Assembly: GCA_963662405.2 (NCBI GenBank) | Contig: CAXXKT010000001.1 | Coordinates: 160,001-224,000 of the forward strand | Source: Syntrophales bacterium | GTDB lineage: Bacteria > Desulfobacterota > Syntrophia > Syntrophales > UBA2210 | Direction: 5' to 3' | Length of the DNA stretch: 64,000 nucleotides | Part shown: piece after piece, positions 1-64,000 of the stretch | How the letters are laid out: each line of letters opens with the position of its first letter | Numbering within the stretch: the first letter of the stretch is position 1 | The notes under the pieces: model-generated | What the model was told of the DNA's origin: nothing | Seen by the model: only the letters and a program-made list of their open reading frames with translations | Databases searched by the model: none | Translations under genes and position numbers: made by a program

Positions 1-1
1 A

Positions 2-1039
2 AAAACAGGGTGCATTGAGGGCCTTCGATACCAGCAACAGTCAAAAGCACTTCGATGGGCATTAGATCGTATTGCGGCCTGGAACCTGCCTGGCACGGAG
101 CATGTTGAGGAATATTTTCGGAGCATGTATCGGCGGAACTTCAGGCCCAGAACATACGCTAGCAACTTGGCAGCGATTCATGTCTTTCTCACCGTTGTCA
201 GGGATTCGGGAAAGGCCCATTTGGAAGAGGTTACCAAAGGTGACATTGAAGCCTTTATCGAGCATGAGCAGGATCGAGGGTTGATGTTATCAACAGTACG
301 GACGAGGCTGCATTGCGTCAATGCCTTTTTAGGCTATGCAATAGATTCAGGTATTGTTGGCACCGATGTCCTGGCACGAAGGATCCGCCTGAAAAAGCCG
401 GAGACATTGCCTCGAGCCATAGATCCTGATGACGTCAAGCTTCTTCTCTCCGTTATCGATCATCCCAGAGATCGAGCCATGGTCACGGTACTTCTACGGA
501 CGGGAATGAGAATCGGCGAGTTACTCGGTACCATGGTACGGGATCTTCACATGAAAGACCGGAGGGTTGATATTTACGAAGGGGAGAAGAATCGTATCGG
601 GAGAGTGGTCTATCTCAGCGATGATGCGGTCAGTACTTTGAAGGCATGGCTCAAGATGAGAGATGCCCATAAGGAGTTTCTCTTTTATGCCCGAGGTAAA
701 AGTAGCATGTCTTACAGCACTGCTCGTCAGATATTTGTAGATTATCTCACGAAAGCCGGTCTTGCTTATAAGGGATACTCCCTTCATGCGCTTCGCCATA
801 CCTTTGCCAGTGAGCTACTAAATGCCGGTATGAGGATCGAGTGTCTCCAGCCACTGATGGGGCATACATCTCTGGATGTCACCAGGCGCTATGCACGGCT
901 TACGGACAAGACAAGAGAGGGAGAGTACTTCAGAGCCATGACAATCATAGAAAGGGGGAAAATTGATGGACATTACCGATGCGATCATCAGGTACAGGCG
1001 TTTCTTGAAGAGAAGGAACATCTCACCGAACACTATTAA
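2..1039 (+). CDS. Tyrosine recombinase (XerC/D-like), frame open to window start, so possibly 5'-truncated
   Basis: TGMRIGE (catalytic R), HALRH, LMGH, TRRY motifs; no stop in this frame from base 2 to ATG 125. Confidence 0.92.
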   Translation, partial: KTGCIEGLRYQQQSKALRWALDRIAAWNLPGTEHVEEYFRSMYRRNFRPRTYASNLAAIHVFLTVVRDSGKAHLEEVTKGDIEAFIEHEQDRGLMLSTVRTRLHCVNAFLGYAIDSGIVGTDVLARRIRLKKPETLPRAIDPDDVKLLLSVIDHPRDRAMVTVLLRTGMRIGELLGTMVRDLHMKDRRVDIYEGEKNRIGRVVYLSDDAVSTLKAWLKMRDAHKEFLFYARGKSSMSYSTARQIFVDYLTKAGLAYKGYSLHALRHTFASELLNAGMRIECLQPLMGHTSLDVTRRYARLTDKTREGEYFRAMTIIERGKIDGHYRCDHQVQAFLEEKEHLTEHY

Positions 1040-1859
1040 GAACTATTTGAATAGTCTCAAACGGTTTGTGATCTGGCTCGATGTACCGATCGAGGAGGTT
1101 ACATACCATAAGATTACAGCGTATATAGATTGCATGATCGGCCAACGGTTACGTCCGAAGACTATCAACTGTCATCTGAATACGGTTTGTCAGTTTTATC
1201 ACTACCTCATCGAAGAGGAAGGGCTCCCGATCGTGAATCCTGTCAGGAAACCAAATATCATGAAACTCCCCCGGGGACTTCCCAAACATCTCAGAGAAGA
1301 CCACATAGATATCCTCTTCAATCATCTGAAAGGATATCGGGATCGAGCCATGTTTACGCTCATGCTCCGATGTGGCCTGCGAGTGGAAGAAGTGGCTCAT
1401 CTTTCACTCGGCAACATTGATCTTAAACGCAGAATGCTCCTCATCCAGGATGGCAAGGGTGCCAAAGATCGAATTGTCTATATCAGTAACGATGCCCTTC
1501 ATGCTCTCGTGAAATATCTCTGGGTGAGGCCCGCAAACAAAGTAAGGAGGGTTTTTCTGGTAGAGAAAGGGCCATGCACGGGACGTCCTCTCTCCATTCG
1601 CGGCATTCAAAAGCGCATGGAGTATTATGCGCGTAAAACAGGACTCAAGATATCCTGTCACCATCTTCGTCATACAATGGCCACTCAGATGTTGAATGCA
1701 GATGCTGATCTGTCTACCATCCAGGATCTCTTGGGACATAACTCAATCAGGACAACACAACGATACTGCCGAATATCAAATCTCAAAGTACAGAGAGATT
1801 ACTACAAAGCCATGGAGGTGATCATGCAGAAGACGGCTGGCAACTCAAATAATCCTTGA
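966..1859 (+). CDS. Second tyrosine recombinase, overlapping the first by 74 bp
   Basis: CGLRVEE, GKGAKDR, HHLRH, LLGH, TTQRY; purine-rich RBS at 951-960. Confidence 0.92.
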   Translation: MDITDAIIRYRRFLKRRNISPNTIKNYLNSLKRFVIWLDVPIEEVTYHKITAYIDCMIGQRLRPKTINCHLNTVCQFYHYLIEEEGLPIVNPVRKPNIMKLPRGLPKHLREDHIDILFNHLKGYRDRAMFTLMLRCGLRVEEVAHLSLGNIDLKRRMLLIQDGKGAKDRIVYISNDALHALVKYLWVRPANKVRRVFLVEKGPCTGRPLSIRGIQKRMEYYARKTGLKISCHHLRHTMATQMLNADADLSTIQDLLGHNSIRTTQRYCRISNLKVQRDYYKAMEVIMQKTAGNSNNP

Positions 1860-1939
1860 CGGGATAGAGGATTTATGAAACTTTAAACACAGCATAACAC
1901 CATAATATCAATGGTAAATATAGATTATGTTACGTATAG

Positions 1940-2006
1940 GTAGGTGCAAGATGTGAGGTCCGGTGTAGCAGGGGCAGAGCTAGTGTTTGGTTGCGCTGTG
2001 CTTCCT
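1940..2006 (+). repeat. Copy A of a diverged ~67-bp direct repeat
   Basis: 1944-2006 aligns ungapped with 5351-5413 at 49/63 identities (hand count). Confidence 0.85.
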
Positions 2007-2054
2007 GTTGTCAAGCTTCCAGTTAAGAGGGTTGTGCTTTATTACAAACGGTAA

Positions 2055-2151
2055 TGGTTGACATACTGTAGTGCCGTTGGGAAACCAAGTGGAAAACGGA
2101 GTAAACAAGTCTAATCAACATGTAGAATCGAGAGAAAACGGTCTATTTGAC
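2055..2151 (+). mobile_element. Probable degenerate group II intron 3' end (extended domain VI remnant)
   Basis: GGGAAACCAAGTGGAAAACGGAGTAAACAA...GAGAAAACGGTCTATTTGAC resembles, from memory, the GGGAAACCAGGCGGCAAACGGAGAAAACAAAC...GGTCTACTCGAC end of bacterial group II introns; no domain V or RT ORF seen. Confidence 0.5.
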
Positions 2152-3048
2152 GCAATCCAATCCCAAGTGATGGGAAAAGTATTGTCGCTCCGCTAACAGG
2201 TTCAGAAAAGTCGCCACTTCTTCAAATACATCACGGGATATCTCGCCTCTTACGATACCATGAAGATGAAAATGAACATCCCGATAAATTTTGTCGGTAG
2301 ATGAAATCCGATCATAGATTCTCCTACCGCTCCGACTTGCCACCTTGGGATCGTTTTTCGATTGAATGATCAGTGCGGGTATGGACAAAGCGGGAAGAGC
2401 CCCGTATACTTTTTTCATTAACGCCTTAACTTGAACGATGCTCCTGACGGGACAACGGTGATAGTTGATATGCGGGTTGTCAGGATGATTGGCAACAAAA
2501 TCCCTGCGCATGCGTTTAATGCCCATGACGCGAAGCAACCTATTCCACTGGTCAAGCATTTCTGCAAAACAGGAAGAGATGCCCTTAAACTTCAGAGGAG
2601 CATTGACAGAAATCACCGCCGCAAATGCTTCGGGATTGCTGAGAGCTTGATACAGGGCCAACCCGGCACCGGTTGAGAAACCGGCCACAATGATTTGATC
2701 GCAGCAGGTTTTCAGGATGGCGTGTCCACGGTTTACGGACTCAACCCAATCTTCATAGCTGCGCTGTGACAGATCGACTGCTGAAGTTCCATGACCTGCC
2801 AGCCGGGGTGCATAGACAGTATACTCTTGGGAATATAAAAAATCTGCCCATTCACGAACCTCCTCCGGTGCGGCCATAAGACCATGAATCAGGAGCACTC
2901 CCCGATTTGTCCCCTCATGATTAAGCAGATAGGGCTCCCCAATATGACGGCCCTTTGTTTCCCCTGCCAGGAAGTGTTCTTTATAATCCCTTTCAAAAAG
3001 CAGAGATTCTTGGTGGATAAGTCGCTTACATTCGGCTGAGACCAACAT
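2143..3048 (-). CDS. Alpha/beta hydrolase (carboxylesterase/monoacylglycerol lipase-like)
   Basis: LLIHG, PRLAGHGT, GFSTG nucleophile elbow, NDPKV, C-terminal His. Confidence 0.85.
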   Translation of the reverse strand: MLVSAECKRLIHQESLLFERDYKEHFLAGETKGRHIGEPYLLNHEGTNRGVLLIHGLMAAPEEVREWADFLYSQEYTVYAPRLAGHGTSAVDLSQRSYEDWVESVNRGHAILKTCCDQIIVAGFSTGAGLALYQALSNPEAFAAVISVNAPLKFKGISSCFAEMLDQWNRLLRVMGIKRMRRDFVANHPDNPHINYHRCPVRSIVQVKALMKKVYGALPALSIPALIIQSKNDPKVASRSGRRIYDRISSTDKIYRDVHFHLHGIVRGEISRDVFEEVATFLNLLAERQYFSHHLGLDCVK

Positions 3049-3109
3049 CGTTATTGAAGACCTTGTGCTAATGCCTGAATGATCGGTTTATTCAAAATCT
3101 TTAATGCCA

Positions 3110-3760
3110 CTAGGCGATCTTTTGGAAATAGACGATGTAAATCATCGCATAGTGAAGCCCACTTCCGATCAGAACCATGACGTGAAACAGCTCATGAAAG
3201 CTGAAGATTCCTGGAACAAGCTTCGGTTTCTTTATTGCATAGATTAAACCGCCCAGTGTAAAAAACGCCCCACCGGTAAATAACAAAATCCCTGGCACGA
3301 GGGTCATGGATGGCAGCATCTGTTTAATCGGAATGAGCGAGAGACAGCCCATGATGAAATAAATAATGAAATAAAGAACTCTAGGTGCCCGAGGGAAAAA
3401 AAGTTGAGAGACAAGACCGAATCCCACAAGTCCCCACTGGACTGCAATCATTGACCAACGCCAAGGACCATCTAGGTACATATAACAGACAGGCGTTGAA
3501 GTTCCGGCGATCATGCAAAAGATGGCGAGGCGGTCCATTCTTCTCCAGAAAGACAGCTCATTTTCCCTTTTCTTGAAGGCGTGGTAAAGTGAACTCGCTA
3601 AGAAAAGAAAGATCACTGAGCTCCCATAAATCAATGCAACAATCAACGCTGCAATCGAATAGCATGCGACTATCACTAAAAATACAGTGCCGACCACCGC
3701 CGCAATGACGCCTACCAGATGTGAATAGACATTAAAAGCTTCCTGGATTCTTATGCGCAT
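3110..3760 (-). CDS. Hemolysin III / PAQR family membrane protein
   Basis: EAFNVYSH, ASSLYH, RRMDRLAIFCMIAG, HELFHVMV; about 7 TM segments. Confidence 0.9.
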   Translation of the reverse strand: MRIRIQEAFNVYSHLVGVIAAVVGTVFLVIVACYSIAALIVALIYGSSVIFLFLASSLYHAFKKRENELSFWRRMDRLAIFCMIAGTSTPVCYMYLDGPWRWSMIAVQWGLVGFGLVSQLFFPRAPRVLYFIIYFIMGCLSLIPIKQMLPSMTLVPGILLFTGGAFFTLGGLIYAIKKPKLVPGIFSFHELFHVMVLIGSGLHYAMIYIVYFQKIA

Positions 3761-4045
3761 GATTCTTTCCTTTTATCTGGTTTGCTTTGCCAGCAAAGGG
3801 GATTTTTGATGTCAGACCCGATAAAAAAAACTACCATAGCAATCTGTCCATCACATCTATACCACATGTTAATTTAGAATACTGTCATTTTACATTGCTT
3901 AATGCAGATAATTCGTTGTCACTGTATGAAAGTAATTCCATGGACTATATGACCTGAATATTTTATATCCAAGTCGAGATCTTTCAATCCGCAATCATCA
4001 GTATGCGAAGTTTTCAAGGATATTTGTTTGTAGATACCGTTCTTG

Positions 4046-5014
4046 TCAAGCGAAAGCTGGTTTATAATTTGGGTCATACTTTTTGCCGGATTTCAGGATT
4101 CCAAAGATAAGGTGCACCAGCTTCCTCATTATCGCACAGACAATCACTTTCCCGTTTTTTCCTTTCTCTTTAAGGCGATTATAAAAAGCAATCATAACGG
4201 GATTACATTGGATCGATACCAGTGCCGGCATATACAGAGCTTTTCTGAGCCGCGCATGTCCGATTTTGCATAACCTGGGTTTGCCTTTAATAGATGATCC
4301 TGAAAGTGTTTCCCGTGGCGCAAGCCCGATGAACGCCACCAGTTCCCGCACATGACTGAATTTGTCCAGATCATCCAATTCTGCCAGGATGTGAGGAATG
4401 GTTGCCGTGCCGATACCTGGAATGGAAGCCAAGAGCCCTTTCTTGTTTTTCAGGTTCGGATCCCGATCAATTAGATCAGCAATCTGTTCCCTGATTTTCT
4501 CTATTTCCTTATCAAGATAGTTAATGTGTTCTCTGATCAATGGAATAACTGATTCATGAGCTGCACTTATTCGATTCTTCTCCTGACTTCGCATGTTGAT
4601 CAGACTGTCAACTCGCCTGACCAACGCCCTCAGGGCTCTGATCTCCGGTGAGGGTGGACTCCAGGGATCTGGTCTCATAGCCAGACAGAATCTGGCAATC
4701 AAGGCTGCATCAATCTTATCCGTCTTGGTGCGAATCAACTCGCTCTGGCCAAACCCTTTGATGCGAGCGGGATTGACAACACTGACCACATGGCCGGTTT
4801 CATGGAGATAGATCGCCAATTCCTCTCCATAGTTGCCGGTCGCCTCAAGGCAGGCATGTACCTTATGAACTCCCTGTCTCTCCAGCCAGATCGTCAGTGT
4901 CTCAAAACCTTCCACCGTATTTTTGCAGGTTTTGTGTTTTGTCTTCCCCTCTACAAGAAGTGCAACGTCGAATTTCTGTTTTGCGATATCTATCCCAAGA
5001 ACCGATACTGACAT
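4046..5014 (-). CDS. IS110-family transposase/recombinase, apparently intact (322 aa)
   Basis: DEDD tetrad (GIDIAK, LEATG, KTDKIDA), SIPGIG, catalytic Ser in LSGSS, LRKALYMPA, AIMRKL. Confidence 0.97.
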   Translation of the reverse strand: MSVSVLGIDIAKQKFDVALLVEGKTKHKTCKNTVEGFETLTIWLERQGVHKVHACLEATGNYGEELAIYLHETGHVVSVVNPARIKGFGQSELIRTKTDKIDAALIARFCLAMRPDPWSPPSPEIRALRALVRRVDSLINMRSQEKNRISAAHESVIPLIREHINYLDKEIEKIREQIADLIDRDPNLKNKKGLLASIPGIGTATIPHILAELDDLDKFSHVRELVAFIGLAPRETLSGSSIKGKPRLCKIGHARLRKALYMPALVSIQCNPVMIAFYNRLKEKGKNGKVIVCAIMRKLVHLIFGILKSGKKYDPNYKPAFA

Positions 5015-5061
5015 ACTACAATACTCCCTCGTACATTAATCTAATCTCCAGTAAAATAGCT

Positions 5062-5266
5062 TCGTTCGAATCAACCTTGCAAGTGCAAACTCATTCCCAT
5101 CTGAGAAGGTTTATGATACCGTACGAGTTATTGAACAAAGCTGTGGGAAGAGGATCTACTCTACAAATCATGCTCTCTGGCATCAGGTGAAACACAGATT
5201 CACTCTCCCCATTTTACCCCAGTGTCTCAAGATCTCTTATATCTCCTAATCCCCTTCTAGAACACA
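5062..5266 (-). ncRNA. Predicted IS110 bridge RNA (ends approximate)
   Basis: Non-coding left end contains target guides TTTCACCT (5185-5192) and TTTGTAG (5161-5167) inside a stem/internal-loop/stem, and donor guides ACGGTATC (5115-5122) and GCAAG (5076-5080). Confidence 0.82.
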
Positions 5267-5356
5267 AGGTGAAACACAGATTCACTCTCCCCATTTTACC
5301 CCAGTGTCTCAAGATCTCTTATATCTCCTAATCCCCTTCTAGAACACAAGGTGAAA
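5185..5356. repeat. Exact 82-bp tandem duplication of the IS110 left end (2 units plus 8 bp)
   Basis: AGGTGAAA recurs at 5185, 5267 and 5349; units 5185-5266 and 5267-5348 are identical by eye. Confidence 0.95.
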
Positions 5357-5413
5357 AGTGTGAGATCCGGTATAGTAGGGGCAGATCGAGTGTTTTGCTG
5401 CACCATTCTTCCT
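5349..5413 (+). repeat. Copy B of the diverged direct repeat, interrupted by IS110
   Basis: Removing the IS restores GTAGGTGAAAAGTGTGAG, versus GTAGGTGCAAGATGTGAG in copy A. Confidence 0.85.
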
Positions 5414-6093
5414 CCTTGATACAATTCAAATTGAAGCAATTGTCAAAGATTGTTTTCAGGAAGGGTTTGCCCTGACCAAAGGAGTCCTCGGCCCAAAAGG
5501 ATGGAACCCGGAAGCCGATTAAGACGGGTAGATGGTAAATCCTGCTTGGACATTGTTATTGGTTTTGAAGACCCTCGACAGAAAGAATGCAAGCCCACCT
5601 GAAAAGGCTCAAGCTAAGACCAAGGCGGGAGTGATGGGGTCCGAAATATGCTTTCGCGGTGTGTTAAGGTGGCATTTATCATCTTGATATGAAATGACTT
5701 TCTCGACATGATATATGGTCACATATCCACTGGCTGACGGTCTTGACACTCCTTCCTGCCCGTTTCCATATCCTGGGTTAGGCCTTTTTTTCAAAGAAAA
5801 GGCTTGATTATCTCAAAACGCGAGTATAACTTTATTTGGAGGATGTTGTGTATTTCAACAGTTCTAGAAAATATCTGACTCAGAGGTTCCTATAGCGAAA
5901 TATCCAAGCCCCATTTCTCGCAATAGAGAGGATGGGTTTTGTGTTTTCAGGAGGACTCCTTGCCCGATCAGCGGGTAGGAAAGGTCAGGTGAATTAAGGT
6001 GAACGTTTTTTATGCGTGCGGTGCGCATTGGACACTTTGGAGTGCTCGCGCAATCGAATCGAAAACCATGTAGGACATCAGAGGAGAGGATAC

Positions 6094-6546
6094 ATGAAAA
6101 TCTTCAGATTCACTTTGACGGTCTGGGTGGCCCTGATGCTGTTGATGTTTGTTGCAGGGGGTACCGCCGTGGCGGAAGCAGGGTCCCTGCAGGATGACTA
6201 TGAGATAGTTATCAGGGACAGCGTCAACTGGTTTGTGATGCTCAATCATGTCGAAACGGATAACAACCTCATCAGGTACAAGGGAATTCTGTTTTACACT
6301 TATAGCGGCAGAGACATTCAGGGCGAGGCCAAAGCGGTTTATAATGCAAACCCCGACGTCTTGACCATCCAGTGCGAAGACACCTACGATGAGGCCGAGC
6401 CCGACATGATGGCTTACGGGTTTGTGTTTGACACCACAACGTCGAGACATATGCGGGGCGGGTGGGCCTATCTCAAGGCAAAGTGGCAGGGAGGTACCGC
6501 GGCGAGATTGATCAAGGGCACAATCGGTACGCATAGCGCCGATTGA
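6094..6546 (+). CDS. Hypothetical secreted protein (150 aa)
   Basis: GAGGAGAGG RBS; signal peptide MKIFRFTL...AVAEA; no family recognised. Confidence 0.7.
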   Translation: MKIFRFTLTVWVALMLLMFVAGGTAVAEAGSLQDDYEIVIRDSVNWFVMLNHVETDNNLIRYKGILFYTYSGRDIQGEAKAVYNANPDVLTIQCEDTYDEAEPDMMAYGFVFDTTTSRHMRGGWAYLKAKWQGGTAARLIKGTIGTHSAD

Positions 6547-6559
6547 GGGAGGCCGATGC

Positions 6560-7846
6560 ATGAGAAAATCCGTCAGGAATACATCGAGGCGGTTGTGCCT
6601 CATCACAGTCCTCATAGTGATGGCCGTCTCAAGCGGCTGCGGCGACGATACGGATGTCCGATACCGTGATACCGAATGGGTGAACGTCGGGAGTATCGTT
6701 GCTCTGTCGGAAGCCTCGCCCATCTGGGGTTGGTCCTGCCTGGAAGCGCTTCGCTGTGCCGAGGCCGACGTGAATGCAGACCCGGCGAATCAAAATTCAG
6801 GTAAGAAGGTTCGACTGATTTATGGAGACAGCGGAACGGATCCGGATGTAGCGGACGCGCTCCTTGAGTCCTTCATCAACCAGGGGGCGCGTGCCGTGAT
6901 CGGTCCGTTGACCAGTTCGGAATTGTTGACCATGGCCGATACCGTCAACGCCTCCGATTCGATCGTGATCAGCCCCAGCAGCACGATGTCGCAACTATCC
7001 GTTGCCGGCGACAACATCTTCCGCATGGTTCCCGACGATCGCCTCATGATCGAGGCTGTTGTAGAAGCCCTTTTGTACAAGGGTATACGGCATCTTGCGG
7101 TTATGTATATCGATGACGAATGGGGAGCGGCCATTTTCGAGGACTTGAGCCGCTCTTTTGAAGAACGAGGCGGGACCCTGCTGGGGAGTCAAAATTATTT
7201 GAACCTGCGGCCCGACATTCTTCAGGGAGCTCTGGACGATTTAAGTGGTCTGGTGTCGGACCAGATGACAATAAGCGATCCGTCCACAATCGGTTTTATG
7301 ATCATCTGTTACGATGAGGGGTCCGGGATTATCGAGCTGGCTGCTCCAGACCCCGTGCTGGGTGCAATCAGATGGTTCGGTACCGACGGATTTGCCAACT
7401 CCCGATCGCTGCTTGAAAACGAGACAGCCGCTCTTTTTATGGTTCAAACCGAATACCTCGCTCCTTCCCTGTATGTGCCCCTGACGCCTGAAGGGGAGGC
7501 ACTGAAGGAAAGAATCGAGACCGCCACAGGAGTGCCTGCCACCCACTATTCCCTTCTGGCCTACGATGCCTTTCGTACGGCAGCCGAAGTTCTGCTCAAT
7601 GCGTCAAGAAATATTACCCTTGATGATCTGCAGCGCAGCATATTCTCCGGACTCGAATCCGACCACTATGCAACCGGCAACATGGCACTTAACGAAACCG
7701 GCGACAGGGCAACGGGCACCTATTATTTCTATACGGTGGAAGCCGACGGCGGATCATACGCGTGGCGACACGTTCTGACCTGGGAAGATGACCGCATCGC
7801 CCCGGCCGCGACCGCTCCGCTCATTGCGCTGAGCTATCATCAATAG
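6560..7846 (+). CDS. Type I periplasmic-binding-fold lipoprotein (LivJ/branched-chain amino-acid-binding-like), no transporter genes adjacent
   Basis: Lipobox SSGC; DSGTDP, AVIGPLTS, ISPSST, IFRMVPDD, AYDA, LNETGDR. Confidence 0.88.
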   Translation: MRKSVRNTSRRLCLITVLIVMAVSSGCGDDTDVRYRDTEWVNVGSIVALSEASPIWGWSCLEALRCAEADVNADPANQNSGKKVRLIYGDSGTDPDVADALLESFINQGARAVIGPLTSSELLTMADTVNASDSIVISPSSTMSQLSVAGDNIFRMVPDDRLMIEAVVEALLYKGIRHLAVMYIDDEWGAAIFEDLSRSFEERGGTLLGSQNYLNLRPDILQGALDDLSGLVSDQMTISDPSTIGFMIICYDEGSGIIELAAPDPVLGAIRWFGTDGFANSRSLLENETAALFMVQTEYLAPSLYVPLTPEGEALKERIETATGVPATHYSLLAYDAFRTAAEVLLNASRNITLDDLQRSIFSGLESDHYATGNMALNETGDRATGTYYFYTVEADGGSYAWRHVLTWEDDRIAPAATAPLIALSYHQ

Positions 7847-8106
7847 CCGTTTCCGGACATACGGACCGGGTTAATTCCCAACCGACCGTTGGTTCATTAG
7901 GTGTTGAGTACCAGGACATCGATAACGATTCTTTGTGCCACGACATCGCTCACGCTCGACAGTTTTATCGCAGTTGATAATCGAATTCCTCTGCCCCGAG
8001 TTGATCCCTTGATTATCCACGCATGTATCAGCCGGCCTCGATGAGTGCCCTGCGTAATGTTTCCGTTTCGGCCTCTTCCACCAATTATGTAAATAATATC
8101 AATTAT

Positions 8107-8152
8107 GTCAATAATGTCATATCTTGACAAGCATGAGGGCTTGGTCTATAGG
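8107..8152 (+). promoter_or_regulatory. Candidate sigma70 promoter with adjacent operator-like motif upstream of the first fdh gene
   Basis: TTGACA(8124)-17 bp-TATAGG(8147), preceded by GTCAATAATGTCATAT which recurs with one mismatch at 14133. Confidence 0.4.
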
Positions 8153-8300
8153 ATGCATGCCTGATTGTGTAAATCAAGCGTGATGCCCTTGTAAAAAGTC
8201 GGCCGGCGAATGAGACGTTGCTGCCGGCTGAAAGCGTATATTGTGTAAGAATTTTGCCCACTATTTTCAAGTGAGCGCGTAGCTCTGCTCTTTAACAGAG

Positions 8301-8331
8301 TTAAGCTCCCCGTGGTGAGCCGCGGGATATC
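8301..8331. repeat. REP/IS200-IS605-end-like imperfect palindrome
   Basis: AAGCTCCCCGTGGTGAGCCGCGGGATATC hairpin; single copy in window. Confidence 0.35.
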
Positions 8332-8495
8332 CTGCAGAGGACTTTCGTAAAGAGTCAAAGTTTTCATTTCTATTTTCTATACAACTGAAAAATGTGAAAG
8401 AGGCCTGGCCCGTGTCCGGGCGGATTTCTTTCGCCATGGAACTAAAGACATAAAGCCCGTTGGAATACAGTTCAATAAATGAAAGGATCTAAGAG

Positions 8496-11189
8496 ATGGA
8501 CAAGAAAATCACCTTAACGATCGATGGGAAGGCGTGTGAGGCTTCTCCAGACCAAACCATCTTGGATGTCGCGAGGGCTGCCGGAATTCATATCCCCACT
8601 CTCTGTTATTTCAAGGGAACCACCAATGTGGGAGCCTGCAGGGTATGCGTCGTGGAGGTGGAAAACGCCCGGTCGCTGGTTGCGTCGTGTTGTATGCCGG
8701 TCAGCCAGGGAATGGTCGTCACGACCAACTCGGAGCGGGTCCTTACGGCCCGAAAGATGGTAGTGGAACTCCTCTGGTCGTCCGGAAATCACAATTGTCT
8801 TCAGTGCGAACAGAACGGAAACTGCGAACTCCAGGACCTCGTCTATGAACTGGGTATCGAACAGCCTCGCTTCGAGATCGAATCCCCGGGGTACGAAACA
8901 GAAGAAACCAATGCCATGATACAGCGGGACCTGAACAAGTGCATCCTCTGCGGGAGATGCGTCCGCGTCTGTAACGAGATCCAGGTCCACGAGGTCCTCG
9001 ACTTTTCCATGCGCGGATCACACGCGAAGGTCGGCCCCGCCTTCGGTGAGGACTACATCGATTCGAACTGCGTCTTCTGCGGCTCATGTGTAGACGCCTG
9101 TCCCGTCGGTGCCCTGACGTTCAAACAGGCACGGTTCAAGGGGCGCCCGTGGGAGATCGAAAAAGTCCGTACCACCTGCCCCTATTGCGGCGTGGGATGC
9201 CAGATGGACCTCAACATCAGCGAGGGAAAGATCATCAAGGTCACGGCCGACCGGGAGTACGGCAAACCCAATGAGGGGATGCTCTGCTCGAAGGGGCGAT
9301 TCGGAATGAACTTTATCGACAGCCCCGACCGCCTGAAAATGCCCCTCATCCGCAAGAACGGGGAACTCCAGGAGGCGACCTGGAACGAGGCCTATGACTA
9401 CATCACGAAAAAGCTGACCGGCATCAAAGAAAAGAACGGCCCCGACAGTATCGCGGGGCTTTCCTCGGCCCGGGTCACCAATGAAGAAAACTATCTCTTC
9501 CAGAAATTCATGCGAGCGGTGATCGGAACAAACAATGTCGATCACTGCGCCCGTCTCTGACACTCCGTCACGGTAGCCGGTCTGGCTGCCACATTCGGAT
9601 CAGGGGCCATGACGAATTCGATCGAGGAGATAGAATTTACGGACGCGATCCTCGCCATCGGGACGAACACGACGGAGAATCACCCGGTGATCGGATCGGG
9701 GGTGAAACGGGCGGTCCGCCGGCGCGGCGCCAAGCTGATCGTGATCGATCCCCGGAAGATCGGTCTCGTCGACTACGCCACCATCTGGCTGCGTCCCCGG
9801 CCCGGCACGAATGTCGCCGTCCTTAACGGCCTGATGAACGTGATCATCGAGGAGAGACTCTACGCCAAGGAATATGTGGCGGAGCGCACCGAGGGGTTCG
9901 AGGCGTTGAAGGAGGCCCTTGCGAAATACACCCCCGAGCATGTCTCGGGGATCACCGGCGTACCGGCCGAGGATATCAGGAAAGCCGCCCGGATATATGC
10001 CGAGGCGAAGAGCGCTTCCATCCTGTACGCCATGGGAATCACCCAGCACACGCACGGTACCGACAATGTGAAATCCTGCGCCAATCTGGCGATGCTGTGC
10101 GGCAATGTCGGGATCGAAGGGGGCGGTGTCAACCCCCTCAGGGGCCAGAACAACGTCCAGGGGGCCTGCGACATGGGGGCGCTTCCCAACGTCTTCCCCG
10201 CATACCAGCAGGTCGCCAATGACGAGGCCCGGGTAAAGTTTGAACAGGCGTGGAACGCCTCGCTCCCCGCAAAACCGGGGCTGACGATCATGGAGATCAT
10301 GGACGCGGCCCACCGGGGAGACCTCAAGGCCCTGTATATCATGGGCGAAAATCCGATGATGTCGGACCCCGATCTCTCTCATGTCGAGGCGGCATTGAAA
10401 AACCTTGATCTTCTCGTTGTCCAGGATATCTTCCTGAATGAAACGGGGCAACTTGCCGACGTGGTCCTCCCCTCCGCCTGTTTTGCCGAAAAGGACGGGA
10501 CCTTCTCCAATACGGAGCGGAGGGTCCAGCGCATCCGCAAGGCCGTGGATGCCCCCGGCGAGGCGAAGGCCGACTGGCAGATCATCTCCGACCTGGCGAC
10601 GCGGATGGGGTACGCCATGAGTTATGCCTCCGCCAAGGAGATCATGGACGAGATCAACACCGTGACCCCCAGCTACGCGGGGATCACGTACGAGCGGATC
10701 GAAGAGGAAGGGCTTCAGTGGCCCTGCCCCACGCTCGAGCATCCCGGGACGAAATACCTGCACAAGGACAAGTTCTCCCGGGGACTGGGACTCTTTTCAG
10801 CGATCGAGTACCGGTCGTCTGAAGAGGTACCGGACAAGGAATACCCCTTCTTCCTCACGACCGGACGCGTTCTCTACCACTTCCACACGGCGACCATGAC
10901 CCGCAGGAGTAAAGGGCTCGTCGAGCGGTACCCGGAGAGTCTGGCGGAGATTAACCCCACAGACGCCGGGAAGCTGGGAATCAAAGATGGAGACTTCGTG
11001 ACCGTCACATCGCGGCGCGGGAGTCTCAAGGTGAAGGCCAGCGTGGTGGAGACCCCGCCGGAGGGGACGATCTTCATGAATTTCCACTTCAGCGAGGCGG
11101 CGGTGAATCTCCTGACTAACCCCGCGCTCGACCCGGTGGGGAAGATCCCCGAATACAAGGTCTGCGCGGTGAAGATCGAGGCCGCGTAA
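8496..11189 (+). CDS. fdhF: Selenocysteine-containing cytoplasmic formate dehydrogenase alpha subunit (897 aa; N-terminal 2Fe-2S/4Fe-4S domains); joins ORFs 8496-9560 and 9609-11189
   Basis: In-frame TGA at 9558-9560 in [50 protein letters not shown] follows. Confidence 0.95.
9572..9590 (+). promoter_or_regulatory. Bacterial SECIS hairpin
   Basis: GGTAGCC-GGTCT-GGCTGCC, 11 nt after the TGA, like the E. coli fdhF SECIS. Confidence 0.88.
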
Positions 11190-11228
11190 ACATTCGTTAG
11201 AACCAAACCGCAACGCGGGAGTAAATAC

Positions 11229-11260
11229 AAAAGGAGACGGCTTCAGGGCCGTCTCCTTTT
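11229..11260. terminator. Bidirectional intrinsic terminator between convergent fdh genes
   Basis: AAAAGGAGACGGC-TTCAGG-GCCGTCTCCTTTT. Confidence 0.9.
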
Positions 11261-11284
11261 ATTGTTTTGATCTGCTGCCTATTG

Positions 11285-13978
11285 TTACAGTTTTTCCAGC
11301 GTCACGGCGCAGGCCTTATACTCGGCGGTCTGCGTGGCGGGATCGAATACCGGATTGGTAAGCCAGTTCGCGCATCCCTCGCGGAAATGGAATGCCATCC
11401 AGACCATTCCCGGCGGGACCTGCTCCGTCACCTTGGCCTTGACCTTCACGTCGCCGCGTCTCGACCGGACCCGGATCATCTCGTCGTGGGCGATACCGAG
11501 GCTCCTGGCATCGGCAGCCGATATGTCGGCCGTCTCCTCGGGGAGGAGGAAGTCCATTCCGGCGCGGCCGGTCTGCGTCCGGGTGTGGTACTGGTAGAGC
11601 CGCCTCCCCGTGCTGAGAACGAAGGGGTACTCCTTGTCGGGGACCTCCGCCGGCGGCGTCCAGTCCACCGCATTGAATTGACCCAGCCCGCAGGTGAACT
11701 TCCCTTCCCGGTGGAGAAAAGCCGTACCGGGGTGCTCCTCATCGGGGCACGGCCACTGGAGTCCGTCGTTCTCGATCCGCCGGTATTTGATGCCGCAGAG
11801 GGCCGGCGCCAGGACGGATACCTCGTTGTCCCAGATCTCCTGGGAGCTTTCAGAGGCCCACTCGTGCCCCATGCGTTTCGCGATCTCTCTGAAGATCCAC
11901 CAGTTGGGCCTCGCGATTCCCGGGGGCTCGCTGACCTTTCGGACGCGGTTGACCCGGCGCTCACTGTTCGTGAAGGTCCCGTCGTCTTCGCACCAGGCGG
12001 CGGCCGGGAGGATCACGTCGGCGAATCGCGTCGTCTCGGTGGGGAAGATATCCTGGCAGACGATGAATTCGGCCGCCGCAAGTTCCTCTTCCACCTTGGT
12101 GATATCGGGCTCGCTGTTCGCCAGGTTCTCACCGAAGATATAAAAGGCCTTCACCGCCCCGCTCTTCAGCCCCTCCATCATCTGGGGGATCATAAGACCG
12201 TTCGCGCCGGGAAGATCCTTCACGCCCCATGCCTTCTCGAACTTGGCACGGGCATCGGCGTTGGCGACCTGCTGGTAGCCGGGAAAAACGTTGGGGAGGG
12301 CACCCATGTCGCAGGCCCCCTGGACGTTGTTCTGACCGCGGAGGGGATTGACACCCCCGCACTCCTTCCCCATGTTCCCCAGGAGCATCTGGAGATTCGC
12401 CGTGGACATGACGTTGTTCTTGCCGCAGGTGTGCTCGGTGATCCCGAGGGTGTAGCAGAGCATGCAGGATTCGGCGGCCGCCAGGCGGCGGGCCACGTCA
12501 CGGATCATCTCTTCGGATACACCTGCCACCTCCGCCGCCCGTGACACCGGATATTCGAGGACCTTCTCCTTCAGTTCCTCGAACCCGACACAGCATGTCG
12601 ATATGAACTCTTTATCGTACAGGTCTTCGGTGATGAGGACGTTCATCACCCCGTTCAGAAAAGCGATATCGGACCCCACCTTGATGGGGACATGGAGCGA
12701 GGCGAAGTCGACCAGGGGCTGTCTCCGCGGATCGACCACGATCAGCTCGGCCCCTTTGCGCACGGCATTCTTGAGGAAGGTCGCCGCCACGGGGTGGGCC
12801 TCGATCATGTTGGTGCCGATGCAGAAGAACATCTTCGCCCGGCTGAACTCGTCAAAGGAATTGGTCATGGCCCCGGAACCGAAGGAAGCCGCCAGACCGG
12901 CGACTGTGGGGGCGTGTCAGGTACGGGCACAGTGATCGATGTTGTTTGTCCCCAGCACCGATCGGAAGAGTTTCTGCATCTGGTAGGAGTCTTCGTTGAT
13001 GCTGCGGGCACAGCTGACACCGGCGATGGCATCGGGCCCGTCCTTTTCGATGATCTCCTTGAACTTGGAGGCGACGAGATCCAGGGCCTCGTCCCATGAG
13101 GCCTCCCGGAAATCCCCTCCCTTCTTGATGAGGGGCGTGGTCAACCGGTCCTCCGAGTAGATAAAGTCATAGGCGAAGCGTCCCTTCACACAGAGACGGC
13201 CCTTGTTCGGCGCGCCGTCCTCGACGGCGGTCACCTTGGCAACCTTTCCTTCCTTGTTGACATGGAGCCACATCTGGCAACCCACACCGCAGTAGGGACA
13301 GGTGGTACGCACCTTTTTCATATCCCAAGGGCGCCCCTTGTACCGCGATTTCTTCTCGATCAGGGCACCGACGGGGCAGACCTCAACGCACTGACCGCAA
13401 AAGACACAGTCACTATCGAAATAGGGCTGATCGGTTCCCGCGATGATCTTCAGATCCGATCCCCGGTAGCCGTAGCTGAGGGCCCGGTTGACCACGAGTT
13501 CGTTGCAGGCCTGGACACAACGGCCGCAGCGGATACACCGGGTGAAATCGCGGATGATAAAGGGATTATCATCTTCTTTCGGGTACGGCTGCGGGCTGCT
13601 GGCGAAGGGGACATAGTCAACCTCGTACCGGTAGGCCAGATCCTGCAGCTTGCAGTTGCCGTTCGCCTCGCAGGAGATGCACTCATGAGCGCCGCTGGCG
13701 AGGAGAAGTTCCACATTCAGTTTCCGCGCCCGGCGGACCCGGTCCGACTCGCTCCATATCTCCATACCCGCCGTCGCCGGCGTGCTGCAGGCGGCAACGA
13801 GGGATCGTGCCCCCGTCACCTCGACCAGGCACATGCGGCATGCACCCGTGGGTGTGGCGCCCTTCAGATAGCAGAGCGTCGGGATGTCGACTCCGTTGTC
13901 CGTTGCGACATCGAGAATTGTCTGCCCGGGCTCGAACGCAACGGGTTTCCCGTCCAATTGTAACGTTGCTGTGGCCAT
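11285..13978 (-). CDS. fdhF: Second selenocysteine formate dehydrogenase alpha subunit (897 aa); joins ORFs 12917-13978 and 11285-12868
   Basis: In-frame TGA at 12917-12919 in DHCART-U-HAPTVAGL; same Fe-S and pterin-binding motifs. Confidence 0.95.
12887..12905 (-). promoter_or_regulatory. Bacterial SECIS hairpin
   Basis: AGTCGCC-GGTCT-GGCGGCT, 11 nt after the TGA on minus strand. Confidence 0.88.
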
Positions 13979-14404
13979 GATTTCACCTCGTTATGTAATT
14001 ATCGGTTCTATAACAACTCGGCTCGGTCTCAATAAGAAAATCTGGAATGATACAATTGATCACCCGGTTGCGGCCCACCGAGAGCCATGAAATGCATGAT
14101 TCGGTATTAAAAATATACCAGTGACGACATAAGTCAATAATGGCATATTGTCAACCCTTTTATCGTCCCCCCGTGATTTCTTGCTGCTACGGAAGAACAG
14201 AGAGAGTAAAATCGAGGCGGATTTCATCCGGCGTATGGCGAATAAAGCTATAAGTTGGTAAATGATAATTGCGATGGATAGAGGTCTTTCCCAAAATTAT
14301 AAAAAGAGGGAAATTACCAAAAATGTGTGAAAAACACTTGCATTCCCCCCCCGTTGATGTAAATGAAACGAGGAAATTTATTCGAATGAGGAAAGGACGC
14401 TCAA

Positions 14405-15421
14405 ATGCAGATAATTCAACGAAGATGGTTCTATCTATCCGTCATGATGATAATCATGACGTTTTTCGCCCTGCAGGCATGCAAGAAAGGGGACGAAAAG
14501 CCTCCCGAGGGAGCTGTAGCGGTGGTTAATGGGGAGATCATCACACAGGAGGAATTCGACTCCGAACTTGCCATCATGCAAAAACAGCTCGCCAATATGG
14601 GGCAAGCGGGCGATGAGAAGCTTGCCACGATCAAGGGTAACATCCTCGAAAATCTGATTACCCGGAAGGTCCTCTCCCAGGAGAGCACGAAAAAAGGGAT
14701 CGGAGCAGATGAGGCAACCATCGATGAGCGCCTTGCCAACATCAAGACACGTTTTTCACAGGAAGGAAGTTTCGAGAAGATGCTCCAAGATATGCATCTT
14801 ACCGAAGACGCACTCAGGGACCAGTTACGGAAAGGGATGGTAATTCAGAAACTGATAGAACAGGAAGTCATCAGCCATATTGAGATATCGGACCAGGAGT
14901 CAAAAGACTATTACGATAAAAACCCCAATCTTTTTAAACAACCCGAAAAGATACAGGCACGTCATATTCTTGTCAAGATTGAACCGGAAGGGGACGAGAC
15001 CAAAAAGGCCGAGGCCCTGCAAGAGATCAAGAAGATACAGGAAGAGCTGAAGAAGGGGGGAGATTTTGCGGAGCTGGCCAAGAAACACTCCCAGTGCCCC
15101 AGCAGCGCGAAAGGTGGGGACCTCGGGGCCTTCGCTCGGGGACAGATGGTAAAACCATTTGAAGACGCCGCCTTCTCATTGAAGGAAGGCGAAACAAGCG
15201 ATATCGTTGAGACCCAGTTCGGCTATCATCTCATACAGGCGGGAAGCCGAACACCGGAAACCGCCAGCGCATACGATGACATCAAAGACAGACTTGCCCA
15301 ATATCTGAAGCGCATGAAGGCCGATACGGAGGCGGAAAAATATGTTGAAGGATTGAAGGAATCAGCTGAAATAAAGCGGTTCCTCTCCGTTGAGGATACA
15401 GGGGAGGAAAAAGCCAAGTAA
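14405..15421 (+). CDS. Parvulin-type peptidyl-prolyl isomerase lipoprotein (SurA/PrsA-like)
   Basis: Lipobox LQAC; AVVNGEIIT, ARHILV, FAELAKKHS, GGDLG, ETQFGYHLI. Confidence 0.93.
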   Translation: MQIIQRRWFYLSVMMIIMTFFALQACKKGDEKPPEGAVAVVNGEIITQEEFDSELAIMQKQLANMGQAGDEKLATIKGNILENLITRKVLSQESTKKGIGADEATIDERLANIKTRFSQEGSFEKMLQDMHLTEDALRDQLRKGMVIQKLIEQEVISHIEISDQESKDYYDKNPNLFKQPEKIQARHILVKIEPEGDETKKAEALQEIKKIQEELKKGGDFAELAKKHSQCPSSAKGGDLGAFARGQMVKPFEDAAFSLKEGETSDIVETQFGYHLIQAGSRTPETASAYDDIKDRLAQYLKRMKADTEAEKYVEGLKESAEIKRFLSVEDTGEEKAK

Positions 15422-15598
15422 GCCCCGGCGGTATGTGGCCGCACGTATTCCCCTTTTCTCGAAATTTGCGTGGGCCTTTTGTGGACACCACTGCTGTAGA
15501 TTGATTCTGCCGCTCTTCTCAGGCAGACCGAAAGAAACGAGGCCGTGCTCCATGAAACTAATCGACTTAATCCTGGTTGCATCTGCATAAACGCGCTG

Positions 15599-15636
15599 AA
15601 AGAGGAAAGGGGATATCCCTTTCCTCTTTTGTTTTT
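15599..15636 (+). terminator. Intrinsic terminator-like hairpin about 50 nt before the enoyl-CoA hydratase start
   Basis: AAAGAGGAAAGGG-GATAT-CCCTTTCCTCTTT then TGTTTTT. Confidence 0.75.
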
Positions 15637-15686
15637 AACAGCAGTCAACAACCTGAATACCAGAGAACGAAAGGGGGGAAACACAC

Positions 15687-16451
15687 ATGGAATTCAAGAA
15701 TATACTCTACGACAAGAAGGGGCACATTGCCATATTGACCCTGAATCGTCCGCCGGCGAACTCGGTGAACCTTGCCACGTTGACCGACATTGAAGCCGCC
15801 CTCGATGCCGCCGAGCAGGATAAAGAGGTGCGGGTGCTCGTCGTGACGGGGGCGGGAGATAAAGGCTTCTCCGCCGGTTTCGATGTCAGTGATGCCGCCA
15901 ACGGCCACATTACCGGTCCCAAGGGGCAGGCGGTCTGGACGAGGATCGACCGGTTCACCAAACCGGTTATCGCCGCGATCAACGGCTATGCCTTCGGTGG
16001 CGGCTGTGAACTGGCCATGGCATCGACCTTCCGGGTCATGCAGGAGAACGCAAAGATCGGTCTCACGGAACTGAATCTCGGGATTATCCCCGGCTGGGGT
16101 GGAACTCAGCGCATGCCCCGGATTCTGGGCAAATCGAAGGCCCTCGAGTTGATCCTCTTCAGTAAACGCCTGACCGCCGCCGAGGCCCTGGAGATCGGAC
16201 TGGTGGACCGAGTCTCTGCCGAAGGGGAGCTGATGAAGGACGTCATGGAGATGGCCGATTTCTTGGCGAAACGTCCTCCCCTCGCCGTCACGGCCGTACT
16301 CAAGGCGGTAACAACCGGGCTCGAAAAAGGGCTGGACGAGGGAACAAAGGTGGAATGGGAAGGGACCCAGACGGTTTCGTCATCAAAGGATGCTATTGAG
16401 GGCTTCACCGCCTTCATGGAGAAACGCGCGCCCAATTTCACGGGCGAATAA
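15687..16451 (+). CDS. Enoyl-CoA hydratase (crotonase family)
   Basis: FSAGFD, KPVIAAINGYAFGGGCELA, GIIPGWGGTQR. Confidence 0.95.
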   Translation: MEFKNILYDKKGHIAILTLNRPPANSVNLATLTDIEAALDAAEQDKEVRVLVVTGAGDKGFSAGFDVSDAANGHITGPKGQAVWTRIDRFTKPVIAAINGYAFGGGCELAMASTFRVMQENAKIGLTELNLGIIPGWGGTQRMPRILGKSKALELILFSKRLTAAEALEIGLVDRVSAEGELMKDVMEMADFLAKRPPLAVTAVLKAVTTGLEKGLDEGTKVEWEGTQTVSSSKDAIEGFTAFMEKRAPNFTGE

Positions 16452-16479
16452 CGTATTTTAGAGGAAAGGAGTCTGGAGT

Positions 16480-17631
16480 ATGAAGCTGGAAGATGTGAAG
16501 AAGATCGTAATGATCGGTGCCGGAGACATGGGACACGGGATTGCCGCCAATTGTCTCCTCGGTGGGTACACGGTGGTGCTCCGCGATATCAAACAGGAGT
16601 TTGTTGATCGCGGAGTCGAGCTTATCAAGAAGAGTTTGGCCAAGTTCAAGGAAAAGGGGAAGATTAGCCCTGAGGCCTATGACGACGCGCTGGCACGGCT
16701 GATCCCCATGGTTGATCTTGCAGAGGCGGTCACGGATGCCGATTTCATCATCGAGGCGGTCCCGGAGAAGCTGGAACTCAAGAAGAGTGTCCTTGCCGAA
16801 CTCGACAAGCTCTCCCCCAAACATGCCATCCTCGCTTCCAATACGTCCAACATCAGCATTACCGAACTTGCGAAGGCAACGAACAGGCCGGACAAGGTGA
16901 TCGGGTACCATTTTTTCAACCCCGCCATCCTGATGAAGCTGGTTGAGGTCACCCGGGGTGCTCAGTCTTCGGATGAATCGATCCAGATCGGTTACGAACT
17001 GGCGAAAAAGATCAACAAGGTACCCGTCATCGTCGAGAAGGATTCCCCCGGGTTCATCTACAATCGTGTTAACGAGCCAACCCTGGTATTCCTCTCCGAG
17101 ATCTTGAGAGTGGGACACCCCACACCGGAGGAGTTCGACGCGGCAATGAAACCCTTCACTCCGATGACACCCTTCGAGCTTCTCGATTACGTGGGAATCG
17201 ATGTCGCATACCACGGTCTGGAATATTTCGCGGAGGTCCTCTCCTCCGACTACACACCCTCCGAGGCGATGGGCGAGTACATCAAATCGGGTAACTTGGG
17301 GAAAAAGACGGGAAAGGGTTTCTACGACTGGTCCCAGGGAAGACCACAGATCGATCTCTCCAAGGCGACGAAGGAATATGACATGAATCATCTGATTGCC
17401 TTACAAGTGAACGAGGCGACAAAGCTGATCGATGAGGGAGTCTGCCCCGATCCGAAGGAGATCGATCTGGCCATGGCGAACGGCGGCGGTTCACCCTTCG
17501 GCCCCTTTGCGCTGGCAAAGGGGATCGGGTACGACGTCCTGAACGCGAAACTGGAAGAAATTTATGACAAATTCAAGCTGGAGATCTTCAAACCCACGAA
17601 ACTCATGAAAGAGGGAAAGATCGAGGTTTAG
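16480..17631 (+). CDS. 3-hydroxyacyl-CoA dehydrogenase
   Basis: GAGDMGHGIA, EAVPEKLELK, LASNTS, HFFNP, PGFIYNR. Confidence 0.95.
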   Translation: MKLEDVKKIVMIGAGDMGHGIAANCLLGGYTVVLRDIKQEFVDRGVELIKKSLAKFKEKGKISPEAYDDALARLIPMVDLAEAVTDADFIIEAVPEKLELKKSVLAELDKLSPKHAILASNTSNISITELAKATNRPDKVIGYHFFNPAILMKLVEVTRGAQSSDESIQIGYELAKKINKVPVIVEKDSPGFIYNRVNEPTLVFLSEILRVGHPTPEEFDAAMKPFTPMTPFELLDYVGIDVAYHGLEYFAEVLSSDYTPSEAMGEYIKSGNLGKKTGKGFYDWSQGRPQIDLSKATKEYDMNHLIALQVNEATKLIDEGVCPDPKEIDLAMANGGGSPFGPFALAKGIGYDVLNAKLEEIYDKFKLEIFKPTKLMKEGKIEV

Positions 17632-17646
17632 CCATTCACTGGCAAC

Positions 17647-17688
17647 GGGAAGGGGCACGGCCCTTTACACAGGGCCGTGCCCCTTCCC
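17647..17688. terminator. Long GC hairpin after the beta-oxidation genes (terminator or REP-like)
   Basis: GGGAAGGGGCACGGCCCT-TTACAC-AGGGCCGTGCCCCTTCCC; no U-tract. Confidence 0.6.
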
Positions 17689-17787
17689 TCGCCCGGCACG
17701 AAACCGCGGACTGCCTCCGTGCGAATCCCTTCAAAGCCCAGTCAACCGAACCCGTCGGCGCGGTGGCATTTTTCCGGAGAAACTGAC

Positions 17788-18183
17788 ATGATCCCCAAAG
17801 GTGTTCGGTACGGGTGGTATGGAGGAATTATCGGAGGATACCTGTTCCTGCCGACCGGTTCTCTGATCTTCCTGTTCACGCAACACTACGGATATGGCGT
17901 CATATGCATGGCGGTGTATATCGGCATAATCATGTATGCCCTTCTGGTCGCGCCGTGGAAGTATCCCGACACCTCCTATGGAAAATTGCTGATCCCGGTT
18001 ATTGCTCCGCTGGTCATTATCTCCCTGAGCATCGCGGTCGTGCGATTTGAATACGGGGGACAAACGATACGTTTGTGGCAGCTTATCTTTCTCATTCCGG
18101 TTTTTCTTGTCCCGGTCGTAACCACATGGAAAACGACATACCAAATGGTAACGGGTGATGACAACATTGGTTCTTCTGATTGA
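17788..18183 (+). CDS. Small 4-TM hypothetical membrane protein
   Basis: GGAGA RBS, hydrophobic segments, APWKYPDT motif. Confidence 0.65.
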   Translation: MIPKGVRYGWYGGIIGGYLFLPTGSLIFLFTQHYGYGVICMAVYIGIIMYALLVAPWKYPDTSYGKLLIPVIAPLVIISLSIAVVRFEYGGQTIRLWQLIFLIPVFLVPVVTTWKTTYQMVTGDDNIGSSD

Positions 18184-18326
18184 CCTGCCAACTTCGCGAC
18201 AACCGTGAAGGACAAGATAAGGCACAACGTATTTTCTAATTGACTACATACATTATATGGGATATTAAAGAAAGCTATACCACAACAGGTAGTAGCAAAC
18301 AAATCTTCGCACCGAAGGAGGGCATA

Positions 18327-18710
18327 ATGAATCAGACATTAAAAAATCAGAAGGGTTTTACCTTGATCGAGATCATTGCGGTCCTGATCATCCTGGGTAT
18401 CTTGGCGGCGGTAGCCATTCCGAAGTATATGGATCTGACGTCTGACGCCCAGAAACGGGCCCTGGAAGGGGCGCGGGCCGAGGGCCTGTCGACGGTCAGT
18501 CTCGCCTACGGAAAACTGATGCTCTCGAATAGCGGCACCGCGACGGCCGCTGATATCGTTGCCTATGCAACTGCGAACCCTCCCGCAAGCGATGAATTCA
18601 GCTATACCTTTGCGACCAGCGGATCTAATGTGCTGGTGACGGTGGGCGGCAAGGCAGGATCTGATTTTGCGGGGGCGACTGCTGTCACCAAGACGTGGAA
18701 GAGACCATAA
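18327..18710 (+). CDS. pilA: Type IV pilin, probable major pilin (127 aa precursor)
   Basis: AAGGAGG RBS; KNQKG/FTLIEIIAVLIILGILAAVAIPKY class III signal. Confidence 0.85.
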   Translation: MNQTLKNQKGFTLIEIIAVLIILGILAAVAIPKYMDLTSDAQKRALEGARAEGLSTVSLAYGKLMLSNSGTATAADIVAYATANPPASDEFSYTFATSGSNVLVTVGGKAGSDFAGATAVTKTWKRP

Positions 18711-18837
18711 TCTGCTTACAACACACAATCATCGTTTTCCCGGCCCGGGCAAGTCTCCACCTTGCCTGGGCTTTTTGTGCACCTGTAACCCCCAAAATCC
18801 GGGGTGATGACTGATCGGAGCCGTTTGCACGAACATC

Positions 18838-20919
18838 TTACCGGCATACCGACATCTTGATGCACTCTGTAATAATGGGGATAATGACTTCCGGCTCCGG
18901 TAGGTATACCGGCAGCGATGTCTCTTTCTCGACCCGCTCAATCAGGTCATGCCAGTCCTGTGATCCCTTCAGACAGATGAGCTCCTCGATGGTTCGCGAG
19001 AGGGCGTCGGAGGCGCCACTGATGGCATAGAGTTCGACCAGCGCGAATTTTCCTTCCAGGCTGTCCGGTTTTTTCTCCTCATACCGTTCCCAACAGACCG
19101 TTGCCGGGCGAATCTTTCCTTTGCTAAGAAAAGACTCCCCCAGGACACGGAGGGCACCCGCCAGATCCGGATCGAGCGCCAGGGCATGGCGGGCCTCCTC
19201 AACCGCCTGATCGTACTTCCCCAGCTTGAGCAGGACTACTCCCAGGGTACAGTGAAGAGAGGCGTTTTCCGGCCATGACGAGAGCGCCGCCGTGATCGTA
19301 TTGTGAGCTTCCGAAATATCACCCTTCCGAGTGAGACACGCGGCAAGATCATTGTAGATGGGCCAGTACCCGGGATAGGCCTCCAGGGCGGACCGGAAAA
19401 ATGTCAGTGCCGTGTCATACTCACCCTTGATATACAGATGATGAGCCCCGAGGTTATAGAGGTTCACCCCCCGGTTCGAAAGATTCATCTGCCGGTTCAG
19501 CTTCAGTGCCCGGGAAAACGTCTCATAGGCTTCGTCGTACAGTCCCAGACGCACGTAGGCCGTCCCCAGGTTGTTATAAGAGCGGCTCGATGCGGGGGCC
19601 TTGTGGACATTGTCCGACCAGAGAAGCAGGGGGGACTGAAAGAGCGTGTTCCGAAGGGAAACGGTGTGACCCTGTGCCCAGAGCAGAAACACACACAGCG
19701 CCGCCGTCGTAATCTGGAGCCGTTTCGTATATGAAAAGTAATCCAGGATCCGGACGATGAAGATGGCGACCGGGACAAAAAACAGCATCGACGGTATATA
19801 GTTCCTGTGCTCGTAAATGAGCTCCAGCGGGATGATGGAACCTTCAATGACGTGATTGAGAAAAAAGAAGAGGATACAAAAAGAGATAAGGGGTCTCTTC
19901 CGGGAGAGGTATGCGGCAAGGGTGACGGTACCGGCGATGAGGATAATGGCCGGCAGGGTATCCCAGGGCGACAGGAGCGAGTGCGACAGTTCGATATCGT
20001 GAATCAGCGCCAGCCGGGAACTGACGGGATACAGGAGGAGCGTGACGTACCAGACGATAACCCGTGGTTCCGTGAGAAGCCTCTCGGTCATCGTGAAGGG
20101 ACGATTTTCATACCCGGCCAGAAGCCTTGAAATATCAACATACCACAGACCGACTGCCAGAACGCCCAAAATGACGGGAACGAGGACCATGGCATTCTTT
20201 TTGATATTTTCGCGCGTCACTCCCTGGATCAACAGAAAATCATAAAGCCATATGCTGACCGAGAGCATGACAGCGTTTTCCTTGGCGGCAAAGGAGAGTA
20301 CCGCCGAGAGGACACACAGCCCCCAGAAGCATGTCCGCCTCCACGGTCCGTCGGTCATTCTCCCCTTGAGGTAGAAATAGAGGGCCATGATGTACAGGAG
20401 CCCGGCCAGGCTCGCCATCCGCTGGACGATATAGGTGACAGCAGTTGTCTGCACCGGGCTGGTTGCCCAGAAGACCGTGGCGAGGAGCGCGATACCGTAG
20501 GAGGCGGAATCAGATCGCTCACGGACCATTGGAAGCTTCAACGTATTGTACAGAAAGAGAAAGAGAAAGAGCGATGCCAGGTAATGAATCCCGAAATTGA
20601 CGATGTGATATCCCACGACATCCAAACCGCCGACATAGTAGTTCAGGGCGAAGCTGAGATACGAAAGGGGCCTGCCGATAGAGTCTTTCCCCGGTTCATA
20701 TAGCGTCTTTGCTATGTCGGCCCGGTCAAGGGTCTTCAGAAAGATATTCCTGTTTTCGACGATATTCGGGGTATCGTCGAATTGCCATGCGCCATGAAAG
20801 CTGTTTCCGTAGATGACAATCAGAAAGAGGAAGAGTGTGATACCGACAAAGAGATACCGCCTTCCTTCGGGGAACCGTTCTCCCCAGCGCAGATCGAATC
20901 CGTCGTCTCTCGTGATCAT
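18838..20919 (-). CDS. TMTC-like polytopic membrane protein with C-terminal TPRs (putative GT-C protein glycosyltransferase), 693 aa
   Basis: WQFDD acidic motif after TM1, RPLSYLSFALNY, AVTYIVQR, KENA, EHRNYIPS, TPRs (YNNLG, LYNLG); ATGA overlap with upstream gene. Confidence 0.85.
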   Translation of the reverse strand: MITRDDGFDLRWGERFPEGRRYLFVGITLFLFLIVIYGNSFHGAWQFDDTPNIVENRNIFLKTLDRADIAKTLYEPGKDSIGRPLSYLSFALNYYVGGLDVVGYHIVNFGIHYLASLFLFLFLYNTLKLPMVRERSDSASYGIALLATVFWATSPVQTTAVTYIVQRMASLAGLLYIMALYFYLKGRMTDGPWRRTCFWGLCVLSAVLSFAAKENAVMLSVSIWLYDFLLIQGVTRENIKKNAMVLVPVILGVLAVGLWYVDISRLLAGYENRPFTMTERLLTEPRVIVWYVTLLLYPVSSRLALIHDIELSHSLLSPWDTLPAIILIAGTVTLAAYLSRKRPLISFCILFFFLNHVIEGSIIPLELIYEHRNYIPSMLFFVPVAIFIVRILDYFSYTKRLQITTAALCVFLLWAQGHTVSLRNTLFQSPLLLWSDNVHKAPASSRSYNNLGTAYVRLGLYDEAYETFSRALKLNRQMNLSNRGVNLYNLGAHHLYIKGEYDTALTFFRSALEAYPGYWPIYNDLAACLTRKGDISEAHNTITAALSSWPENASLHCTLGVVLLKLGKYDQAVEEARHALALDPDLAGALRVLGESFLSKGKIRPATVCWERYEEKKPDSLEGKFALVELYAISGASDALSRTIEELICLKGSQDWHDLIERVEKETSLPVYLPEPEVIIPIITECIKMSVCR

Positions 20920-21845
20920 CTCCTGCTCCCCGTCAGTTCCCGTGTAAGAAGAAGGCTGAAGACCGGCCCCAGGACAAAAATGGGGATCAGCGAGGCCGCC
21001 CTGATGAGGAGTGACGCCATGAAACCCATCCCGGCACCCATCCCCAGGAATTCCGAGGCGAGCGTGGCAATGGCCTCCGAGATACCGAGGTTCCCCGGCG
21101 TGACCCGGATAAAGATGGAAAAACTGAAAAATATACTGATCACGAAAGGTAGGCCGAACGACACGGGACCGCCGGAGAGCGCATTGAACGCCAACCAGAA
21201 CGCGATCCCGTTCAGGAGGACCGTGGCGGATGTACACAGGGCAAGTCTTGTCAAGATCGCCGGGTCCTTTCGTATCAGGAGCCATCCTTCAACAGCGCTG
21301 TTGAGAAAAGCGATCGCGGGGTGTTCTCCGGGAACCCTGACGGCGGGCATCACCCCACAGAATGAAAAAATCAGTACCATCGCCACAAAGAACAGGATCA
21401 ATTCCTTCGAGTACGCCGCCTCCTCCGCCAGGAGCACAACTCCGGCAATCCCCGCAATCCCGGAGATCCACCAGTAGATCAGGTAGCTGGCCCCGAGGAC
21501 CGATACAAATTTCGCATAGGGGAAAGAATGCCGATACTTCAAATAGGATGCCCGGGCGAACATCCCACCGGCAAAGGGGGTAATGTAGTTTCCCATGGCG
21601 GTGACGAAGGGGAGTCCGAACCACTCTTTCGCCCTCAGCACAACACCGAACTTGGACGCGACCACCCGCAGCAGGAGACCGTTAAAGGCGTGAAAAAGGA
21701 GTAGAACCGCGATCAGTTCCGCTGTCGTGATCAGGTTGATATGCTCGAGGTAGCCGAACAGATGACGCTGGGATACGAGGGAAGCCGCGATGGCAACGAC
21801 CGAAACCACCGTCGCGCATATTATCCATATGTGTCTTTTCCCCAT
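20916..21845 (-). CDS. Lysylphosphatidylglycerol-synthase-TM / flippase-like (UPF0104) membrane protein
   Basis: MGNYITPFAGG..RA.YLK, TPGNLGISEA; multi-TM. Confidence 0.85.
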   Translation of the reverse strand: MGKRHIWIICATVVSVVAIAASLVSQRHLFGYLEHINLITTAELIAVLLLFHAFNGLLLRVVASKFGVVLRAKEWFGLPFVTAMGNYITPFAGGMFARASYLKYRHSFPYAKFVSVLGASYLIYWWISGIAGIAGVVLLAEEAAYSKELILFFVAMVLIFSFCGVMPAVRVPGEHPAIAFLNSAVEGWLLIRKDPAILTRLALCTSATVLLNGIAFWLAFNALSGGPVSFGLPFVISIFFSFSIFIRVTPGNLGISEAIATLASEFLGMGAGMGFMASLLIRAASLIPIFVLGPVFSLLLTRELTGSRR

Positions 21846-21991
21846 TGTATCGCGAACCCCGTGTTACCGAACCATTATCCGTCTTTTTGGAAAGTGATAC
21901 CTCTTCAGTTTTCGATGCTACTCTGTGCCCGTCTTCCCTGCCAATCATATTCGGCAGAGCCCTTGCTCACCATATCGTGCCCGTTTTGTAT

Positions 21992-23074
21992 TCAGGCATA
22001 CCGTCTCAGGTATGCCACTATACTGTCAGAAGGTGAAACAGCGCTCCTTATCGGACCTATCCGATATCGACCGGAGTGCCTGATAAAATCTACGGTTCTG
22101 TTTTTATCATAATTGCTTATAACGACATTTCCCTTCATCCCTTCGGTCCGTTCCGTCACCCGCCGCAACAAGAGACAGGGTTTCCCCAGGTAATAGCTCT
22201 CTTCCTGATTGCTTCCCCCGTCAGTGACCAGGCATGTCGACCGGTTGAGGAGGTGAATAAAGGTAAAATAGTCGTAGCGGGGGTGAAGCTCGATGGAGGG
22301 ATTGGTTTCCAGACGTTTTCTCAGATTGAAGCGGGCAAGCGCTCGATCGGTAACCGGATGGAGGATAAAGACAACCCGGATATACCGGGCAACCGTCTCG
22401 ATCAGAGACAGTGTCTGTTCAAAGGAGGAACGTGAGCACAGATTCTCGAAACGGTGAACACTGGCAATGCAATACGTTCTGTCGGGAATGCTCATCCTGG
22501 TTGTTTTCTCCTGCAGGGCGCGGTTCAGAGCGTCAAGCAGTGTATTGTGTTCGGTATTGATTTTGATACCCTTTTGTTTTTTCAGATTATGTACAGCCCA
22601 CTGCCCCGGACAGAAGTAGATGGCGGACAGGCGGAAGGTTATGCGCCGGATCAGCTCTTCAGGAAAAGGATTCCACAGGTCAAAGGAGCTCAGGCCAGCC
22701 TCTACATGCGCAACCGGAATGCGCGCGATTCGCCCCATCACCCCCCCTACAAGCGTGGAAAAGGTGTCACCGTGAACGAGGATAATTGAATCCCTCCCCC
22801 GGCCCCTCTGGAACAGGCCGGTTCTCCGGGAAAAGGTCTTCAATGACAGTTTCACGATCCACACCAGCATGGAAGGGATGGATGTGATCTCTCTGCCGGA
22901 ATGCAGGATGAAATCCGGTGATTTAATAGCAAAGTTTTCGCGCAGGTCATCCATGGTTTCCCGGTGCTGACCTGTCAGGATGAAGGTGTACGGAATGTTC
23001 TCCTCTTGGAGCCGGAGCATCACCGGTGCCATCTTGATCAACTGAGCCTTTGTTCCAATTATGATATGTATCAT
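21992..23074 (-). CDS. UDP-N-acetylglucosamine 2-epimerase family protein
   Basis: GTKAQLIKMAP, TGQH, VHGDT, HVEAGL, PFPEE, HRFEN, TDGGSNQEE. Confidence 0.9.
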   Translation of the reverse strand: MIHIIIGTKAQLIKMAPVMLRLQEENIPYTFILTGQHRETMDDLRENFAIKSPDFILHSGREITSIPSMLVWIVKLSLKTFSRRTGLFQRGRGRDSIILVHGDTFSTLVGGVMGRIARIPVAHVEAGLSSFDLWNPFPEELIRRITFRLSAIYFCPGQWAVHNLKKQKGIKINTEHNTLLDALNRALQEKTTRMSIPDRTYCIASVHRFENLCSRSSFEQTLSLIETVARYIRVVFILHPVTDRALARFNLRKRLETNPSIELHPRYDYFTFIHLLNRSTCLVTDGGSNQEESYYLGKPCLLLRRVTERTEGMKGNVVISNYDKNRTVDFIRHSGRYRIGPIRSAVSPSDSIVAYLRRYA

Positions 23075-23123
23075 TGCCACAGTGGTCTTGTGAAAGTCAC
23101 ACAGAAGGAGTCCCGCATACCGA

Positions 23124-24047
23124 TCAGACGATATCTTTTTCCCCCGCATTATTGTCCCGGGAACGGCATTCTTCACCGGAAGCCTTCGCCCCATCGAACC
23201 GGAGCTGCGCTACCTGTTCCGACACGAGTCCCACCATGAAGACCACCACCGAAACCGTCATCAGCATCGCCGAGGTCGGCCCGTACCGTTCCCCGAGGCA
23301 GAAGATCTTGAAGAGGCCGTACCCCAGCCCCGTGAGGAACATGATACCACTGACGGGGAGGAAAACCCGCATAGGCGAAAAGAGGGTCGCCACCTTGACG
23401 ATGATCAGGAAAAAACGCGAGCCGTCCCGCAGGGGACGGATCTTACTGGTTCCCACGCGGCGGTGGGTCGTCACCGGGACGTAGACGAGGCTGTAACCGG
23501 AACGGACCACCGCCATCGTGATGGTCGTCGGGTAGGAAAAGGTGTTGGGGAGAAGGGATACAAACTGGCGAGCTATATCGGTTTTGATTACCCTGAATCC
23601 CGATGTCAGGTCTTCGATCCTGCGGCGACACATGTACGTGGCGAACCGGCTGTACAACCGGTTCGCTGTCCTGCGCAGGACGGATTGCCTCGAGTCGTTC
23701 CTCCGGGCTCCGACTGCCATGTCATAGGTATCCATCATCTCCACGAGGCGGGGGATATCACCCGGCTCATGCTGCCCATCTCCGTCGAGCGTCACGAGGA
23801 TATCACCCCGGGCGTTCCTGATCCCGGTCTTGACCGCCGCTCCGTTGCCGATGTTATACGGATGAGACAGCACGTGTGCCCCTGCCCGTCTCGCCTCCGT
23901 GGCCGTTTCGTCATCCGATCCGTCATCGATCACCAGTATCTCGCAGCTGCGGCCCATCGTATCCATGACCCGGCGTGTCTCCTCGATAATACCGAAGATC
24001 GCCCTTCCTTCGCGATACGCGGGAATGATGATTGTTATCTCGGGCAT
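23124..24047 (-). CDS. GT2 glycosyltransferase (DPM1-like polyprenyl-phosphate glycosyltransferase)
   Basis: IIIPAY, IDDGSDD, GNGAAVKTG, DGDGQH, DLTSGFR, two C-terminal TM helices. Confidence 0.9.
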   Translation of the reverse strand: MPEITIIIPAYREGRAIFGIIEETRRVMDTMGRSCEILVIDDGSDDETATEARRAGAHVLSHPYNIGNGAAVKTGIRNARGDILVTLDGDGQHEPGDIPRLVEMMDTYDMAVGARRNDSRQSVLRRTANRLYSRFATYMCRRRIEDLTSGFRVIKTDIARQFVSLLPNTFSYPTTITMAVVRSGYSLVYVPVTTHRRVGTSKIRPLRDGSRFFLIIVKVATLFSPMRVFLPVSGIMFLTGLGYGLFKIFCLGERYGPTSAMLMTVSVVVFMVGLVSEQVAQLRFDGAKASGEECRSRDNNAGEKDIV

Positions 24048-24302
24048 GGCATGGGTCTCGCTTTCGTTCGGTCCCCTCTCGGTGGAAACACCCCGTATAG
24101 ATATACTTTCCGACGTACTATTTGCAAGAAGATTCTGTGAAACACATTGACATTTCAACATTATATCCATATAACAACGAGGAAGGACGGCGTTGTCGCG
24201 AGTTCCGGCCGGTGCCCGGCATCAACGAGGTCAATACGATATTGCCCCCGAGGGATACCGGGGTGTGTCGGGGAGGAACGGCACGCACGAAAGGTCTTCA
24301 GG

Positions 24303-24800
24303 ATGGAAACCGCCCTCAGCTCAAGACCGAGAAGTGACCACGGCTTCACCATGGTGGAAGTGATCACCGTTCTCATCATCGTCGGTATCGTGGTCGCAAT
24401 CGCCGTGGTCGGGTTTCTATCAACGGATACCCACGCCACGAAATCACAGTTCGAAATGGTCAAGGCCCACCTCCGCTATGCCCAGGCGCGCGCGATGCAC
24501 TCCAATTCCGCGTGGGGTGTCAACTTCTCCGGCACGCGGAGTTATGACGGCAGGACATACAGCAACTACTGGCTCTATAAAAACGAAGATACCACGACCC
24601 CGGTTCGATTCCAGGTCGAGGATGATTCACGGTATATTGTGGTATTCAGTGACGGTTCCGTCGGGGTCTGGCCGCTTACCATCGGAACAGCGGCGACGGT
24701 CGAGTTCAATAAGTGGGGAAGCCCGGGCTCCAGCACGATCACGATCACGACAAACGCCGGCAATATCGTCATTACCCGGAATACCGGCTATATCGATTGA
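24303..24800 (+). CDS. Minor pilin/pseudopilin (FimT/GspH-like)
   Basis: HG/FTMVEVITVLIIVGI; LRYAQARAM; FNKWGSP. Confidence 0.85.
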   Translation: METALSSRPRSDHGFTMVEVITVLIIVGIVVAIAVVGFLSTDTHATKSQFEMVKAHLRYAQARAMHSNSAWGVNFSGTRSYDGRTYSNYWLYKNEDTTTPVRFQVEDDSRYIVVFSDGSVGVWPLTIGTAATVEFNKWGSPGSSTITITTNAGNIVITRNTGYID

Positions 24801-24817
24801 AAACACAGATCCGTGAT

Positions 24818-26014
24818 ATGGTGTCTGCTATGGGGAAACGATCCAGGCTGAAAAAAACAGGCAAGAGAACCGCCCATTCCCGCATCCGTGATCAGGGGGG
24901 AAGCATTCTCCTGGCCCTCATTATTACCATGGTCATTCTGTCGGTCCTGGCGGCCGCGCTCCTCCCCACCCTGTTCACTTCACAGATGGGACAGGTATCC
25001 GCAGGCGGGGCGATGAAGGCATACTATCTCGCCGAGGCGGGGGGAAGGTACATACTCCCGAGACTGAATGTATTTACGAGCGGAGAATACACCTTTAAAT
25101 TCAGCGGCGGCGACACGTTCTTCATAATAAATAAAATCTCCGCTACGGAGTTTACATCCACGGGTGTTGTCTTCGAGGGTACCGATCTCGAATCGCGTGT
25201 GGCGATTACCTATAAACTGTCGGGCGGTCTCTTCGATTACGGCGTGTTCGGCGGTGAAGAGGTCACGTTTCGCGGTCTCGTTTCCGTCAATGGTAAGATA
25301 GGAACGAACGGGTCCTCGATCAATCCAAACTTTTTTCCGGGAGAAACATTAGTGGGGAAAGACATGACACCGAAATCCCTCCCTTCCGGTGTGGATCGTG
25401 ACGTTGCGGAGAGTGAATGGGAGGATATCGACCAGATCACTGATTCAATCACTTTGGAAGATGGACATCAGTATTTCGCAGATGAAATAAGCCTTTCAGG
25501 ATCCGGTCCTTCCGCACAGGTTCTCACGATAAGCGGGGATGTCGACCTCTGGGTCGATGGACCAATAAGCTTCTCAGGCAATGCTAGGTTGAGAATTGAA
25601 GAGGGGGCTTCACTGAACCTCTATGCCGCGGGATCAACAAACTTTTCTGACTGGGCTCAAGTGCGTTTCGAAGAGGGGGCTTCGCTGACCCTCTATGCCA
25701 TGGAGGACGTTAGTTTTTCAGATCAGTCGGGCACGAATTACTTAATCCCAACGGTACCTGCGGATCATTTTATTGTATATGGGATTCCCGGTTGTAATAA
25801 CATCACTTTTTCCGACTGGTGCGACATTTCCATCGGCGTCTACGCGCCGGATGCCGATATTACCATAAGCGATTTCGTCCATGTTCGTGGGTCGCTCGTC
25901 GGAGAGACGTTTACCATGACCGACTTGGCACACCTGACGTACGATGAGTCTTTACAGAGTATCGGCGACAGCGGTACCAGCACGAGCGTTGTGCAGTATT
26001 TTACGCCGGATTAG
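24818..26014 (+). CDS. PilX-like minor pilin with beta-helix-like C-terminal repeats (start 24818 or 24830)
   Basis: DQGG/SILLALII lacking Glu5, KAYYLAEAG, VYAPDADITI; 24-aa internal repeat. Confidence 0.8.
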   Translation: MVSAMGKRSRLKKTGKRTAHSRIRDQGGSILLALIITMVILSVLAAALLPTLFTSQMGQVSAGGAMKAYYLAEAGGRYILPRLNVFTSGEYTFKFSGGDTFFIINKISATEFTSTGVVFEGTDLESRVAITYKLSGGLFDYGVFGGEEVTFRGLVSVNGKIGTNGSSINPNFFPGETLVGKDMTPKSLPSGVDRDVAESEWEDIDQITDSITLEDGHQYFADEISLSGSGPSAQVLTISGDVDLWVDGPISFSGNARLRIEEGASLNLYAAGSTNFSDWAQVRFEEGASLTLYAMEDVSFSDQSGTNYLIPTVPADHFIVYGIPGCNNITFSDWCDISIGVYAPDADITISDFVHVRGSLVGETFTMTDLAHLTYDESLQSIGDSGTSTSVVQYFTPD

Positions 26015-26048
26015 ATTTACCCGGGCAGGCAATCATCAGGGGAAAGAT

Positions 26049-26480
26049 ATGGTCTCACATTTTAATCAGAAAGGGTTTTCCCTGATCGAGGTTATCGTCA
26101 CCCTCGTCCTGGTAGCCATCGTGGGGGCCATGGTGGTGTCCTTTATGGGGTCAACAACGAGGCAGACCGGGAAGACCCTGGCATGGTTGAGCGATGAATT
26201 CGAGCTGTCTCACGTGATGGAACAAATCGTTGCCGACTACCGGGAGGAACTGAACAGCACCCCCCCGAACTGGGCAACTTTTTTCGGCAGCAGGGACACC
26301 GTGGGCGAGATCAACACCCGGTATGGGGCCGACATTGATGACGTGAATGTAGAGCCAACCGCTTTTCAGGCCGATCCCTCTCCCTCTACCGATTACACGG
26401 AGAACGGGGCCGACAGCTCCGTACAGAAAGTTACATTAAAAAAGGGAAAACAGACACTGATCACCCTCTTTACTGAATAG
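26049..26480 (+). CDS. Minor pilin (PilV-like)
   Basis: NQKG/FSLIEVIVTLVLVAIVG. Confidence 0.85.
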   Translation: MVSHFNQKGFSLIEVIVTLVLVAIVGAMVVSFMGSTTRQTGKTLAWLSDEFELSHVMEQIVADYREELNSTPPNWATFFGSRDTVGEINTRYGADIDDVNVEPTAFQADPSPSTDYTENGADSSVQKVTLKKGKQTLITLFTE

Positions 26481-26497
26481 TCATGCGATAAGGGAAG

Positions 26498-27646
26498 ATG
26501 AAGAAGGAAGCGGGCTTCACACTGATTGAAATCATTATGGTGCTGATCCTGACGGGGATGCTGGTTGCCGCCGCGGGAATCGGCATCATGAGGGGGATCG
26601 ACGGCTATATCCTCTCAAAGGAGTCGTCCCACCTGAGTCAGAAGGCCCAGCTGGCCATGGAACGGATGCGGCGGGAAATGGTCCAGATCCGGGGCATATC
26701 ATCCGCGACCGCTTCTTCCATCGAGTTTACGACACCGGACGGGGCGGCCTCCGCGGGGAGTCGGGGAATCGGCCTTTCCGGGAACGAACTCAAAATTTCC
26801 GTCGGATCGACGAACTGGTCCGGCGGCGACATACTGATCAATGGCGTGAGCAGCCTGACATTGACCTATTACAAGGAAGACGGTTCGTCATGGACGACGG
26901 CAAGCACTATCCGTGAACTGGCCACGATACGAATGGATCTCGTTCTTGATCATTCTATCGAGGGGGCAACACCCCTCCGGGTCACCACCTACGTCAACCC
27001 GCGGAACACCGGGAACCCCCTGGCTCCCGAGGCAGACGGGTCGGGAGGAGCCCCAACCCCGACGACGACCACCACGACAACGACTACCACAACAACCACG
27101 ACGACTACGACGACTACGACCACCACCACGACAACGACTACCACTACTACGACTACTACAACAACTACGACGACCACCACGCTTCCCACGCCCCGATTCT
27201 GGGAATACAGTTGTGACACGACCGATTACGCGACCGTCGCGGCGGGGAATGTGTCGTCAACCCGCGAGCTAAACAGTGCCTCCCTGTATTCCGTACATGT
27301 GGACACGAGTTCTTCCAGATCGGGGACTTCCGGCCCGAACAACTGGGAATTCAACTATATGTACGACTATGCCTGGCTGTATATCGACCGACCGACACGG
27401 GTCCGGTTTCACCTCGATGCCGACAACTGGGGACATGGCAAAAGGATCGCTGTGTACGCGAATGGTGATCTCCTGGACATTTTTACCGGGGACAGAAACA
27501 CGCGATCATACGACGGTTGGAACTGCGATACGGGGTACTTTACCGAATACAATGACGAGGACAACGTGAAGATCGAACTGAGACGGATCTGGTCCAGTGA
27601 CGGTGAACTGCATATCGATGACGTCCATATAGACTGTGACGACTGA
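26498..27646 (+). CDS. Minor pilin (PilW-like) with 40-Thr linker and extra C-terminal domain
   Basis: KEAG/FTLIEIIMVL, QKAQLAMERM, VNPRN, then poly-Thr and an aromatic/Asp-rich domain. Confidence 0.88.
   Translation: MKKEAGFTLIEIIMVLILTGMLVAAAGIGIMRGIDGYILSKESSHLSQKAQLAMERMRREMVQIRGISSATASSIEFTTPDGAASAGSRGIGLSGNELKISVGSTNWSGGDILINGVSSLTLTYYKEDGSSWTTASTIRELATIRMDLVLDHSIEGATPLRVTTYVNPRNTGNPLAPEADGSGGAPTPTTTTTTTTTTTTTTTTTTTTTTTTTTTTTTTTTTTTTTTTLPTPRFWEYSCDTTDYATVAAGNVSSTRELNSASLYSVHVDTSSSRSGTSGPNNWEFNYMYDYAWLYIDRPTRVRFHLDADNWGHGKRIAVYANGDLLDIFTGDRNTRSYDGWNCDTGYFTEYNDEDNVKIELRRIWSSDGELHIDDVHIDCDD
27062..27181 (+). repeat. (ACN)40 poly-threonine coding tract
   Basis: 120 bp using all four Thr codons in irregular order. 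Confidence 0.95.
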
Positions 27647-27696
27647 TCCCCTTACGTCAAAGAGGAACGGCACTCCCACCGATGGTGAAAAGGATT

Positions 27697-29022
27697 CTAC
27701 GATTTCACGCTATCTTTCACCCGCTCGGCTATCTTTCGCACCCGATCCATCGCCTCGTCCATATCGATCGTGAGGAGCCGGCGGTCTTCCATGACCGTCT
27801 TCCCGTCTATGATCACCGTCTTGACGTCCGATCCGCTCATGGTGTAGGCGATGTGGGAATATTCGTCATAAAGCGGCGTCAGGTGGGGCTTGTTCAGATC
27901 GATGATAATGATATCCGCCCGCATCCCCTCTTTCAGTGACCCCACCATGTCCCCCATCCCCAACACACGGGCGCCGTCCCGCGTCGCCATCCGCGTCACC
28001 GTCTTCGCGGACATCACCGTGGGATCGAGACGTGCCACCTTTTCAAGCCTCGCTGCCGTGGCCATCTCTCCGAACATGTCGAGATCGTTGTTGCTGGCGC
28101 AGCCGTCGGTCCCCAGACCGACAATAATACCGTGCTCCATCATCCTCGTTACCGGGGCCACTCCCGAGGCCAGCTTCATGTTGCTTTCGGGGTTGTGAAC
28201 GACCTTGCAGCCGTGGTCGGCAAAGATCCGTATGTCCTCATCATCCATGCAGACGCAGTGAAAGGCAAAAAATCGCTCGTCGAGACACCCCAGATCCTTC
28301 AAAAAGGAAACCGCCCCCATCCCGAACCGTTCCTCCAATTGCTGTTTTTCACCCCGGTTTTCGAGGAGGTGAATCGCGAAGGGGATCGCGTACTCATCGG
28401 CCAGGGCCTTCGCCTCCTTGATAACGGAGGGGGAACAGGTGTACAGTGTGTGGGGTTCGACCATGATGTTCACGAGAGGATTCCCCGCCCACTTTTTAAT
28501 CAGCATCCGCGTATACGCCAACCCCTCAGCGGGGGTCTTGGAATTGGGTGAAGGGAAATCGAAGAGCCCCTCCCCGAGGAGGCAGCGCATCCCCGCCCGG
28601 CGGGCGGCCTGGGCGGTCTCGTCCTCGAACATATACATGTCGCAGAAGGTCGTCGTTCCCGATCGGATCATCTCGGCGCAGGCGAGCAGGCTCCCCCAGT
28701 AGGCCAGTTCGGGATCGACATTCCGCGCCTCCGCGGGAAAGATATAGTTATTCAGCCAGTCCATCAATTCCATGTCATCCGCCAGCCCGCGGAAACAGGT
28801 CATCGCCGCGTGCGTATGGGCATTGATCAGACCGGGCATGACCAGACAGTCGCGGGCGTTGATGATCCTGCTCCCTGAATAGCGCCCCTCTATCTCTTCA
28901 GTGGTCCCGACTGCGACGATTGTGTTTCCATTGATGGCAAGAGAAGCGTCACGAATAATAGTGTCCGCTTCGTTCGATGTGAGAATCCGCCCCCCCGATA
29001 TAACGATGTCAACTTCCCGCAT
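27697..29022 (-). CDS. mtaD: Amidohydrolase, MTA/SAH (5'-deoxyadenosine) deaminase family, copy 1
   Basis: PGLINAHTH, FRGLADD, EMIRSGTTTFCDMY, HLLEN, HNPESNMKLASG, GTDGCASNNDLD. Confidence 0.88.
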   Translation of the reverse strand: MREVDIVISGGRILTSNEADTIIRDASLAINGNTIVAVGTTEEIEGRYSGSRIINARDCLVMPGLINAHTHAAMTCFRGLADDMELMDWLNNYIFPAEARNVDPELAYWGSLLACAEMIRSGTTTFCDMYMFEDETAQAARRAGMRCLLGEGLFDFPSPNSKTPAEGLAYTRMLIKKWAGNPLVNIMVEPHTLYTCSPSVIKEAKALADEYAIPFAIHLLENRGEKQQLEERFGMGAVSFLKDLGCLDERFFAFHCVCMDDEDIRIFADHGCKVVHNPESNMKLASGVAPVTRMMEHGIIVGLGTDGCASNNDLDMFGEMATAARLEKVARLDPTVMSAKTVTRMATRDGARVLGMGDMVGSLKEGMRADIIIIDLNKPHLTPLYDEYSHIAYTMSGSDVKTVIIDGKTVMEDRRLLTIDMDEAMDRVRKIAERVKDSVKS

Positions 29023-29067
29023 CTTGATTTCGTCCTCTTGTCCTTGTAAGCAGACATTTCCGGAGCA

Positions 29068-30393
29068 TCACGATTTCACGCTATCTTTCACCCGCTCGGC
29101 TATCTTTCGCACCCGATCCATCGCCTCGTCCATATCGATCGTGAGGAGCCGGCGGTCTTCCATGACCGTCTTCCCGTCTATGATCACCGTCTTGACGTCC
29201 GATCCGCTCATGGCATAGGCGATGTGGGAATATTCGTCATAAAGCGGCGTCAGGTGGGGCTTGTTCAGATCGATGATAATGATATCCGCCCGCATCCCCT
29301 CTTTCAGTGACCCCACCATGTCCCCCATCCCCAACACACGGGCGCCGTCCCGCGTCGCCATCCGCGTCACCGTCTTCGCGGACATCACCGTGGGATCGAG
29401 ACGTGCCACCTTTTCAAGCCTCGCTGCCGTGGCCATCTCTCCGAACATGTCGAGATCGTTGTTGCTGGCGCAGCCATCGGTCCCCAGACCGACAATAATA
29501 CCGTGCTCCATCATCCTCGTTACCGGGGCCACTCCCGAGGCCAGCTTCATGTTGCTTTCGGGGTTGTGAACGACCTTGCAGCCGTGGTCGGCAAAGATCC
29601 GTATGTCCTCATCATCCATGCAGACGCAGTGAAAGGCAAAAAATCGCTCGTCGAGACACCCCAGATCCTTCAAAAAGGGAACCGCCCCCATCCCGAACCG
29701 TTCCTCCAATTGCTGTTTTTCACCCCGGTTTTCGAGGAGGTGAATCGCGAAGGGGATCGCGTACTCATCGGCCAGGGCCTTGGCATCCTTGATAACGGAG
29801 GGGGAACAGGTGTACAGCGCATGGGGTTCAACCATGATGTTGACGAAGGGATCGTCCGCCCACTTTTTAATCAGCATCCGCGTATACGCCAACCCCTCCT
29901 CGGGGGTCTTGCAACTGGGTGACGGAAAATCGAAGATCACCTCCCCGAGGAGGCAGCGCATCCCCGCCCGGCGAGTCGCCTGGGCGGTCTCGTCCTCGAA
30001 CATATACATGTCGCAGAAGGTCGTTGTCCCTGATCGGATCATCTCGGCGCAGGCGAGCAGGCTCCCCCAGTAGGCCAGTTCGGGATCGACATTTCCGGCT
30101 TCCGCGGGAAAGATGTAATTGTTCAGCCAGTCCATCAACTCCATGTCATCCGCCAGCCCGCGGAAACAGGTCATCGCCGCGTGCGTATGGGCATTGATCA
30201 GACCGGGCATGACCAGACAGCCACGGGCATCTATACTCGTACGCCCCCTATAGCGCCCTTCAACCTCCCTCGATAGGCCGATATCGACAATCGTATTTCC
30301 ATTGATGGCAAGAGAAGCGTCACGAATAATAGTGTCCTCTTCGTCCAATGTGAGAATCCGCCCCCCCGATATAACGATGTCGACTTCCTGCAT
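29068..30393 (-). CDS. mtaD: Amidohydrolase, MTA/SAH deaminase family, copy 2 (tandem duplicate)
   Basis: Same motifs and same length (441 aa); 1371-bp period. Confidence 0.88.
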   Translation of the reverse strand: MQEVDIVISGGRILTLDEEDTIIRDASLAINGNTIVDIGLSREVEGRYRGRTSIDARGCLVMPGLINAHTHAAMTCFRGLADDMELMDWLNNYIFPAEAGNVDPELAYWGSLLACAEMIRSGTTTFCDMYMFEDETAQATRRAGMRCLLGEVIFDFPSPSCKTPEEGLAYTRMLIKKWADDPFVNIMVEPHALYTCSPSVIKDAKALADEYAIPFAIHLLENRGEKQQLEERFGMGAVPFLKDLGCLDERFFAFHCVCMDDEDIRIFADHGCKVVHNPESNMKLASGVAPVTRMMEHGIIVGLGTDGCASNNDLDMFGEMATAARLEKVARLDPTVMSAKTVTRMATRDGARVLGMGDMVGSLKEGMRADIIIIDLNKPHLTPLYDEYSHIAYAMSGSDVKTVIIDGKTVMEDRRLLTIDMDEAMDRVRKIAERVKDSVKS

Positions 30394-30582
30394 CGTGACT
30401 TCGTCCTCCTTATATCCGTTTTAGATCCGTTTTAGAAAGGAAGTTTTCTTACCATTCCCCCGCTCTCCCTTCAAGGATAATTCATGCCCCGGGAGGACCA
30501 CTGTCAACACCGGATATAGCCGAATATACCTTGACATGGTTTTTTAAAAATAATAGGTAGGTGACCGGTAGCCTATAATTGT

Positions 30583-30670
30583 GCCTGGGTGGCGGAACTG
30601 GTAGACGCAAGGGACTTAAAATCCCTCGAAGCTTGCCTTCATGAGGGTTCGATTCCCTCCCCAGGCACCA
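30583..30670 (+). tRNA. tRNA-Leu(TAA)
   Basis: Acceptor GCCTGGG/CCCAGGC plus ACCA; D-loop GGAACTGGTAGAC; anticodon arm AGGGA-CTTAAAA-TCCCT; long variable arm; GGTTCGATTCC. Confidence 0.97.
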
Positions 30671-30972
30671 TTTTGTGAACATAACCATTTTTGCAAAAGG
30701 ATGCCGAGTTGGTGCGACTTTGATCTTTTGTTTTTTTGGTTTACGCGTTTGGGGGCAACAGTGAAAACCAGAGGTAGTGTTTATGCGCCAGTCGTTCAGG
30801 GCCCTACTTATCATGGCAAGAGAGAGTTCGTTCCCTTGTAATACCGAGCGATAAGCTCCTGCACGGATGCAACAAGGAAACCGAATCCTGGGAAAGAGGA
30901 AACGTGTAACACAGACAAAACAATCGACTCGAGAAGCCGAATGCGAGACCATCTCAGGTGGAGGAATCAGGC

Positions 30973-31674
30973 GTGAGCAATGATTCTGAAGGTTTAGAAC
31001 TGGAGAGAGACCTTGCCTATCTCGGTCTCCTTGATAAGGCCCAGGAGATATATATTGAACTGGGCGGGCAAGCAGTCCTTTCTTACGTGAAGTCAAGCTA
31101 TCGCCTCCTGAGCAAGGTCTACCATCCCGATCTCAACCCCGGCGCCAATCGAAAGGCAACCATAGCGCAACAAGCATTGAACCGGGTCAATCATACCATT
31201 TCCCGTATATCAGACGTAGAACTCCTTGATGTCATCAGACGGGGGATTATTGGAGACTCATCGGGAAGACAAAAAATTCTCGTTGTTGAAGATGAACCTG
31301 CAATGCATACGGTTATCCAACAAATCCTGACGATGGAGGGGTATGACTCGAGATTTGCCGAGGACGGAATCAAGGGGTACAAGGCCTTTCACCGGTTCAA
31401 GCCCGACCTGCTGCTTTGCGATGTTGTTATGCCGGGAATGAACGGCCTCGAACTCGTCGGAAAAGTCAGAAAGATCCATCCAAAAATTAAAGTTATTTAT
31501 ATAAGTGGTTTTTTTGACATAGAACCATTGAAGGGACAAATCCATGCCGATGTTACTCGGTACGGTTACCGCACTCTTGCTAAACCATTCAAGATCAGCG
31601 AAATGTTGATGCTGATAGAGGACTATCTGCAGAATGACCGAGGGCAGATTTCAGGTGTCGATACCGTTGCGTGA
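30973..31674 (+). CDS. Response-regulator receiver fused to an N-terminal J-domain-like region
   Basis: YRLLSKVYHPD; ILVVEDE, PDLLLCDVVMPGMNG, ISG, KPF. Confidence 0.85.
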   Translation: MSNDSEGLELERDLAYLGLLDKAQEIYIELGGQAVLSYVKSSYRLLSKVYHPDLNPGANRKATIAQQALNRVNHTISRISDVELLDVIRRGIIGDSSGRQKILVVEDEPAMHTVIQQILTMEGYDSRFAEDGIKGYKAFHRFKPDLLLCDVVMPGMNGLELVGKVRKIHPKIKVIYISGFFDIEPLKGQIHADVTRYGYRTLAKPFKISEMLMLIEDYLQNDRGQISGVDTVA

Positions 31675-31729
31675 CACACGCCCAGGCATATAACCCATCA
31701 TTCAGGTTCGTATTGAAAAAGCCCCTGCC

Positions 31730-33145
31730 TGAGGCGATCTCAGTCGGCCGCCCCCCTCCACGATGCATAGCGCGCCATGTACCCCAGGGATCTAACGGCC
31801 TTGCGCGTGGTGAAAAAAAAGGTATGTGGTGTGATTCCGCCATGGTGGCGAATTCCCCTACCAAGCTTTTCGATGTCCCGTATGCCCACGTCACGACCGG
31901 TTTCGCCCTGAAAGAGCTGATGTATTCAAAGAGTCCGTCATAGTACTCCGGTCTCACGATGTGAGACAGATACGTGTTCAGATAAATACCGTCGATGTTC
32001 TCGTCAGCCGCGAGGATATCAAAAGACCGCTGGTATAGGGAGAGGAGGTTCTCCCCCGCCGTGGCCGAAGCGGGCCCTACATCGACGGGATGCCCGCCCA
32101 ATGAAGGATCAAGTCCGGCAAGAGATTCCCGACTGGTTTTACTCAGCCTCCCGAGTGTGAGTCCCTAGACCGCTGCCGTGTCGATACACTGAATCCCGAT
32201 GGATCCTGAGAAAGTAATGATCCCGAGGCGGTTCCCCCGCGGCAAGGGATAACGGAGGAAGGGGGTCGCGCAGTCCCGGAGGTCTTCATATTCCTCGACC
32301 CGGATGATTCCCGACTGGTTGAACAGACCCCGGTACAGATTTTCGTTCCCCGCCAGGGATCCCGTATGCGACGCCATTGCTACGGCCGCCTCCGGGGTCA
32401 CCCCCGGTTTGAGGCAGAGGATCGGCTTTTTCAGCGAGATCCGCCGGGCCGTTTCCTTCAGTTTCCGCGGGCGCCGTGAATGTTCGATATACAGAGAGAT
32501 AACGGCGGTTTTTTCATCCCCTTCCAGATATTCCAGGCAATCCGCCTCATCAATGTCACTCATATTCCCCAAATCGATTACCTTGTTAATACCGGGACGA
32601 TACTCGTTCCATGCCATGGCCTGCGGTCCGTACATCCCGGTCTGGGTAATAATGGAAAGTCCTCCCGTCCCGTTGTATTCGTACCCTCTGTCATAGGGAA
32701 CGGTACTGATCACGTCTGCCGCGTTGAAAATGCCGACTGTATTCGGACCGATGATGCGCATGCCATAGGATGCAGCGATGGAAACGATCCTTTTCTCGCG
32801 CTCGGCCCCTTCCGGGCCGACCTCGGCAAAACCGTCCGAGACGACGATGACAGATCGTATCCCCCGGCTCCCACACTGATGGAGTATATCGGGAACGCTC
32901 CGGTAGGAAGTCACGATCACCGCCAGCTCCGGTGTCGTATCAATATCCTCCAGGGTCCGATACACCTTTTTCCCGTAGACCGTATTCGCTGACGGGTGTA
33001 TCGGATAGAGGGCACCGTGATACCCCCCCTTCAGGAGGTCCTTGATAATGACGGCCGCCCCGAAAAATCCGTTCTCACGCATGCTCCCGAAAACTGCGAT
33101 GCTCCGGGGATTAAGAAAAGCAGTAAGAAAATGTTCCCGATCCAT
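31730..33145 (-). pseudogene. ADP-forming acyl-CoA synthetase (CoA-binding) alpha subunit, disrupted; 3' boundary approximate
   Basis: NPRSIAVFG, IIGPNTVG, ASHTGSLAG; in-frame TAG at 32165-32167 and apparent frameshift at A8 run 31813-31820. Confidence 0.8.
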
Positions 33146-33277
33146 CCTGTCTGATTCCCTCCCTTTGTTCTTCGCTGCCGGCGCCGTTGCGGCACGATGG
33201 AACAGCACGTACGCATAGTAGATAGTTCATACCGGAAGGTCAAGGATGGATATAGGACCGGCTTACGGTACGCCGTC

Positions 33278-33997
33278 TCACTTCGCTATGACGGCTGAAG
33301 CTTCCGGATCAAAGGGGTTCATCCGGGCAGCCAGCGAAAAGAGGTGGGGATAACTCTCTTTCAGATGTCTCATATAGTCCGCCCATTGGACAATCAAGGC
33401 GGAATAGGCCCGCTTGATATCGACTTCGATATGCCGGCGATCCGCCTCCGTCATATGTTCAACGTCTTCCCGGTACAGCAGTTCCTCGGCCAGGTGAAAG
33501 ATCGCCCACAGGAGATCTGAAAAGCGGTCATGTTCCAGGAGGTTCGCGTTCTGGATCAGGATGAGCAGAAAAGGTCGCTTGTCCAGAAAAAAATCCTGGA
33601 GCGCCTTCAGATCACCCCTTCGTACATCGATATGGGATTGATGCCCATCCCCCGTAACCAGCCAATCGTCCAGACAGGCAGGCCCCTTCTGAATCTGATC
33701 CGTATTTTTATCAAAGCGTATAAAGATTCTAAGCAATTCGGTCCCGATCTCACTGAAAAAGGCACCGATGACCATGTTCAGTTTGTATAGTTTCGCCTTC
33801 CGGTCCCGATAATCGAGCAGTTCGTGAATAATCATGGTGACGATCAGGACCTCGATAAAGACAAAGGCAATATCCCCCACGAGAAAGATGAAGAGATGGT
33901 GGGGATCCCTGAACATCAGGAAGTGAGCGATATAAAAGAGTGTAGAGAGAAACAGGAGCGCCATGCCCCAGAGTATCTTCCAACGATCAAGCTTCAT
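33278..33997 (-). CDS. Hypothetical membrane protein
   Basis: Two N-terminal TMs; KLNMVIGAFFSEIG, NANLLEHDRFSDLLWAIFHLAEEL. Confidence 0.8.
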   Translation of the reverse strand: MKLDRWKILWGMALLFLSTLFYIAHFLMFRDPHHLFIFLVGDIAFVFIEVLIVTMIIHELLDYRDRKAKLYKLNMVIGAFFSEIGTELLRIFIRFDKNTDQIQKGPACLDDWLVTGDGHQSHIDVRRGDLKALQDFFLDKRPFLLILIQNANLLEHDRFSDLLWAIFHLAEELLYREDVEHMTEADRRHIEVDIKRAYSALIVQWADYMRHLKESYPHLFSLAARMNPFDPEASAVIAK

Positions 33998-34814
33998 TGG
34001 TTATCCTTTCTTGTGTGTCCCGCAGTATGTGCACATCACCCGGAAATGCAATGCCGGCGTTTTTCCAGATCCCCGGCCGCGTCAGGATGAAATCGTACCT
34101 GACCGGGTCATGGGGGACCATTTCCCTGAATGCGTCAGTGATCTCCAGTACCGTCTTTATATCCCCCTGCCGTCGCCTCGTCAAACCCAACCCGAGGCAG
34201 ACCCGGTGCATATGCGTATCGAGGGGAACAACCAGCGCGGACGGGGGTATGGTATCCCAGCCGCCGGGGTCGATCCCGTCTCGACGGACCATCCAGCGCA
34301 GAAAGAGGTGCAGTCTTTTGCAGGCACTGCCCCGCGCGGGAGAAGGGAGCAGACTGTTTCGTCGAGTGCCATACCCCGCACTCAACTCCTCGGTAAACCG
34401 GCATAATGCCGGCATGATCGGTTCCTCTCCCTCGCCGAAGGAACGGACAAACAAGGTATTGAGCGAACCGTACCGGCGAAGGACATTGCGGGCGCCCAGA
34501 AGCATCCCCACCATCTCTTCGCCGGTCGTGAAACGGTGTCTGAAACGTAAGAATGTGCTGTTCAGAGATCCCGGGGAGGCATCACGGACAAATCGTGCCG
34601 GAGACATCCCCATCGGTTCGAGGACCGCCTCAACACTTTTCTTGATCTGACCGACCCTCCCGTATGCAAGAGACGACGCGATAAGGCCGACGATCTCCCG
34701 ATCGGCGGGATTTTCGTATCGATAGAGAAATTCGACGGGGTCGGGAGTGACAAACTCGCGTCGGTTGTATGTCCGGTACAGTTGTTCGAGTTGTTCGGGT
34801 GTCGCGCCGTTCAC
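33987..34814 (-). CDS. TIGR02757/DUF2400 family protein
   Basis: DPVEF, DREIVGLIASSLAYGRV, SACKRLHLFLRWMVR, PLDTH, DPVRYDF. Confidence 0.9.
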   Translation of the reverse strand: MNGATPEQLEQLYRTYNRREFVTPDPVEFLYRYENPADREIVGLIASSLAYGRVGQIKKSVEAVLEPMGMSPARFVRDASPGSLNSTFLRFRHRFTTGEEMVGMLLGARNVLRRYGSLNTLFVRSFGEGEEPIMPALCRFTEELSAGYGTRRNSLLPSPARGSACKRLHLFLRWMVRRDGIDPGGWDTIPPSALVVPLDTHMHRVCLGLGLTRRRQGDIKTVLEITDAFREMVPHDPVRYDFILTRPGIWKNAGIAFPGDVHILRDTQERITNEA

Positions 34815-34840
34815 TGCACCCTCATATTTCTTTGCATGAC

Positions 34841-35506
34841 CTATTTCCCCCCGGTTATCCGCCGGTACCAGCGCGCATGCCGCCGCTTCGCGTACTCTCG
34901 GTCCACCCTCCCGGTAAAGATCCCGGGGAGAAGCGGCCAGTTGGTCTTGAAGATAAAGGCACCGAGGTGCGCGGCGATCCCGATAATGACAAGCGCGGTC
35001 CCAAAGTTGTGGAGGAGCGTGATCCAAAAGGCAAACCCCTCCGAGTAATTGATGGACGGCAGGTTCTTCAGGACCTTCAGGACACCCGTGACGATGACCA
35101 GCAGCAGTGAAAGGCCGATGAAGGCATATGCCAGACGCTGTTCGGCAAGATATTTGTCATTCTCCGGCTCCTCGCCGAAACCGAAGGTCGCGAGGATGAT
35201 CCGCACCGATTCCCGCAGGTCTCCCCGGCGCGGGAGCATATCGAATTCCCGGCGTATCCCATGAAAAACCACGTGATACGCAACCGCCCCCATCAGGAGG
35301 ACAGCCGCCCAGTAGTGGATCACCAGTGTCACCGTAAAATCGGATGTCCAGGACAGACCGGGAACCAGATCAAGCATGTACCGCTTGTAGAGGGGCATCT
35401 GCCCGAACCCGCTGAAGATAAGGGCAAAGGTCGACAGGGCGACCACCCAGTGCACCAGCAAGACCGACAGTCCGTGACGGGTCATTTTATTTTTCGTGTC
35501 CGGCAT
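34841..35506 (-). CDS. Cytochrome b subunit (FdnI-like)
   Basis: RH...VHW, KYLAEQRLAY, four TM helices with His ligands, FTG.V...YAKRRH..W. Confidence 0.85.
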   Translation of the reverse strand: MPDTKNKMTRHGLSVLLVHWVVALSTFALIFSGFGQMPLYKRYMLDLVPGLSWTSDFTVTLVIHYWAAVLLMGAVAYHVVFHGIRREFDMLPRRGDLRESVRIILATFGFGEEPENDKYLAEQRLAYAFIGLSLLLVIVTGVLKVLKNLPSINYSEGFAFWITLLHNFGTALVIIGIAAHLGAFIFKTNWPLLPGIFTGRVDREYAKRRHARWYRRITGGK

Positions 35507-36506
35507 CACCGCCACCCCCCTTCATGGTCTTATAGGCGGCCCCCACCGCGGCGGCGACCCCCGCCACCGGCGCCACCAACATCCCCCAGGCAACCCCGTT
35601 GGCCGTCTCGGTCATGTTTCGGGCACCGACCGGCATCCCGGGGTAACCGGGCAGGCCCGGCCGGGGCTGCGCCGCCTTCTGTTTCACCAATGCCTCATGG
35701 ATCTTCTCAAAGGGGACCGGGGACACATAAAAGGTCGATGTCCCGCCGTTTTCCCGTTCTCCGTAGAGGTACCCGCCGATCTCCTCCGCCTGCTTCCGGG
35801 CGAGAGCGCGCATCTCTTGCTTGTTCCCGAAGGATATGGCGCCGCGGGGGCATGCGTCGACACAGGCGGGCCGCTTCCCCGCCCTGACCCGATCAGAGCA
35901 GAGGTCGCACTTGTACATCACGCCGCCTCCTGCAAGGGTCGGGGCGATCTTCAGATATATCCCCACTCCCGACTGACGGGCGGGGACCCCCCAGGGGCAG
36001 ACCGTCCGGCACTTGGCTCCCCCGAAGCAGAGATCGTGGTCGATAAGAACCGGTCCCTCCGGCATCTTGTGGAGGACACTGAAGGGACAGAGATCGGCAC
36101 AGGGGGGATTGTCACAGTGCATACACCGCCGCTGGATATAGAGGGTATGATCCTTCCCCTCATGCTCCACGTTCACCTCCTGGACAAAGGTCCAGTTGTA
36201 CGGGGTCAGCCGGTCGGTCATCCCCCGCTTCTTTGACCAGTCCTCCCGCTTCTTCTGCGGCCAGAAATAGGGTATATCCTCCACCGGTTCGGGGAACCGG
36301 CTCTCGTTCTTGTCGCGGCAGGCGCTGACACAGGCGGGGAGAGACCGAGAGGTGCACCCGTCACACCGCGTCAGATCAATCACCGTCCCGACCTCTGCGG
36401 CTCCGGAAGCCTCCGCATACCTTCCCAGGCCGGTCAGGGCAACGCCCCCCGCAACACCCGAGGCGACGGAGCGCTTCAGGAACTCCCTCCGTGAAACATC
36501 GGACAT
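35487..36506 (-). CDS. Tat-exported 4Fe-4S dicluster protein (FdnH/HybA-like)
   Basis: SRREFLK; CDGC, CMHCDNPPCADLCP, CFGGAKCRTVCP, KCDLC, PACVDACP; C-terminal TM. Confidence 0.9.
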   Translation of the reverse strand: MSDVSRREFLKRSVASGVAGGVALTGLGRYAEASGAAEVGTVIDLTRCDGCTSRSLPACVSACRDKNESRFPEPVEDIPYFWPQKKREDWSKKRGMTDRLTPYNWTFVQEVNVEHEGKDHTLYIQRRCMHCDNPPCADLCPFSVLHKMPEGPVLIDHDLCFGGAKCRTVCPWGVPARQSGVGIYLKIAPTLAGGGVMYKCDLCSDRVRAGKRPACVDACPRGAISFGNKQEMRALARKQAEEIGGYLYGERENGGTSTFYVSPVPFEKIHEALVKQKAAQPRPGLPGYPGMPVGARNMTETANGVAWGMLVAPVAGVAAAVGAAYKTMKGGGGDAGHEK

Positions 36507-36643
36507 ATCCGCAACCCTCCTTTTCGTACCGGAAATACCAGACTGTCCGGCAACACCACCCGTCTCCCGATAGGAACAGGCATGCTCCCGATCATGAAAG
36601 AACAGGTCACTGCTGATTATGTTCTCAACAAGAGAAAGGCCTG

Positions 36644-36985
36644 CTACCGGTACGCGTTTATCTTATCCAGCAACAGCTGCTCCGGCATGGCCCCGATGAT
36701 ATCCCCCACCTTCTGTCCGTCCTTGAAGACCAGCATATCGGGGATGGAACGGATCCCGAACCGCGCCGCCGTCTGATTATTGCCGTCCACATCGAGTTTG
36801 GCAAAGACGATATCTCCCTGGTAATCCTTCGCCAGTTTATCAAGGACCGGTCCCATCATCTTGCAGGGACCACACCACTCCGCCCAGCAATCGACAACCA
36901 GGAACGGGTATTTCGCTACGGCCTCATCAATGGTACTATCGGTCACCACAACCGGACTATCGGGTTTCTCTACGAATGCTCCCAT
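36644..36985 (-). CDS. trxA: Thioredoxin
   Basis: WAEWCGPCK, IRSIP. Confidence 0.95.
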   Translation of the reverse strand: MGAFVEKPDSPVVVTDSTIDEAVAKYPFLVVDCWAEWCGPCKMMGPVLDKLAKDYQGDIVFAKLDVDGNNQTAARFGIRSIPDMLVFKDGQKVGDIIGAMPEQLLLDKINAYR

Positions 36986-37050
36986 GTACTCTCCTCCTCT
37001 ATGTTTTCTCTTTCATCCAACCGACACCGAAGCACCGGGCTCGGCGAGCC

Positions 37051-37362
37051 TTATCGTTGATCCTCTTCGGCACCCTGTTTCTCATCATCCAGCACGGTCA
37101 GAACGTCCCGTATCAATCGCGGATTTGTGAGGTAATAACACCGCAAGTTCCCGTCCTTGCGACAGGCGACAATCCCCTGTTTCTTAAGGACCGTCAGGTG
37201 CTGCGAGACATTGGCCTGGCTCGCTCCCACACAGTTCTCCACCGCACCCACACACCGTTCGCCCTCAGCCAGCTCCCGCACAATCCTGAGCCTGGTGGGA
37301 TGCCCCAATGTCTTGAAAAAATCAGCTGTCTTCCTGCAATCCACGGGTTGTCCATTCGACAT
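37051..37362 (-). CDS. ArsR/SmtB family transcriptional regulator
   Basis: FKTLGHPTRLRIV, SQANVSQHL. Confidence 0.92.
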   Translation of the reverse strand: MSNGQPVDCRKTADFFKTLGHPTRLRIVRELAEGERCVGAVENCVGASQANVSQHLTVLKKQGIVACRKDGNLRCYYLTNPRLIRDVLTVLDDEKQGAEEDQR

Positions 37363-37447
37363 ATAACAATTATCGAATATTCTTTTTCGCTAATATAGTA
37401 TCCCCTTCCCGGTTGTCAAGGGGTCGACCTCATCTCGTCGAAGTTTT

Positions 37448-38044
37448 TTATTTCCCCAGCTTTTCGAGCTCCCGTACGATCGACTCAAGGAACGGTCGCT
37501 TGTTGATGTCGTTCACATCGATGTATCGAATAATACCTGTCTTATCGATAATGATAATCGCCCGTTCCGCCGTCCCGTCGGAGCGGAGCACCCCGAAGGT
37601 ATCGGCCACCTTTCCGTGGGGCCAGAAATCGGAGAGAACCGGGAACCAGAGTTTTCCCATCTGATTGGTCCAGGCGAAGAGGGTCGGGATATTGTCCACG
37701 GTAATCCCAAGGAGAACGGCATCGTACTCTTCAAAGAGGTCCTGGAGGATGGCATACCCCGGCCATTGATCGGAGCAGACGGGGGTCCATGCCGCGGGCA
37801 CGAAGGAGATCACCACATGCCTCTTCCCCCGATACTGCGAGAGGGTGACCTCCTCGCCCGAGACGGCGGAGAGGGTGAAATCGGGGGCCGGATCTCCTAC
37901 TTTGACCCGCAGGACGCTGTCGACGGGTTTGAGTGTTCCGGTCTGATAGATGTTATTTTTAAAGGCCTCCGACAGACCGTATGCGCCCGTCGCACCCGAC
38001 ACGATCACTACCAACGACAATACCAGCATTCTGTATATCTTCAC
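37448..38044 (-). CDS. Exported peroxiredoxin (AhpC/TSA, AhpE-like)
   Basis: VGDPAPDFTL, PAAWTPVC, LSDFWPHG, AERA. Confidence 0.88.
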   Translation of the reverse strand: MKIYRMLVLSLVVIVSGATGAYGLSEAFKNNIYQTGTLKPVDSVLRVKVGDPAPDFTLSAVSGEEVTLSQYRGKRHVVISFVPAAWTPVCSDQWPGYAILQDLFEEYDAVLLGITVDNIPTLFAWTNQMGKLWFPVLSDFWPHGKVADTFGVLRSDGTAERAIIIIDKTGIIRYIDVNDINKRPFLESIVRELEKLGK

Positions 38045-38057
38045 GAGACCACCCCCT

Positions 38058-38621
38058 CTATTGCAGTCCGGACAGGCGGAGGATCTCTTCCAGAAATGCA
38101 CCGGCATCCTCGAATCCTCCGAGCTTGGAATAAAAGATCGTTGGAGCGCCCTTTTTCATCCTCACTCCGATGAAGAAGGGCGTCCTCACCTCCCCCAGCG
38201 CGACATGGACCGAAAAGTCCCTGTCGGGGACCAGGGGAAAGGGGACCCGGTACTTTTCCCTGAAGACCTTCAGTTCATAGGGTGAATTTCCCGCCCCGAT
38301 CCCTAGGAGCTTGATCCTTCCCTTCAGCTTCGGGTTCTCCTCTATCAACCGGTACAGTTCGTTGACGACAGGGGCCTCCTTCTGACAAAAGGGACAGTAC
38401 ATGCTCATTACCTCGAGGATGATCACCTCGCCCTTCACCTGTGGCAACTCGAAGAAGTCCCCACCCGACAGGCCGAGATATGCCCGATCTCCCCGCTCCG
38501 CCGGAACGGCGAGTTTGAGAGCGGTGAGGGTATCTCCGGCAGCCGGCGGCTGTGCCGCCGAGGCGTTCAGGGGGAAGAAAACGCCAAGCAGCATGACCGC
38601 ATATTGAAATACCTTCTTCAT
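38058..38621 (-). CDS. Exported TlpA-like thiol-disulfide oxidoreductase
   Basis: Signal peptide; SMYCPFCQKEAP; VRTP. Confidence 0.85.
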   Translation of the reverse strand: MKKVFQYAVMLLGVFFPLNASAAQPPAAGDTLTALKLAVPAERGDRAYLGLSGGDFFELPQVKGEVIILEVMSMYCPFCQKEAPVVNELYRLIEENPKLKGRIKLLGIGAGNSPYELKVFREKYRVPFPLVPDRDFSVHVALGEVRTPFFIGVRMKKGAPTIFYSKLGGFEDAGAFLEEILRLSGLQ

Positions 38622-38666
38622 CGTGACCTCCCTTTTCTCAAACAATACTCATATTTTCACAATCCA

Positions 38667-39185
38667 TCACGCCCCATCGAGACCGGGGGACTCCGTCCGC
38701 CGGTACCAGGAGACGGGATCGGTCAGGAACTCCTCGGTATCTTTCAGGGAGAGATAGTGCTCCCGCTCCATGGAGCTGAGGAGATCGAAGAAGGCCCGCT
38801 CCTTCTCGTCGGAGGTACCATCCCTCAGATCGGCGTAGTGCCGGATCCCCTTCGCCTCAAAATCGATGGCGATCCTGATCGCCTTCAGATCATCATCGTC
38901 ACCGGGGGGGAGCGCATCGCCCTTTCCCACCACCCGGGCAAAGAGGTCCCGTGCCTCGCTCGTACCGACGGTAAGGGCCACCGTATCCGGCCACTTCTCC
39001 TCTTTTTTCCACCTCTCGTGAAGCTCCCTCAAGCGCTCGTAGTGTTCCAGCTCATCATCAGCGATCTGTTCGAACATCGCCTTCCCCAGGGGGTTTTCCG
39101 TCCTCCCGGCCTGTTCCAGATAAAAGGCCCGCTCCCGCTGCTCGTTCTCCAGGGCGACCTTCAAGGCATCCACCTGTTGGTTCAT
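38667..39185 (-). CDS. Ferritin-like/rubrerythrin diiron protein
   Basis: ALENE...FY, DELEH, MEREH. Confidence 0.88.
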   Translation of the reverse strand: MNQQVDALKVALENEQRERAFYLEQAGRTENPLGKAMFEQIADDELEHYERLRELHERWKKEEKWPDTVALTVGTSEARDLFARVVGKGDALPPGDDDDLKAIRIAIDFEAKGIRHYADLRDGTSDEKERAFFDLLSSMEREHYLSLKDTEEFLTDPVSWYRRTESPGLDGA

Positions 39186-39201
39186 GACATACTCCTTTCA
39201 T

Positions 39202-40218
39202 TCAATCCTTTACATAGAGATTCCCATCCACCTTCCCGCCGAAGAGGCGGTAGACCCACCCCTGATAGAGGGCAATGATCGGGACAAAGACCAGGACCAC
39301 CCCAAGCATAATCTTCAGGGTCATGGGGCTGGCCGCGGCGGTATGCGCCGTGAGGCCGGAGGCGCTATCCAGACTGGAGGGGAGCATCAGGGGGTAGAGC
39401 CCCACCACCCCGAAGGCGACCACACCGATGATGGACACGCAGGAGGCCCACCACGCCGCGGACCATGCACCCTTTGCGATCCGGAACCGGATCAGCGCCA
39501 TCCCCCCCACGGCAAGCAGGGGGATCACCAAGAGGACCGGCCGGTCCAGATACCGGACAAAGAGGTCGGTCCGGAGGGCGGAGAGGGCCAGAAAGACCGC
39601 CGCCGCCAAGAAAGTGAAGGTCCAGAGCCATGCCGCTGCGCTTCCCGCGCGTCCCTGGAGGGAACCGTTCGCCTTGACGGCAAGCCAGAGGGAACCGTGG
39701 AGGAGAAACATGCCGAGAAAGAAGAGGCCGCCCACGAGGGCGTAGGGATTCAAGAATGTCATGAAGGTTCCCTGATAGACCCCAGAGCCGTCAATAGGAA
39801 TACCGCGAAAGATATTCGCGAAGAGGACCCCGAAAAGAAACGCGGCCAGGAGGCTGCCGATAGCCAGCGCCCCCCGCCACAGGGACCGCCCCCTCTCCCC
39901 TTTCGTCTCCCCCCCCAGTTCGACGGAGACCGCCCGGAGGATCAGGGCGAAGAGGATAAGCATCAGGACGGAGTAGAAGGAACTGAACAGGACCGCGTAG
40001 AGGGCGGGGAAGGCGGCAAAGGTGACGCCGCCGGCCGCGACGAGCCAGACCTCGTTTGCATCCCAGAAAGGCCCCATGGCGAGGTAGATATCCCTCCGGT
40101 CACCTTCATTTCTCGCCAGGATCGGCTGGAGGGCACCGAGCCCCAGATCGAACCCGTCCAGGACGAAATAGACGGCCCAGAGGAGTCCCCATATGCCGAA
40201 CCACACCGTCTCGAGCAT
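39202..40218 (-). CDS. cydB: Cytochrome bd oxidase subunit II
   Basis: LDGFDLG, PFWDANEVWL, LILRAV. Confidence 0.95.
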   Translation of the reverse strand: MLETVWFGIWGLLWAVYFVLDGFDLGLGALQPILARNEGDRRDIYLAMGPFWDANEVWLVAAGGVTFAAFPALYAVLFSSFYSVLMLILFALILRAVSVELGGETKGERGRSLWRGALAIGSLLAAFLFGVLFANIFRGIPIDGSGVYQGTFMTFLNPYALVGGLFFLGMFLLHGSLWLAVKANGSLQGRAGSAAAWLWTFTFLAAAVFLALSALRTDLFVRYLDRPVLLVIPLLAVGGMALIRFRIAKGAWSAAWWASCVSIIGVVAFGVVGLYPLMLPSSLDSASGLTAHTAAASPMTLKIMLGVVLVFVPIIALYQGWVYRLFGGKVDGNLYVKD

Positions 40219-40220
40219 CG

Positions 40221-41531
40221 TTATGCCTCCCCTTTCTCCTCTGCGGGCCACCGGCGCGCATACCTGATCATCGTGACGAGGGCGGCCAGGGCAACCAGGG
40301 AATAGATGACGACAAAGGCCACGAGGCTGACGGCAATCTGGTAAGGCGCCACGGGCGAGGCCGCGTCCGCCGTCTTCATCAGGCCGTATACGATCCACGG
40401 CTGCCGCCCCATCTCGGTCACCGTCCACCCCGCCGCACAGACGACATAGGGGAGGGGAATGGACCAGATGAGGGTCCTCAGAAACCACGGGCTCCGGTTC
40501 AGGCGGTTACGCCGGAGCCACCCGTAGAGCATCAGCAGGACAAAGAGCCCCCCGAAGATCACCATGATACGGAAGGCATAAAAGACGACCGCCACCGGGG
40601 GAAGCTCGTCCGCGGGGAGATCGTTGAGACCGATCACCTCCGCGGCGGGATTGTGGTGCGCCAGGAGGATCATCACCCCGGGGATGGGAAAAAGCTCGAT
40701 CAGGTTTCCGCTGTTGTCCAACCGCGGGATCGCCACCAGATAGAGGGGGGCATAGGTCTGCGTCTCCCAGAGCGCCTCAAGGGCCGCCAGTTTCGCGGGC
40801 TGTTTCTCCGCCAGATCGGCCCCGTGCATATGCCCCTCCGCCACCACGAAGAGGGCGCACGCCAGGGAGAGATAGAGCGCCGGTCGAAACGACTTGGCGA
40901 ACAGGTCCCGCCCCTTCAGGATGTGGTAGGCACTGACCCCCATTACGACAAAACCGGAGAGGAGATAGGCCGCCCCCACCGTATGGAGAACGGTGAGAAC
41001 GGCGTATTCCTGTGTCACCACGCCGAGAAAATCGGTGATCTCAGCCCGTCCCCCCCGGATGGCGTACCCGACGGGGTGCTGCATCCACGAGTTGGCGATG
41101 AGGATCCAGAGCGCCGAGAGGGTCGAGGCGCCGGCAATGATCCACATGACCGCCGCGTGCATTCCGGCCGACAGCCGTTTCCACCCGAAGACCCAGACGG
41201 CCAGGAAGGTCGACTCCAGGAAGAAGGCGGCCGCGACCTCGATGGCCAGGAGGGGGCCGAAGACATCCCCCACATATGCCGAATACCGTGACCAGTTCGT
41301 CCCGAACTGGAACTCCAAGGGGAGCCCCGTAACCACGCCGATGACGAAATTGACGACGAAGAGTCTCCCCCAGAACCGTGCCATGGCGAGGTAGTCCTCG
41401 TCCCCCGTCTTGACGTACCGGGTCTCGATGATGGCGATAATAAGGGACAGACCCAGGGTCAAGGGGACAAACAGAAAATGGAAGTAGGTGGTCACGGCAA
41501 ACTGCACCCGCGAGAGCAACACGGCATCCAT
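40221..41531 (-). CDS. cydA: Cytochrome bd oxidase subunit I
   Basis: HFLFVPLTLG, EFQFGTNW, ANSWMQHP, QPAKLAA, GRQPW. Confidence 0.96.
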   Translation of the reverse strand: MDAVLLSRVQFAVTTYFHFLFVPLTLGLSLIIAIIETRYVKTGDEDYLAMARFWGRLFVVNFVIGVVTGLPLEFQFGTNWSRYSAYVGDVFGPLLAIEVAAAFFLESTFLAVWVFGWKRLSAGMHAAVMWIIAGASTLSALWILIANSWMQHPVGYAIRGGRAEITDFLGVVTQEYAVLTVLHTVGAAYLLSGFVVMGVSAYHILKGRDLFAKSFRPALYLSLACALFVVAEGHMHGADLAEKQPAKLAALEALWETQTYAPLYLVAIPRLDNSGNLIELFPIPGVMILLAHHNPAAEVIGLNDLPADELPPVAVVFYAFRIMVIFGGLFVLLMLYGWLRRNRLNRSPWFLRTLIWSIPLPYVVCAAGWTVTEMGRQPWIVYGLMKTADAASPVAPYQIAVSLVAFVVIYSLVALAALVTMIRYARRWPAEEKGEA

Positions 41532-41638
41532 AGCTTCAATCCCCTCCCTTCCCGATCAAGGCCCTGAACGCTGGGGCGGCGGTATCCGTTACCGCCGCCC
41601 CGCGGGATATTCTTTTCGCCGCTTTCCTGAGGCGAGTG

Positions 41639-42016
41639 TCAGTCTTTTTTCCACAGACCGTGGATATTACAGTATTCCCGGGCCGTAATCCGGTCGGCAT
41701 CGATACAGAACTCCGCCTCGGGGACATCACCCGGTTTGAGAAACCGTTTGTACACCCTCCCATCGGCGGTGGCCTCGATCCACTCGATATAGTGCTTCTC
41801 CTCCATCGGGTGCGGGGCCTCTCCGATGGTGACCTTGAAGCCGTTCGCCGTCTTCTCTATGACGGGGACATGCTTCTCCAGGGCCGCGTCGACCGCCCCT
41901 TCCTTGAACAGCTTCATCGGCTTTCCGCAGCAGACCAGCTCACCCTTCCCGCCGTGTATCACCTCGACGATGTTTCCGCACATCTCACACTTGTATATCT
42001 GATGTATCTCCGGCAT
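41639..42016 (-). CDS. dfx: Desulfoferrodoxin (superoxide reductase)
   Basis: [29 protein letters not shown]. Confidence 0.96.
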
Positions 42017-42030
42017 GTTCATTCCTCCTT

Positions 42031-42510
42031 CTATGAATATTCTTCCCGCATCTTCGAGAGGATCTGAAAGTGCTTCCTCTCTTCGTTGATGATCCCGTCT
42101 ATGATTGGATGTTGACCTGCGGCTATAAACCCCTTCACCTCCTGATAGTAGAGGATGGAATCCACCTCGCGGTCGATCGCAAAATCGATCGCGGAGAGGG
42201 TATCGGTAATCCTTGCCAGCTCGGCGTCCATGACCTCTTTCTTGAAGATGAGCCTGTTGTCGGCATACCGATGAAGGTAAACGCCATACTCCCCCGGATA
42301 ACTCTCCGGCGGGGCAACGGTCCCTACACCGGCAAGCATCTTCTGAAAGAGGGCCTTGTGCTGGTCCTCCGCGTCGGCAAGCCAGCCGAACATCTCCTTT
42401 GCCTTTTCTTCCTTCGCCAGTTGCACCGCATACCGATAAAATGTCGCCCCATTCTCCTCGATCCTCATGGCAATCTTAAGGATATCGCCCGCCTCGAACT
42501 GACTTCCCAT
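42031..42510 (-). CDS. Ferritin-like/rubrerythrin diiron protein
   Basis: [20 protein letters not shown]. Confidence 0.88.
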
Positions 42511-42524
42511 AGCATCCTCCTCTG

Positions 42525-43022
42525 TTATTCACAATTCATAAACCTGCCGTTATCCACCCCACAGATCGGGCACCGGTCAGGCACAATCCCGTCGGAAACG
42601 TAGCCGCAGACCGTACAGACATGGTAGGTGGTCTGTCGCTCCTCGAGGAGGTTGTCCATGGCCTCCTTGTAGAGCTTCGCATGCACCTCCTCCACGTCCC
42701 GCGACTGGCTGAAGTAGAGCGCCGCAGCCCGGTCACCGCTCTCCTCCGCCCTCTTCACAAATTCACCGTACGCCACCCCCGCAACCTTTTCTTCAGACTC
42801 GAAACTCTCCGCAAGATTCTCCTCGGTGGTCCCGACCCCCCTGAGCAGCCGGAGGGCCCTCTTCCCGTGGATCTCCTCGGAGCAGCCGATCACCCTGAAC
42901 AGCCGAGCCAGTTGGGGATATCCCTCTTCTTCGGCCTTTTCAGCAAAGGCCCGCAACCTCAGAAGCGCCTTGGCCTCACCGGCATAGGCCTGATGCACGG
43001 CCTCCCGCACGATATCGTCCAT
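42525..43022 (-). CDS. rbr: Rubrerythrin
   Basis: AYAGEAKA, SEEIH, VEEVH, C-terminal CTVCGY...CPICG. Confidence 0.92.
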   Translation of the reverse strand: MDDIVREAVHQAYAGEAKALLRLRAFAEKAEEEGYPQLARLFRVIGCSEEIHGKRALRLLRGVGTTEENLAESFESEEKVAGVAYGEFVKRAEESGDRAAALYFSQSRDVEEVHAKLYKEAMDNLLEERQTTYHVCTVCGYVSDGIVPDRCPICGVDNGRFMNCE

Positions 43023-43036
43023 AGGGTATCCCTCGC

Positions 43037-43744
43037 CTACTCAGGTTCGAACTCGTCCTTTGCCGCACCGCAGACCGGGCAGGTCCAGTCATCGGGCAGG
43101 TCTTCAAAGGCGGTCCCGGGAGAGATTCCCCCTTCGGAGTCACCCTTCTCGGGATCGTAGACATAGCCGCACACGCCGCAGACATATTTCTCCATATCCG
43201 TCCCCTTTCCTTTCGCTTCTCCTGCTTGACTTTCACCCGCACCCCCCTTGTAGGTGGGGGCATTCTTCGGCGCCTTTCCCTTCTTCACCTGCTGATAATG
43301 GGCATACGTCAGGGGCGTGCCCGCCTTCAGGACCTTCGCCCCGGTGATCTCGACGATAAAGACCGTGTGCGTCCCGGCGTCCGCGCTTCCGATGACCTTC
43401 CCCTCGAAACAGGAGAGTGCATTGTCGGTCACGATGGGACACCCCGTGACCCCCTCCTCGACCGTCACGCCCGCAAACTTATCTCCGTCTCTGCCGCTCT
43501 TGAAGCCGAACTGACCGATAAAGGGCATGGGCGTCTCTTCTTCGAGGACCATGGCGGCCAGGACACCGCTCTGTTCGATATACTCATGGGTGAGATTGCC
43601 CTTGTTGATGCTCACCGCGATCCGCGGTATTTCCGCGCAGACCTGGATGATCGAATTGGCGATCTGCCCGTTCGCCTTCTCTCCCGAAACCGACGTCACC
43701 AGATACAGGCCGTAAGAGATGTCCCAGAGTGCCTTGGTGTCCAC
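43037..43744 (-). CDS. Flavin reductase-rubredoxin fusion (high-molecular-weight rubredoxin)
   Basis: [38 protein letters not shown]...WTCPVCG. Confidence 0.92.
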
Positions 43745-43748
43745 AGAA

Positions 43749-44957
43749 TTATCCACGTTGCGTAACCTCCTTGAGTTTTCGTGCGAGATCCTTGCCCAGT
43801 GCCCAGCAGCGCGTGAGATCGTCACCGTCCGGCACATACTTCACCTTCAGCGGCCCGGCCGCCGGCGCCGCCTTCATCTCCCCCAGGATGTCACTGATCT
43901 GACCTGCGGCCTCGCCGCTCCAGCCGTAGGAACCGAAGGCGGTACCGATCAGATTCTGAGGCCGCAGGCCCTTCAGATAGGTCAGGACATCGGCCATGGT
44001 GGGGAAGAGGTTGTTGTTCAGCGTCGGGGACCCGGCCACGAGGGCCCCGGCATCGAGCATCTCATAGGCCGCGTCGCTCCGGTGGGAGGAGTGCATGGAC
44101 ATGACCTTCACCCGCGCCCCTCCCGCTACCAGCCCCTCCTCGATCGCCCGTGCCATCAGCTCCGTGCTGTGCCACATGGTGTCGTAGAGGACAACGGCCT
44201 TCATGGACGGCTCCTGCCGCGCCCATTGTCTATAGGAATCCATGATGGTATTGATTTCTTTACGCCGGACGGGACCGTGATCCGGCGCGACGATCCGGAT
44301 GTCGAGACCGGATTTCCCCACATCCTCCAGGAGTTTCACCACCTGGGGCGAGTACGGCATCAGGATGTTGGCATAGTAGGTAGCCGCCTCGTAATCGAGG
44401 ACGGCGGAGTCGATCTCGTCGGCGAACCGCTCGGCAGATGCCAGGTGCATCCCGAAGGCGTCCTGGGAGAAGAGGAGCCGGTCGTCCTCCAGATAGCTGA
44501 ACATGCTGTCTGGCCAGTGGAGCATGCGCGTCTCCGTGAAAGCGAGCCGCATGTTCCCGATGTCCAGCGTTTCCCCGCTCTTGAGGGGAACGATCCCCTC
44601 CAGACCGAAATGTTCCTTGAGGGCCTTCGCCCCCATGACGGAGGCGAATACCTTGTCCGGTTTCACCTCGTTGATGATTCTCCGCAGAGAGCCGGAGTGG
44701 TCCATCTCGGCGTGATGGGATACGATGTAGTCGATCTCCCCGGGGTTCACGACGGATGCGATCCGCGACAGGAGTTCATCCCCGAAGGGCTCCCGCACCG
44801 TATCCATCAGGGTGATCTTGTCGGCCATGATGAGGTAGGCGTTATAGGTACTCCCGTGCCGGGTGGCATACCCGTGAAAATCCCGTATCCCCCAGTCGAT
44901 CGCACCGACCCAGTAAACGTGATCACTGATCTTGACTGCCTTGTACGTACCTTCCAT
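43749..44957 (-). CDS. fprA: Flavodiiron protein (A-type flavoprotein)
   Basis: [29 protein letters not shown], flavodoxin domain FGSYGWSG. Confidence 0.95.
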
Positions 44958-45233
44958 ATCGAGACCTCTTGCGCGGTAAAGAAAAATGTGCTTTGCCGGT
45001 AGGACATCCGGACAATCGGATGCTCCGTTTCACTCACAGGGAGTTACCAAGATCGGCACCACTTCATACGATGCAGTCATGAGTGATTTTTATTCTATGC
45101 GAAAAGGGGGCAAAAGGCAACCGCCTTCACCCGCTAGGATAGTCACGAAAAATTCGGAGTCAAGACGGGAGGCGGTTCTTCCCACTCCGAGTGATCTGAA
45201 GGAACGACACCATCAAGATCGTCTGAATTCACC

Positions 45234-46112
45234 TCACCCCTTCCTCCCTTTTCTCGACGCGATGACAATGGCGGAAAAAATGAGCATCATTCCAATGGCC
45301 TGAGCGATGCTGACCGTCTCTGAGAAAAAGAGGTATGCGAGGAGCGTGGCACCGACCGCCTCCCCGAGGATCGATATGGCAACCATCCCCGCCCTGAGAT
45401 GCCTGAGAGCCCAATTGATCGATGTGTGCCCGATGAGTTGCGGGATAACGGCCAAGAGCACAAGGTACAGATAAGAAAAAGATCGGTAGCCGGTAAAAGG
45501 GGTGCCCGTGAGAAGAGAGACCACAATCAGAAAGAGCGCACTCGTCGTATAGACGATGGTGATATAGGTAAGGATATCGAGGCGCTCTTGCACCCTGCTT
45601 CCTGTAATGAGATAGGCACTCGCCATCATCGCCCCCACCAGGGCGAGGGCATCTCCCGCCAGCGCCCTCTTGTCGAGCAGGATCAGGGCATGGAAGCCGC
45701 CATCCCCCACAGCGATGACGATGCTGCCGGTGAGACACAGGATCGTCCCTATGATGATTTCCTTGTGCTGTTTTTCCCTCAGGACCAACAAGGAGAAGAT
45801 CCCCACAAAGATGGGATTGGTGGTAACCAGGACCACGCTGCTCGCAACCGACGTATACTTCAGGGACGCGATCCAGGTTATGAAATGCAGCCCCAGAAAT
45901 ATCCCCCCGGCCATCGAAAAAAGAAGGTCCCTCCCTGATATTCTGAAGGACACCCCTCGTGTCAGGGCAAAGATCAGGAGGACACAGGAGGCGATACCCA
46001 GGCGATAGGTAGCTATCATGATTGACGGCACATCGTCGCAGAGTCTGATAAATATCGCCGCAAAGGAAATGGCGATTATTCCGATGCACAGTGTTGTAAT
46101 TGTTCGAATCAT
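45234..46112 (-). CDS. DMT (EamA) family transporter
   Basis: About 10 TMs; SLKYTSVASS, IPQLIGH, GEAVGA. Confidence 0.9.
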   Translation of the reverse strand: MIRTITTLCIGIIAISFAAIFIRLCDDVPSIMIATYRLGIASCVLLIFALTRGVSFRISGRDLLFSMAGGIFLGLHFITWIASLKYTSVASSVVLVTTNPIFVGIFSLLVLREKQHKEIIIGTILCLTGSIVIAVGDGGFHALILLDKRALAGDALALVGAMMASAYLITGSRVQERLDILTYITIVYTTSALFLIVVSLLTGTPFTGYRSFSYLYLVLLAVIPQLIGHTSINWALRHLRAGMVAISILGEAVGATLLAYLFFSETVSIAQAIGMMLIFSAIVIASRKGRKG

Positions 46113-46395
46113 CGTCTTCCATACCCTCGACACAAGTGATTCACCATGTCCCGGCCACCACGCCTCGCCGTGCCGTCCACGGCATTTCCTATCACATAAC
46201 GGGAACAAAGGAAATTATACCCTCCCGATACATACCCAAGAAGCGATTCTTCGCTCGTGTCCTCGTCGCTGTAGAAATCTTGTGATGCACACCCGATTGT
46301 GTTAGAAGCATATCTTTCATATTTTACGTGTCGTGAGGATGCGGGTCCGCCTGCCGGCGGCGCAGGCCTGGAATGGATATCATCAGGGATGTCGT

Positions 46396-47391
46396 ATGAT
46401 AGACAATCATAACAGAGAGATCAATTACCTGAGGATCTCGGTCACCGACCGGTGTAATCTGCGCTGCGTATACTGCATGCCGAAAGAAGGGGTCTCCTTC
46501 ATCGGTCATGATGATATCCTCCGATATGAAGAGCTGTTACGAATAGTGAAGATCGCCGTCAAGACCGGCATCACCAAGATCCGCGTGACCGGAGGAGAGC
46601 CTCTCGTTCGGCGGGAAATCATTGGATTTCTCTCATCTCTTCATGGGGTGGATGACCTCAAGGATATCAGTCTCACGACAAATGGGGTGCTTCTTGAAAA
46701 CTATGCCGAGGGAATTTTCGATGCAGGGATCGGACGGATCAATATCAGCCTCGACTCTCTGGTCCCCGAGAGATACCGGGCCATCACCTGCGGAGGGGAT
46801 CTGAAGGGCGTGATCAGGGGGATCAGAAAGGCGCAACAGACGGGATTTTCTCCCATCAAGATCAACGTGGTGGCTATCAAGGGATTCAACGATGACGAGA
46901 TACTCGATTTTGCGAAATTGACCCTGGATAAACCGTATCAGGTACGGTTTATCGAATTTATGCCGATAGGCAACTCCGCGATGGAAAACAGCCGCGGATA
47001 TTTTTCCAATGACGAGATTATCCGGCGCATCAATGCCTTCAGCCCCCTCCAGGCAGTCACCGACGAACCGGGCGCCACGAGCGGTCCGGCACGCCTCTAT
47101 ACCCTGAAGGGCGCGCGGGGAAAGATCGGGTTCATCAGTGCCATGAGTCACGGCTTCTGCAGTACCTGTAACCGACTCCGTCTGACGGCCGACGGGCACC
47201 TGAGGGCGTGTCTTCTCGCCGATGAACCGACGGCCGACCTCAAAACACCCCTGCGTTCCGGGTGCACCGATTACGAACTGGAGGCCCTCATACGAGATCT
47301 TATCGGAAGGAAACCAAACAGTTATACGATACACTGCCATCCGGACCAGAGAAGAAAGTGCGCAACAAATATGTCTTCAATCGGGGGATAG
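46396..47391 (+). CDS. moaA: GTP 3',8-cyclase
   Basis: LRISVTDRCNLRCVYCMP, TGGEP, FCSTCNRLRL, C-terminal SSIGG. Confidence 0.96.
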   Translation: MIDNHNREINYLRISVTDRCNLRCVYCMPKEGVSFIGHDDILRYEELLRIVKIAVKTGITKIRVTGGEPLVRREIIGFLSSLHGVDDLKDISLTTNGVLLENYAEGIFDAGIGRINISLDSLVPERYRAITCGGDLKGVIRGIRKAQQTGFSPIKINVVAIKGFNDDEILDFAKLTLDKPYQVRFIEFMPIGNSAMENSRGYFSNDEIIRRINAFSPLQAVTDEPGATSGPARLYTLKGARGKIGFISAMSHGFCSTCNRLRLTADGHLRACLLADEPTADLKTPLRSGCTDYELEALIRDLIGRKPNSYTIHCHPDQRRKCATNMSSIGG

Positions 47392-47438
47392 GAAAGTTCA
47401 CCGGTTGTCTGAGTTTCGGAAAATGAGGGGATAATCGT

Positions 47439-48173
47439 ATGATGAGCGGATCAAATTCTCCGGCTACATATTATATGGAGAAACGCGAGAAGGATCTGAT
47501 CCTCCGACTCTTGAAACCCGTCGATGGTGAACGACTGCTCGACGTGGGATGCGGGGAGGGGGATTGCCTTCGTCTCTTTCGCGTGAAGGGATGCAGCGTC
47601 ACCGGCATCGATCCGTCGGACGAGTTGCTCGATAGAGCACGGAAGAGACTGGGACAACGAGCCGATCTCTTCTCAGGCAGCGGTGAAGACCTCCCCTTTT
47701 CCGATAACGAATTCGACATCGTCACCCTGATCTGTCCCGACACGGCATGCAACCTCCGAAACACGCTCCACGAAGCGATCAGGGTATGTCGCGGCAGGAT
47801 ATTTATCGGGACGGTGAACCGCTTCTCGCTGTCACGAATACAAGAGGTACCGAGATCCGGTTTCTCCCCCCGGAAACCCGTGCGTTTATCGAGTGTCCCC
47901 GAGCTGATCCGTCTGGTCAAATCGACTCTCCCGGATACAGCTATCAAGTGGGGGAGCGTCCTCTTTTTCCCGCCCGCGTGGTACCCGACGGCCACTTTTT
48001 TCGACAAGAGAATTCCCGTCATGAAAAACGCCTTCGGGGCATTTGTCGGGCTTGCGTTCCCTGTTGTCTACACCCGTATAACCATTCAGGATCCCATCGG
48101 GGATAGGACAAAGGCACAAGCAACGGACCGGTTCCCCGCCCCCGGCGCCGCCCGCAGGAGGACGACCGAATGA
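47439..48173 (+). CDS. Class I SAM-dependent methyltransferase
   Basis: LLDVGCGEG, VTGIDPS, EDLPFSDNEFD. Confidence 0.85.
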   Translation: MMSGSNSPATYYMEKREKDLILRLLKPVDGERLLDVGCGEGDCLRLFRVKGCSVTGIDPSDELLDRARKRLGQRADLFSGSGEDLPFSDNEFDIVTLICPDTACNLRNTLHEAIRVCRGRIFIGTVNRFSLSRIQEVPRSGFSPRKPVRLSSVPELIRLVKSTLPDTAIKWGSVLFFPPAWYPTATFFDKRIPVMKNAFGAFVGLAFPVVYTRITIQDPIGDRTKAQATDRFPAPGAARRRTTE

Positions 48174-49198
48174 AAGAGGCACTTCTCTACGAAAAAATGA
48201 GCGACAAGGCCGTACGGTGTCATCTCTGCGCCCACCGATGCAAGATAGCCCCCTCAAAGAGGGGGATTTGCAGTGTCCGGGAAAACCGTGGAGGGACACT
48301 CTTCACGCTGGTACACGGTCTCTCGGCTGCCGAAAGCATCGATCCGATTGAAAAGAAACCGCTCTTCCACGTCTACCCAGGGTCAAAGTCCTACTCCATT
48401 GCCACTGTCGGGTGCAATTTCCGGTGCGAGTTCTGCCAGAATCACGAGATATCTCAACTGCCTCAGCAGGAGGGAAAAATCCTCGGACACCGTTCCACAC
48501 CCGAAGAGATCATCGAGAAGGTGCTCAAAGCAGGATCGAAGACCATTGCCTATACCTATACAGAACCAACCGTGTTCCTCGAATATGCCCTGGATATTGG
48601 GGAAATGGCCCATGGCGAAGGGATCAAAAATGTCTTCGTTACCAACGGCTTCATGACCGGCGAGGCCCTTGAATTGCTTGCTCCGTACCTTGATGCGGCG
48701 AATGTCGACCTCAAATCCTTTCAAAACGAGTTTTACAAAAAGAACTGTGGCGGGCGGCTCCAACCGGTCCTGGACAGCCTGAAAAAAATGAAGGACCTCG
48801 GTATTTGGGTCGAGGTAACGACCTTGATCATACCGACCCTGAACGACGGGACGGAAGAACTGAGAGACATCGCCCGGTATATCCATTCCCTCGGCCCCGA
48901 AACACCGTGGCACATCAGCCGATTCCACCCCCAGTATCGGATGTCGAATCTCCCTCCGACCCCCATCGAGACGATACACCTGGCGGCGGAAATAGGGAAA
49001 GAAGCCGGCCTCAAATATGTCTATGCCGGGAACGTTCCGGGAGATACGGGAGAAAATACCTACTGCTCGAACTGCGGGAAGCTCCTGATTAAGAGATACG
49101 GATTTAACGTCGAAGAGATCGACCTGAGAGGATCGAGTTGTCCGTCCTGTAAGACCCCGTTGGACGGAATCCTGAGCGAGGACCAGGATTCCATTTAA
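48170..49198 (+). CDS. amrS: AmmeMemoRadiSam system radical SAM enzyme
   Basis: DPIEKKPLFH, GCNFRCEFCQNHEISQ, AYTYTEP, HISRFHP. Confidence 0.93.
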   Translation: MKEALLYEKMSDKAVRCHLCAHRCKIAPSKRGICSVRENRGGTLFTLVHGLSAAESIDPIEKKPLFHVYPGSKSYSIATVGCNFRCEFCQNHEISQLPQQEGKILGHRSTPEEIIEKVLKAGSKTIAYTYTEPTVFLEYALDIGEMAHGEGIKNVFVTNGFMTGEALELLAPYLDAANVDLKSFQNEFYKKNCGGRLQPVLDSLKKMKDLGIWVEVTTLIIPTLNDGTEELRDIARYIHSLGPETPWHISRFHPQYRMSNLPPTPIETIHLAAEIGKEAGLKYVYAGNVPGDTGENTYCSNCGKLLIKRYGFNVEEIDLRGSSCPSCKTPLDGILSEDQDSI

Positions 49199-49443
49199 GG
49201 GTCAGGTGCCACATCATCTTCTTCATACCGATCCGCGAGCACCGTAAGCGCCTGCTTCACCTGCTCCGCGGGTACCATTACCTCGACCTTTCCGAGACCG
49301 TCGATGGTCAAACCATAGATAGCCCCCACCGCTTCGTAATGAAACGTGACCGGGATCCCTTCCGTTTCAAGTCTTCCGGCAACGATATTCGCGTTGATCA
49401 TCCCTGCCGCCACATGAACAACTTTCCACCTTTTATCTTCCAC
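49195..49443 (-). CDS. DUF2007-like small protein
   Basis: ANIVAGRLETEGIP...GLGKVEVMVP. Confidence 0.75.
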   Translation of the reverse strand: MEDKRWKVVHVAAGMINANIVAGRLETEGIPVTFHYEAVGAIYGLTIDGLGKVEVMVPAEQVKQALTVLADRYEEDDVAPDP

Positions 49444-50094
49444 CAAACCGTCCCCTCTCTCTCACAGAAATAACCCAACACACCAACCGTTTCTTGTCAT
49501 ACAATTCGCCGGATCTCTCCACCTCTCCCTTATTCATTATCGATATTTGGGCATCGTCGCGCAAATCATTTTTCTGAAAAGAATCACCGGCGTTACCATT
49601 AAGTTTCGGTGTATCAGGCGTCTCCGAGCGTTGCCTGCTGTTATGGTTTCAAGTTTCTTGAAGGACTTTTCTCCCATTGGTACGTGGGTCCCCCCACCTG
49701 CCGTGATGTCGGCATATGCCGACATTATCCCCTACCGTCAGGCTCGGTCTATGCTTCTTGAGCCTATCGAGGCGGTCCAAACGGAGGTTGAAGGCCGGGC
49801 CTGAAACAGAGAGAACCGCCCCTCTACGGACAGGACGGCCCGGCATGACCCCGCCTCGCTCTTAAAAAATCAGGTCTTCACGGTAGGTATCGTGAGCGGA
49901 GTGCGCAACAACCATCATGAGGAACAAATAATTATTCAGAGGGATGTGTTTGTCCTCGCACAGAAAAAATTGCCAGTCAGGCACAGATTATCACCATCAT
50001 GAGCCATTATGCGATCTCAACAATTGACAAAAGCCCCAAAACTGTAGAAAGTAAGGATCGGTTACTTTGATTTCCAGATGAAAGGGTATTCACG

Positions 50095-50769
50095 ATGAAA
50101 AAGAGATCCATCATTATGGTCATAGTCATAGGGTTTTGTCTCATCGCTCTTCCCGGCGGGGCTACCGTCTACGTGTCCGACAAATTGGAAGTCCCTCTCC
50201 GCACCGGCCCGAGTCCGAAAGACCGCATCATCAACATGTTTCGGTCGGGACAAGAAGTGGTTGTGATGTCTGAAGAAAACGGGTGGAGCTACGTCCGTTC
50301 GATAGGAGAAAGTGACGACAAGAAAGGGTGGATCCTCAGTCGTTACCTCATGAACCGCGAACCGTGGGAAACACGCATTAAGGCCATAACAATCGAGAAC
50401 GCCAGGCTTCGCGAAACCTTATATCCCATGGAAGGAGACCTCCGTGAGTTGAAGACCCAAAATACCGATCTCACAAGGGCGCTGACAGAAAAGACGGAAG
50501 CACTCGAAGCCTTAAGGGCACAACACGAATCGCTAAGAAACGAGGCCGCGGGTTTCCTGGATTTGAAGAGAGATTACGGTAAAATCCAATCAGATCTCAC
50601 CAACAGAGAAACCAAACTTGCTGAAATCATAGAAGAGAATGGACTTTTGCGCTCGTCTCACAGAAACAGATGGTTTCTCACCGGTGCCTTGGTCCTCCTG
50701 GTGGGTCTTCTCATCGGCCTGACAATCGGAAGGCGAGAGAAGAAGCATGCATCGAAGCTTTACCTGTAA
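50095..50769 (+). CDS. TIGR04211 family SH3-domain membrane-anchored protein
   Basis: YVSD.LEVPLRTGP, GWILSRYL, coiled coil, RWFLTGA TM. Confidence 0.9.
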   Translation: MKKRSIIMVIVIGFCLIALPGGATVYVSDKLEVPLRTGPSPKDRIINMFRSGQEVVVMSEENGWSYVRSIGESDDKKGWILSRYLMNREPWETRIKAITIENARLRETLYPMEGDLRELKTQNTDLTRALTEKTEALEALRAQHESLRNEAAGFLDLKRDYGKIQSDLTNRETKLAEIIEENGLLRSSHRNRWFLTGALVLLVGLLIGLTIGRREKKHASKLYL

Positions 50770-51080
50770 ACGAACAAGAATCCCCTTCATCACACGGTTT
50801 TTCAATGAGCAGTCGCCGCAATCGCACACCAGGGAAAGGCATGATTTAAAGGAATAATCGTCAGCAGCATACCCCTTGCGATAAAACAACCAGGGTCAGG
50901 AGTCGGAACAGAAGGACGACAGAAAACCATTGCCTATAGAGGAAGGTCTGCCCCTCCGTTGCGCATGAGACCCGTTTTTTGTCAGATCATTTACCCCCAT
51001 AGGGCGTATTTTTTGGTTGACTGCGGGAGGCATTAGTAATAGATGAATTCGCGGCCACACAGAAACGCATGGGGGGGATC

Positions 51081-52493
51081 ATGGGACTGAGGAATCTCTT
51101 TTATCCTGAAAGTGTTGCAGTGCTCGGCGCGTCGCCCAATATGGGGAGCGGAAAGCTCCCCTACCTGCAGGTCATGCAGATGCGTGGCTACCAGGGGAGG
51201 CTGTATCCGGTCAATCCAAAATATCAAGAGATAGGGGGGTTGAAATCATACCCCTCCATTGACGCACTCCCGGATGGGATTGATCTCATCATTGCAGCCG
51301 TTCCTGCCGAGGAATCGCTGAGCGTTACCCGGGCGGCCGCACGTAAGAAATGCAAGTTTCTCCATTTTTTTACGTCCGGTTTCAGCGAAATGGGAAACAG
51401 CTCACTGGAAGCGGAGCTGCTCCGAGAGGCGGCCACGGGGGAAACCCGAATCGTTGGTCCCAACTGTGTCGGCATCCACTGTGCGGAGTCGGGCGTCAGT
51501 TTTACCCCCGAGATCCAGGGAGACATCCCGAAAGAGGTCGCCTTCTTCGGACAGTCGGGAGGAACGACCAGCAACTTCGTGGGCATGGCAATGGCCCGCG
51601 AAATCGGCCTGAATAAGGTCGTCTCCTACGGCAACCAGATTGACGTCGCCGTCGAAGATTACCTCGCATATTTCGCACAAGACGATAACATACGCGTAAT
51701 CGCGGGGTATGTGGAAGACATCAAGAATCCACGAAAATTCCTGGAAGTGCTGGGAGAAGCAACCCGCACAAAGCCGGTGGTCATCCTGAAGGGAGGCATG
51801 ACCGAGCAGGGAGCGCGCGCCGCCGCGAGCCACACGGGAGCACTCGCCAGTAACCACGCGATCCTGTCGTCCGCTATTCATCAGTACGGTGGCGTCCTGG
51901 TAGATACCCTTGAACAGATGATGGATTTCGTAATGATAGCAATATCAAACAGGACACCACAGGGGGCACGATATGGATTTCTCGGCGCGGGTGGAGGGGC
52001 CGGTGTAGCCTTTACCGATCTTGCCGTCCGATCCGGCTTATCGCTCCCTGAGCTAGAGCCCGCGACCCAGGAAATGATCAGCCGGAAGATCAGGGCGATC
52101 AACACCTCGACGACCAACCCCGTCGATCTCGGATTCTACGGTTTCGACTTCAACATCATGGCCCACACCATCAGGGCATTGGCACGTGACGGCAACATCG
52201 ACGTCATCGTCCCATACTTCTCTGCCGATTACATCACGGTAGCACAATTCGACAAGTTGGAAAGCGGTCCACAAACAATCATCGAAACTGCGGGAGAGAC
52301 CAAGAACCCGGTGATTCCCGTTCTATCAAAGTTTGCTGAGGCCAATCTGGACGTGGAACGGGTGAGACTCTCCATCTACTCGTCGTTCAGGCAGGCAGGG
52401 CTTCCCGTCTATACGACGATTCAGGATCTTATCTACGCGACGAAAAAATACCTGGAATGGGTCGGCAGACCATCCAGGAACGGCAACGGTTGA
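51081..52493 (+). CDS. ADP-forming acyl-CoA synthetase (CoA-binding) alpha-type subunit
   Basis: PESVAVLGAS, IVGPNCVG, QSGG, AASHTGALA, NPVD. Confidence 0.9.
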   Translation: MGLRNLFYPESVAVLGASPNMGSGKLPYLQVMQMRGYQGRLYPVNPKYQEIGGLKSYPSIDALPDGIDLIIAAVPAEESLSVTRAAARKKCKFLHFFTSGFSEMGNSSLEAELLREAATGETRIVGPNCVGIHCAESGVSFTPEIQGDIPKEVAFFGQSGGTTSNFVGMAMAREIGLNKVVSYGNQIDVAVEDYLAYFAQDDNIRVIAGYVEDIKNPRKFLEVLGEATRTKPVVILKGGMTEQGARAAASHTGALASNHAILSSAIHQYGGVLVDTLEQMMDFVMIAISNRTPQGARYGFLGAGGGAGVAFTDLAVRSGLSLPELEPATQEMISRKIRAINTSTTNPVDLGFYGFDFNIMAHTIRALARDGNIDVIVPYFSADYITVAQFDKLESGPQTIIETAGETKNPVIPVLSKFAEANLDVERVRLSIYSSFRQAGLPVYTTIQDLIYATKKYLEWVGRPSRNGNG

Positions 52494-52546
52494 TGAGGGT
52501 ATACTGAAACCGTTGTTTTCCCGGACCAAGCCAGGACCTTCCGTTC

Positions 52547-52593
52547 AAAAAAACGAGGCCTACCCGAAGGGGCAGGCCTCGCAGGTTTTTCTT
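52547..52593. terminator. Bidirectional terminator-like hairpin
   Basis: A7-CGAGGCCTACCC-GAAG-GGGCAGGCCTCG-CAGGTTTTT between convergent genes. Confidence 0.75.
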
Positions 52594-52602
52594 TGTAGTG
52601 CG

Positions 52603-54246
52603 CTATGCCGCACGTCCTGCCTTCAAACGTTCAACAAACTGCTCGGCCAGTTTGAACTTCTGGACCTTCCCGCTCGCCGTCATGGGCATCGGCACATTGA
52701 ACTCCCAGTACTTCGGCACCTTATGACGGGCGATCTTGCCGTCACAGAACGCGATCAGTTCCTCCTCCGTCGCCTCTTCACCATCTTTCAACTCGACGGC
52801 TGCGAGAATCTGCTCGCCGTATTTCTCGTCGGGGACTCCGACGACGTACACGTCTTTCACCTTGGGATTTGTGTGTAAAAACTCTTCGAGCTCACGGGGA
52901 TAGATATTTTCTCCGCCGCGGATAATCATGTCCTTTATCCTTCCGGTAATACGGAAGTACCCGTTTTCGTCCATCATCCCCAAGTCACCGGTGTGAAGCC
53001 ACCCCTCTGCGTCAATAATCTCAGTGGTCGCCTCGGGCATCTTGTAATATCCCGCCATGATACAGGGACCTCGGGAGACAATCTCCCCCTGCGTATTCGG
53101 AGGAAGAGGAGCCCCCGTCTCGGGATCGGCAATCCGGCACTCGACCCCGTCGAGGATCTTCCCGACCGTCGCCACGCGGAGATCAACCGGATCATTTCGG
53201 CGCGTCATGGTGATGACGGGAGATGTCTCGGTGGCACCGTACGCAATCGTGACCTCGGAACAGTGCATACGGGTCATAACACCCCTCATCGTCTCTTCCG
53301 GGCAGGGAGCGCCGGCCATGCTTCCGGCCTTGAGCGACGTCATGTCGTATTTCTCAAAATCGGGATGGCTCATAATGGCAATGAACATCGTGGGCACCCC
53401 GTTGATCAGTGTGCACCGCTCCTTTTCTATATATGTCAAAGCCTTCAGAGGATCGAAGCTCTCCATGGCAACCATCGTTACCCCGTGACAGACGGAGCTG
53501 AGAGAAGTCGTGACGCACCCGTAGCAGTGGAACAAGGGAACCTGGATCAGCATACGGTCACCCGCCTGCATCCCCAGCACATTTCCCGTCATGATGGCGT
53601 TGTTGATAATATTGCGATGGGTGAGCATGACCCCCTTCGGGAACCCGGTTGTACCGGAGGTATACTGCATGTTGACGACATCGTTCGTATCGAGGGACTG
53701 TTCACGGGCTTCCAGCTCACTATCCGATACCGCCTCACCCAGGCGAAGGACCTCATCGAAACTCATCGATTTCCCCGGATCCGCTCCATCACCTATGTAT
53801 ACCAAATGTTTGAGACGGGGGAGCTTGTCCGATGCTACCTTCCCGTTTTCGGCTTCCGGCACCACTTCCGCCGCGATCTGGGAAAAGCTCGTTTTACGGT
53901 ATTTCTCGACGTGGACCAGCGCCGTCGAATCGGACTGATTGAGGATATATTCCAGCTCATGTGACTTGTAATTGATATTAACCGTTACCAAAACGGCCCC
54001 TATCATTCCGAGACCGAACTGGAGGTGCACCCACTGGGGAACGTTGGTGGCCCATACGGACACCCGATCACCCTTCTCTACCCCGAGGGCCATAAAACCC
54101 TTGGCAACCTGTGTACAGGAAGCCAGAAACTCACTGTATGTTTCCCTGACATCGAATTCGGGGCATATCAGTGCTTCAACCTCAGGAAATTTCGCCTCTG
54201 CCTCTCTCAGGAGACCACCCATGGTAATGTCTTTGAAACCAGCCAT
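52603..54246 (-). CDS. AMP-forming acyl-CoA synthetase, paralog 1
   Basis: YTSGTTGFPKG, AYGATE, LHTGDLG, RIKDMIIRGGENIYP, SGKVQK. Confidence 0.95.
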   Translation of the reverse strand: MAGFKDITMGGLLREAEAKFPEVEALICPEFDVRETYSEFLASCTQVAKGFMALGVEKGDRVSVWATNVPQWVHLQFGLGMIGAVLVTVNINYKSHELEYILNQSDSTALVHVEKYRKTSFSQIAAEVVPEAENGKVASDKLPRLKHLVYIGDGADPGKSMSFDEVLRLGEAVSDSELEAREQSLDTNDVVNMQYTSGTTGFPKGVMLTHRNIINNAIMTGNVLGMQAGDRMLIQVPLFHCYGCVTTSLSSVCHGVTMVAMESFDPLKALTYIEKERCTLINGVPTMFIAIMSHPDFEKYDMTSLKAGSMAGAPCPEETMRGVMTRMHCSEVTIAYGATETSPVITMTRRNDPVDLRVATVGKILDGVECRIADPETGAPLPPNTQGEIVSRGPCIMAGYYKMPEATTEIIDAEGWLHTGDLGMMDENGYFRITGRIKDMIIRGGENIYPRELEEFLHTNPKVKDVYVVGVPDEKYGEQILAAVELKDGEEATEEELIAFCDGKIARHKVPKYWEFNVPMPMTASGKVQKFKLAEQFVERLKAGRAA

Positions 54247-54318
54247 TGTCCTCTTTCCTTCCTTAAAAATTATTCTGGTTTCCCTCCTTTTCAGGCCTCC
54301 CTCCCAAGAACCACGAGG

Positions 54319-54347
54319 CTTGTAATGGTTTCTCCTACAAGTGTCAA
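54319..54347 (-). promoter_or_regulatory. Candidate sigma70 promoter of paralog 1
   Basis: TTGACA-17-TACAAG; TTGACA-18-TACAAG with a similar upstream context precedes paralog 2 (62013-62042). Confidence 0.5.
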
Positions 54348-54688
54348 GAGAAATACGACTACGAATATCTATTATACCCCCGTGAAACGACCTATTACGT
54401 TTTGTCATCATCGCCAAGACAATCAGGAATATCTTTTATTACAAAGGCATCCATCCAGGATACCTTTTCAGGCAACGCTAAACCGGGGGAATGCGAATTT
54501 ATCCGCAGGAAGGGGAGACGCGCGGGCCCCACCGGGGTGATCACGGATGAAGGAAACACCATTCTGTCTCAGGGGAAAAGATGGGAGCGGCACACCGAGG
54601 AAAAACAGCAAGAGCTCCCGGAACTCGCCGGGATTGGAGTGACGAGACAAAACGTTTCATTGAAGAGACAACGCCTTGTGATGCCTGT

Positions 54689-55867
54689 TCAATCAATAAT
54701 TTCCATGGTTACAATCTTGTTTCTGGCATGAAGAATGGTGATCAGTTCCCGTATATAGATCATCCGCATGGGTTCACCCCGGATAATGTCGGCGACCTGA
54801 TTAGGGTTAATGGCCGTACCCACAATCAGGTGAATATCATCCGCCTCCAGCAGATAACGAGCCAGGCGGGTAGCCGCATCATTGTCCTTCGGCAGGTCAT
54901 AAATAGTCCTCGCGTTACGAATGATTTCAAGTGCCAGCCCGATCGTTAAGATCCCTTCCGTTACCAGGTCAATCCCCTTTATGATCCCCGTGGGCGGTGA
55001 ACCCTTCTTGGGGGATCTTTCACCAACACGTTTCCACGGGGGAACCCATTCGACCTCCAGCTTTTCATTGAGGAGACGAGCCACTATTTGGGCCGTACTG
55101 CCACCGCAGACGATCTTACTTCCTTCGGCAGCCATCAGGCGGGATACCGCGCATTCGTCATTCGACTTGTTGGAGGGCGGTCCGGTCAAAACACGAACGG
55201 AGATCGCCGGTCGCACCTTCATCGAGATGACCGTGGCGTCGTCGCCCGGTTTGTCATTGTAAAGTTTCATGCAGGTTTTGGAAAGCGATTCGGTCAGTTT
55301 CGCGGTATCGACACCGGTCTGTACAAAACGCTTCACGGCAACGGCCACATTGTCCCATCCCCAACCGAGTCGGTAGATCCCGTTCAACCCCGCATGCGTG
55401 TAGCCGTCGCTGATTAAAACCATATAATCGTTTTCCATCAATTCGAAATGCGCTTCCTTGATGATTCTGTCGTTAACCTGCCGCTCCCCGTGGGGTACGG
55501 CGATAATGGTGCCTTCCCGGATCAGGATCAATGGCGGGGAATCAAAAAGAACAAGATGCGCATCCCGGCCGTGATAGACGATCAAAACGGCAAAGGTTGC
55601 ATAGGCCAGTTTGCGGACAGAACATTCCGGGAGAGTTTCGATCAGCGTTTGCACAACATCGTCGACGGTCCCCCCCGCCTCAAACATCCGTGCCGCTATC
55701 TCAGCGGTGAGTGAGGACAAGATACTGGCCTTCACGCCGCTTCCCAGACCATCGGATAAAACGGCGACGAATGAATCCGATTTCGTGCGGACCATGACCG
55801 AGTCGCCGCAGAGCTCTTCGCCGTCTTTATTCAGGCTGTTCCAGCTGGATTCAACGAGCTGCCTCAC
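54689..55867 (-). CDS. SpoIIE/PP2C-type phosphatase (HfsC-like)
   Basis: GEELCGD, LSDGLGSG, ISDG, PGDDATV, VCGGSTA, LVTEGILT. Confidence 0.9.
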   Translation of the reverse strand: MRQLVESSWNSLNKDGEELCGDSVMVRTKSDSFVAVLSDGLGSGVKASILSSLTAEIAARMFEAGGTVDDVVQTLIETLPECSVRKLAYATFAVLIVYHGRDAHLVLFDSPPLILIREGTIIAVPHGERQVNDRIIKEAHFELMENDYMVLISDGYTHAGLNGIYRLGWGWDNVAVAVKRFVQTGVDTAKLTESLSKTCMKLYNDKPGDDATVISMKVRPAISVRVLTGPPSNKSNDECAVSRLMAAEGSKIVCGGSTAQIVARLLNEKLEVEWVPPWKRVGERSPKKGSPPTGIIKGIDLVTEGILTIGLALEIIRNARTIYDLPKDNDAATRLARYLLEADDIHLIVGTAINPNQVADIIRGEPMRMIYIRELITILHARNKIVTMEIID

Positions 55868-57585
55868 TTCGATTCTTCCTCTTCCAGGATTTTCGCCAGG
55901 TGTGAAATGATCACTTTACTTTCCGCGGTTGTTTCACCAAGAAGATGGGCTATTTCGTGAGCTACCCGCATTTGTTTTTGGACCACCTCCTGGGTCTGTT
56001 CGAGGGTCTGAGCCCGCAGTTTTCGAAATTTCTGTTTTTGTGCCTCATGCTCCGTGATATTGCGCATAATGGCGACAAGAAGGGGTTGCCCTTCCACACG
56101 AACGATGTTTTGCTCTACCGTCAGGTTCTCATTAAGGTGTTTGATTTGAGCGATGACGGGTGTTCCGGTTTTACATACGGAAACAAAATCTTCATAATGG
56201 GGAATCAGCCTCGAAATGTGTTTGTCCTTGACGTCAGCGAGCAGGCGGCCAAACAGTTTTTCCGCCGAGGGAGACAGATCCTGAATACCAAGGTGATCGT
56301 CCATAATGATAATAGCATTCGGGGACACATCCATAACGACTTGGCGCAGGGATTCAGATCGTTGGCGCATATAGGGAATACACATGGTGACTTCCGCCAT
56401 GCCACGCAGTGTGGCGATGGCCTTTTCCCGGCAGCTCGGATAGCCGCAGGCCCCACAGTTGAACTCGTCCTTCGGCGTGGATTTGTTGATACGTCTGAGT
56501 ACGTCACGAATCTGTTTTTCGCTGAATTCCGGAATCGGCTGCCTTTTATTGGTGTAGGTGCGGGACAGGTCCGGCCAATGTTTCCGTAAAGGAAGATCAT
56601 ATGCCGGTTGATGCCGATAATATTCGAGAATCTTCTGGCGAGATGCGTAAATACCTCCGGGCAAATCGTTCATGGCAGGACCATTGATACACCCCCCTGT
56701 ACAGGCCATCAGTTCCACGAGCGATGCGTTCAACTGACCGGCGCGGATGTCACTCAGGATATTGTTGCAGGTTTCCAGGCCGGAGGCCACGACCCTTGTG
56801 TTCTCCAGAAGGCTGGTACCGAGACCCGTCGTTCCGATCAGACTCCCCTCCAGTGGAAATGGTCGCGTATTTTTTTCATTGGACGGTTCGGGTGGACTAT
56901 CGGTTGGTTGTATGGAGATATCGGCTTCTTTAAACAGGTCGGCCAGACCGCGAAAGGTCATGGCCACCGAAACCACACCGGCCAAGGCCTCGTCCTCAAT
57001 TTCCATTTTTTCCGCGATACAGGGACCGATGAAAACGATGAAGGCGTCGGGTCCGTATTTCTGAAGCAGCCAGCGGCCATGGGCGATCATCGGCGAAACA
57101 ACCGGCGCCAGATGGGGGATCAGGTCGGGATGATATTTTTCGATCAGATTGACAATAACCGGGCACGATGACGTGATCACCGGGCACCGGTGAGGCATTT
57201 CCTCAATATACGCCTGGTGGGCACGGCTGACCATTTCCGCACCGAGAGCGGTTTCCTCCGCAGCGGAAAAACCCAATTTTCGAAGAGCCACTGCCATTTC
57301 AGAAAAGTGGCGGAAATTGAAATATGCGGGCGCCGACGACGCAACCGATGCGATAAGTTTTCGACCCTCTTTGATTGCCTGTTTGACGCTCGGTATCGCG
57401 CTGGGAATGGCCATGGCCTTTTGTGGACAGATGCTGATACAGGTCCCGCAGAGGATACACAGCTCAGGCACTACCGTGGCCTGTCCCTCCTGAACACGAA
57501 TAGCTTTGACATCGCAATGCCGCACGCACCGGTAACAATCGCGGCAGCGGGCAGGATTGGTTATGATAAACGGTTTTCCCATCAT
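55864..57585 (-). CDS. Group C sensory [FeFe]-hydrogenase-like protein with FeS and PAS domains (HfsB-like)
   Basis: 2x4Fe-4S, ITSSCP, GPCIAEKME, ELMACTGGCING, NCGACGY..C..CIPYM, PAS, QMRVAHEIA.LLGETTAE. Confidence 0.9.
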   Translation of the reverse strand: MMGKPFIITNPARCRDCYRCVRHCDVKAIRVQEGQATVVPELCILCGTCISICPQKAMAIPSAIPSVKQAIKEGRKLIASVASSAPAYFNFRHFSEMAVALRKLGFSAAEETALGAEMVSRAHQAYIEEMPHRCPVITSSCPVIVNLIEKYHPDLIPHLAPVVSPMIAHGRWLLQKYGPDAFIVFIGPCIAEKMEIEDEALAGVVSVAMTFRGLADLFKEADISIQPTDSPPEPSNEKNTRPFPLEGSLIGTTGLGTSLLENTRVVASGLETCNNILSDIRAGQLNASLVELMACTGGCINGPAMNDLPGGIYASRQKILEYYRHQPAYDLPLRKHWPDLSRTYTNKRQPIPEFSEKQIRDVLRRINKSTPKDEFNCGACGYPSCREKAIATLRGMAEVTMCIPYMRQRSESLRQVVMDVSPNAIIIMDDHLGIQDLSPSAEKLFGRLLADVKDKHISRLIPHYEDFVSVCKTGTPVIAQIKHLNENLTVEQNIVRVEGQPLLVAIMRNITEHEAQKQKFRKLRAQTLEQTQEVVQKQMRVAHEIAHLLGETTAESKVIISHLAKILEEEESK

Positions 57586-57893
57586 GATTCCTTGCCCTTT
57601 TGTATCGATGAAACGTGTTTATTTGTTTCCTTCGATAAGAGTGTGGCATCGACATTCCCCAAGATCTCTTTATAGAAAAACTCCTCGGCCTGCCGGGGAT
57701 GGATACCACTGAATGAGCGGTCGCCGACACGTACGGAGACACCGTTGGAACAACTATCCATACAGAATGCACCGACAATATCGACCAGTCCCTGGAGTTT
57801 TTCTTTTTCAATTAGACGGTATAGTGCCAAAGCCAGCTCATCGGAGCCACGCAAGCTGCATGAACTGCCGACACAAATCGTTACCACCAGCAT
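57582..57893 (-). CDS. Thioredoxin-like 2Fe-2S ferredoxin (HfsA-like)
   Basis: ICVGSSCSLRG, FCMDSC..G. Confidence 0.88.
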   Translation of the reverse strand: MLVVTICVGSSCSLRGSDELALALYRLIEKEKLQGLVDIVGAFCMDSCSNGVSVRVGDRSFSGIHPRQAEEFFYKEILGNVDATLLSKETNKHVSSIQKGKES

Positions 57894-58022
57894 CCTCTTC
57901 CCCCGCTCACACCACCGGATACATCGGCAATGGTCATTTCATCCCTGATCCATAACACCCCAAAGGTGTTGCCTTCCGCCGGGATTTCAGGGCCCCGTGT
58001 CCCTTTCAAAGAGGTCCTCATA

Positions 58023-58502
58023 TCATGCTTCATGCACAATGAGTCTGGCCCGTTTACCCCGAAAAACCTGCCGCCGCGGCAGCGTTATGGTGATATTGGT
58101 ACCTGTCGGTCCTTTATTGGAATCCGCGTTGGATTCGATGGCGATCGTACCGCGATGGGCCTTGACAGTGGCGTACGCCAAAGGGAGACCCAAACCGGTA
58201 CCGGCGCCAACCGGCTTAGTCGTAAAAAAGGGCGTAAACAGCAAAGGAATATTTTCTTCCGCTATACCTCCTCCCGTATCAATCAACGAAACGGTTATCT
58301 GCCGTTCATCTCCCGTAACCGCAATTGTCAACGTTCCGCTGCCGGGCATGGACTCTACGGCGTTTCGTTCCAGATCGATCAAGACGGAGACCATCTGATC
58401 GTGATCAATCAGGATCGTTTCATCATCCAATGAGGATGTCAATTCGACAGCAATCCGGTCGCGGCACGGCAGACTCAAGAGACTCCTCTCAATGACCTTC
58501 AT
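58023..58502 (-). CDS. Stand-alone histidine-kinase ATPase (HATPase_c) domain
   Basis: NAVESM, DTGGGI, FTPFFTTK, GTGLGL; no H-box or sensor domain. Confidence 0.8.
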   Translation of the reverse strand: MKVIERSLLSLPCRDRIAVELTSSLDDETILIDHDQMVSVLIDLERNAVESMPGSGTLTIAVTGDERQITVSLIDTGGGIAEENIPLLFTPFFTTKPVGAGTGLGLPLAYATVKAHRGTIAIESNADSNKGPTGTNITITLPRRQVFRGKRARLIVHEA

Positions 58503-58987
58503 GATATTGGCTTCTCTGAATCGCAGACCCTGCAAGTGTTTAATTCTCCCTCCGATCTTCTGCTATTATTACACAACAGAGCCCTGTTCTTCAAATAGAG
58601 ATATCCTTAGTTCTTCCATCAGCACGATCATCTTATACTGACGCTACCTCGACATCGCAGGGGTCGCGTTACCGTCTCATCGGTACGGGAGGAGAAGTTC
58701 GCCGCCCCATTCCCGGCTCGCGTATCTTGTGCCGGCCTGTTTCTCCCGGGGACCGGAGCGGGACAAGGTGCAAAACAACCTTGTCCACAGGGGGATGAAT
58801 GAGAGGATATCATGCGGTTGATCAGGAGCGGAGAGAGCGCCACTCGTTCGCAGGGCACAGGAAAGCGTCGTATCATGGAAACGAAATCGAGAAGAGATAC
58901 GGTTTTCATAACCGTTTGTATTTTTCGGCACGGGGTTCTTGGATGGGTGAAAGACTGTCCGGAAATCATGGAAGGAGAAAGATGACC

Positions 58988-60100
58988 CTATTCTCCGTTG
59001 AGATCCTTTATCATCCTGACACAATTCTTGCCGGATTTTTTCCCTTGGTATAAGGCATTGTCGGCGCGCGCGATGCATGCATCAACACCCTCATCCTCCC
59101 GACATTCATCGACCCCGAGGGTCATGGTCACGGCAAGTTCATTCTCCCCCTGCACAACGGGTGATAACGCGATGGTTTTTCTGATTCGTTCCGCAACGGC
59201 GACGGCGGTCCTCAACTCCGTGTCGGGAAGAAGCACCAGAAATTCCTCTCCCCCCCACCGGGCGACGCTGTCCTGCTCGCGCAGAACGCCCCGCATTCTT
59301 TGACTTACCAGTACGAGGGCCTGGTCCCCGGCTTCATGTCCGTATCGATCATTGACGATCTTGAAATCATCAATATCCGCAATAATGAAAGAAAGGGGCC
59401 GGTGGGAACGTCTGCGACGCGTTTTTTCGTACTCGGCTATGCCAATAATGTGGCGGCGGTTATATAATCCCGTCAGGGAGTCCGTTGCCGCCATCACCCG
59501 TAACCGCTGTTCAACCTTACCGACGGTCCGGCTGTAGAAATAGGCCAGATAGCCAAGAACCACAAAACAAACCGCAATATTCAGATATCTCAAAACCGCA
59601 AGAGCCAAAGGATCGACGACGTTCAGGGGTGGAACAAACCTCATGACCACATCCATCCCCATATAGATGAGGCCCAATAATACCGCCAGGGTTAATTTGC
59701 TGCCGGGCTTGCGGGTGGTACTGACAAAGATAAGGGGAATAAAGAGGAGCAGGTAATAGTGAAACCCACTGTCCCACCCCAACGATCCCACGGCCAGAGC
59801 GGCATGGGTGATGACCTCCGCCCATGCCAATATAAGCACCGCCCTGTTTCGTTTCTGTCGTAAAAGCCCGACGCACAGGACATAAACCGCTACGCTGCCG
59901 ACATTGACTACGGCCAGGATCCTGGCGCCAATCACGTAGAAAAGGACGATAAATATCGCGTGAGCGATCAGCGCAATCCATATCCCGCGCGTCAGAAGCA
60001 TCCAGTACCGCTTACTGGTTGCGGTATGGGATAACTGCGGTTTTAGGGATGCTTCGTTTGGCATTGATAGGTCATGATCGAACACAGACACCCTCTCCAT
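58988..60100 (-). CDS. Membrane-bound diguanylate cyclase
   Basis: About 6 TMs; TDSLTGLYNRR, DIDDFK.VND.YGH, REQD I-site, GGEEF. Confidence 0.95.
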   Translation of the reverse strand: MERVSVFDHDLSMPNEASLKPQLSHTATSKRYWMLLTRGIWIALIAHAIFIVLFYVIGARILAVVNVGSVAVYVLCVGLLRQKRNRAVLILAWAEVITHAALAVGSLGWDSGFHYYLLLFIPLIFVSTTRKPGSKLTLAVLLGLIYMGMDVVMRFVPPLNVVDPLALAVLRYLNIAVCFVVLGYLAYFYSRTVGKVEQRLRVMAATDSLTGLYNRRHIIGIAEYEKTRRRRSHRPLSFIIADIDDFKIVNDRYGHEAGDQALVLVSQRMRGVLREQDSVARWGGEEFLVLLPDTELRTAVAVAERIRKTIALSPVVQGENELAVTMTLGVDECREDEGVDACIARADNALYQGKKSGKNCVRMIKDLNGE

Positions 60101-60290
60101 GGCTCACCCCGCCCTTGTACGGTGTTTGAGGAGACACAAACATATACCTAGTGATCGGCAATTGGACGAATTTCTTGAGTCCGCACCTCAAAAGGCAGGC
60201 CTTTCTTGCATAAGTGCTCAGGCACGGGGGATCAAATCCTCTTCGATACCCCCTCCGAGGGAGCGGGGGGGGGGGGGATAAATGGTCACG

Positions 60291-61949
60291 CTAGGACAAA
60301 TCGTTTTCCTTTCCCTGCCGCCGCGCCACAAATTGCTCCGCCAGCTTGAACTTCTGAACCTTCCCGCTCGCGGTCAGCGGGATCGGAGCATTAAATTCCC
60401 AGTACTTCGGTATCTTGTGCCGGGCGATTTTCCCGGTGCAGAATTCCCCAAACTCGTCCGCAGTCGCCGTTTCACCGTCTTTCAACGCCACGGACGCCAG
60501 GATCTGTTCACCATACCTCTTATCGGGAATTCCGACCACGTATACATCTTTCACCTTGGGATGACGGGAGAGAAATTCCTCGATCTCCCGAGGATAAATG
60601 TTTTCTCCCCCCCTGATAATCATGTCCTTGATCCGCCCGGTTACCCGGAAATAGCCTTCAGCGTCCACCGCCCCCAGGTCTCCCGTGTGAAGCCATCCCT
60701 CTGCGTCAATGGCCTCCGCCGTCTCTTGAGGCATCTTGTAATACCCCTTCATTACGCAGGGGCTTCTCGTGACAATCTCCCCCTGCGTATCGGGGGGAAG
60801 ATCCTTCCCCGTTTCCGGATCAACCACCCTCCCCTCAACACCGTCAAAAAGTCTTCCCACCGTCGATACACGGAGATCCACCGGGTCGTCTCTTCGTGTC
60901 ATGGTCATAACGGGAGACGATTCTGTCTGACCATACGCGATGGTGATTTCGGGACAGTGCATCCGTGTCATAACGCTTTTCATCGCCTCCTCCGGACAGG
61001 GCGCCCCCGCCATGATGCCGGTCCTCAGTGAAGACAGATCGAATTTCTCAAAGTCCGGGTGGTTCAGAATGGCGATAAACATCGTGGGGACTCCATTGAT
61101 AGCCGTACAACGCTCCTTCTCTACAAACTCCAGTGCCTTAAGGGGATCAAAACTCTCCATTACGATCATCGTCGAGCCGTGATATACACAGTTGAGGGAA
61201 CTCATGACACACCCGAAACAATGGAAAAGCGGTACCTGGATCAGGAGACGATCCTCCTCGGTCATGCCCATAACGTCACCCACCATCCCCGCGTTGTTGA
61301 TAATATTATGATGCGTCAGCATTACCCCTTTAGGGAACCCGGTCGTCCCGGAGGTATACTGCATATTGACCACGTCGTCTACATCAACAGACATTTCACG
61401 ATTCCGCAGCTCTTCATTCGAAACCGCTCCGCCCAACCGCACGACATCATCAAAACAGCACGTTCTTCCCTCACACCCTTTATTTCCTATACGTATAATA
61501 TTCTTGAGAGAAGGGAGCCGATTCGATCGTACCTTCTCCACATCGGGGCCTTCGATTTCAGGCACCATCTCCCATACAATACGCGAAAAACTCGTTCCTC
61601 GGTATTCCTCGACATGGACCAGCGTTGTAGAATCCGATTGGTTGAGGATATATTCCAGTTCATGCGACTTGTAATTGGTATTGACCGTGACCAGGACAGC
61701 TCCGATCATCCCGAGACCGAACTGCAGGTACAGCCACTGTGGAACATTGGTGGTCCAGACAGAAACATGATCACCCTTCTTGACACCGATCGCCATGAAA
61801 CCCTTGGCAACCTTCGTACAGGAGTCGAGAAAATCGCTGTACGTCTCCCGTACGCCAAACTCAGGACAGATAAGCGCATCACGTTCAGGAAATGCGGACG
61901 CGCTCCTCCTCAGAAGTTTACCCATGCTCATGTTTCCAAACTCAGACAT
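60291..61949 (-). CDS. AMP-forming acyl-CoA synthetase, paralog 2
   Basis: Same motifs as 52603-54246 and colinear with it. Confidence 0.95.
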   Translation of the reverse strand: MSEFGNMSMGKLLRRSASAFPERDALICPEFGVRETYSDFLDSCTKVAKGFMAIGVKKGDHVSVWTTNVPQWLYLQFGLGMIGAVLVTVNTNYKSHELEYILNQSDSTTLVHVEEYRGTSFSRIVWEMVPEIEGPDVEKVRSNRLPSLKNIIRIGNKGCEGRTCCFDDVVRLGGAVSNEELRNREMSVDVDDVVNMQYTSGTTGFPKGVMLTHHNIINNAGMVGDVMGMTEEDRLLIQVPLFHCFGCVMSSLNCVYHGSTMIVMESFDPLKALEFVEKERCTAINGVPTMFIAILNHPDFEKFDLSSLRTGIMAGAPCPEEAMKSVMTRMHCPEITIAYGQTESSPVMTMTRRDDPVDLRVSTVGRLFDGVEGRVVDPETGKDLPPDTQGEIVTRSPCVMKGYYKMPQETAEAIDAEGWLHTGDLGAVDAEGYFRVTGRIKDMIIRGGENIYPREIEEFLSRHPKVKDVYVVGIPDKRYGEQILASVALKDGETATADEFGEFCTGKIARHKIPKYWEFNAPIPLTASGKVQKFKLAEQFVARRQGKENDLS

Positions 61950-62245
61950 ATCACCTCTTTATCAATAGATTTGATATATTAGGAATAGAGCAGATATCCA
62001 ATGTGATACTCCCTTGTATAGAGCTTTTTTTATTAGTGTCAAGAAAAATAATGCTAATGAAAACAACGCTATTTCGTGAAACCACCATATGTAGTATCTC
62101 GATTTTAAGGCTACACACTCCATAGTGTTTTTTCTTTACAAAGGGATATGACTCTGATAAATTTCCACAAGGATATTACTGAGGAGAGGTGGGATTCCGT
62201 CCGGTAGGGGAGGCCTTATCGGGACCCGGCCCAGGCTTTTGTCAC

Positions 62246-64000
62246 ATGAAACTCAAAAAGCTGGAAATACTCGGCTTCAAGTCCTTCAGGGACAAGACCC
62301 CCATCGATCTGTCACGCGACATCAACGCCATCGTGGGCCCGAACGGTTGTGGAAAAAGCAATATCGTGGATGCCATACGGTGGGTCATGGGTGAACAGCG
62401 TATCACGATGCTGCGCGGCAAGAAAATGGAAGATGTCATATTCAACGGGAGCGACGATGCGTCCCCGGTGGGCATGGCCGAGGTATCGATAACCCTGGAG
62501 AGCAACGGCCATAAAGTGCCGGAAAAATATTCTAATTACCGGGAGATTACCGTCTCGCGGAAGGTGTTCCGCGAAGGTGATTCCGAATATTCCATCAATA
62601 AAGTCCCGTGTCGGCTCCTCGACGTGAAGGAATTTTTCATGGACGTGGGCGTCGGCGCCCGCACCTATTCAATCGTCGAACAGGAGAGGATATCAAATCT
62701 CGTCGAGGCAAAGCCGGAAGAGCGGCGGCGTTTCATTGAGGAGGCTGCGGGAATCATGAAATACAAGACGCGGAGAGAATCCGCTTCCCGCAAGATGGAG
62801 GCGACAAGGCAAAATATCATCCGCCTGAATGATATCCTGAGAGAGGTCCGATCACAGCTGAATGCCACGTCACGACAGGCAAAAAAAGCCGAGCAATACA
62901 GAGAACTGAAAAAGGAGATCAAGGAATCACGGCTGACCCTCTCGCTTCAGGCCTATGCGGCATTGAACTCCAGGAAGAATGACCTTGAGAAAGCGCACAC
63001 GCCCTTGAACGAAAAAGCCTTGGCGGCACAGACGGAACTGAAGACTCTGGAATCCGCCATCGAGGAAATACGGGCTCGGCTCGTCGAAAGTGAAGAATCG
63101 ATCGGAACGCTCCAGGATCGATACTATGGCATCAAGAGCGAGATCAACATAGGGGAACAGAAGATTAAATTCGCTCAAGAGACCATCCTCCAACTGGACA
63201 ACAAACGGAAGAGAGACCGCAAGGAAGCAGAAACGCTCACAGAACGCAGAGCGGCAATGGATCAAGAGGGGGCTCTCCTGAAGAGACAAATGGTCGAATC
63301 GGACGGGATCATCGCGGGGATGAAGGAGTCCATCGACAGGGCACGGGAGGCCGCCGACGTCATGAAGGCTGCCGAACGGGAGCTGAGTGACAAGCTCGAA
63401 AGTGAAAAATCCAGGCACATTGACATGATCACGGAAAACGCCCGCCTGGGGAATCTTCTCCTGTCTCTCACCAAAGCCCTCGAAGACCTGGAGAAAAAGG
63501 CTCAGAGGGAAGATGGAGAGCTGGACGAACACAAGAAGAAACTGCACGGCCTGCAGGATGATCTCGCGGCTGAAAAGAATGCCCTCTCATCCGCCATGGA
63601 GAGGATAACGACCATCAAGGAGCGGGAAACGATCACGGTGGAAGACCTCGCCGCTGCCCGTGAAGATCTCAGGGCCATCGAGACGGAAATCGACACCCTC
63701 AGAGAAGAGATCACGGTAAAAAAATCACGGTTAGGGTCCCTGGCCGAGCTCCAGGAGCGGCATGAATGGTGCGACGAGGGAACCAGGCAGATACTGGAGG
63801 CAATGCGCGCCGGTACGCTGGGAGAAGATATTCACGGCCTGCTGGCGGATCATATCGAAGTGCCGAAGGAATATGAGGCCCCCGTCGAGGCCGTTCTGGG
63901 GGATAAGCTCCAGTATATCATCGTCGAAAATCCGACAAATGGTATGAGGGCTATCGACTATCTCAAGCGGAACACATCCGGGAGGGGAAGTTTTGTCTCT
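62246..64000 (+). CDS. smc: Chromosome segregation protein SMC, 3'-truncated by window end (absent from the ORF track)
   Basis: MKLKKLEILGFKSF, Walker A GPNGCGKSN, DAIRWVMGE, LRGKKMEDVIFNGS, long coiled coil, start of hinge region. Confidence 0.96.
   Translation, partial: MKLKKLEILGFKSFRDKTPIDLSRDINAIVGPNGCGKSNIVDAIRWVMGEQRITMLRGKKMEDVIFNGSDDASPVGMAEVSITLESNGHKVPEKYSNYREITVSRKVFREGDSEYSINKVPCRLLDVKEFFMDVGVGARTYSIVEQERISNLVEAKPEERRRFIEEAAGIMKYKTRRESASRKMEATRQNIIRLNDILREVRSQLNATSRQAKKAEQYRELKKEIKESRLTLSLQAYAALNSRKNDLEKAHTPLNEKALAAQTELKTLESAIEEIRARLVESEESIGTLQDRYYGIKSEINIGEQKIKFAQETILQLDNKRKRDRKEAETLTERRAAMDQEGALLKRQMVESDGIIAGMKESIDRAREAADVMKAAERELSDKLESEKSRHIDMITENARLGNLLLSLTKALEDLEKKAQREDGELDEHKKKLHGLQDDLAAEKNALSSAMERITTIKERETITVEDLAAAREDLRAIETEIDTLREEITVKKSRLGSLAELQERHEWCDEGTRQILEAMRAGTLGEDIHGLLADHIEVPKEYEAPVEAVLGDKLQYIIVENPTNGMRAIDYLKRNTSGRGSFVS

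Follow-up and report, generated by a model that had tools for sequence, protein, structure and literature searches.

An IS621-type IS110 element of a Syntrophales bacterium with guides tuned to a dispersed CACCTAC site

The window, i.e., the whole 64,000-nucleotide stretch of Syntrophales DNA that was analysed, contains an IS110 element whose non-coding left end repeats parts of its own flanks. This raises the question of how far the insertion site is specified by those guide-like sequences, and what kind of DNA the site itself is. A sequence-only reading of the window had proposed an IS621-type bridge RNA whose guides can be decoded against the insertion site. The motifs on which that reading was built were all found on the minus strand, each where it had been placed: TTTCACCT at 5185-5192, TTTGTAG at 5161-5167, GCAAG at 5076-5080, TTGACA at 4044-4049, and ACGGTATC at both 5115-5122 and 4033-4040. 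Our preferred reading, to which we assign a probability of about 0.8, is that this is an intact IS621-type IS110 with guides tuned to a CACCTAC site, and that the site is itself a protein-driven crossover point that serves as a safe landing place.

The ORF at 4046-5014 (minus strand) encodes a 322-amino-acid IS110 DEDD recombinase, with Pfam domains PF01548 and PF02371 both above cut-off. In a phmmer search against solved structures it matched IS621 (8wt6; E 2e-83) and ISCro4 (E 3e-82), the sole solved relatives found, and its residues D9, E57, D99, D102, and S238 align with the IS621 catalytic residues D11, E60, D102, D105, and S241 (PMC11208158). Judged by its sequence, the element is an intact IS621-type IS110, and its bridge-RNA part simply adds a member to the IS621 group; since the IS621 architecture has already been published (PMC11208160), that part is not new.

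Five full copies occur in the genome, four with protein identities of 99-100% and one of 95%, together with one left-end remnant. All five have a CT core at each end without target duplication beyond the core, and the orthologue flanks agree. The outer flanks first read for the window copy were confirmed as TTTTCAC-CT (core 5350-5349) and CT-ACAAA (core 4033-4032). Around CT, the sites of the five copies are TTTTCAC/ACAAA, TTTTCAC/ACAAC, ATAGCAC/ACTAC, CTTTCAC/ACTAC, and TCTTCAC/ACTAC. The suggestion that other copies might lie at TTTCAC-CT-ACAA is thus right for the centre, because the four further copies share CAC-CT-AC, but not for the outer bases, which vary. A scan of genome contigs yielded 80 loci, about 50 of them close relatives, mostly from Syntrophaceae, Syntrophales, Smithella, and delta proteobacteria; the viral contigs searched contained no relative of the element. 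Eleven further places in G000 hold distant IS110-family copies with 25-33% identity, nine of which are seemingly one multi-copy element.

A bridge RNA of about 175 nt is predicted at 5055-5229 (minus strand) from an alignment of 32 left ends, their consensus fold, and pair counts; we infer both of its ends. The consensus fold comprises a long stem, an internal loop with the left and right target guides (LTG and RTG), and an inner hairpin. This target loop emerges unaided, whereas RNAalifold puts some of the guide bases in the donor loop into pairs, and the pair test for that loop covered only the closing stem and the inner hairpin. Over 31 named pairs in four helices, 99.4% of 990 cells were paired, and 11 of the 31 pairs exhibited two-sided changes. 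None of 500 shuffles was as high as the observed pairing, a test that relatedness among the sequences can inflate, and slid controls were 44-51% paired. The two-loop fold that the sequence-only reading had proposed emerges from the alignment but not from the window copy by itself, whose left end alone folds no better than shuffles (z 0.03). Keeping all four guides unpaired in this copy costs 6.8 kcal/mol. An Rfam scan of 3800-6100 gave one chance-level match (E 2.1) and no bridge-RNA family.

The right end of the element (4032-4049, minus strand) consists of TTGACA at 4044-4049, the left-donor arm ACGGTAT at 4034-4040, and the core CT at 4033-4032. The TTGACA, which had been read as pointing toward the circle junction, is conserved: it keeps a 12-nt distance from the core end in 49 of the 55 right ends matched. 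The -10 that the junction would place at 17 bp is weak, however, averaging 3.7 of six positions across orthologues and reaching only three of six in the window copy (TCTAGA). A better match, an extended -10, is located some 25 bases within the left end, and an RNA starting from it would be about 175 nt long; this candidate internal -10, at 5236-5244 (minus strand), reads TATAAG in the window copy and TGnTATAAA in most orthologues and is just upstream of the predicted RNA start. A promoter and terminator scan returned three promoter-like sites where 2.7 were expected, none at the left end, and no terminator. The circle-junction pattern had no match in metagenome contigs, and contigs from four sequencing runs included neither a circle-junction nor a duplication joint.

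The four guides are all on the minus strand. The LTG, GTTTCACCT, at 5185-5193, is unpaired in the consensus fold and covaries with the left flanks; the RTG, GATTTGTAG, occupies 5161-5169 and adjoins the target-loop handshake AG at 5159-5160 (5159-5169 overall). The left donor guide (LDG), ACGGTATC, at 5115-5122, matches the element's own right end. The right donor guide (RDG) is discontiguous, AC-TT-GCAAG at 5076-5084, and adjoins the donor-loop handshake GT at 5074-5075 (5074-5084 overall); it pairs against CTTGTGT. The motifs originally picked out as guides are thus real, but the LTG, RTG, and RDG are each longer than had been recognised. The right donor guide of IS621 is likewise discontiguous (PMC11208160). 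When the 252-nt left end was dinucleotide-shuffled 3000 times, the LTG 8-mer arose 12 times, the RTG 7-mer 134 times, and the LDG 8-mer once. Any two of these three were found together once in the same shuffles, and the 5-nt RDG alone was common (966).

Guides and targets covary. Forty loci have both flanks and guides; dropping 12 same-genome loci to keep one per genome left 28, which gave 272 matches compared with 255.1 ± 5.1 when permuted (p = 0.002). The left side alone gave p = 0.004 without wobble and 0.075 with wobble, and the right side alone 0.048 and 0.005, respectively. The LDG equals the element's own right end (LD) in 42 of the 46 loci having both parts; the four LDG/LD differences are mismatches, and donor-guide covariation is not seen among these 46 loci, which vary little. 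The distal two nucleotides of the RDG pair with donor positions 13-14 in all 48 of 48 loci, one of them with a compensating change. For the handshake, donor-loop GT goes with target AC in 43 loci, and AT goes with target AT and LTG AT in two; the two AT variants are 84% identical and probably represent one event. The handshake of the window copy has one Watson-Crick pair before exchange and three after, which equals the IS621 count, and in IS621 the handshake rule is a bias toward the post-exchange state and thus insertion (PMC13626964). With the catalytic residues intact, the two-loop RNA supported by the alignment, guides and targets covarying, and the handshake bases fitting, the proposal of an IS621 bridge-RNA architecture was upheld.

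By analogy with published IS621 work, the element would excise to a circle, and the ~175-nt left-end RNA would pair with the donor junction and with the target around the CT core. The DEDD/serine recombinase would exchange strands at CT, and the handshake would bias the reaction to insertion (PMC13626964).

How much of the site the guides decode is another matter. They are indeed complementary to the insertion site and covary with it, but the match to natural sites is loose, with a median of 10 of 14 non-core positions over 40 loci, and the site is therefore not fully decodable from the guides. What the sequence-only reading missed is that the target is the centre of a larger site, and that the left end of the window copy carries an 82-bp tandem duplication. 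We examined 58 loci, 49 with a right flank and 47 with a left; removing near-duplicates left 44 and 45, respectively. The site consensus is TTATTGATTT-CACCTAC-AAATCAATAA plus GATTAC-N5-GAAA ~36 bp away (+35 to +37 in right flanks), and the sequence common to natural sites extends well past the bases covered by the guides. In this Syntrophales-centred clade, what the guides are tuned to is the 7-bp spacer CACCTAC together with the adjacent arm bases, and the target is a dispersed intergenic site of ~65 bp, a 10-7-10 inverted repeat with an arm-like motif to its right.

In the window, the left half of the target (5349-5363, minus strand) consists of a degenerate left arm, CAC, and the outer core CT at 5350-5349; the right half (3982-4031, minus strand) has its right arm at 4020-4029 and the distal motif GATTGCGGATTGAAA at 3982-3996. 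This right half scores 16.3 on a position weight matrix trained without own-genome copies. The matrix for the distal motif was trained on 41 non-own right flanks. The motif holds 13.4 bits versus 2.4-5.8 at 16 non-overlapping control offsets and 9.8 at one overlapping offset; its leave-one-out score is at least 5 in 37 of the 41, and the five own copies score 8.8-19.0. The motif accompanies 22 of the 265 empty CACCTAC sites of the genome.

Many sites also have the motif CAGGAAGAA recurring 15-75 bases left of the core in either orientation. A second, degenerate copy of the site is present in the window at 2040-2091 (minus strand), just past a hydrolase gene, with the core CACTTGG and the distal motif CATTACCGTTTGTAAT; its homologue in G195 has CACCTAG. 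In one relative, L010, the guides have changed (RTG GTTTGAAAG), and the right flank reads CTTTCAATCGG, the reverse complement of the end of the distal motif. L010 may thus have switched its target to the opposite end of that site; its contig stops 10 bases later.

Is the distal motif read? It was found at 39 of 40 insertions, where an intergenic guide-only null predicts 23.8 and none of 200,000 simulations was as high, with one genome and a crude ORF model standing as proxy for all hosts and with the loci being related. We consider the odds about even that a second targeting determinant beyond the guides is real. Guide-only targeting combined with survival is itself a toss-up: the recombinase would read just the 14-16 bp around the core, insertions elsewhere would be lost, and the motif would be there only as a by-product of guides that have adapted to a repeated intergenic element. 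Seven of the eight intergenic empty sites of the own genome with at least 10 of 14 matches to the guides of the window copy do already have the motif, and for IS621 a 22-bp donor and reprogrammed 14-bp targets suffice (PMC11208160). The sole insertion without the motif, L004, has a 12/14 guide match, which again fits. What such targeting does not predict is the excess of 39 over 23.8, or the position of copy C, which sits at a motif site with only an 8/14 match despite 19 motif-less intergenic sites that match equally. More speculatively, and we think this possible but doubtful, the site could belong to an undescribed Desulfobacterota gene-module system, integron-like or pdif-like, in which a protein at the arms or at the ~36-bp motif licenses insertion at loosely matched sites. 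If so, bridge-RNA targeting would have a protein-assisted second layer, and a new cassette system would be parasitised by two unrelated mobile elements; its sites would form same-strand arrays near defence and signalling genes, with as many as dozens of them in a single genome.

An exact 82-bp tandem duplicate of the left end lies at 5267-5348 (minus strand), joined at the LTG-coding TTTCACCT. It is identical to 5185-5266, and of the genome's copies only the window copy is duplicated and consequently has two left junctions. Eight bases common to the flank and the LTG-coding DNA bound the duplication, and the most likely origin is a recombination or slippage event in which the flank TTTCACCT and its identical counterpart in the LTG-coding DNA took part. 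The LTG DNA necessarily makes a perfect left half-target, and thus self-insertion followed by deletion, half-match recombination, or slippage would all yield such a duplication; half-match recombination has been reported for IS621 (10.64898/2026.08.31.748434). Among 48 loci with enough left flank, a like junction (83 bp, at LTG DNA) occurs in L016 and L017, which are one element in two assemblies (80% protein identity).

We judged it unlikely that the duplication is an assembly artefact. Single contigs from runs X1 and X3 do span 5163-5271 and 5081-5273, respectively, unbroken at the expected branch and with no joint listed, and the duplication-junction pattern had no match among metagenome contigs, but contigs drop low-depth loops, and a like junction is present in both assemblies of L016/L017. 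Tandem non-coding repeats beside IS110 genes are, moreover, on record (10.64898/2026.08.14.744561). The expanded IS110 loci described there resemble the window copy in having such a repeat beside the recombinase gene; their repeat boundaries are mostly left-donor matches, whereas here the boundary is the element's own left-target-guide DNA (10.64898/2026.08.14.744561).

Two other places in the genome touch on this subject. A divergent solo left-end remnant (71% identity) at G000 C1:761866-761951 lies at a TCTTCAC-CT flank; it has no distal motif after it and is thus not evidence for a scar from the inner junction. At G000 C3:390683, the left side of a site ends in ACGGTAT-CT like the right end of the element, and the IS body is absent, possibly reflecting a donor half-match event.

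Sites at which tyrosine recombinases cross over have inverted arms around an asymmetric spacer of 6-8 bp. The consensus of the target site is a 10-7-10 dyad, and it has just such inverted arms around the 7-bp spacer CACCTAC. The best near dyad is core-centred in 33 orthologue sites, and when 48 empty sites of other genomes were pooled with four own-genome loci, the dyad scored 1.06 at zero shift and no more than 0.38 at six other shifts. We infer that crossover would take place at this site in a protein-driven system, probably of the tyrosine type, by which accessory-gene modules are joined, and that the element may use it as a harmless multi-copy landing place, in the way that REPs serve IS621 and attC serves the IS1111-attC group.

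A competing reading makes the site an aberrant integron attC or a REP-like hairpin that is recognised, in the manner of ISPpu10, while folded as a single strand. A far dyad is present between the core region and the distal motif, genes in 10 fetched loci mostly point toward the side of the distal motif, L095 and L099 have attC-like hairpins after the motif, and a few sites do fold (L032, z -3.2). We nevertheless regard this as very improbable. The 40 reconstructed empty sites as a set do not fold, with mean folding z values of -0.29 and -0.32 and only three and one below -2, and the hairpin model of the target, be it attC, REP, or ISPpu10-type, is rejected on those values. Integron attC sites have conserved AAC and GTT triplets in their outer boxes; no such triplets are conserved in the position profiles here, and the modules, 1.5-5 kb in length, frequently contain several genes. 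The genome had no match to a dif-like pattern.

The empty site belongs to the hosts: its pattern was found in 11 of 41 relatives with no control match, and in 39 of 401 phylum genomes, with up to 46 exact matches and one control match, the sites mostly being grouped on one strand; all five other phylum genomes containing the IS at 69% identity or higher carry the site. Neighbouring sites within 20 kb are on the same strand in 19 of 21 cases in the own genome, and near-identical left halves are joined there at the core to different right halves. In G153, G195, and G001, where the IS is absent, the segment that lies right of the window IS starts directly at the core and has three different left neighbours; in G016 it lacks its first 98 bases. 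The far end of this module does not stop at a core in G153, G195, or G016. Alignment ends at -220 and +200 pile up as much as at the core, in a test on 36 hand-chosen sites that counted reciprocal matches twice and in which 8 of the 29 core ends are IS ends. Genes near the sites include TIR, OLD, restriction-modification, Mrr, and signalling genes. Within the window, the stretch 2143-3760, encoding a haemolysin-III-related membrane protein and an alpha/beta hydrolase, is a module between two cores and is 86-93% identical in four family genomes.

A second CACCTAC core of the window, at 1940-1946, is joined to the terminal repeat CTATACGTAAC of an element with two tyrosine recombinases (junction at 1929-1946, minus strand). 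Its tandem ORFs are at 125-1039 and 963-1859, and it has 11-bp terminal inverted repeats and a 7-bp core. CACCTAC forms one boundary of the element; its other end, just outside the window, abuts IS copy C, whose left flank supplies the second bounding sequence, CACCT (the element also spans C1:159788-160000). A relative in G433 duplicates CACCTAC at a site bearing the distal motif. Relatives were found in 15 other phylum genomes of 400 and in 7 of the 38 other site-bearing genomes; with so few of the latter, the element looks like a second visitor. A cognate recombinase of the site was searched for in site-bearing genomes and none was found; G128, with 23 exact sites, contains only two Xer-sized recombinases, one phage-like integrase, and a fragment. 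That the IS110 recombinase and its bridge RNA themselves shuffle the modules, with CACCTAC conserved as the guide-paired core, is highly improbable: the 5-7 bp that do not vary coincide exactly with the positions where the guides pair best, half-match recombination has been reported for IS621 (10.64898/2026.08.31.748434), and close IS relatives were found only in site-bearing genomes, but the arms and the distal motif lie outside the guide footprint and show dyad symmetry, 33 of the 38 other site-bearing genomes have no close IS match (assemblies often lose IS), and the tyrosine-recombinase element duplicates the full 7-mer.

Both the IS1111-attC group and the IS1202 family (dif/pdif) home to site-specific recombination sites of other systems. 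The element described here differs from them in having an IS110-type left-end RNA, and its site does not appear to fit either the attC or the dif consensus. Homing of IS110/IS1111 elements to REP, attC, or transposon ends is known (PMC11208160, PMC11187229). With IS621, the element shares a DEDD and serine recombinase, CT cores, a ~175-nt left-end RNA with target and donor loops, a right donor guide that is discontiguous and forms a G-T pair at position 12 of the donor, and the handshake change from one to three pairs (PMC11208160, PMC11208158, PMC13626964). Unlike IS621, it has other target guides, the RTG being able to extend 7 bases past the core; its natural sites tolerate about 4 mismatches in 14, and a dyad site without a hairpin takes the place of the REP target; the weak junction -10, the conserved internal extended -10, and the left-end duplication of the window copy are further differences. 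ISPpu10 is similar in being an IS110 with natural sites that have something in common beyond the bases paired by the guides, but its extra determinant is a GC-rich target stem-loop established by experiment, whereas here the feature is an A/T-rich motif ~36 bp off, without a hairpin and with a putative role (10.64898/2026.03.19.712850).

A literature search, with supplements and most subscription papers outside it, yielded no description of the site or the clade, and Supplementary Data 2 of PMC11208160 may contain the clade's 14-bp motif. The site is apparently an undescribed short repeated DNA, and it looks like a gene-shuffling junction in anaerobic bacteria. On its own, the bridge RNA contributes only a further orthologue whose right guide is naturally long; more is to be gained from the target, as about 40 natural insertions expose a phylum-wide repeated site that appears to mark accessory-gene module junctions. 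The site makes it possible to test whether bridge recombinases use non-hairpin determinants outside the guide-paired bases, a question relevant to the control of off-target activity, and it may show by what route defence islands are put together in these anaerobes.

Two smaller repeated features accompany the sites. In L095 and L099, the attC-like hairpins, as read by eye, start ~5-10 bases after the distal motif, suggesting that integron cassettes also accumulate beside the site. A dispersed element of ~220 bp, with 63 nhmmer hits of which 19 are near full length, often starts at the CACCTAC core; it is present at G000 C1:158330-158549, 306354-306566, and 1415562-1415781 and at ~60 other places, and it precedes defence genes. 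Within it are TTGACA-17-TAGAGT, an SD-like stretch rich in purines, a mini-frame of the form ATG-NNN-TGA, and a terminator; it is possibly a promoter plus a small RNA or attenuator.

What the first reader, a model, noticed from the sequence alone, without database searches (positions are those of the whole stretch)
5185..5356. 82-bp left-end duplication breaks exactly at the CT of the element's own target guide: possible scar of IS110 self-targeting
Seen (minus strand): flank-TTTCAC-CT-[left end]-TTTCAC-CT-[same left end again]-TTTCAC-CT-GATGCC (rest of bridge RNA). The inner junction looks like a left insertion junction, with the guide-encoding DNA acting as left half-target and joined at the core to a fresh left end. 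Inference: a circular IS inserted into the bridge-RNA gene of a resident copy, since that DNA necessarily resembles the target, and the resulting direct repeat then collapsed. This would be natural evidence of bridge-system self-targeting and gives two alternative excision cores (5267-5268 and 5349-5350). Alternatives: slippage across the 8-bp AGGTGAAA microhomology, or a misassembly.
Basis: partly seen in the sequence, partly recalled or inferred. Interest (0 to 1): 0.8.

Follow-up and report, generated by a model that had tools for sequence, protein, structure and literature searches.

The report
IS110 rearrangements at own guide DNA
An RNA-guided jumping gene carries a real 82-base duplication that ends exactly where its own DNA spells its target guide, and the same segment turns up duplicated or alone in other elements, including the genome-editing element IS621, which suggests that these enzymes sometimes act on the gene of their own guide RNA.

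Summary
The duplication is real: two identical 82-nt units, from the left-junction CT to the CT of the left target guide (LTG) of an intact IS621-like IS110. The junction is in one run's contigs at single-copy depth. It recurs. The same segment is duplicated in two other diverged elements (exact microhomology only 5 nt). It also stands alone, as target-CT-[unit]-CT-right target, once cleanly and once decayed in this family and at three E. coli IS621 sites, all with empty alleles. The guide DNA is only a left half-site: the DNA after it matches the right guide at 0-1 of 4 positions. Most likely the recombinase joined it one-sidedly to a left junction and the product resolved in place (0.55), as half-match and direct-transfer preprints allow. 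Slippage at guide/target homology stays open (0.28); one IS621 case carries a target letter. No activity test was possible. Five paper searches found no report of it. Earlier scan notes hold related but different cases.

The parts
5349..5357 (-). Outer left insertion junction: left target (TTTTCAC) and CT core (5350-5349), followed by the element's left end TGTGT
   Evidence: same boundary in the four other copies
5269..5350 (-). Unit 1 (82 nt): core, donor half RD, left end, 5' strand of the target-loop stem and a copy of the left target guide
   Evidence: identical to unit 2
5267..5275 (-). Inner junction: guide DNA GTTTCAC, CT core (5268-5267), then RD; reads as a second left junction
   Evidence: unique 31-mers present as a 52-nt contig at depth 5 in run X2
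5187..5268 (-). Unit 2 (82 nt), leading into the intact bridge-RNA gene
5185..5193 (-). Left target guide (LTG) GTTTCAC plus CT core of the intact bridge RNA; the DNA after it (GATG) is not a right target
   Evidence: covaries with insertion flanks; right-guide match 0 of 4
5144..5211 (-). Target-binding loop of the predicted bridge RNA; right target guide TTTGTAG at 5167-5161
   Evidence: consensus fold with compensatory pairs; right guide predicts right flanks
5076..5139 (-). Donor-binding loop: left donor guide ACGGTATCA at 5122-5114, probable right donor guide TGCAAG at 5081-5076 (pairing inferred, two wobbles)
   Evidence: the left donor guide equals the right end of the element
4046..5014 (-). 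Intact 322-aa IS110 recombinase; D9, E57, D99, D102 and S238 align to IS621's catalytic residues
   Evidence: PF01548 and PF02371; 45% identical to IS621; residue list from PMC11208158
4026..4040 (-). Right insertion junction: left donor ACGGTAT, CT core (4033-4032), right target ACAAAC

Best explanation
The DNA that encodes the left target guide is by construction a perfect left half-target ending in the CT core. The element's own recombinase and bridge RNA occasionally engage it as such. The top strand is cut just after its CT and joined one-sidedly to the RD side of a left junction, either the element's own 82 nt upstream or a sister chromosome's. Replication or repair then fixes the join in place as a tandem duplication of the RD-to-LTG segment. 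The same internal site, joined to the right target, leaves solo units. That can happen by excision at the inner core of a duplication, by an abortive one-ended insertion, or by insertion of a released unit circle; these routes are not told apart. Shown: the structure, the guide assignment, the recurrence and the exact core boundaries. Inferred: catalysis by the recombinase and the order of events.
For: (1) Three duplications of the same segment in elements with different guides and flanks: window (82 nt, exact flank/guide homology 8), L029=L091=L094 (83 nt, homology 5; two assembly records) and L111 (81 nt, homology 5). L115 is a decayed fourth guide-CT-RD junction. (2) A pattern predicted in advance (guide context, CT, right target) gave 7 hits in 339 genomes: 6 without a left end and L224, a clean 84-nt solo unit. 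Its guide shares only the CT with its left target and ATCT with the right end, and an empty allele exists. (3) IS621 solo 72-nt units with guide letters up to the core and right target after it: flgK site (L207; empty in 3 of 3 relatives checked) and msrQ-zinT site (L209). (4) Background is low: leaving out the window, 1 other duplication per 5,069 repeat pairs of 5 nt or more around 78 loci and 2 per 622,010 in the genome. That predicts about 0.02 events in the 85 loci not picked for having one; 1 was seen (arithmetic mine). (5) Homology lengths 8, 5, 5 fit length-independent choice 7 times better than weighting by 2^length and about 900 times better than 4^length; the three units share no hairpin. 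(6) In vitro, a single left-target half-site recombines with a donor for IS621 (10.64898/2026.08.31.748434). CazIS110-1 transfers LT-RD to a new left target on the top strand only, and 3 of 96 excision colonies carried tandem repeats (10.1101/2025.10.25.684509). Top-strand cleavage is just after the CT (PMC11208158).
Against: Every event lies in at least 2-8 nt of homology, which guide/target identity makes unavoidable, so the boundary alone cannot tell catalysis from slippage. The IS621 solo unit at znuB carries a target letter 2 nt before the core, so 5 of 6 informative junctions have pure guide letters (P about 0.11 against a coin). The DNA after the guide core matches the right guide at 0 of 4 (22 of 30 elements) or 1 of 4 (8 of 30), whereas real right targets match 3-4 of 4 in 27 of 30. 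ISPpu10's right guide is stringent (10.64898/2026.03.19.712850). Two sites 82 nt apart are hard to synapse on one duplex (own knowledge). 0 tandem duplications among 105 IS621 places in 8 chromosomes and 0 of 9 viral-contig loci. A survey preprint finds repeat-unit boundaries mostly LD-matched and speculates that RD-initiated reactions excise rather than duplicate (10.64898/2026.08.14.744561). Other left-end fragments end at scattered places, not at the core. Numbers are small and no experiment was run.
Confidence: 0.55

Rival explanations
1. Host slippage or template switching between the left target and the guide DNA, which are alike because the guide chose the target, makes the duplication without recombinase catalysis, perhaps helped by bridge-RNA or recombinase binding. 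Ordinary excision at the inner junction later leaves solo units.
For: 8-nt exact homology in the window; longer imperfect homology in L029 (8 of 9) and in IS621; the znuB solo unit carries target letters, more in ST131 than in ATCC 11775; an unrelated 45-nt duplication with 3-nt homology exists in one flank (L050).
Against: Two of three duplications have only 5 exact nt, the commonest background value. L224 shares only CT with its left target. The junction/guide pair holds 1.3-5.7% of local repeat weight. No shared hairpin. No clean reciprocal deletion was seen in the family loci; the one IS621 copy lacking the unit is cut by an IS3-family end.
Confidence: 0.28
2. One reading: an excised circle inserted by half-match into the guide DNA of a resident copy, and the resulting 1.16-kb direct repeat collapsed by homologous recombination, leaving one extra left-end unit.
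For: Gives the same final sequence. A donor circle plus a left half-site recombines in vitro. The genome holds 4 near-identical copies that could supply circles. IS110 is described as lacking target immunity.
Against: Needs two steps. No nested donor-core-post-guide junction was found. Both units are identical in all 3 duplications, with no case of a foreign incoming left end.
Confidence: 0.14
3. Assembly artefact caused by the repeated element.
Against: Junction contig at single-copy depth in X2; same architecture in other elements and in two assembly records of one event; related solo units in many complete E. coli genomes.
Confidence: 0.03

Closest known systems
IS621 bridge RNA and recombinase (IS110 group; PMC11208160, PMC11208158, PMC13626964)
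   Same: DEDD plus serine recombinase (45% identical), CT core, bridge RNA in the left end with target and donor loops, four guides, LT-RD and LD-RT junctions. IS621 itself shows solo RD-to-LTG units.
   Different: The passages read do not describe the bridge-RNA gene as a substrate, nor duplications or solo units bounded by the guide core.
Half-match recombination of IS621 (10.64898/2026.08.31.748434)
   Same: One arm plus the CT core suffices in vitro, including a left-target half-site.
   Different: Its genomic analysis covers donor-type half-matches and cannot separate left-target-only events; the half-site inside the element's own guide gene is not discussed in the four of six parts read.
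Direct top-strand transfer of CazIS110-1 (10.1101/2025.10.25.684509)
   Same: Makes a new-left-target/RD junction from LT-RD without a circle; tandem repeats arise as by-products of excision.
   Different: Uses a full external target; here the left target is internal and has no matching right half.
Tandem non-coding repeats and partial circles of expanded IS110 loci (10.64898/2026.08.14.744561); modular minicircles of ISPpu9 (PMC12288879)
   Same: Sub-element units bounded by one canonical end are duplicated, circularised or reinserted.
   Different: There the repeat units mostly keep LD matches or use duplicated end boxes; here the unit is RD-bounded and its other end is the guide-encoding DNA. 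Their 468 repeat loci may include this class; supplements were not seen.

Membership tests
IS110-group (IS621-like) bridge recombinase element | DEDD RuvC domain plus Tnp domain with catalytic serine | tested here: met
   PF01548 and PF02371; D9, E57, D99, D102, S238 align to IS621 D11, E60, D102, D105, S241
IS110-group (IS621-like) bridge recombinase element | CT core at both ends, LT-RD and LD-RT junctions, no terminal inverted repeats | tested here: met
   five copies share both boundaries; no terminal inverted repeat among those listed
IS110-group (IS621-like) bridge recombinase element | Two-loop non-coding RNA in the left end | tested here: met
   consensus fold of 34 sequences, 9 of 35 pairs with compensatory change, guides in loops; the single sequence alone is not more stable than shuffles (z -0.13)
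IS110-group (IS621-like) bridge recombinase element | Target guides covary with insertion sites | tested here: met
   left guide against flank beats 5000 of 5000 shuffles (kin not independent); right guide matches 3-4 of 4 in 27 of 30
IS110-group (IS621-like) bridge recombinase element | RNA is expressed and directs recombination; circle with junction promoter | not testable with these tools
   no RNA holder listed; no sigma-70-like site found in the unit
Canonical full-match insertion into the guide DNA | Right target matches the right target guide | tested here: not met
   0 of 4 in the window; 0-1 of 4 in 30 of 30
Canonical full-match insertion into the guide DNA | Second junction (left donor, core, rest of the bridge gene) exists | tested here: not met
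   0 in the genome, contigs, family loci and IS621 copies; collapse would erase it
Half-match or direct-transfer product | One arm and the CT core match a guide; junction just after the CT | tested here: met
   the znuB case is ambiguous
Half-match or direct-transfer product | Formation needs active recombinase and bridge RNA | not testable with these tools
   needs an experiment
Microhomology slippage duplication | Short direct repeat at both ends of the unit | tested here: met
   8, 5 and 5 nt
Microhomology slippage duplication | Events favour longer repeats and scatter over available repeats | tested here: inconclusive
   lengths and location argue against it, but n = 3

The most novel reading that the evidence does not exclude
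Bridge-RNA genes are built-in self half-targets across IS110-group elements. The recombinase acts on its own guide DNA often enough to define a discrete 72-84-nt RD-to-LTG module that is duplicated in place, left behind, or moved as a minicircle. This is an intrinsic autoimmunity of bridge systems, held down only by the mismatch after the guide core, and a predictable off-target in every bridge-editing guide cassette.
Probability: 0.5. Interest if true: 0.85.

Novelty: new variant of a known kind. Interest (0 to 1): 0.7.

Why it matters
CRISPR avoids its own array through PAM and repeat pairing (own knowledge); how bridge systems avoid their own guide gene was not addressed in the papers read. 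These natural junctions suggest the avoidance is incomplete and name the exact substrate and products, so one junction PCR can test it. For editing, any cassette that encodes a bridge RNA carries a perfect left half-target for its own guide, which could be duplicated, truncated or joined to donor or target DNA. For annotation, 72-84-nt solo left-end units in REP and other target sites are an unlabelled class of IS110 scar; one of them is in at least 555 of 5,426 complete E. coli genomes.

Tried and rejected
Viral contigs gave no relative of the recombinase. No RNA holder listed. Metagenome hit L110 has no element and is a chance match. A hairpin that brings the repeat ends together: not shared (z -0.4, -2.5, +1.7 on the top strands). 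Sigma-70-like promoter in the unit: none. Twenty short hits fetched as possible solo units mostly end elsewhere or at contig ends. Twenty-nine loci from the phylum search, including distant IS110s at 32-56% identity, showed no such duplication other than the window's own. A full IS621 with the znuB-type guide: 556 places hold the guide-side 32-mer and the same 556 the junction 33-mer, so none. The copy lacking the unit in NZ_CP025892.1 is not a clean reciprocal deletion. The count difference in E. coli (12,994 places inside the unit, 12,189 just after the core) is explained for 556 + 39 places; about 210 are unassigned and probably other forms of the znuB unit (untested), so they only cap IS621 duplications at under 2%. 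The figure 'both of two events at this pair' printed was not used, because the window was chosen for having the duplication. Look-ups of earlier findings by sequence and by other words gave nothing.

Full report
Observation. The window holds an intact IS110 on the minus strand: a 322-aa recombinase at 5014-4046 with both family domains, 45% identical to IS621 with the catalytic residues aligned. Its left end carries an exact period-82 repeat from 5185 to 5356. The minus strand reads target-CT-[unit]-CT-[unit]-CT-GATGCC, with cores at 5350-5349, 5268-5267 and 5186-5185. Four other copies in the genome, 94-100% identical, lack it. Run X2 holds the 52-nt contig made of exactly the junction-specific 31-mers, at depth 5 against 4.2-4.5 for single-copy flanks. 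Run X1 lists no such record; removal of a short low-depth link by graph cleaning would explain that (recalled behaviour, not tested). Raw reads were not available.

The guide assignment holds. A consensus fold of 34 left ends gives a target loop and a donor loop, with 9 of 35 pairs showing compensatory change. Over 87 unique flanks the left guide matches the flank better than in any of 5000 shuffles (kin are not independent). The right guide predicts the right flank at 3-4 of 4 positions in 27 of 30 insertions, whereas the DNA after the guide's own core matches 0 of 4 in 22 and 1 of 4 in 8. So the guide gene is a perfect left half-target with no right half.

Duplications recur. A class-wide search and a scan of all species genomes gave 30 and 79 loci. 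With the five own copies, 77 unique left flanks could be scored; 10 rows were dropped for short flanks, N gaps, variant ends or non-membership. One other duplication was found, L029 = L091 = L094: 83 nt, identical units, 80% protein identity to the window's element, exact flank/guide homology 5 nt, present in two assembly records. A junction scan of metagenomes gave 2 hits: one chance match and L111, an 81-nt duplication in an element with a third guide, homology 5 nt. L115 is a decayed guide-CT-RD junction. Leaving out the window and L111, which were picked for the feature, the rate is 1 of 85 loci. One unrelated duplication was seen per 5,069 repeat pairs of 5 nt or more around these loci, which predicts about 0.02. 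Genome-wide, 2 other duplications stand against 622,010 such pairs, though most of those lie in genes.

The same unit stands alone. At C1:761866 of this genome a decayed left end of about 84 nt sits between a left target and host DNA that relatives show as an empty site, within a base. A pattern predicted from this idea found L224 among 7 hits in 339 genomes: target-CT-84 nt-guide-CT-ACAAA, with an empty allele in a relative. Its guide shares only CT with the left target and ATCT with the right end. In E. coli, a query inside the IS621 unit finds 12,994 places and one just past the core 12,189. A 72-nt solo unit with guide letters lies before flgK in strain E2865, an exact insert against the empty site of 3 of 3 relatives checked. 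Its junction 30-mer is in 39 of 5,426 genomes; 38 are taken as one lineage from names and sizes (inferred), and one is an independent unit at msrQ-zinT. A third, after znuB, is in 555 genomes in its ST131 form, is empty in K-12, and carries target letters near the core: one in ATCC 11775 relative to that lineage's guide, two in ST131. Among 105 IS621 places in 8 chromosomes, two of them chosen for an anomaly pointing to a solo unit, there were 3 solo units, 1 copy cut at the core by an IS3-family end and no duplication.

Mechanism. All routes give the same final letters, so sequence cannot prove catalysis. A preprint on IS621 reports that a donor plus a single left-target half-site recombines with active enzyme only (10.64898/2026.08.31.748434; parts 1-4 of 6 read). 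A preprint on CazIS110-1 reports top-strand transfer of LT-RD onto a new left target, no rejoining of the target, and tandem repeats in 3 of 96 excision colonies (10.1101/2025.10.25.684509; parts 1-3 of 5 read). Applied to the guide DNA and the left junction, that makes this duplication in one step, without a nested copy or a reciprocal deletion, and neither was found. Against: the right half does not match, ISPpu10's right guide is stringent (10.64898/2026.03.19.712850; passages), a survey preprint ties duplication to LD rather than RD boundaries (10.64898/2026.08.14.744561; parts 1-4 of 7 and passages), and the znuB unit looks like a crossover left of the core or later conversion. I give 0.55 to one-sided recombinase action, 0.14 to nested insertion and collapse (0.69 in all for self-targeting), 0.28 to slippage and 0.03 to misassembly.

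Effect on the element. Recombinase, guides and both outer junctions are intact. A transcript from the outer core is predicted to pair the upstream stem strand with the loop's 3' strand (0.87 against 0.10), which would distort the target loop; a circle made at the inner core restores the normal left end (prediction only, start site unknown).

Novelty. PMC11208160, PMC11208158 and PMC12288879 were read as passages. Five searches listed no paper on the bridge-RNA gene as its own substrate. The library lacks most subscription papers, and preprint supplements were not seen; the 468 non-coding repeat loci of the survey preprint could include this class. Earlier scan notes describe doubled target loops and one IS110 aimed at another's bridge gene, not this. 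Verdict: a real, recurrent rearrangement class at the guide DNA, a new variant of half-match recombination, with catalysis likely but unproven.

Noticed in passing
window 4031-3800 (minus) and the right flanks of the copies at C1:1416k, C1:159k, C1:305k, C2:344k: The right flanks resemble each other (four clearly, the window's more loosely): about 45 nt, then a TTGACA-type promoter-like stretch and, in three, a terminator-like hairpin. The element seems to target a dispersed repeat upstream of a small transcript.
   Followed up: no
window 5357-5420 and G000:C1:235914-235981, C1:305083-305112: The left flank also belongs to a small repeat family; the copy at C1:235914 ends in CAC-CT-TGTCC without this element.
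   Followed up: no
G000:C1:387975 and 8 other places: A second IS110-type element with 9 copies identical over the stretches printed, bounded by AGGAG and followed in several cases by a start codon, so it appears to target ribosome-binding sites; no left-end duplication seen.
   Followed up: partly
L214:800 (NZ_CP025892.1:4821200): An IS3-family end abuts an IS621 copy exactly at the guide core and the left-end unit is missing; three related strains show the same count pattern.
   Followed up: partly
L127 / L055 (G337:C11:10753-10858): A family left end breaks off at the left donor guide (ACGGTATC followed by T and unrelated DNA), a possible donor-side counterpart of the same self-recognition.
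   Followed up: no
L079 / L128: The flank repeats the first 9 nt of the left end 11 nt upstream of the junction; may be chance.
   Followed up: no
L114 (G298:C31): A left end breaks inside the guide at a long perfect palindrome.
   Followed up: no
window 125-1859: Two tandem tyrosine recombinase genes; another copy of the same IS110 ends about 210 nt before the window start (C1:159787), 5.5 kb from this one.
   Followed up: no
L091, L057, L100: Family elements lie on short contigs labelled with distant phyla, either misbinning or horizontal spread.
   Followed up: no
G000:C1:897937 and C1:2738524: The only two other tandem duplications with units of 40-200 nt in the genome (81 and 42 nt).
   Followed up: no

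Follow-up and report, generated by a model that had tools for sequence, protein, structure and literature searches.

A four-gene cassette predicted to O-glycosylate the pilins of an MSHA-like filament in a Syntrophales bacterium

Glycosylation of type IV pilins by a GT-C enzyme carrying tetratricopeptide repeats (TPR) is already known from TfpW, the pilin D-arabinofuranosyl transferase of Pseudomonas aeruginosa group IV strains. TfpW is described as a GT-C protein with 11 predicted transmembrane helices (TMs), a DDX motif and a C-terminal TPR, encoded directly after pilA and O-glycosylating Ser/Thr of the pilin (bioRxiv 10.1101/2020.04.19.049825). An 11-TM GT-C domain followed by TPR is likewise described for animal TMTC1-4 (CAZy GT105), and full-length uncharacterised prokaryotic TMTC homologues, including a Deltaproteobacteria example, have been noted already (PMC7801869). 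The Pgf system of Streptococcus mutans is reported to combine a GT-A enzyme (PgfS), an epimerase (PgfE) and the GT-C proteins PgfM1/M2, and S. pyogenes to use GtrB/PgtC2 (PMC12041528). The euryarchaeal Dol-P pathway has an AglJ-type GT2 and AglD, whose C-terminal domain belongs, like the MprF flippase domain, to PF03706, a family with a predicted flippase role in glycosylation pathways (PMC5898192). Within the Desulfobacterota, a cable-bacterium pilA cluster contains TPR-containing genes and sugar-modifying enzymes; as described there, the TPR proteins serve protein-protein interaction only, with neither a GT-C role nor a glycan, and the likeness to our locus is one of description (PMC10580974).

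The locus in comparison with described systems

The locus (18327..27646) was studied in a window of 64,000 nt, the whole stretch of DNA analysed, from a Syntrophales bacterium (GCA_963662405.2, contig CAXXKT010000001.1, positions 160,001-224,000, forward strand). Between a major pilin gene and four minor pilin genes lies an inverted cassette of four genes (5.2 kb) in the order GT2, 2-epimerase, PF03706 flippase-like protein and TM+TPR protein (Table 1), an arrangement proposed in the initial annotation and recovered with all its parts. The predicted translational coupling of the last gene was also borne out, its start overlapping the stop of the PF03706 gene in an ATGA at 20916-20919. The pilin and GT-C genes are convergent and 127 bp apart.

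Table 1. Features of the pilin locus and its inverted cassette, in window positions.
Feature	Coordinates	Strand	Basis
Major pilin-like gene, likely acceptor	18327..18710	+	PF07963 E 4.6e-9
Terminator-like hairpin, 12 pairs, T tail, separating convergent pilin and GT-C genes	18742..18772	+	pattern match alone
GT-C fold membrane protein, 693 aa, C-terminal TPR; predicted pilin O-glycosyltransferase (TfpW/TMTC-like)	18838..20919	-	TPR Pfams, model, conservation
D48-D49 codons, invariant motif	20773..20778	-	homologue alignments
PF03706 (LPG_synthase_TM) protein; predicted lipid-sugar flippase	20916..21845	-	PF03706 E 2.1e-17
Non-hydrolysing UDP-GlcNAc 2-epimerase-like, GTKAQ subfamily; variable-slot occupant	21992..23074	-	PF02350, TIGR00236, solved-epimerase alignments, motifs
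GT2 of ArnC/AglJ/GtrB type, polyprenyl-phosphate sugar synthase-like; conserved, first in the cassette	23124..24047	-	PF00535
GspH/FimT-like minor pilin	24303..24800	+	family matches
Minor pilin, DUF7305 domain; putatively PilX-like	24821..26014	+	family matches
Minor pilin	26049..26480	+	PF07963
Minor pilin, mucin-like poly-Thr linker	26498..27646	+	family matches, composition
40-Thr run, residues 189-228, candidate second O-glycan acceptor	27062..27181	+	composition

By its published description, TfpW resembles the GT-C/TPR protein in its 11-TM GT-C domain with DD(X) in the first periplasmic loop, its TPR, its length (646 vs 693 aa) and its adjoining major pilin, as well as in a lipid-monophosphate donor and a Ser/Thr O-linkage, shown for TfpW and predicted here. 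The initial annotation had set the locus apart from TfpW, a contrast that has to be withdrawn, since TfpW itself has the GT-C/TPR design beside pilA; this design is therefore not new, and the present system is a variant of it. The differences lie elsewhere. The TfpW donor is described as coming from an unlinked DPPR-synthase/DprE1/DprE2/GtrA pathway, whereas here the GT2, the variable slot and PF03706 lie within the pilin locus (DPPR synthase, DprE1 and DprE2 were not found among the cassette genes). The TfpW gene is co-transcribed with its pilin and serves a type IVa filament, while here the orientation is convergent and the filament MSHA-like. The full TfpW motif YX6PFX7P (periplasmic loop 4) was found in 0/101 and 0/93 homologues, in which the core YX6P alone is present (Y291, P298). 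With the streptococcal systems, as reported, the cassette shares the operon logic of GT2, epimerase and GT-C and, by prediction, an Und-P donor and Ser/Thr-rich targets; however, PgfE is a 4-epimerase (GalNAc), the GT-Cs are YfhO-type and the acceptors are adhesins or membrane proteins rather than pilins. The GT2 and PF03706 protein recall AglJ and AglD, but the euryarchaeal pathway as described ends in N-linked transfer by AglB, and here an O-linked transfer by a TPR-bearing GT-C is predicted.

The major pilin is a precursor of 127 aa (mature form of 117 aa, from 18357) with 19 Ser/Thr after residue 30 and no Cys. The second minor pilin-like gene has a weak N-methyl match only (E 0.05). The poly-Thr tract of the last minor pilin, not mentioned in the initial annotation, recalls the Ser/Thr-rich acceptors described for streptococci, and Thr/Ser tracts occur at the equivalent place in close relatives, some from the same organisms (L005, L175, L178, L179, L180, L255, L259). 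In the loci L001 and L005 the machine genes follow the order PilM-like, PilO-like (a label that carries no family match), small protein, secretin, ExeA-type ATPase, extension ATPase, platform and pilins, matching the MSHA gene order. The secretin orthologue of L001 scored 118 with MshL (TIGR02519; cut-off 250) and 317 with PilQ (cut-off 284).

The GT-C/TPR protein and its pilin neighbours

A model of the TM part alone (pLDDT 92, pTM 0.91) was compared with 48,161 chains. Ranks 1-20 were all GT-C proteins (Z 19.2-9.3; next match Z 6.4), led by AglB (3waj; Z 19.2, rmsd 3.9, 305 residues aligned), Pmt2 (Z 18.4) and STT3B (Z 18.2). The modelled TM domain of 18838..20919 thus has the GT-C fold that the initial annotation had anticipated. 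About 11 TM helices are predicted before the TPR, whose Pfam matches begin at residue ~440, both the number of helices and their sidedness being read from the model and from basic loop residues. The DD motif named in that annotation is D48-D49, located in the first outer loop, after TM1, at the acidic motif position of GT-C enzymes; it is invariant in 101/101 (alignment A1) and 93/93 (alignment A2) homologues, and K213, Y291, P298 and Y374 are likewise invariant among the 101.

The label "TMTC-like" holds for this architecture, but not for several motifs that define TMTC proteins. In the Pfam search the window protein matched neither TMTC_DUF1736 nor PMT_2; TMTC_DUF1736 (PF08409) was found in 0/93 family members at E 0.01 and in no protein above cut-off genome-wide. 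Of motifs M2 (SHKSYRP), M3 (RxD), M5 (DW) and M6 (PxxP), the protein and its homologue alignments retain only RP (83-84), R167 and D308. Together with DD and KE, these match parts of M1-M5 as published, TM9 lacks PxxP, and K213-E214-N215 and E370-H-R-N-Y374 resemble M4 KE(T/Q)xxT and M7 ERxxY without being identical. In Atlas, a eukaryotic DUF1736 cluster scored 0.91 with 184 shared features. Unlike the animal enzymes as described, the protein is unlikely to use Dol-P-Man, and its substrates are not cadherins.

Superfamily matches occur in 64/121 sampled genomes of the phylum, up to 15 or more per genome, and mostly do not adjoin pilins, so that belonging to the family does not by itself identify the acceptor. 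The clade of the window protein behaves otherwise. Among 78 loci from the best 80 of 607 matches, which are kin and include several from one genome, 54 have a major pilin at most 1 kb from the GT-C gene (36 convergent, 18 tandem), as do 40 of the 51 that have 1.5 kb or more of sequence on each side. Two pilin types adjoin clade members, spread over the tree. No major pilin was found by this test in 17/78 loci, most of which are truncated by a contig end on one or both sides. In the control, 7 of 95 superfamily genes (60 regions, phylum sample) had a pilin within 1.2 kb, and for the four GT-C paralogues of the same genome the closest pilin-like gene is ~22 kb away; no such GT-C gene adjoins its own type IVa pilA. 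The linkage of cassette and pilin, which the initial annotation had proposed to check across genomes, is therefore more than chance.

The GT-C fold, the invariant DD and the clade-specific pilin linkage make pilin O-glycosylation from a lipid-phosphate donor likely, and we consider it probable that the cassette is a dedicated system of this kind, acting on pilins of an MSHA-like type IV filament. Other readings of the enzyme have to be weighed. It might use a lipid-linked sugar but have another envelope component as acceptor (secretin or other machine proteins, LPS, glycolipid), with the pilus locus providing co-regulation, as suggested by ArnT, a lipid A modifier, among the top folds (Z 18.0), by the many superfamily members away from pilins and by the machine genes in 34/78 loci. 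We regard this as unlikely, since the gene stays next to the major pilin whether convergent or tandem and whichever of the two pilin types is present, has remained beside the pilins here, with the machine genes of this genome 1.35 Mb off, and carries a TPR domain that suggests a protein acceptor. N-linked glycans of the AglB/PglB kind, which would suit the rank of AglB and STT3 in the fold search and the N-x-S/T found in 37/59 related pilins, are highly improbable, because the window pilin has no sequon, the TM part lacks the WWD motif, the TPR occupies the place of the OST C-terminal domain, and AglB, Pmt2 and STT3B fall within 1 Z unit, with ArnT close. Equally hard to credit is a TPR scaffold for pilus assembly that replaced an MshN/PilF-type protein and kept a vestigial GT-C part: DD does not vary, nor do other residues of the outer loops, and translational coupling links the gene to a lipid-sugar module, even though a stand-alone TPR gene was not seen among the common machine-operon neighbours and the TPR fold resembles PilW/PilF, as does any TPR.

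The predicted donor module and its variable slot

The best NCBIfam matches of the GT2 were AglJ (116 bits) and PpgS (99 bits), both far below cut-off, and its best solved relatives were ArnC (E 1.9e-21), then DPM synthase and GtrB (sll0501, E 4.4e-9), at family level only. The assignment to GT2, with DPM synthase among the relatives, thus stands, but by its sequence the protein is better read as an ArnC/AglJ/GtrB-type polyprenyl-phosphate sugar synthase than as "DPM1-like". Set against the three-component GtrA/GtrB/GT-C systems, the GT2 is GtrB-type at family level; the family search found no GtrA-type flippase in the cassette, which has PF03706 instead, and no YfhO match. That stand-alone PF03706 proteins act as flippases is itself predicted.

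A minority of the GT-C loci carry this module: a GT2 orthologue (65% or more) occurs in 8/78, all eight with a flippase orthologue, while flippase orthologues occur in 9/78 and any PF03706 cluster in 23/78. Blocks running from GT2 through flippase to GT-C are followed by a convergent pilin in 12/14 genome loci and 9/12 metagenome loci. The GT2 orthologue is, however, also found apart from the GT-C: among 24 genome loci with 6 kb or more of downstream sequence, 14 have GT-C and 15 a pilin. Relatives add GT4/GT2 extenders and FkbM methyltransferases, as Haloferax does.

The slot between the conserved GT2 and the flippase is swappable, being occupied in relatives by an epimerase, a GT4 or DegT, in most cases along with a second GT2. 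The window epimerase (PF02350 E 1.8e-53; TIGR00236 192 bits, under the cut-off of 210.15) keeps the HGDT, HVEAG, FPEE, HRxEN and DxG..QEE motifs of solved enzymes. This epimerase is present in only 3/78 GT-C loci. In this genome the slot is filled by the epimerase alone, and ManNAc is therefore the leading single guess for the sugar, a tentative one because relatives swap this sugar-related gene.

A direct use of UDP-ManNAc by the GT2, leaving single O-ManNAc residues on the pilin, would be a special case of the pilin reading. The initial annotation had inferred a possible O-ManNAc linkage, and we retain it as a weak, tentative possibility. In its favour, besides the retained motifs, the epimerase alone separates GT2 from flippase in the window, L001 and L285, where a second transferase is absent, and it was recruited to the slot in two distinct forms (~65-71% and ~40% identity). 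Against it, 15/16 other epimerase blocks have a second GT2 after the epimerase, and UDP-ManNAc would more likely be used by that enzyme; a GT4 replaces the epimerase beside sister GT2s (74-81% identical) and in a same-genus genome; 23 epimerase and 15 GT4 cassettes could not be told apart by any GT2 column (best accuracy 0.74 vs shuffled 95th percentile 0.76); 8/33 high-quality genomes with this GT2 gave no PF02350 match, an absence that is provisional in MAGs; and SHKSY, the TMTC residues modelled as mannose contacts, is not conserved. The literature search brought up no O-ManNAc protein linkage. Whatever the acceptor, the slot enzyme could instead be a repurposed GT-B protein that extends the lipid-linked primer, as GT4 would in sister cassettes. 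Epimerase and GT4b are mutually exclusive (together in 0/26 blocks and 0/90 GT2 loci), each sufficing for the slot, and GTKAQ replaces the GTRPE of solved enzymes; nevertheless, this is quite improbable, as the 2-epimerase catalytic motifs (HGD, HxE, PEE, HRxE, QEE; presumably catalytic, by the E. coli enzyme) show no variation among 119 homologues, the protein is not similar in sequence to GT4b, and PF02350 is not known to contain a transferase.

A predicted route to pilin glycans and its meaning

For the preferred reading, pilin O-glycosylation, the GT2 would load a sugar onto undecaprenyl phosphate, the PF03706 protein would flip the lipid-linked sugar outward, and the GT-C/TPR enzyme, with the TPR as putative substrate-binding part, would move it to Ser/Thr of membrane-anchored pilins. 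The make-flip-transfer logic of the initial annotation is supported, as are the GT-C fold, the invariant DD and the pilin linkage, the activities themselves being predicted. The slot genes (2-epimerase, GT4s, second GT2, methyltransferases, DegT) may diversify the glycan, with phage as a plausible selective force, as in P. aeruginosa, whose pilin glycans block phage. More doubtful is the wider proposal of a bacterial O-ManNAc route and a minimal archaeal-style lipid-monophosphate assembly line, in which priming GT2, exchangeable slot and PF03706 flippase feed a TMTC-related transferase and strain-specific glycans coat the MSHA-like filament of syntrophic bacteria.

The surprise is limited because pilin glycosylation by a GT-C/TPR enzyme encoded beside pilA had already been established with TfpW; what is distinctive here is a donor module, by predicted functions GT2-primed, PF03706-flipped and of variable glycan, for an MSHA-like filament in Syntrophales relatives. 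If correct, the cassette, with four genes and a small candidate acceptor, would be a tractable test case for the large uncharacterised bacterial TMTC-like family, and also a check on whether stand-alone PF03706 proteins act as flippases, as predicted. Slot variants that occur naturally within one genus, with either the epimerase or GT4 alone, lend themselves to a clean test of pilin glycan diversification, plausibly against phage.

The cassette and its candidate GT-C enzyme

In the window (C1:160001-224000), all the parts of the cassette and of the pilin set named in the initial annotation were found (see table), and the sequence likewise contains the ATGA overlap at 20916-20919 and the D48-D49 pair of the TM+TPR protein.

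Features of the pilin locus and its surroundings (window positions)
Feature	Position	Strand	Basis
Stretch with G+C 0.42-0.50	1-6000		
Formate dehydrogenase-like frame	11285-13978	-	
Small membrane-protein-like ORF	17677-18183	+	
Major pilin gene	18327-18710	+	ORF listing, sequence, family scans
TM+TPR (predicted GT-C) gene	18838-20919	-	ORF listing, sequence, family scans
PF03706 gene	20916-21845	-	ORF listing, sequence, family scans
Epimerase_2 gene	21992-23074	-	ORF listing, sequence, family scans
GT2 gene	23124-24047	-	ORF listing, sequence, family scans
TTGACA-17-TATAAC	24147-24175	+	Found by eye
Four pilin-like genes	24303-27646	+	ORF listing, sequence, family scans
Tandem amidohydrolase genes	27697-30393	-	
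tRNA-Leu(TAA)	30583-30670	+	

The small ORF immediately 5' of the pilin had no match in Pfam, NCBIfam or PADLOC. The promoter scan gave counts at chance level (5 observed vs. 4.8); the TTGACA-17-TATAAC sequence in the GT2/minor-pilin gap is not in its output because the final T is missing. Elsewhere in the window, two formate dehydrogenase-like ORFs constitute a single frame of 897 aa, interrupted once, at residue 354, by an in-frame TGA (HCART-U-H), the pattern that selenocysteine would give; the 441-aa amidohydrolases are 93% identical, with nearly identical C-terminal halves, and are read as a probable recent duplication or gene conversion; and the G+C content of the first 6000 nucleotides lies below that of most of the window.

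The closest named homologues belong to Syntrophales and other Desulfobacterota (3,644 hits among 8,000 scored candidates), and a few homologues carry the automatic name 'protein O-mannosyl-transferase'. By sequence, the TM domain had no match in the PDB, either as a single sequence or as a profile, and plasmid and PADLOC searches were likewise without match. Residues 4-454 of the full-length model (pLDDT 84) aligned with STT3 of yeast (Z 21.5, rmsd 4.8, 339 aligned), with TPR proteins ranking first in the fold search; since these swamped it, the TM domain was modelled separately (pLDDT 92, pTM 0.91). The GT-C fold expected in the initial annotation was then recovered, as ranks 1-20 among 48,161 chains were all GT-C enzymes, including AglB (Z 19.2), Pmt2 (18.4), STT3B (18.2) and ArnT (18.0), and unrelated folds began at Z 6.4. 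Foldseek of the TM domain gave nothing below E 0.001; its top rows were nevertheless GT-C. By these models, the large TM+TPR enzyme is a GT-C.

In Atlas features, the protein's neighbours include PMT_2 clusters (0.98) as well as a DUF1736 cluster from eukaryotes (0.91). A PMT_2 Pfam match occurs in 9 of 93 family members and is absent from the window's protein, and TMTC_DUF1736 matched none of the 93. Of the seven TMTC motifs given in the table of PMC7801869, the protein has DD, its KE and EHRNY are close to TMTC motifs, and SHKSY, RxD, DW and PxxP are not kept. The fold-search matches listed include no TMTC or TMEM260 chains, which does not exclude likeness to either. The enzyme has a TMTC-like architecture but, by these motif and Pfam tests, is no TMTC. 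Uncharacterised prokaryotic homologues are already mentioned in PMC7801869.

Linkage to pilins and to a filament machine

A scan of species genomes gave at least 607 matches, and the best 80 resulted in 78 loci, which are kin and some of which come from one genome. A major pilin gene lay within 1 kb in 54 of these loci, and 61 had one at any distance inside the locus; where at least 1.5 kb was available on both sides, the counts were 40/51 and 46/51, respectively. The GT-C/pilin pairs were convergent in 36 cases and tandem in 18, and two pilin types were represented among the neighbours, type IVa PilA and an MSHA-like one. Desulfonema magnum (L008), a relative in culture, has the pilin/GT-C pair. 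In a tree made with FastTree, the window's enzyme fell among convergent MSHA-like pairs, inside a clade linked to pilins (support 0.954). For a control, a wider profile was run on 121 phylum genomes and detected the superfamily in 64; in 60 regions picked from the matches listed (there were 126 further matches), favouring high scores and long contigs, a pilin lay within 1.2 kb of 7 of 95 superfamily genes.

The window's own genome also holds four GT-C/TPR paralogues at C1:576505-592815 (L079, L080), three of them nearly identical in the TM part, in a glycosylation cluster with GT2s, a GtrA gene and a further PMT_2-type GT-C. They adjoin a cluster of type II secretion genes, whose pseudopilins lie about 22 kb away, and the type IVa pilA of this genome has no GT-C/TPR neighbour gene. 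Together with the 54/78 loci against 7/95 control genes, this means that pilin adjacency marks this clade, and the linkage named initially as a check is borne out across genomes. Other arrangements were seen too: at three loci of the phylum sample (L142, L149, L153), the GT-C/TPR gene is wedged between two same-strand pilin-like genes, and in two genomes (G108, G062; L146, L158), six to eight GT-C paralogues form a tandem array with pilin absent nearby.

Among relatives, genes for a PilM-like protein, a secretin, an ExeA-type ATPase, an extension ATPase and a platform protein lie next to the block, and machine genes were present in 34/78 loci. Their orthologues (52-84% identity) are intact at C1:1531431-1540235 of the window's genome, 1.35 Mb from the pilin block (the two are contiguous in L001 and L005), so that, where the locus is split, the glycosylation genes have remained beside the pilins. 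The filament is called MSHA-like here; its machine gene order resembles that of msh operons, and its secretin scores as PilQ, not MshL.

The donor module and its variable slot

Eight of the 78 loci have the GT2 orthologue, each together with the flippase orthologue; three loci have the epimerase. A search with the GT2 detected it in 42 of the 201 genomes of the order (40 of 44 matches examined) and in 481 stretches of metagenome, of which the best 80 were retained; these sets and the 78 loci overlap one another. There were 14 complete blocks of GT2, flippase and GT-C among the genomes and 12 among the metagenomes, followed by a convergent pilin in 12/14 and 9/12. In genomes and metagenomes, respectively, the slot between the GT2 and PF03706 genes held an epimerase (8, 8), GT4s (5, 3) or DegT (1, 1), often accompanied by methyltransferases, and never epimerase and GT4 together among the 26 complete blocks. 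Of 16 epimerase blocks, 15 have a second GT2 after the epimerase; the epimerase is the sole slot gene in the window, L001 and L285, and a GT4 in L259, of the same genus, and L179. Slot occupants alternate over the GT2 tree, and no column splits 23 epimerase from 15 GT4 cassettes beyond shuffled labels, which gives no sign of a GT2 specificity switch tied to the epimerase (L200 was omitted, its epimerase match not being an adjacent gene). The GT-C was present at 14 of 24 well-covered genome GT2 loci, so that the GT2 also occurs without it. A PF02350 gene was found in 25 of 33 high-quality GT2 genomes, with none seen in 8. The donor module has a conserved frame and, within it, an exchangeable slot.

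Proposed route and relation to known systems

We propose that the GT2 would load a sugar onto Und-P, the slot genes would provide or elongate that sugar, flipping of the lipid-linked sugar would fall to the PF03706 protein, a role predicted for this family in PMC5898192, and the GT-C would transfer the glycan to Ser/Thr of membrane-held pilins. We regard this series of inferred activities as probable. The complex prediction for GT-C and pilin (score 0.02, mark 0.32) has no bearing either way.

The mature major pilin has 19 Ser/Thr past residue 30 and no N-glycosylation sequon, and the last minor pilin has 40 consecutive Thr. An N-linked glycan seems highly improbable, and so does a scaffold-only role for the TM+TPR protein. 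An acceptor other than a pilin is unlikely given the adjacency that marks the clade; the control and the own-genome paralogues indicate that the acceptor is not to be read from membership of the family alone. Concerning the sugar, O-ManNAc, put forward in the initial annotation, is still the likeliest single candidate in this genome, since the cassette has no second transferase, but the comparative slot data weigh against it and it remains doubtful; we found no literature on it in a search largely confined to non-subscription journals. The epimerase retains the motifs of solved enzymes, and, apart from a handful of close relatives, its homologues listed show about 50% identity, with Patescibacteria and DPANN archaea among their sources; that it has been repurposed is rather improbable. 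O-linked transfer to pilins is the reading we prefer.

TfpW (AAM52060.1) is described as a 646-aa GT-C with 11 predicted TMs, DDX and a C-terminal TPR, encoded directly after pilA, that O-links D-Araf to pilin Ser/Thr (bioRxiv 10.1101/2020.04.19.049825), and pilin glycans of this kind block phage (PMC11841053). Judged by this description, the cassette's GT-C has the same design, and the contrast with TfpW drawn initially is abandoned; the full YX6PFX7P motif is absent from the window's enzyme. S. mutans Pgf shares the GT2, epimerase and GT-C logic (PMC12041528), and a pilA/TPR/sugar-enzyme cluster of cable bacteria is noted, without function, in PMC10580974; PMC7762298 contained nothing of relevance. 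With most subscription journals outside the search, we found no literature joining pilin with TMTC, nothing relevant on Syntrophus pilin glycosylation, none on MSHA-type type IV filament pilins in Deltaproteobacteria and, among the matches listed, none on TfpW and TMTC together. The cassette is a real and well-supported candidate for a pilin O-glycosylation system, a variant of the TfpW kind, and its distinctive trait is a donor module of GT2, variable slot and PF03706 gene serving an MSHA-like filament.
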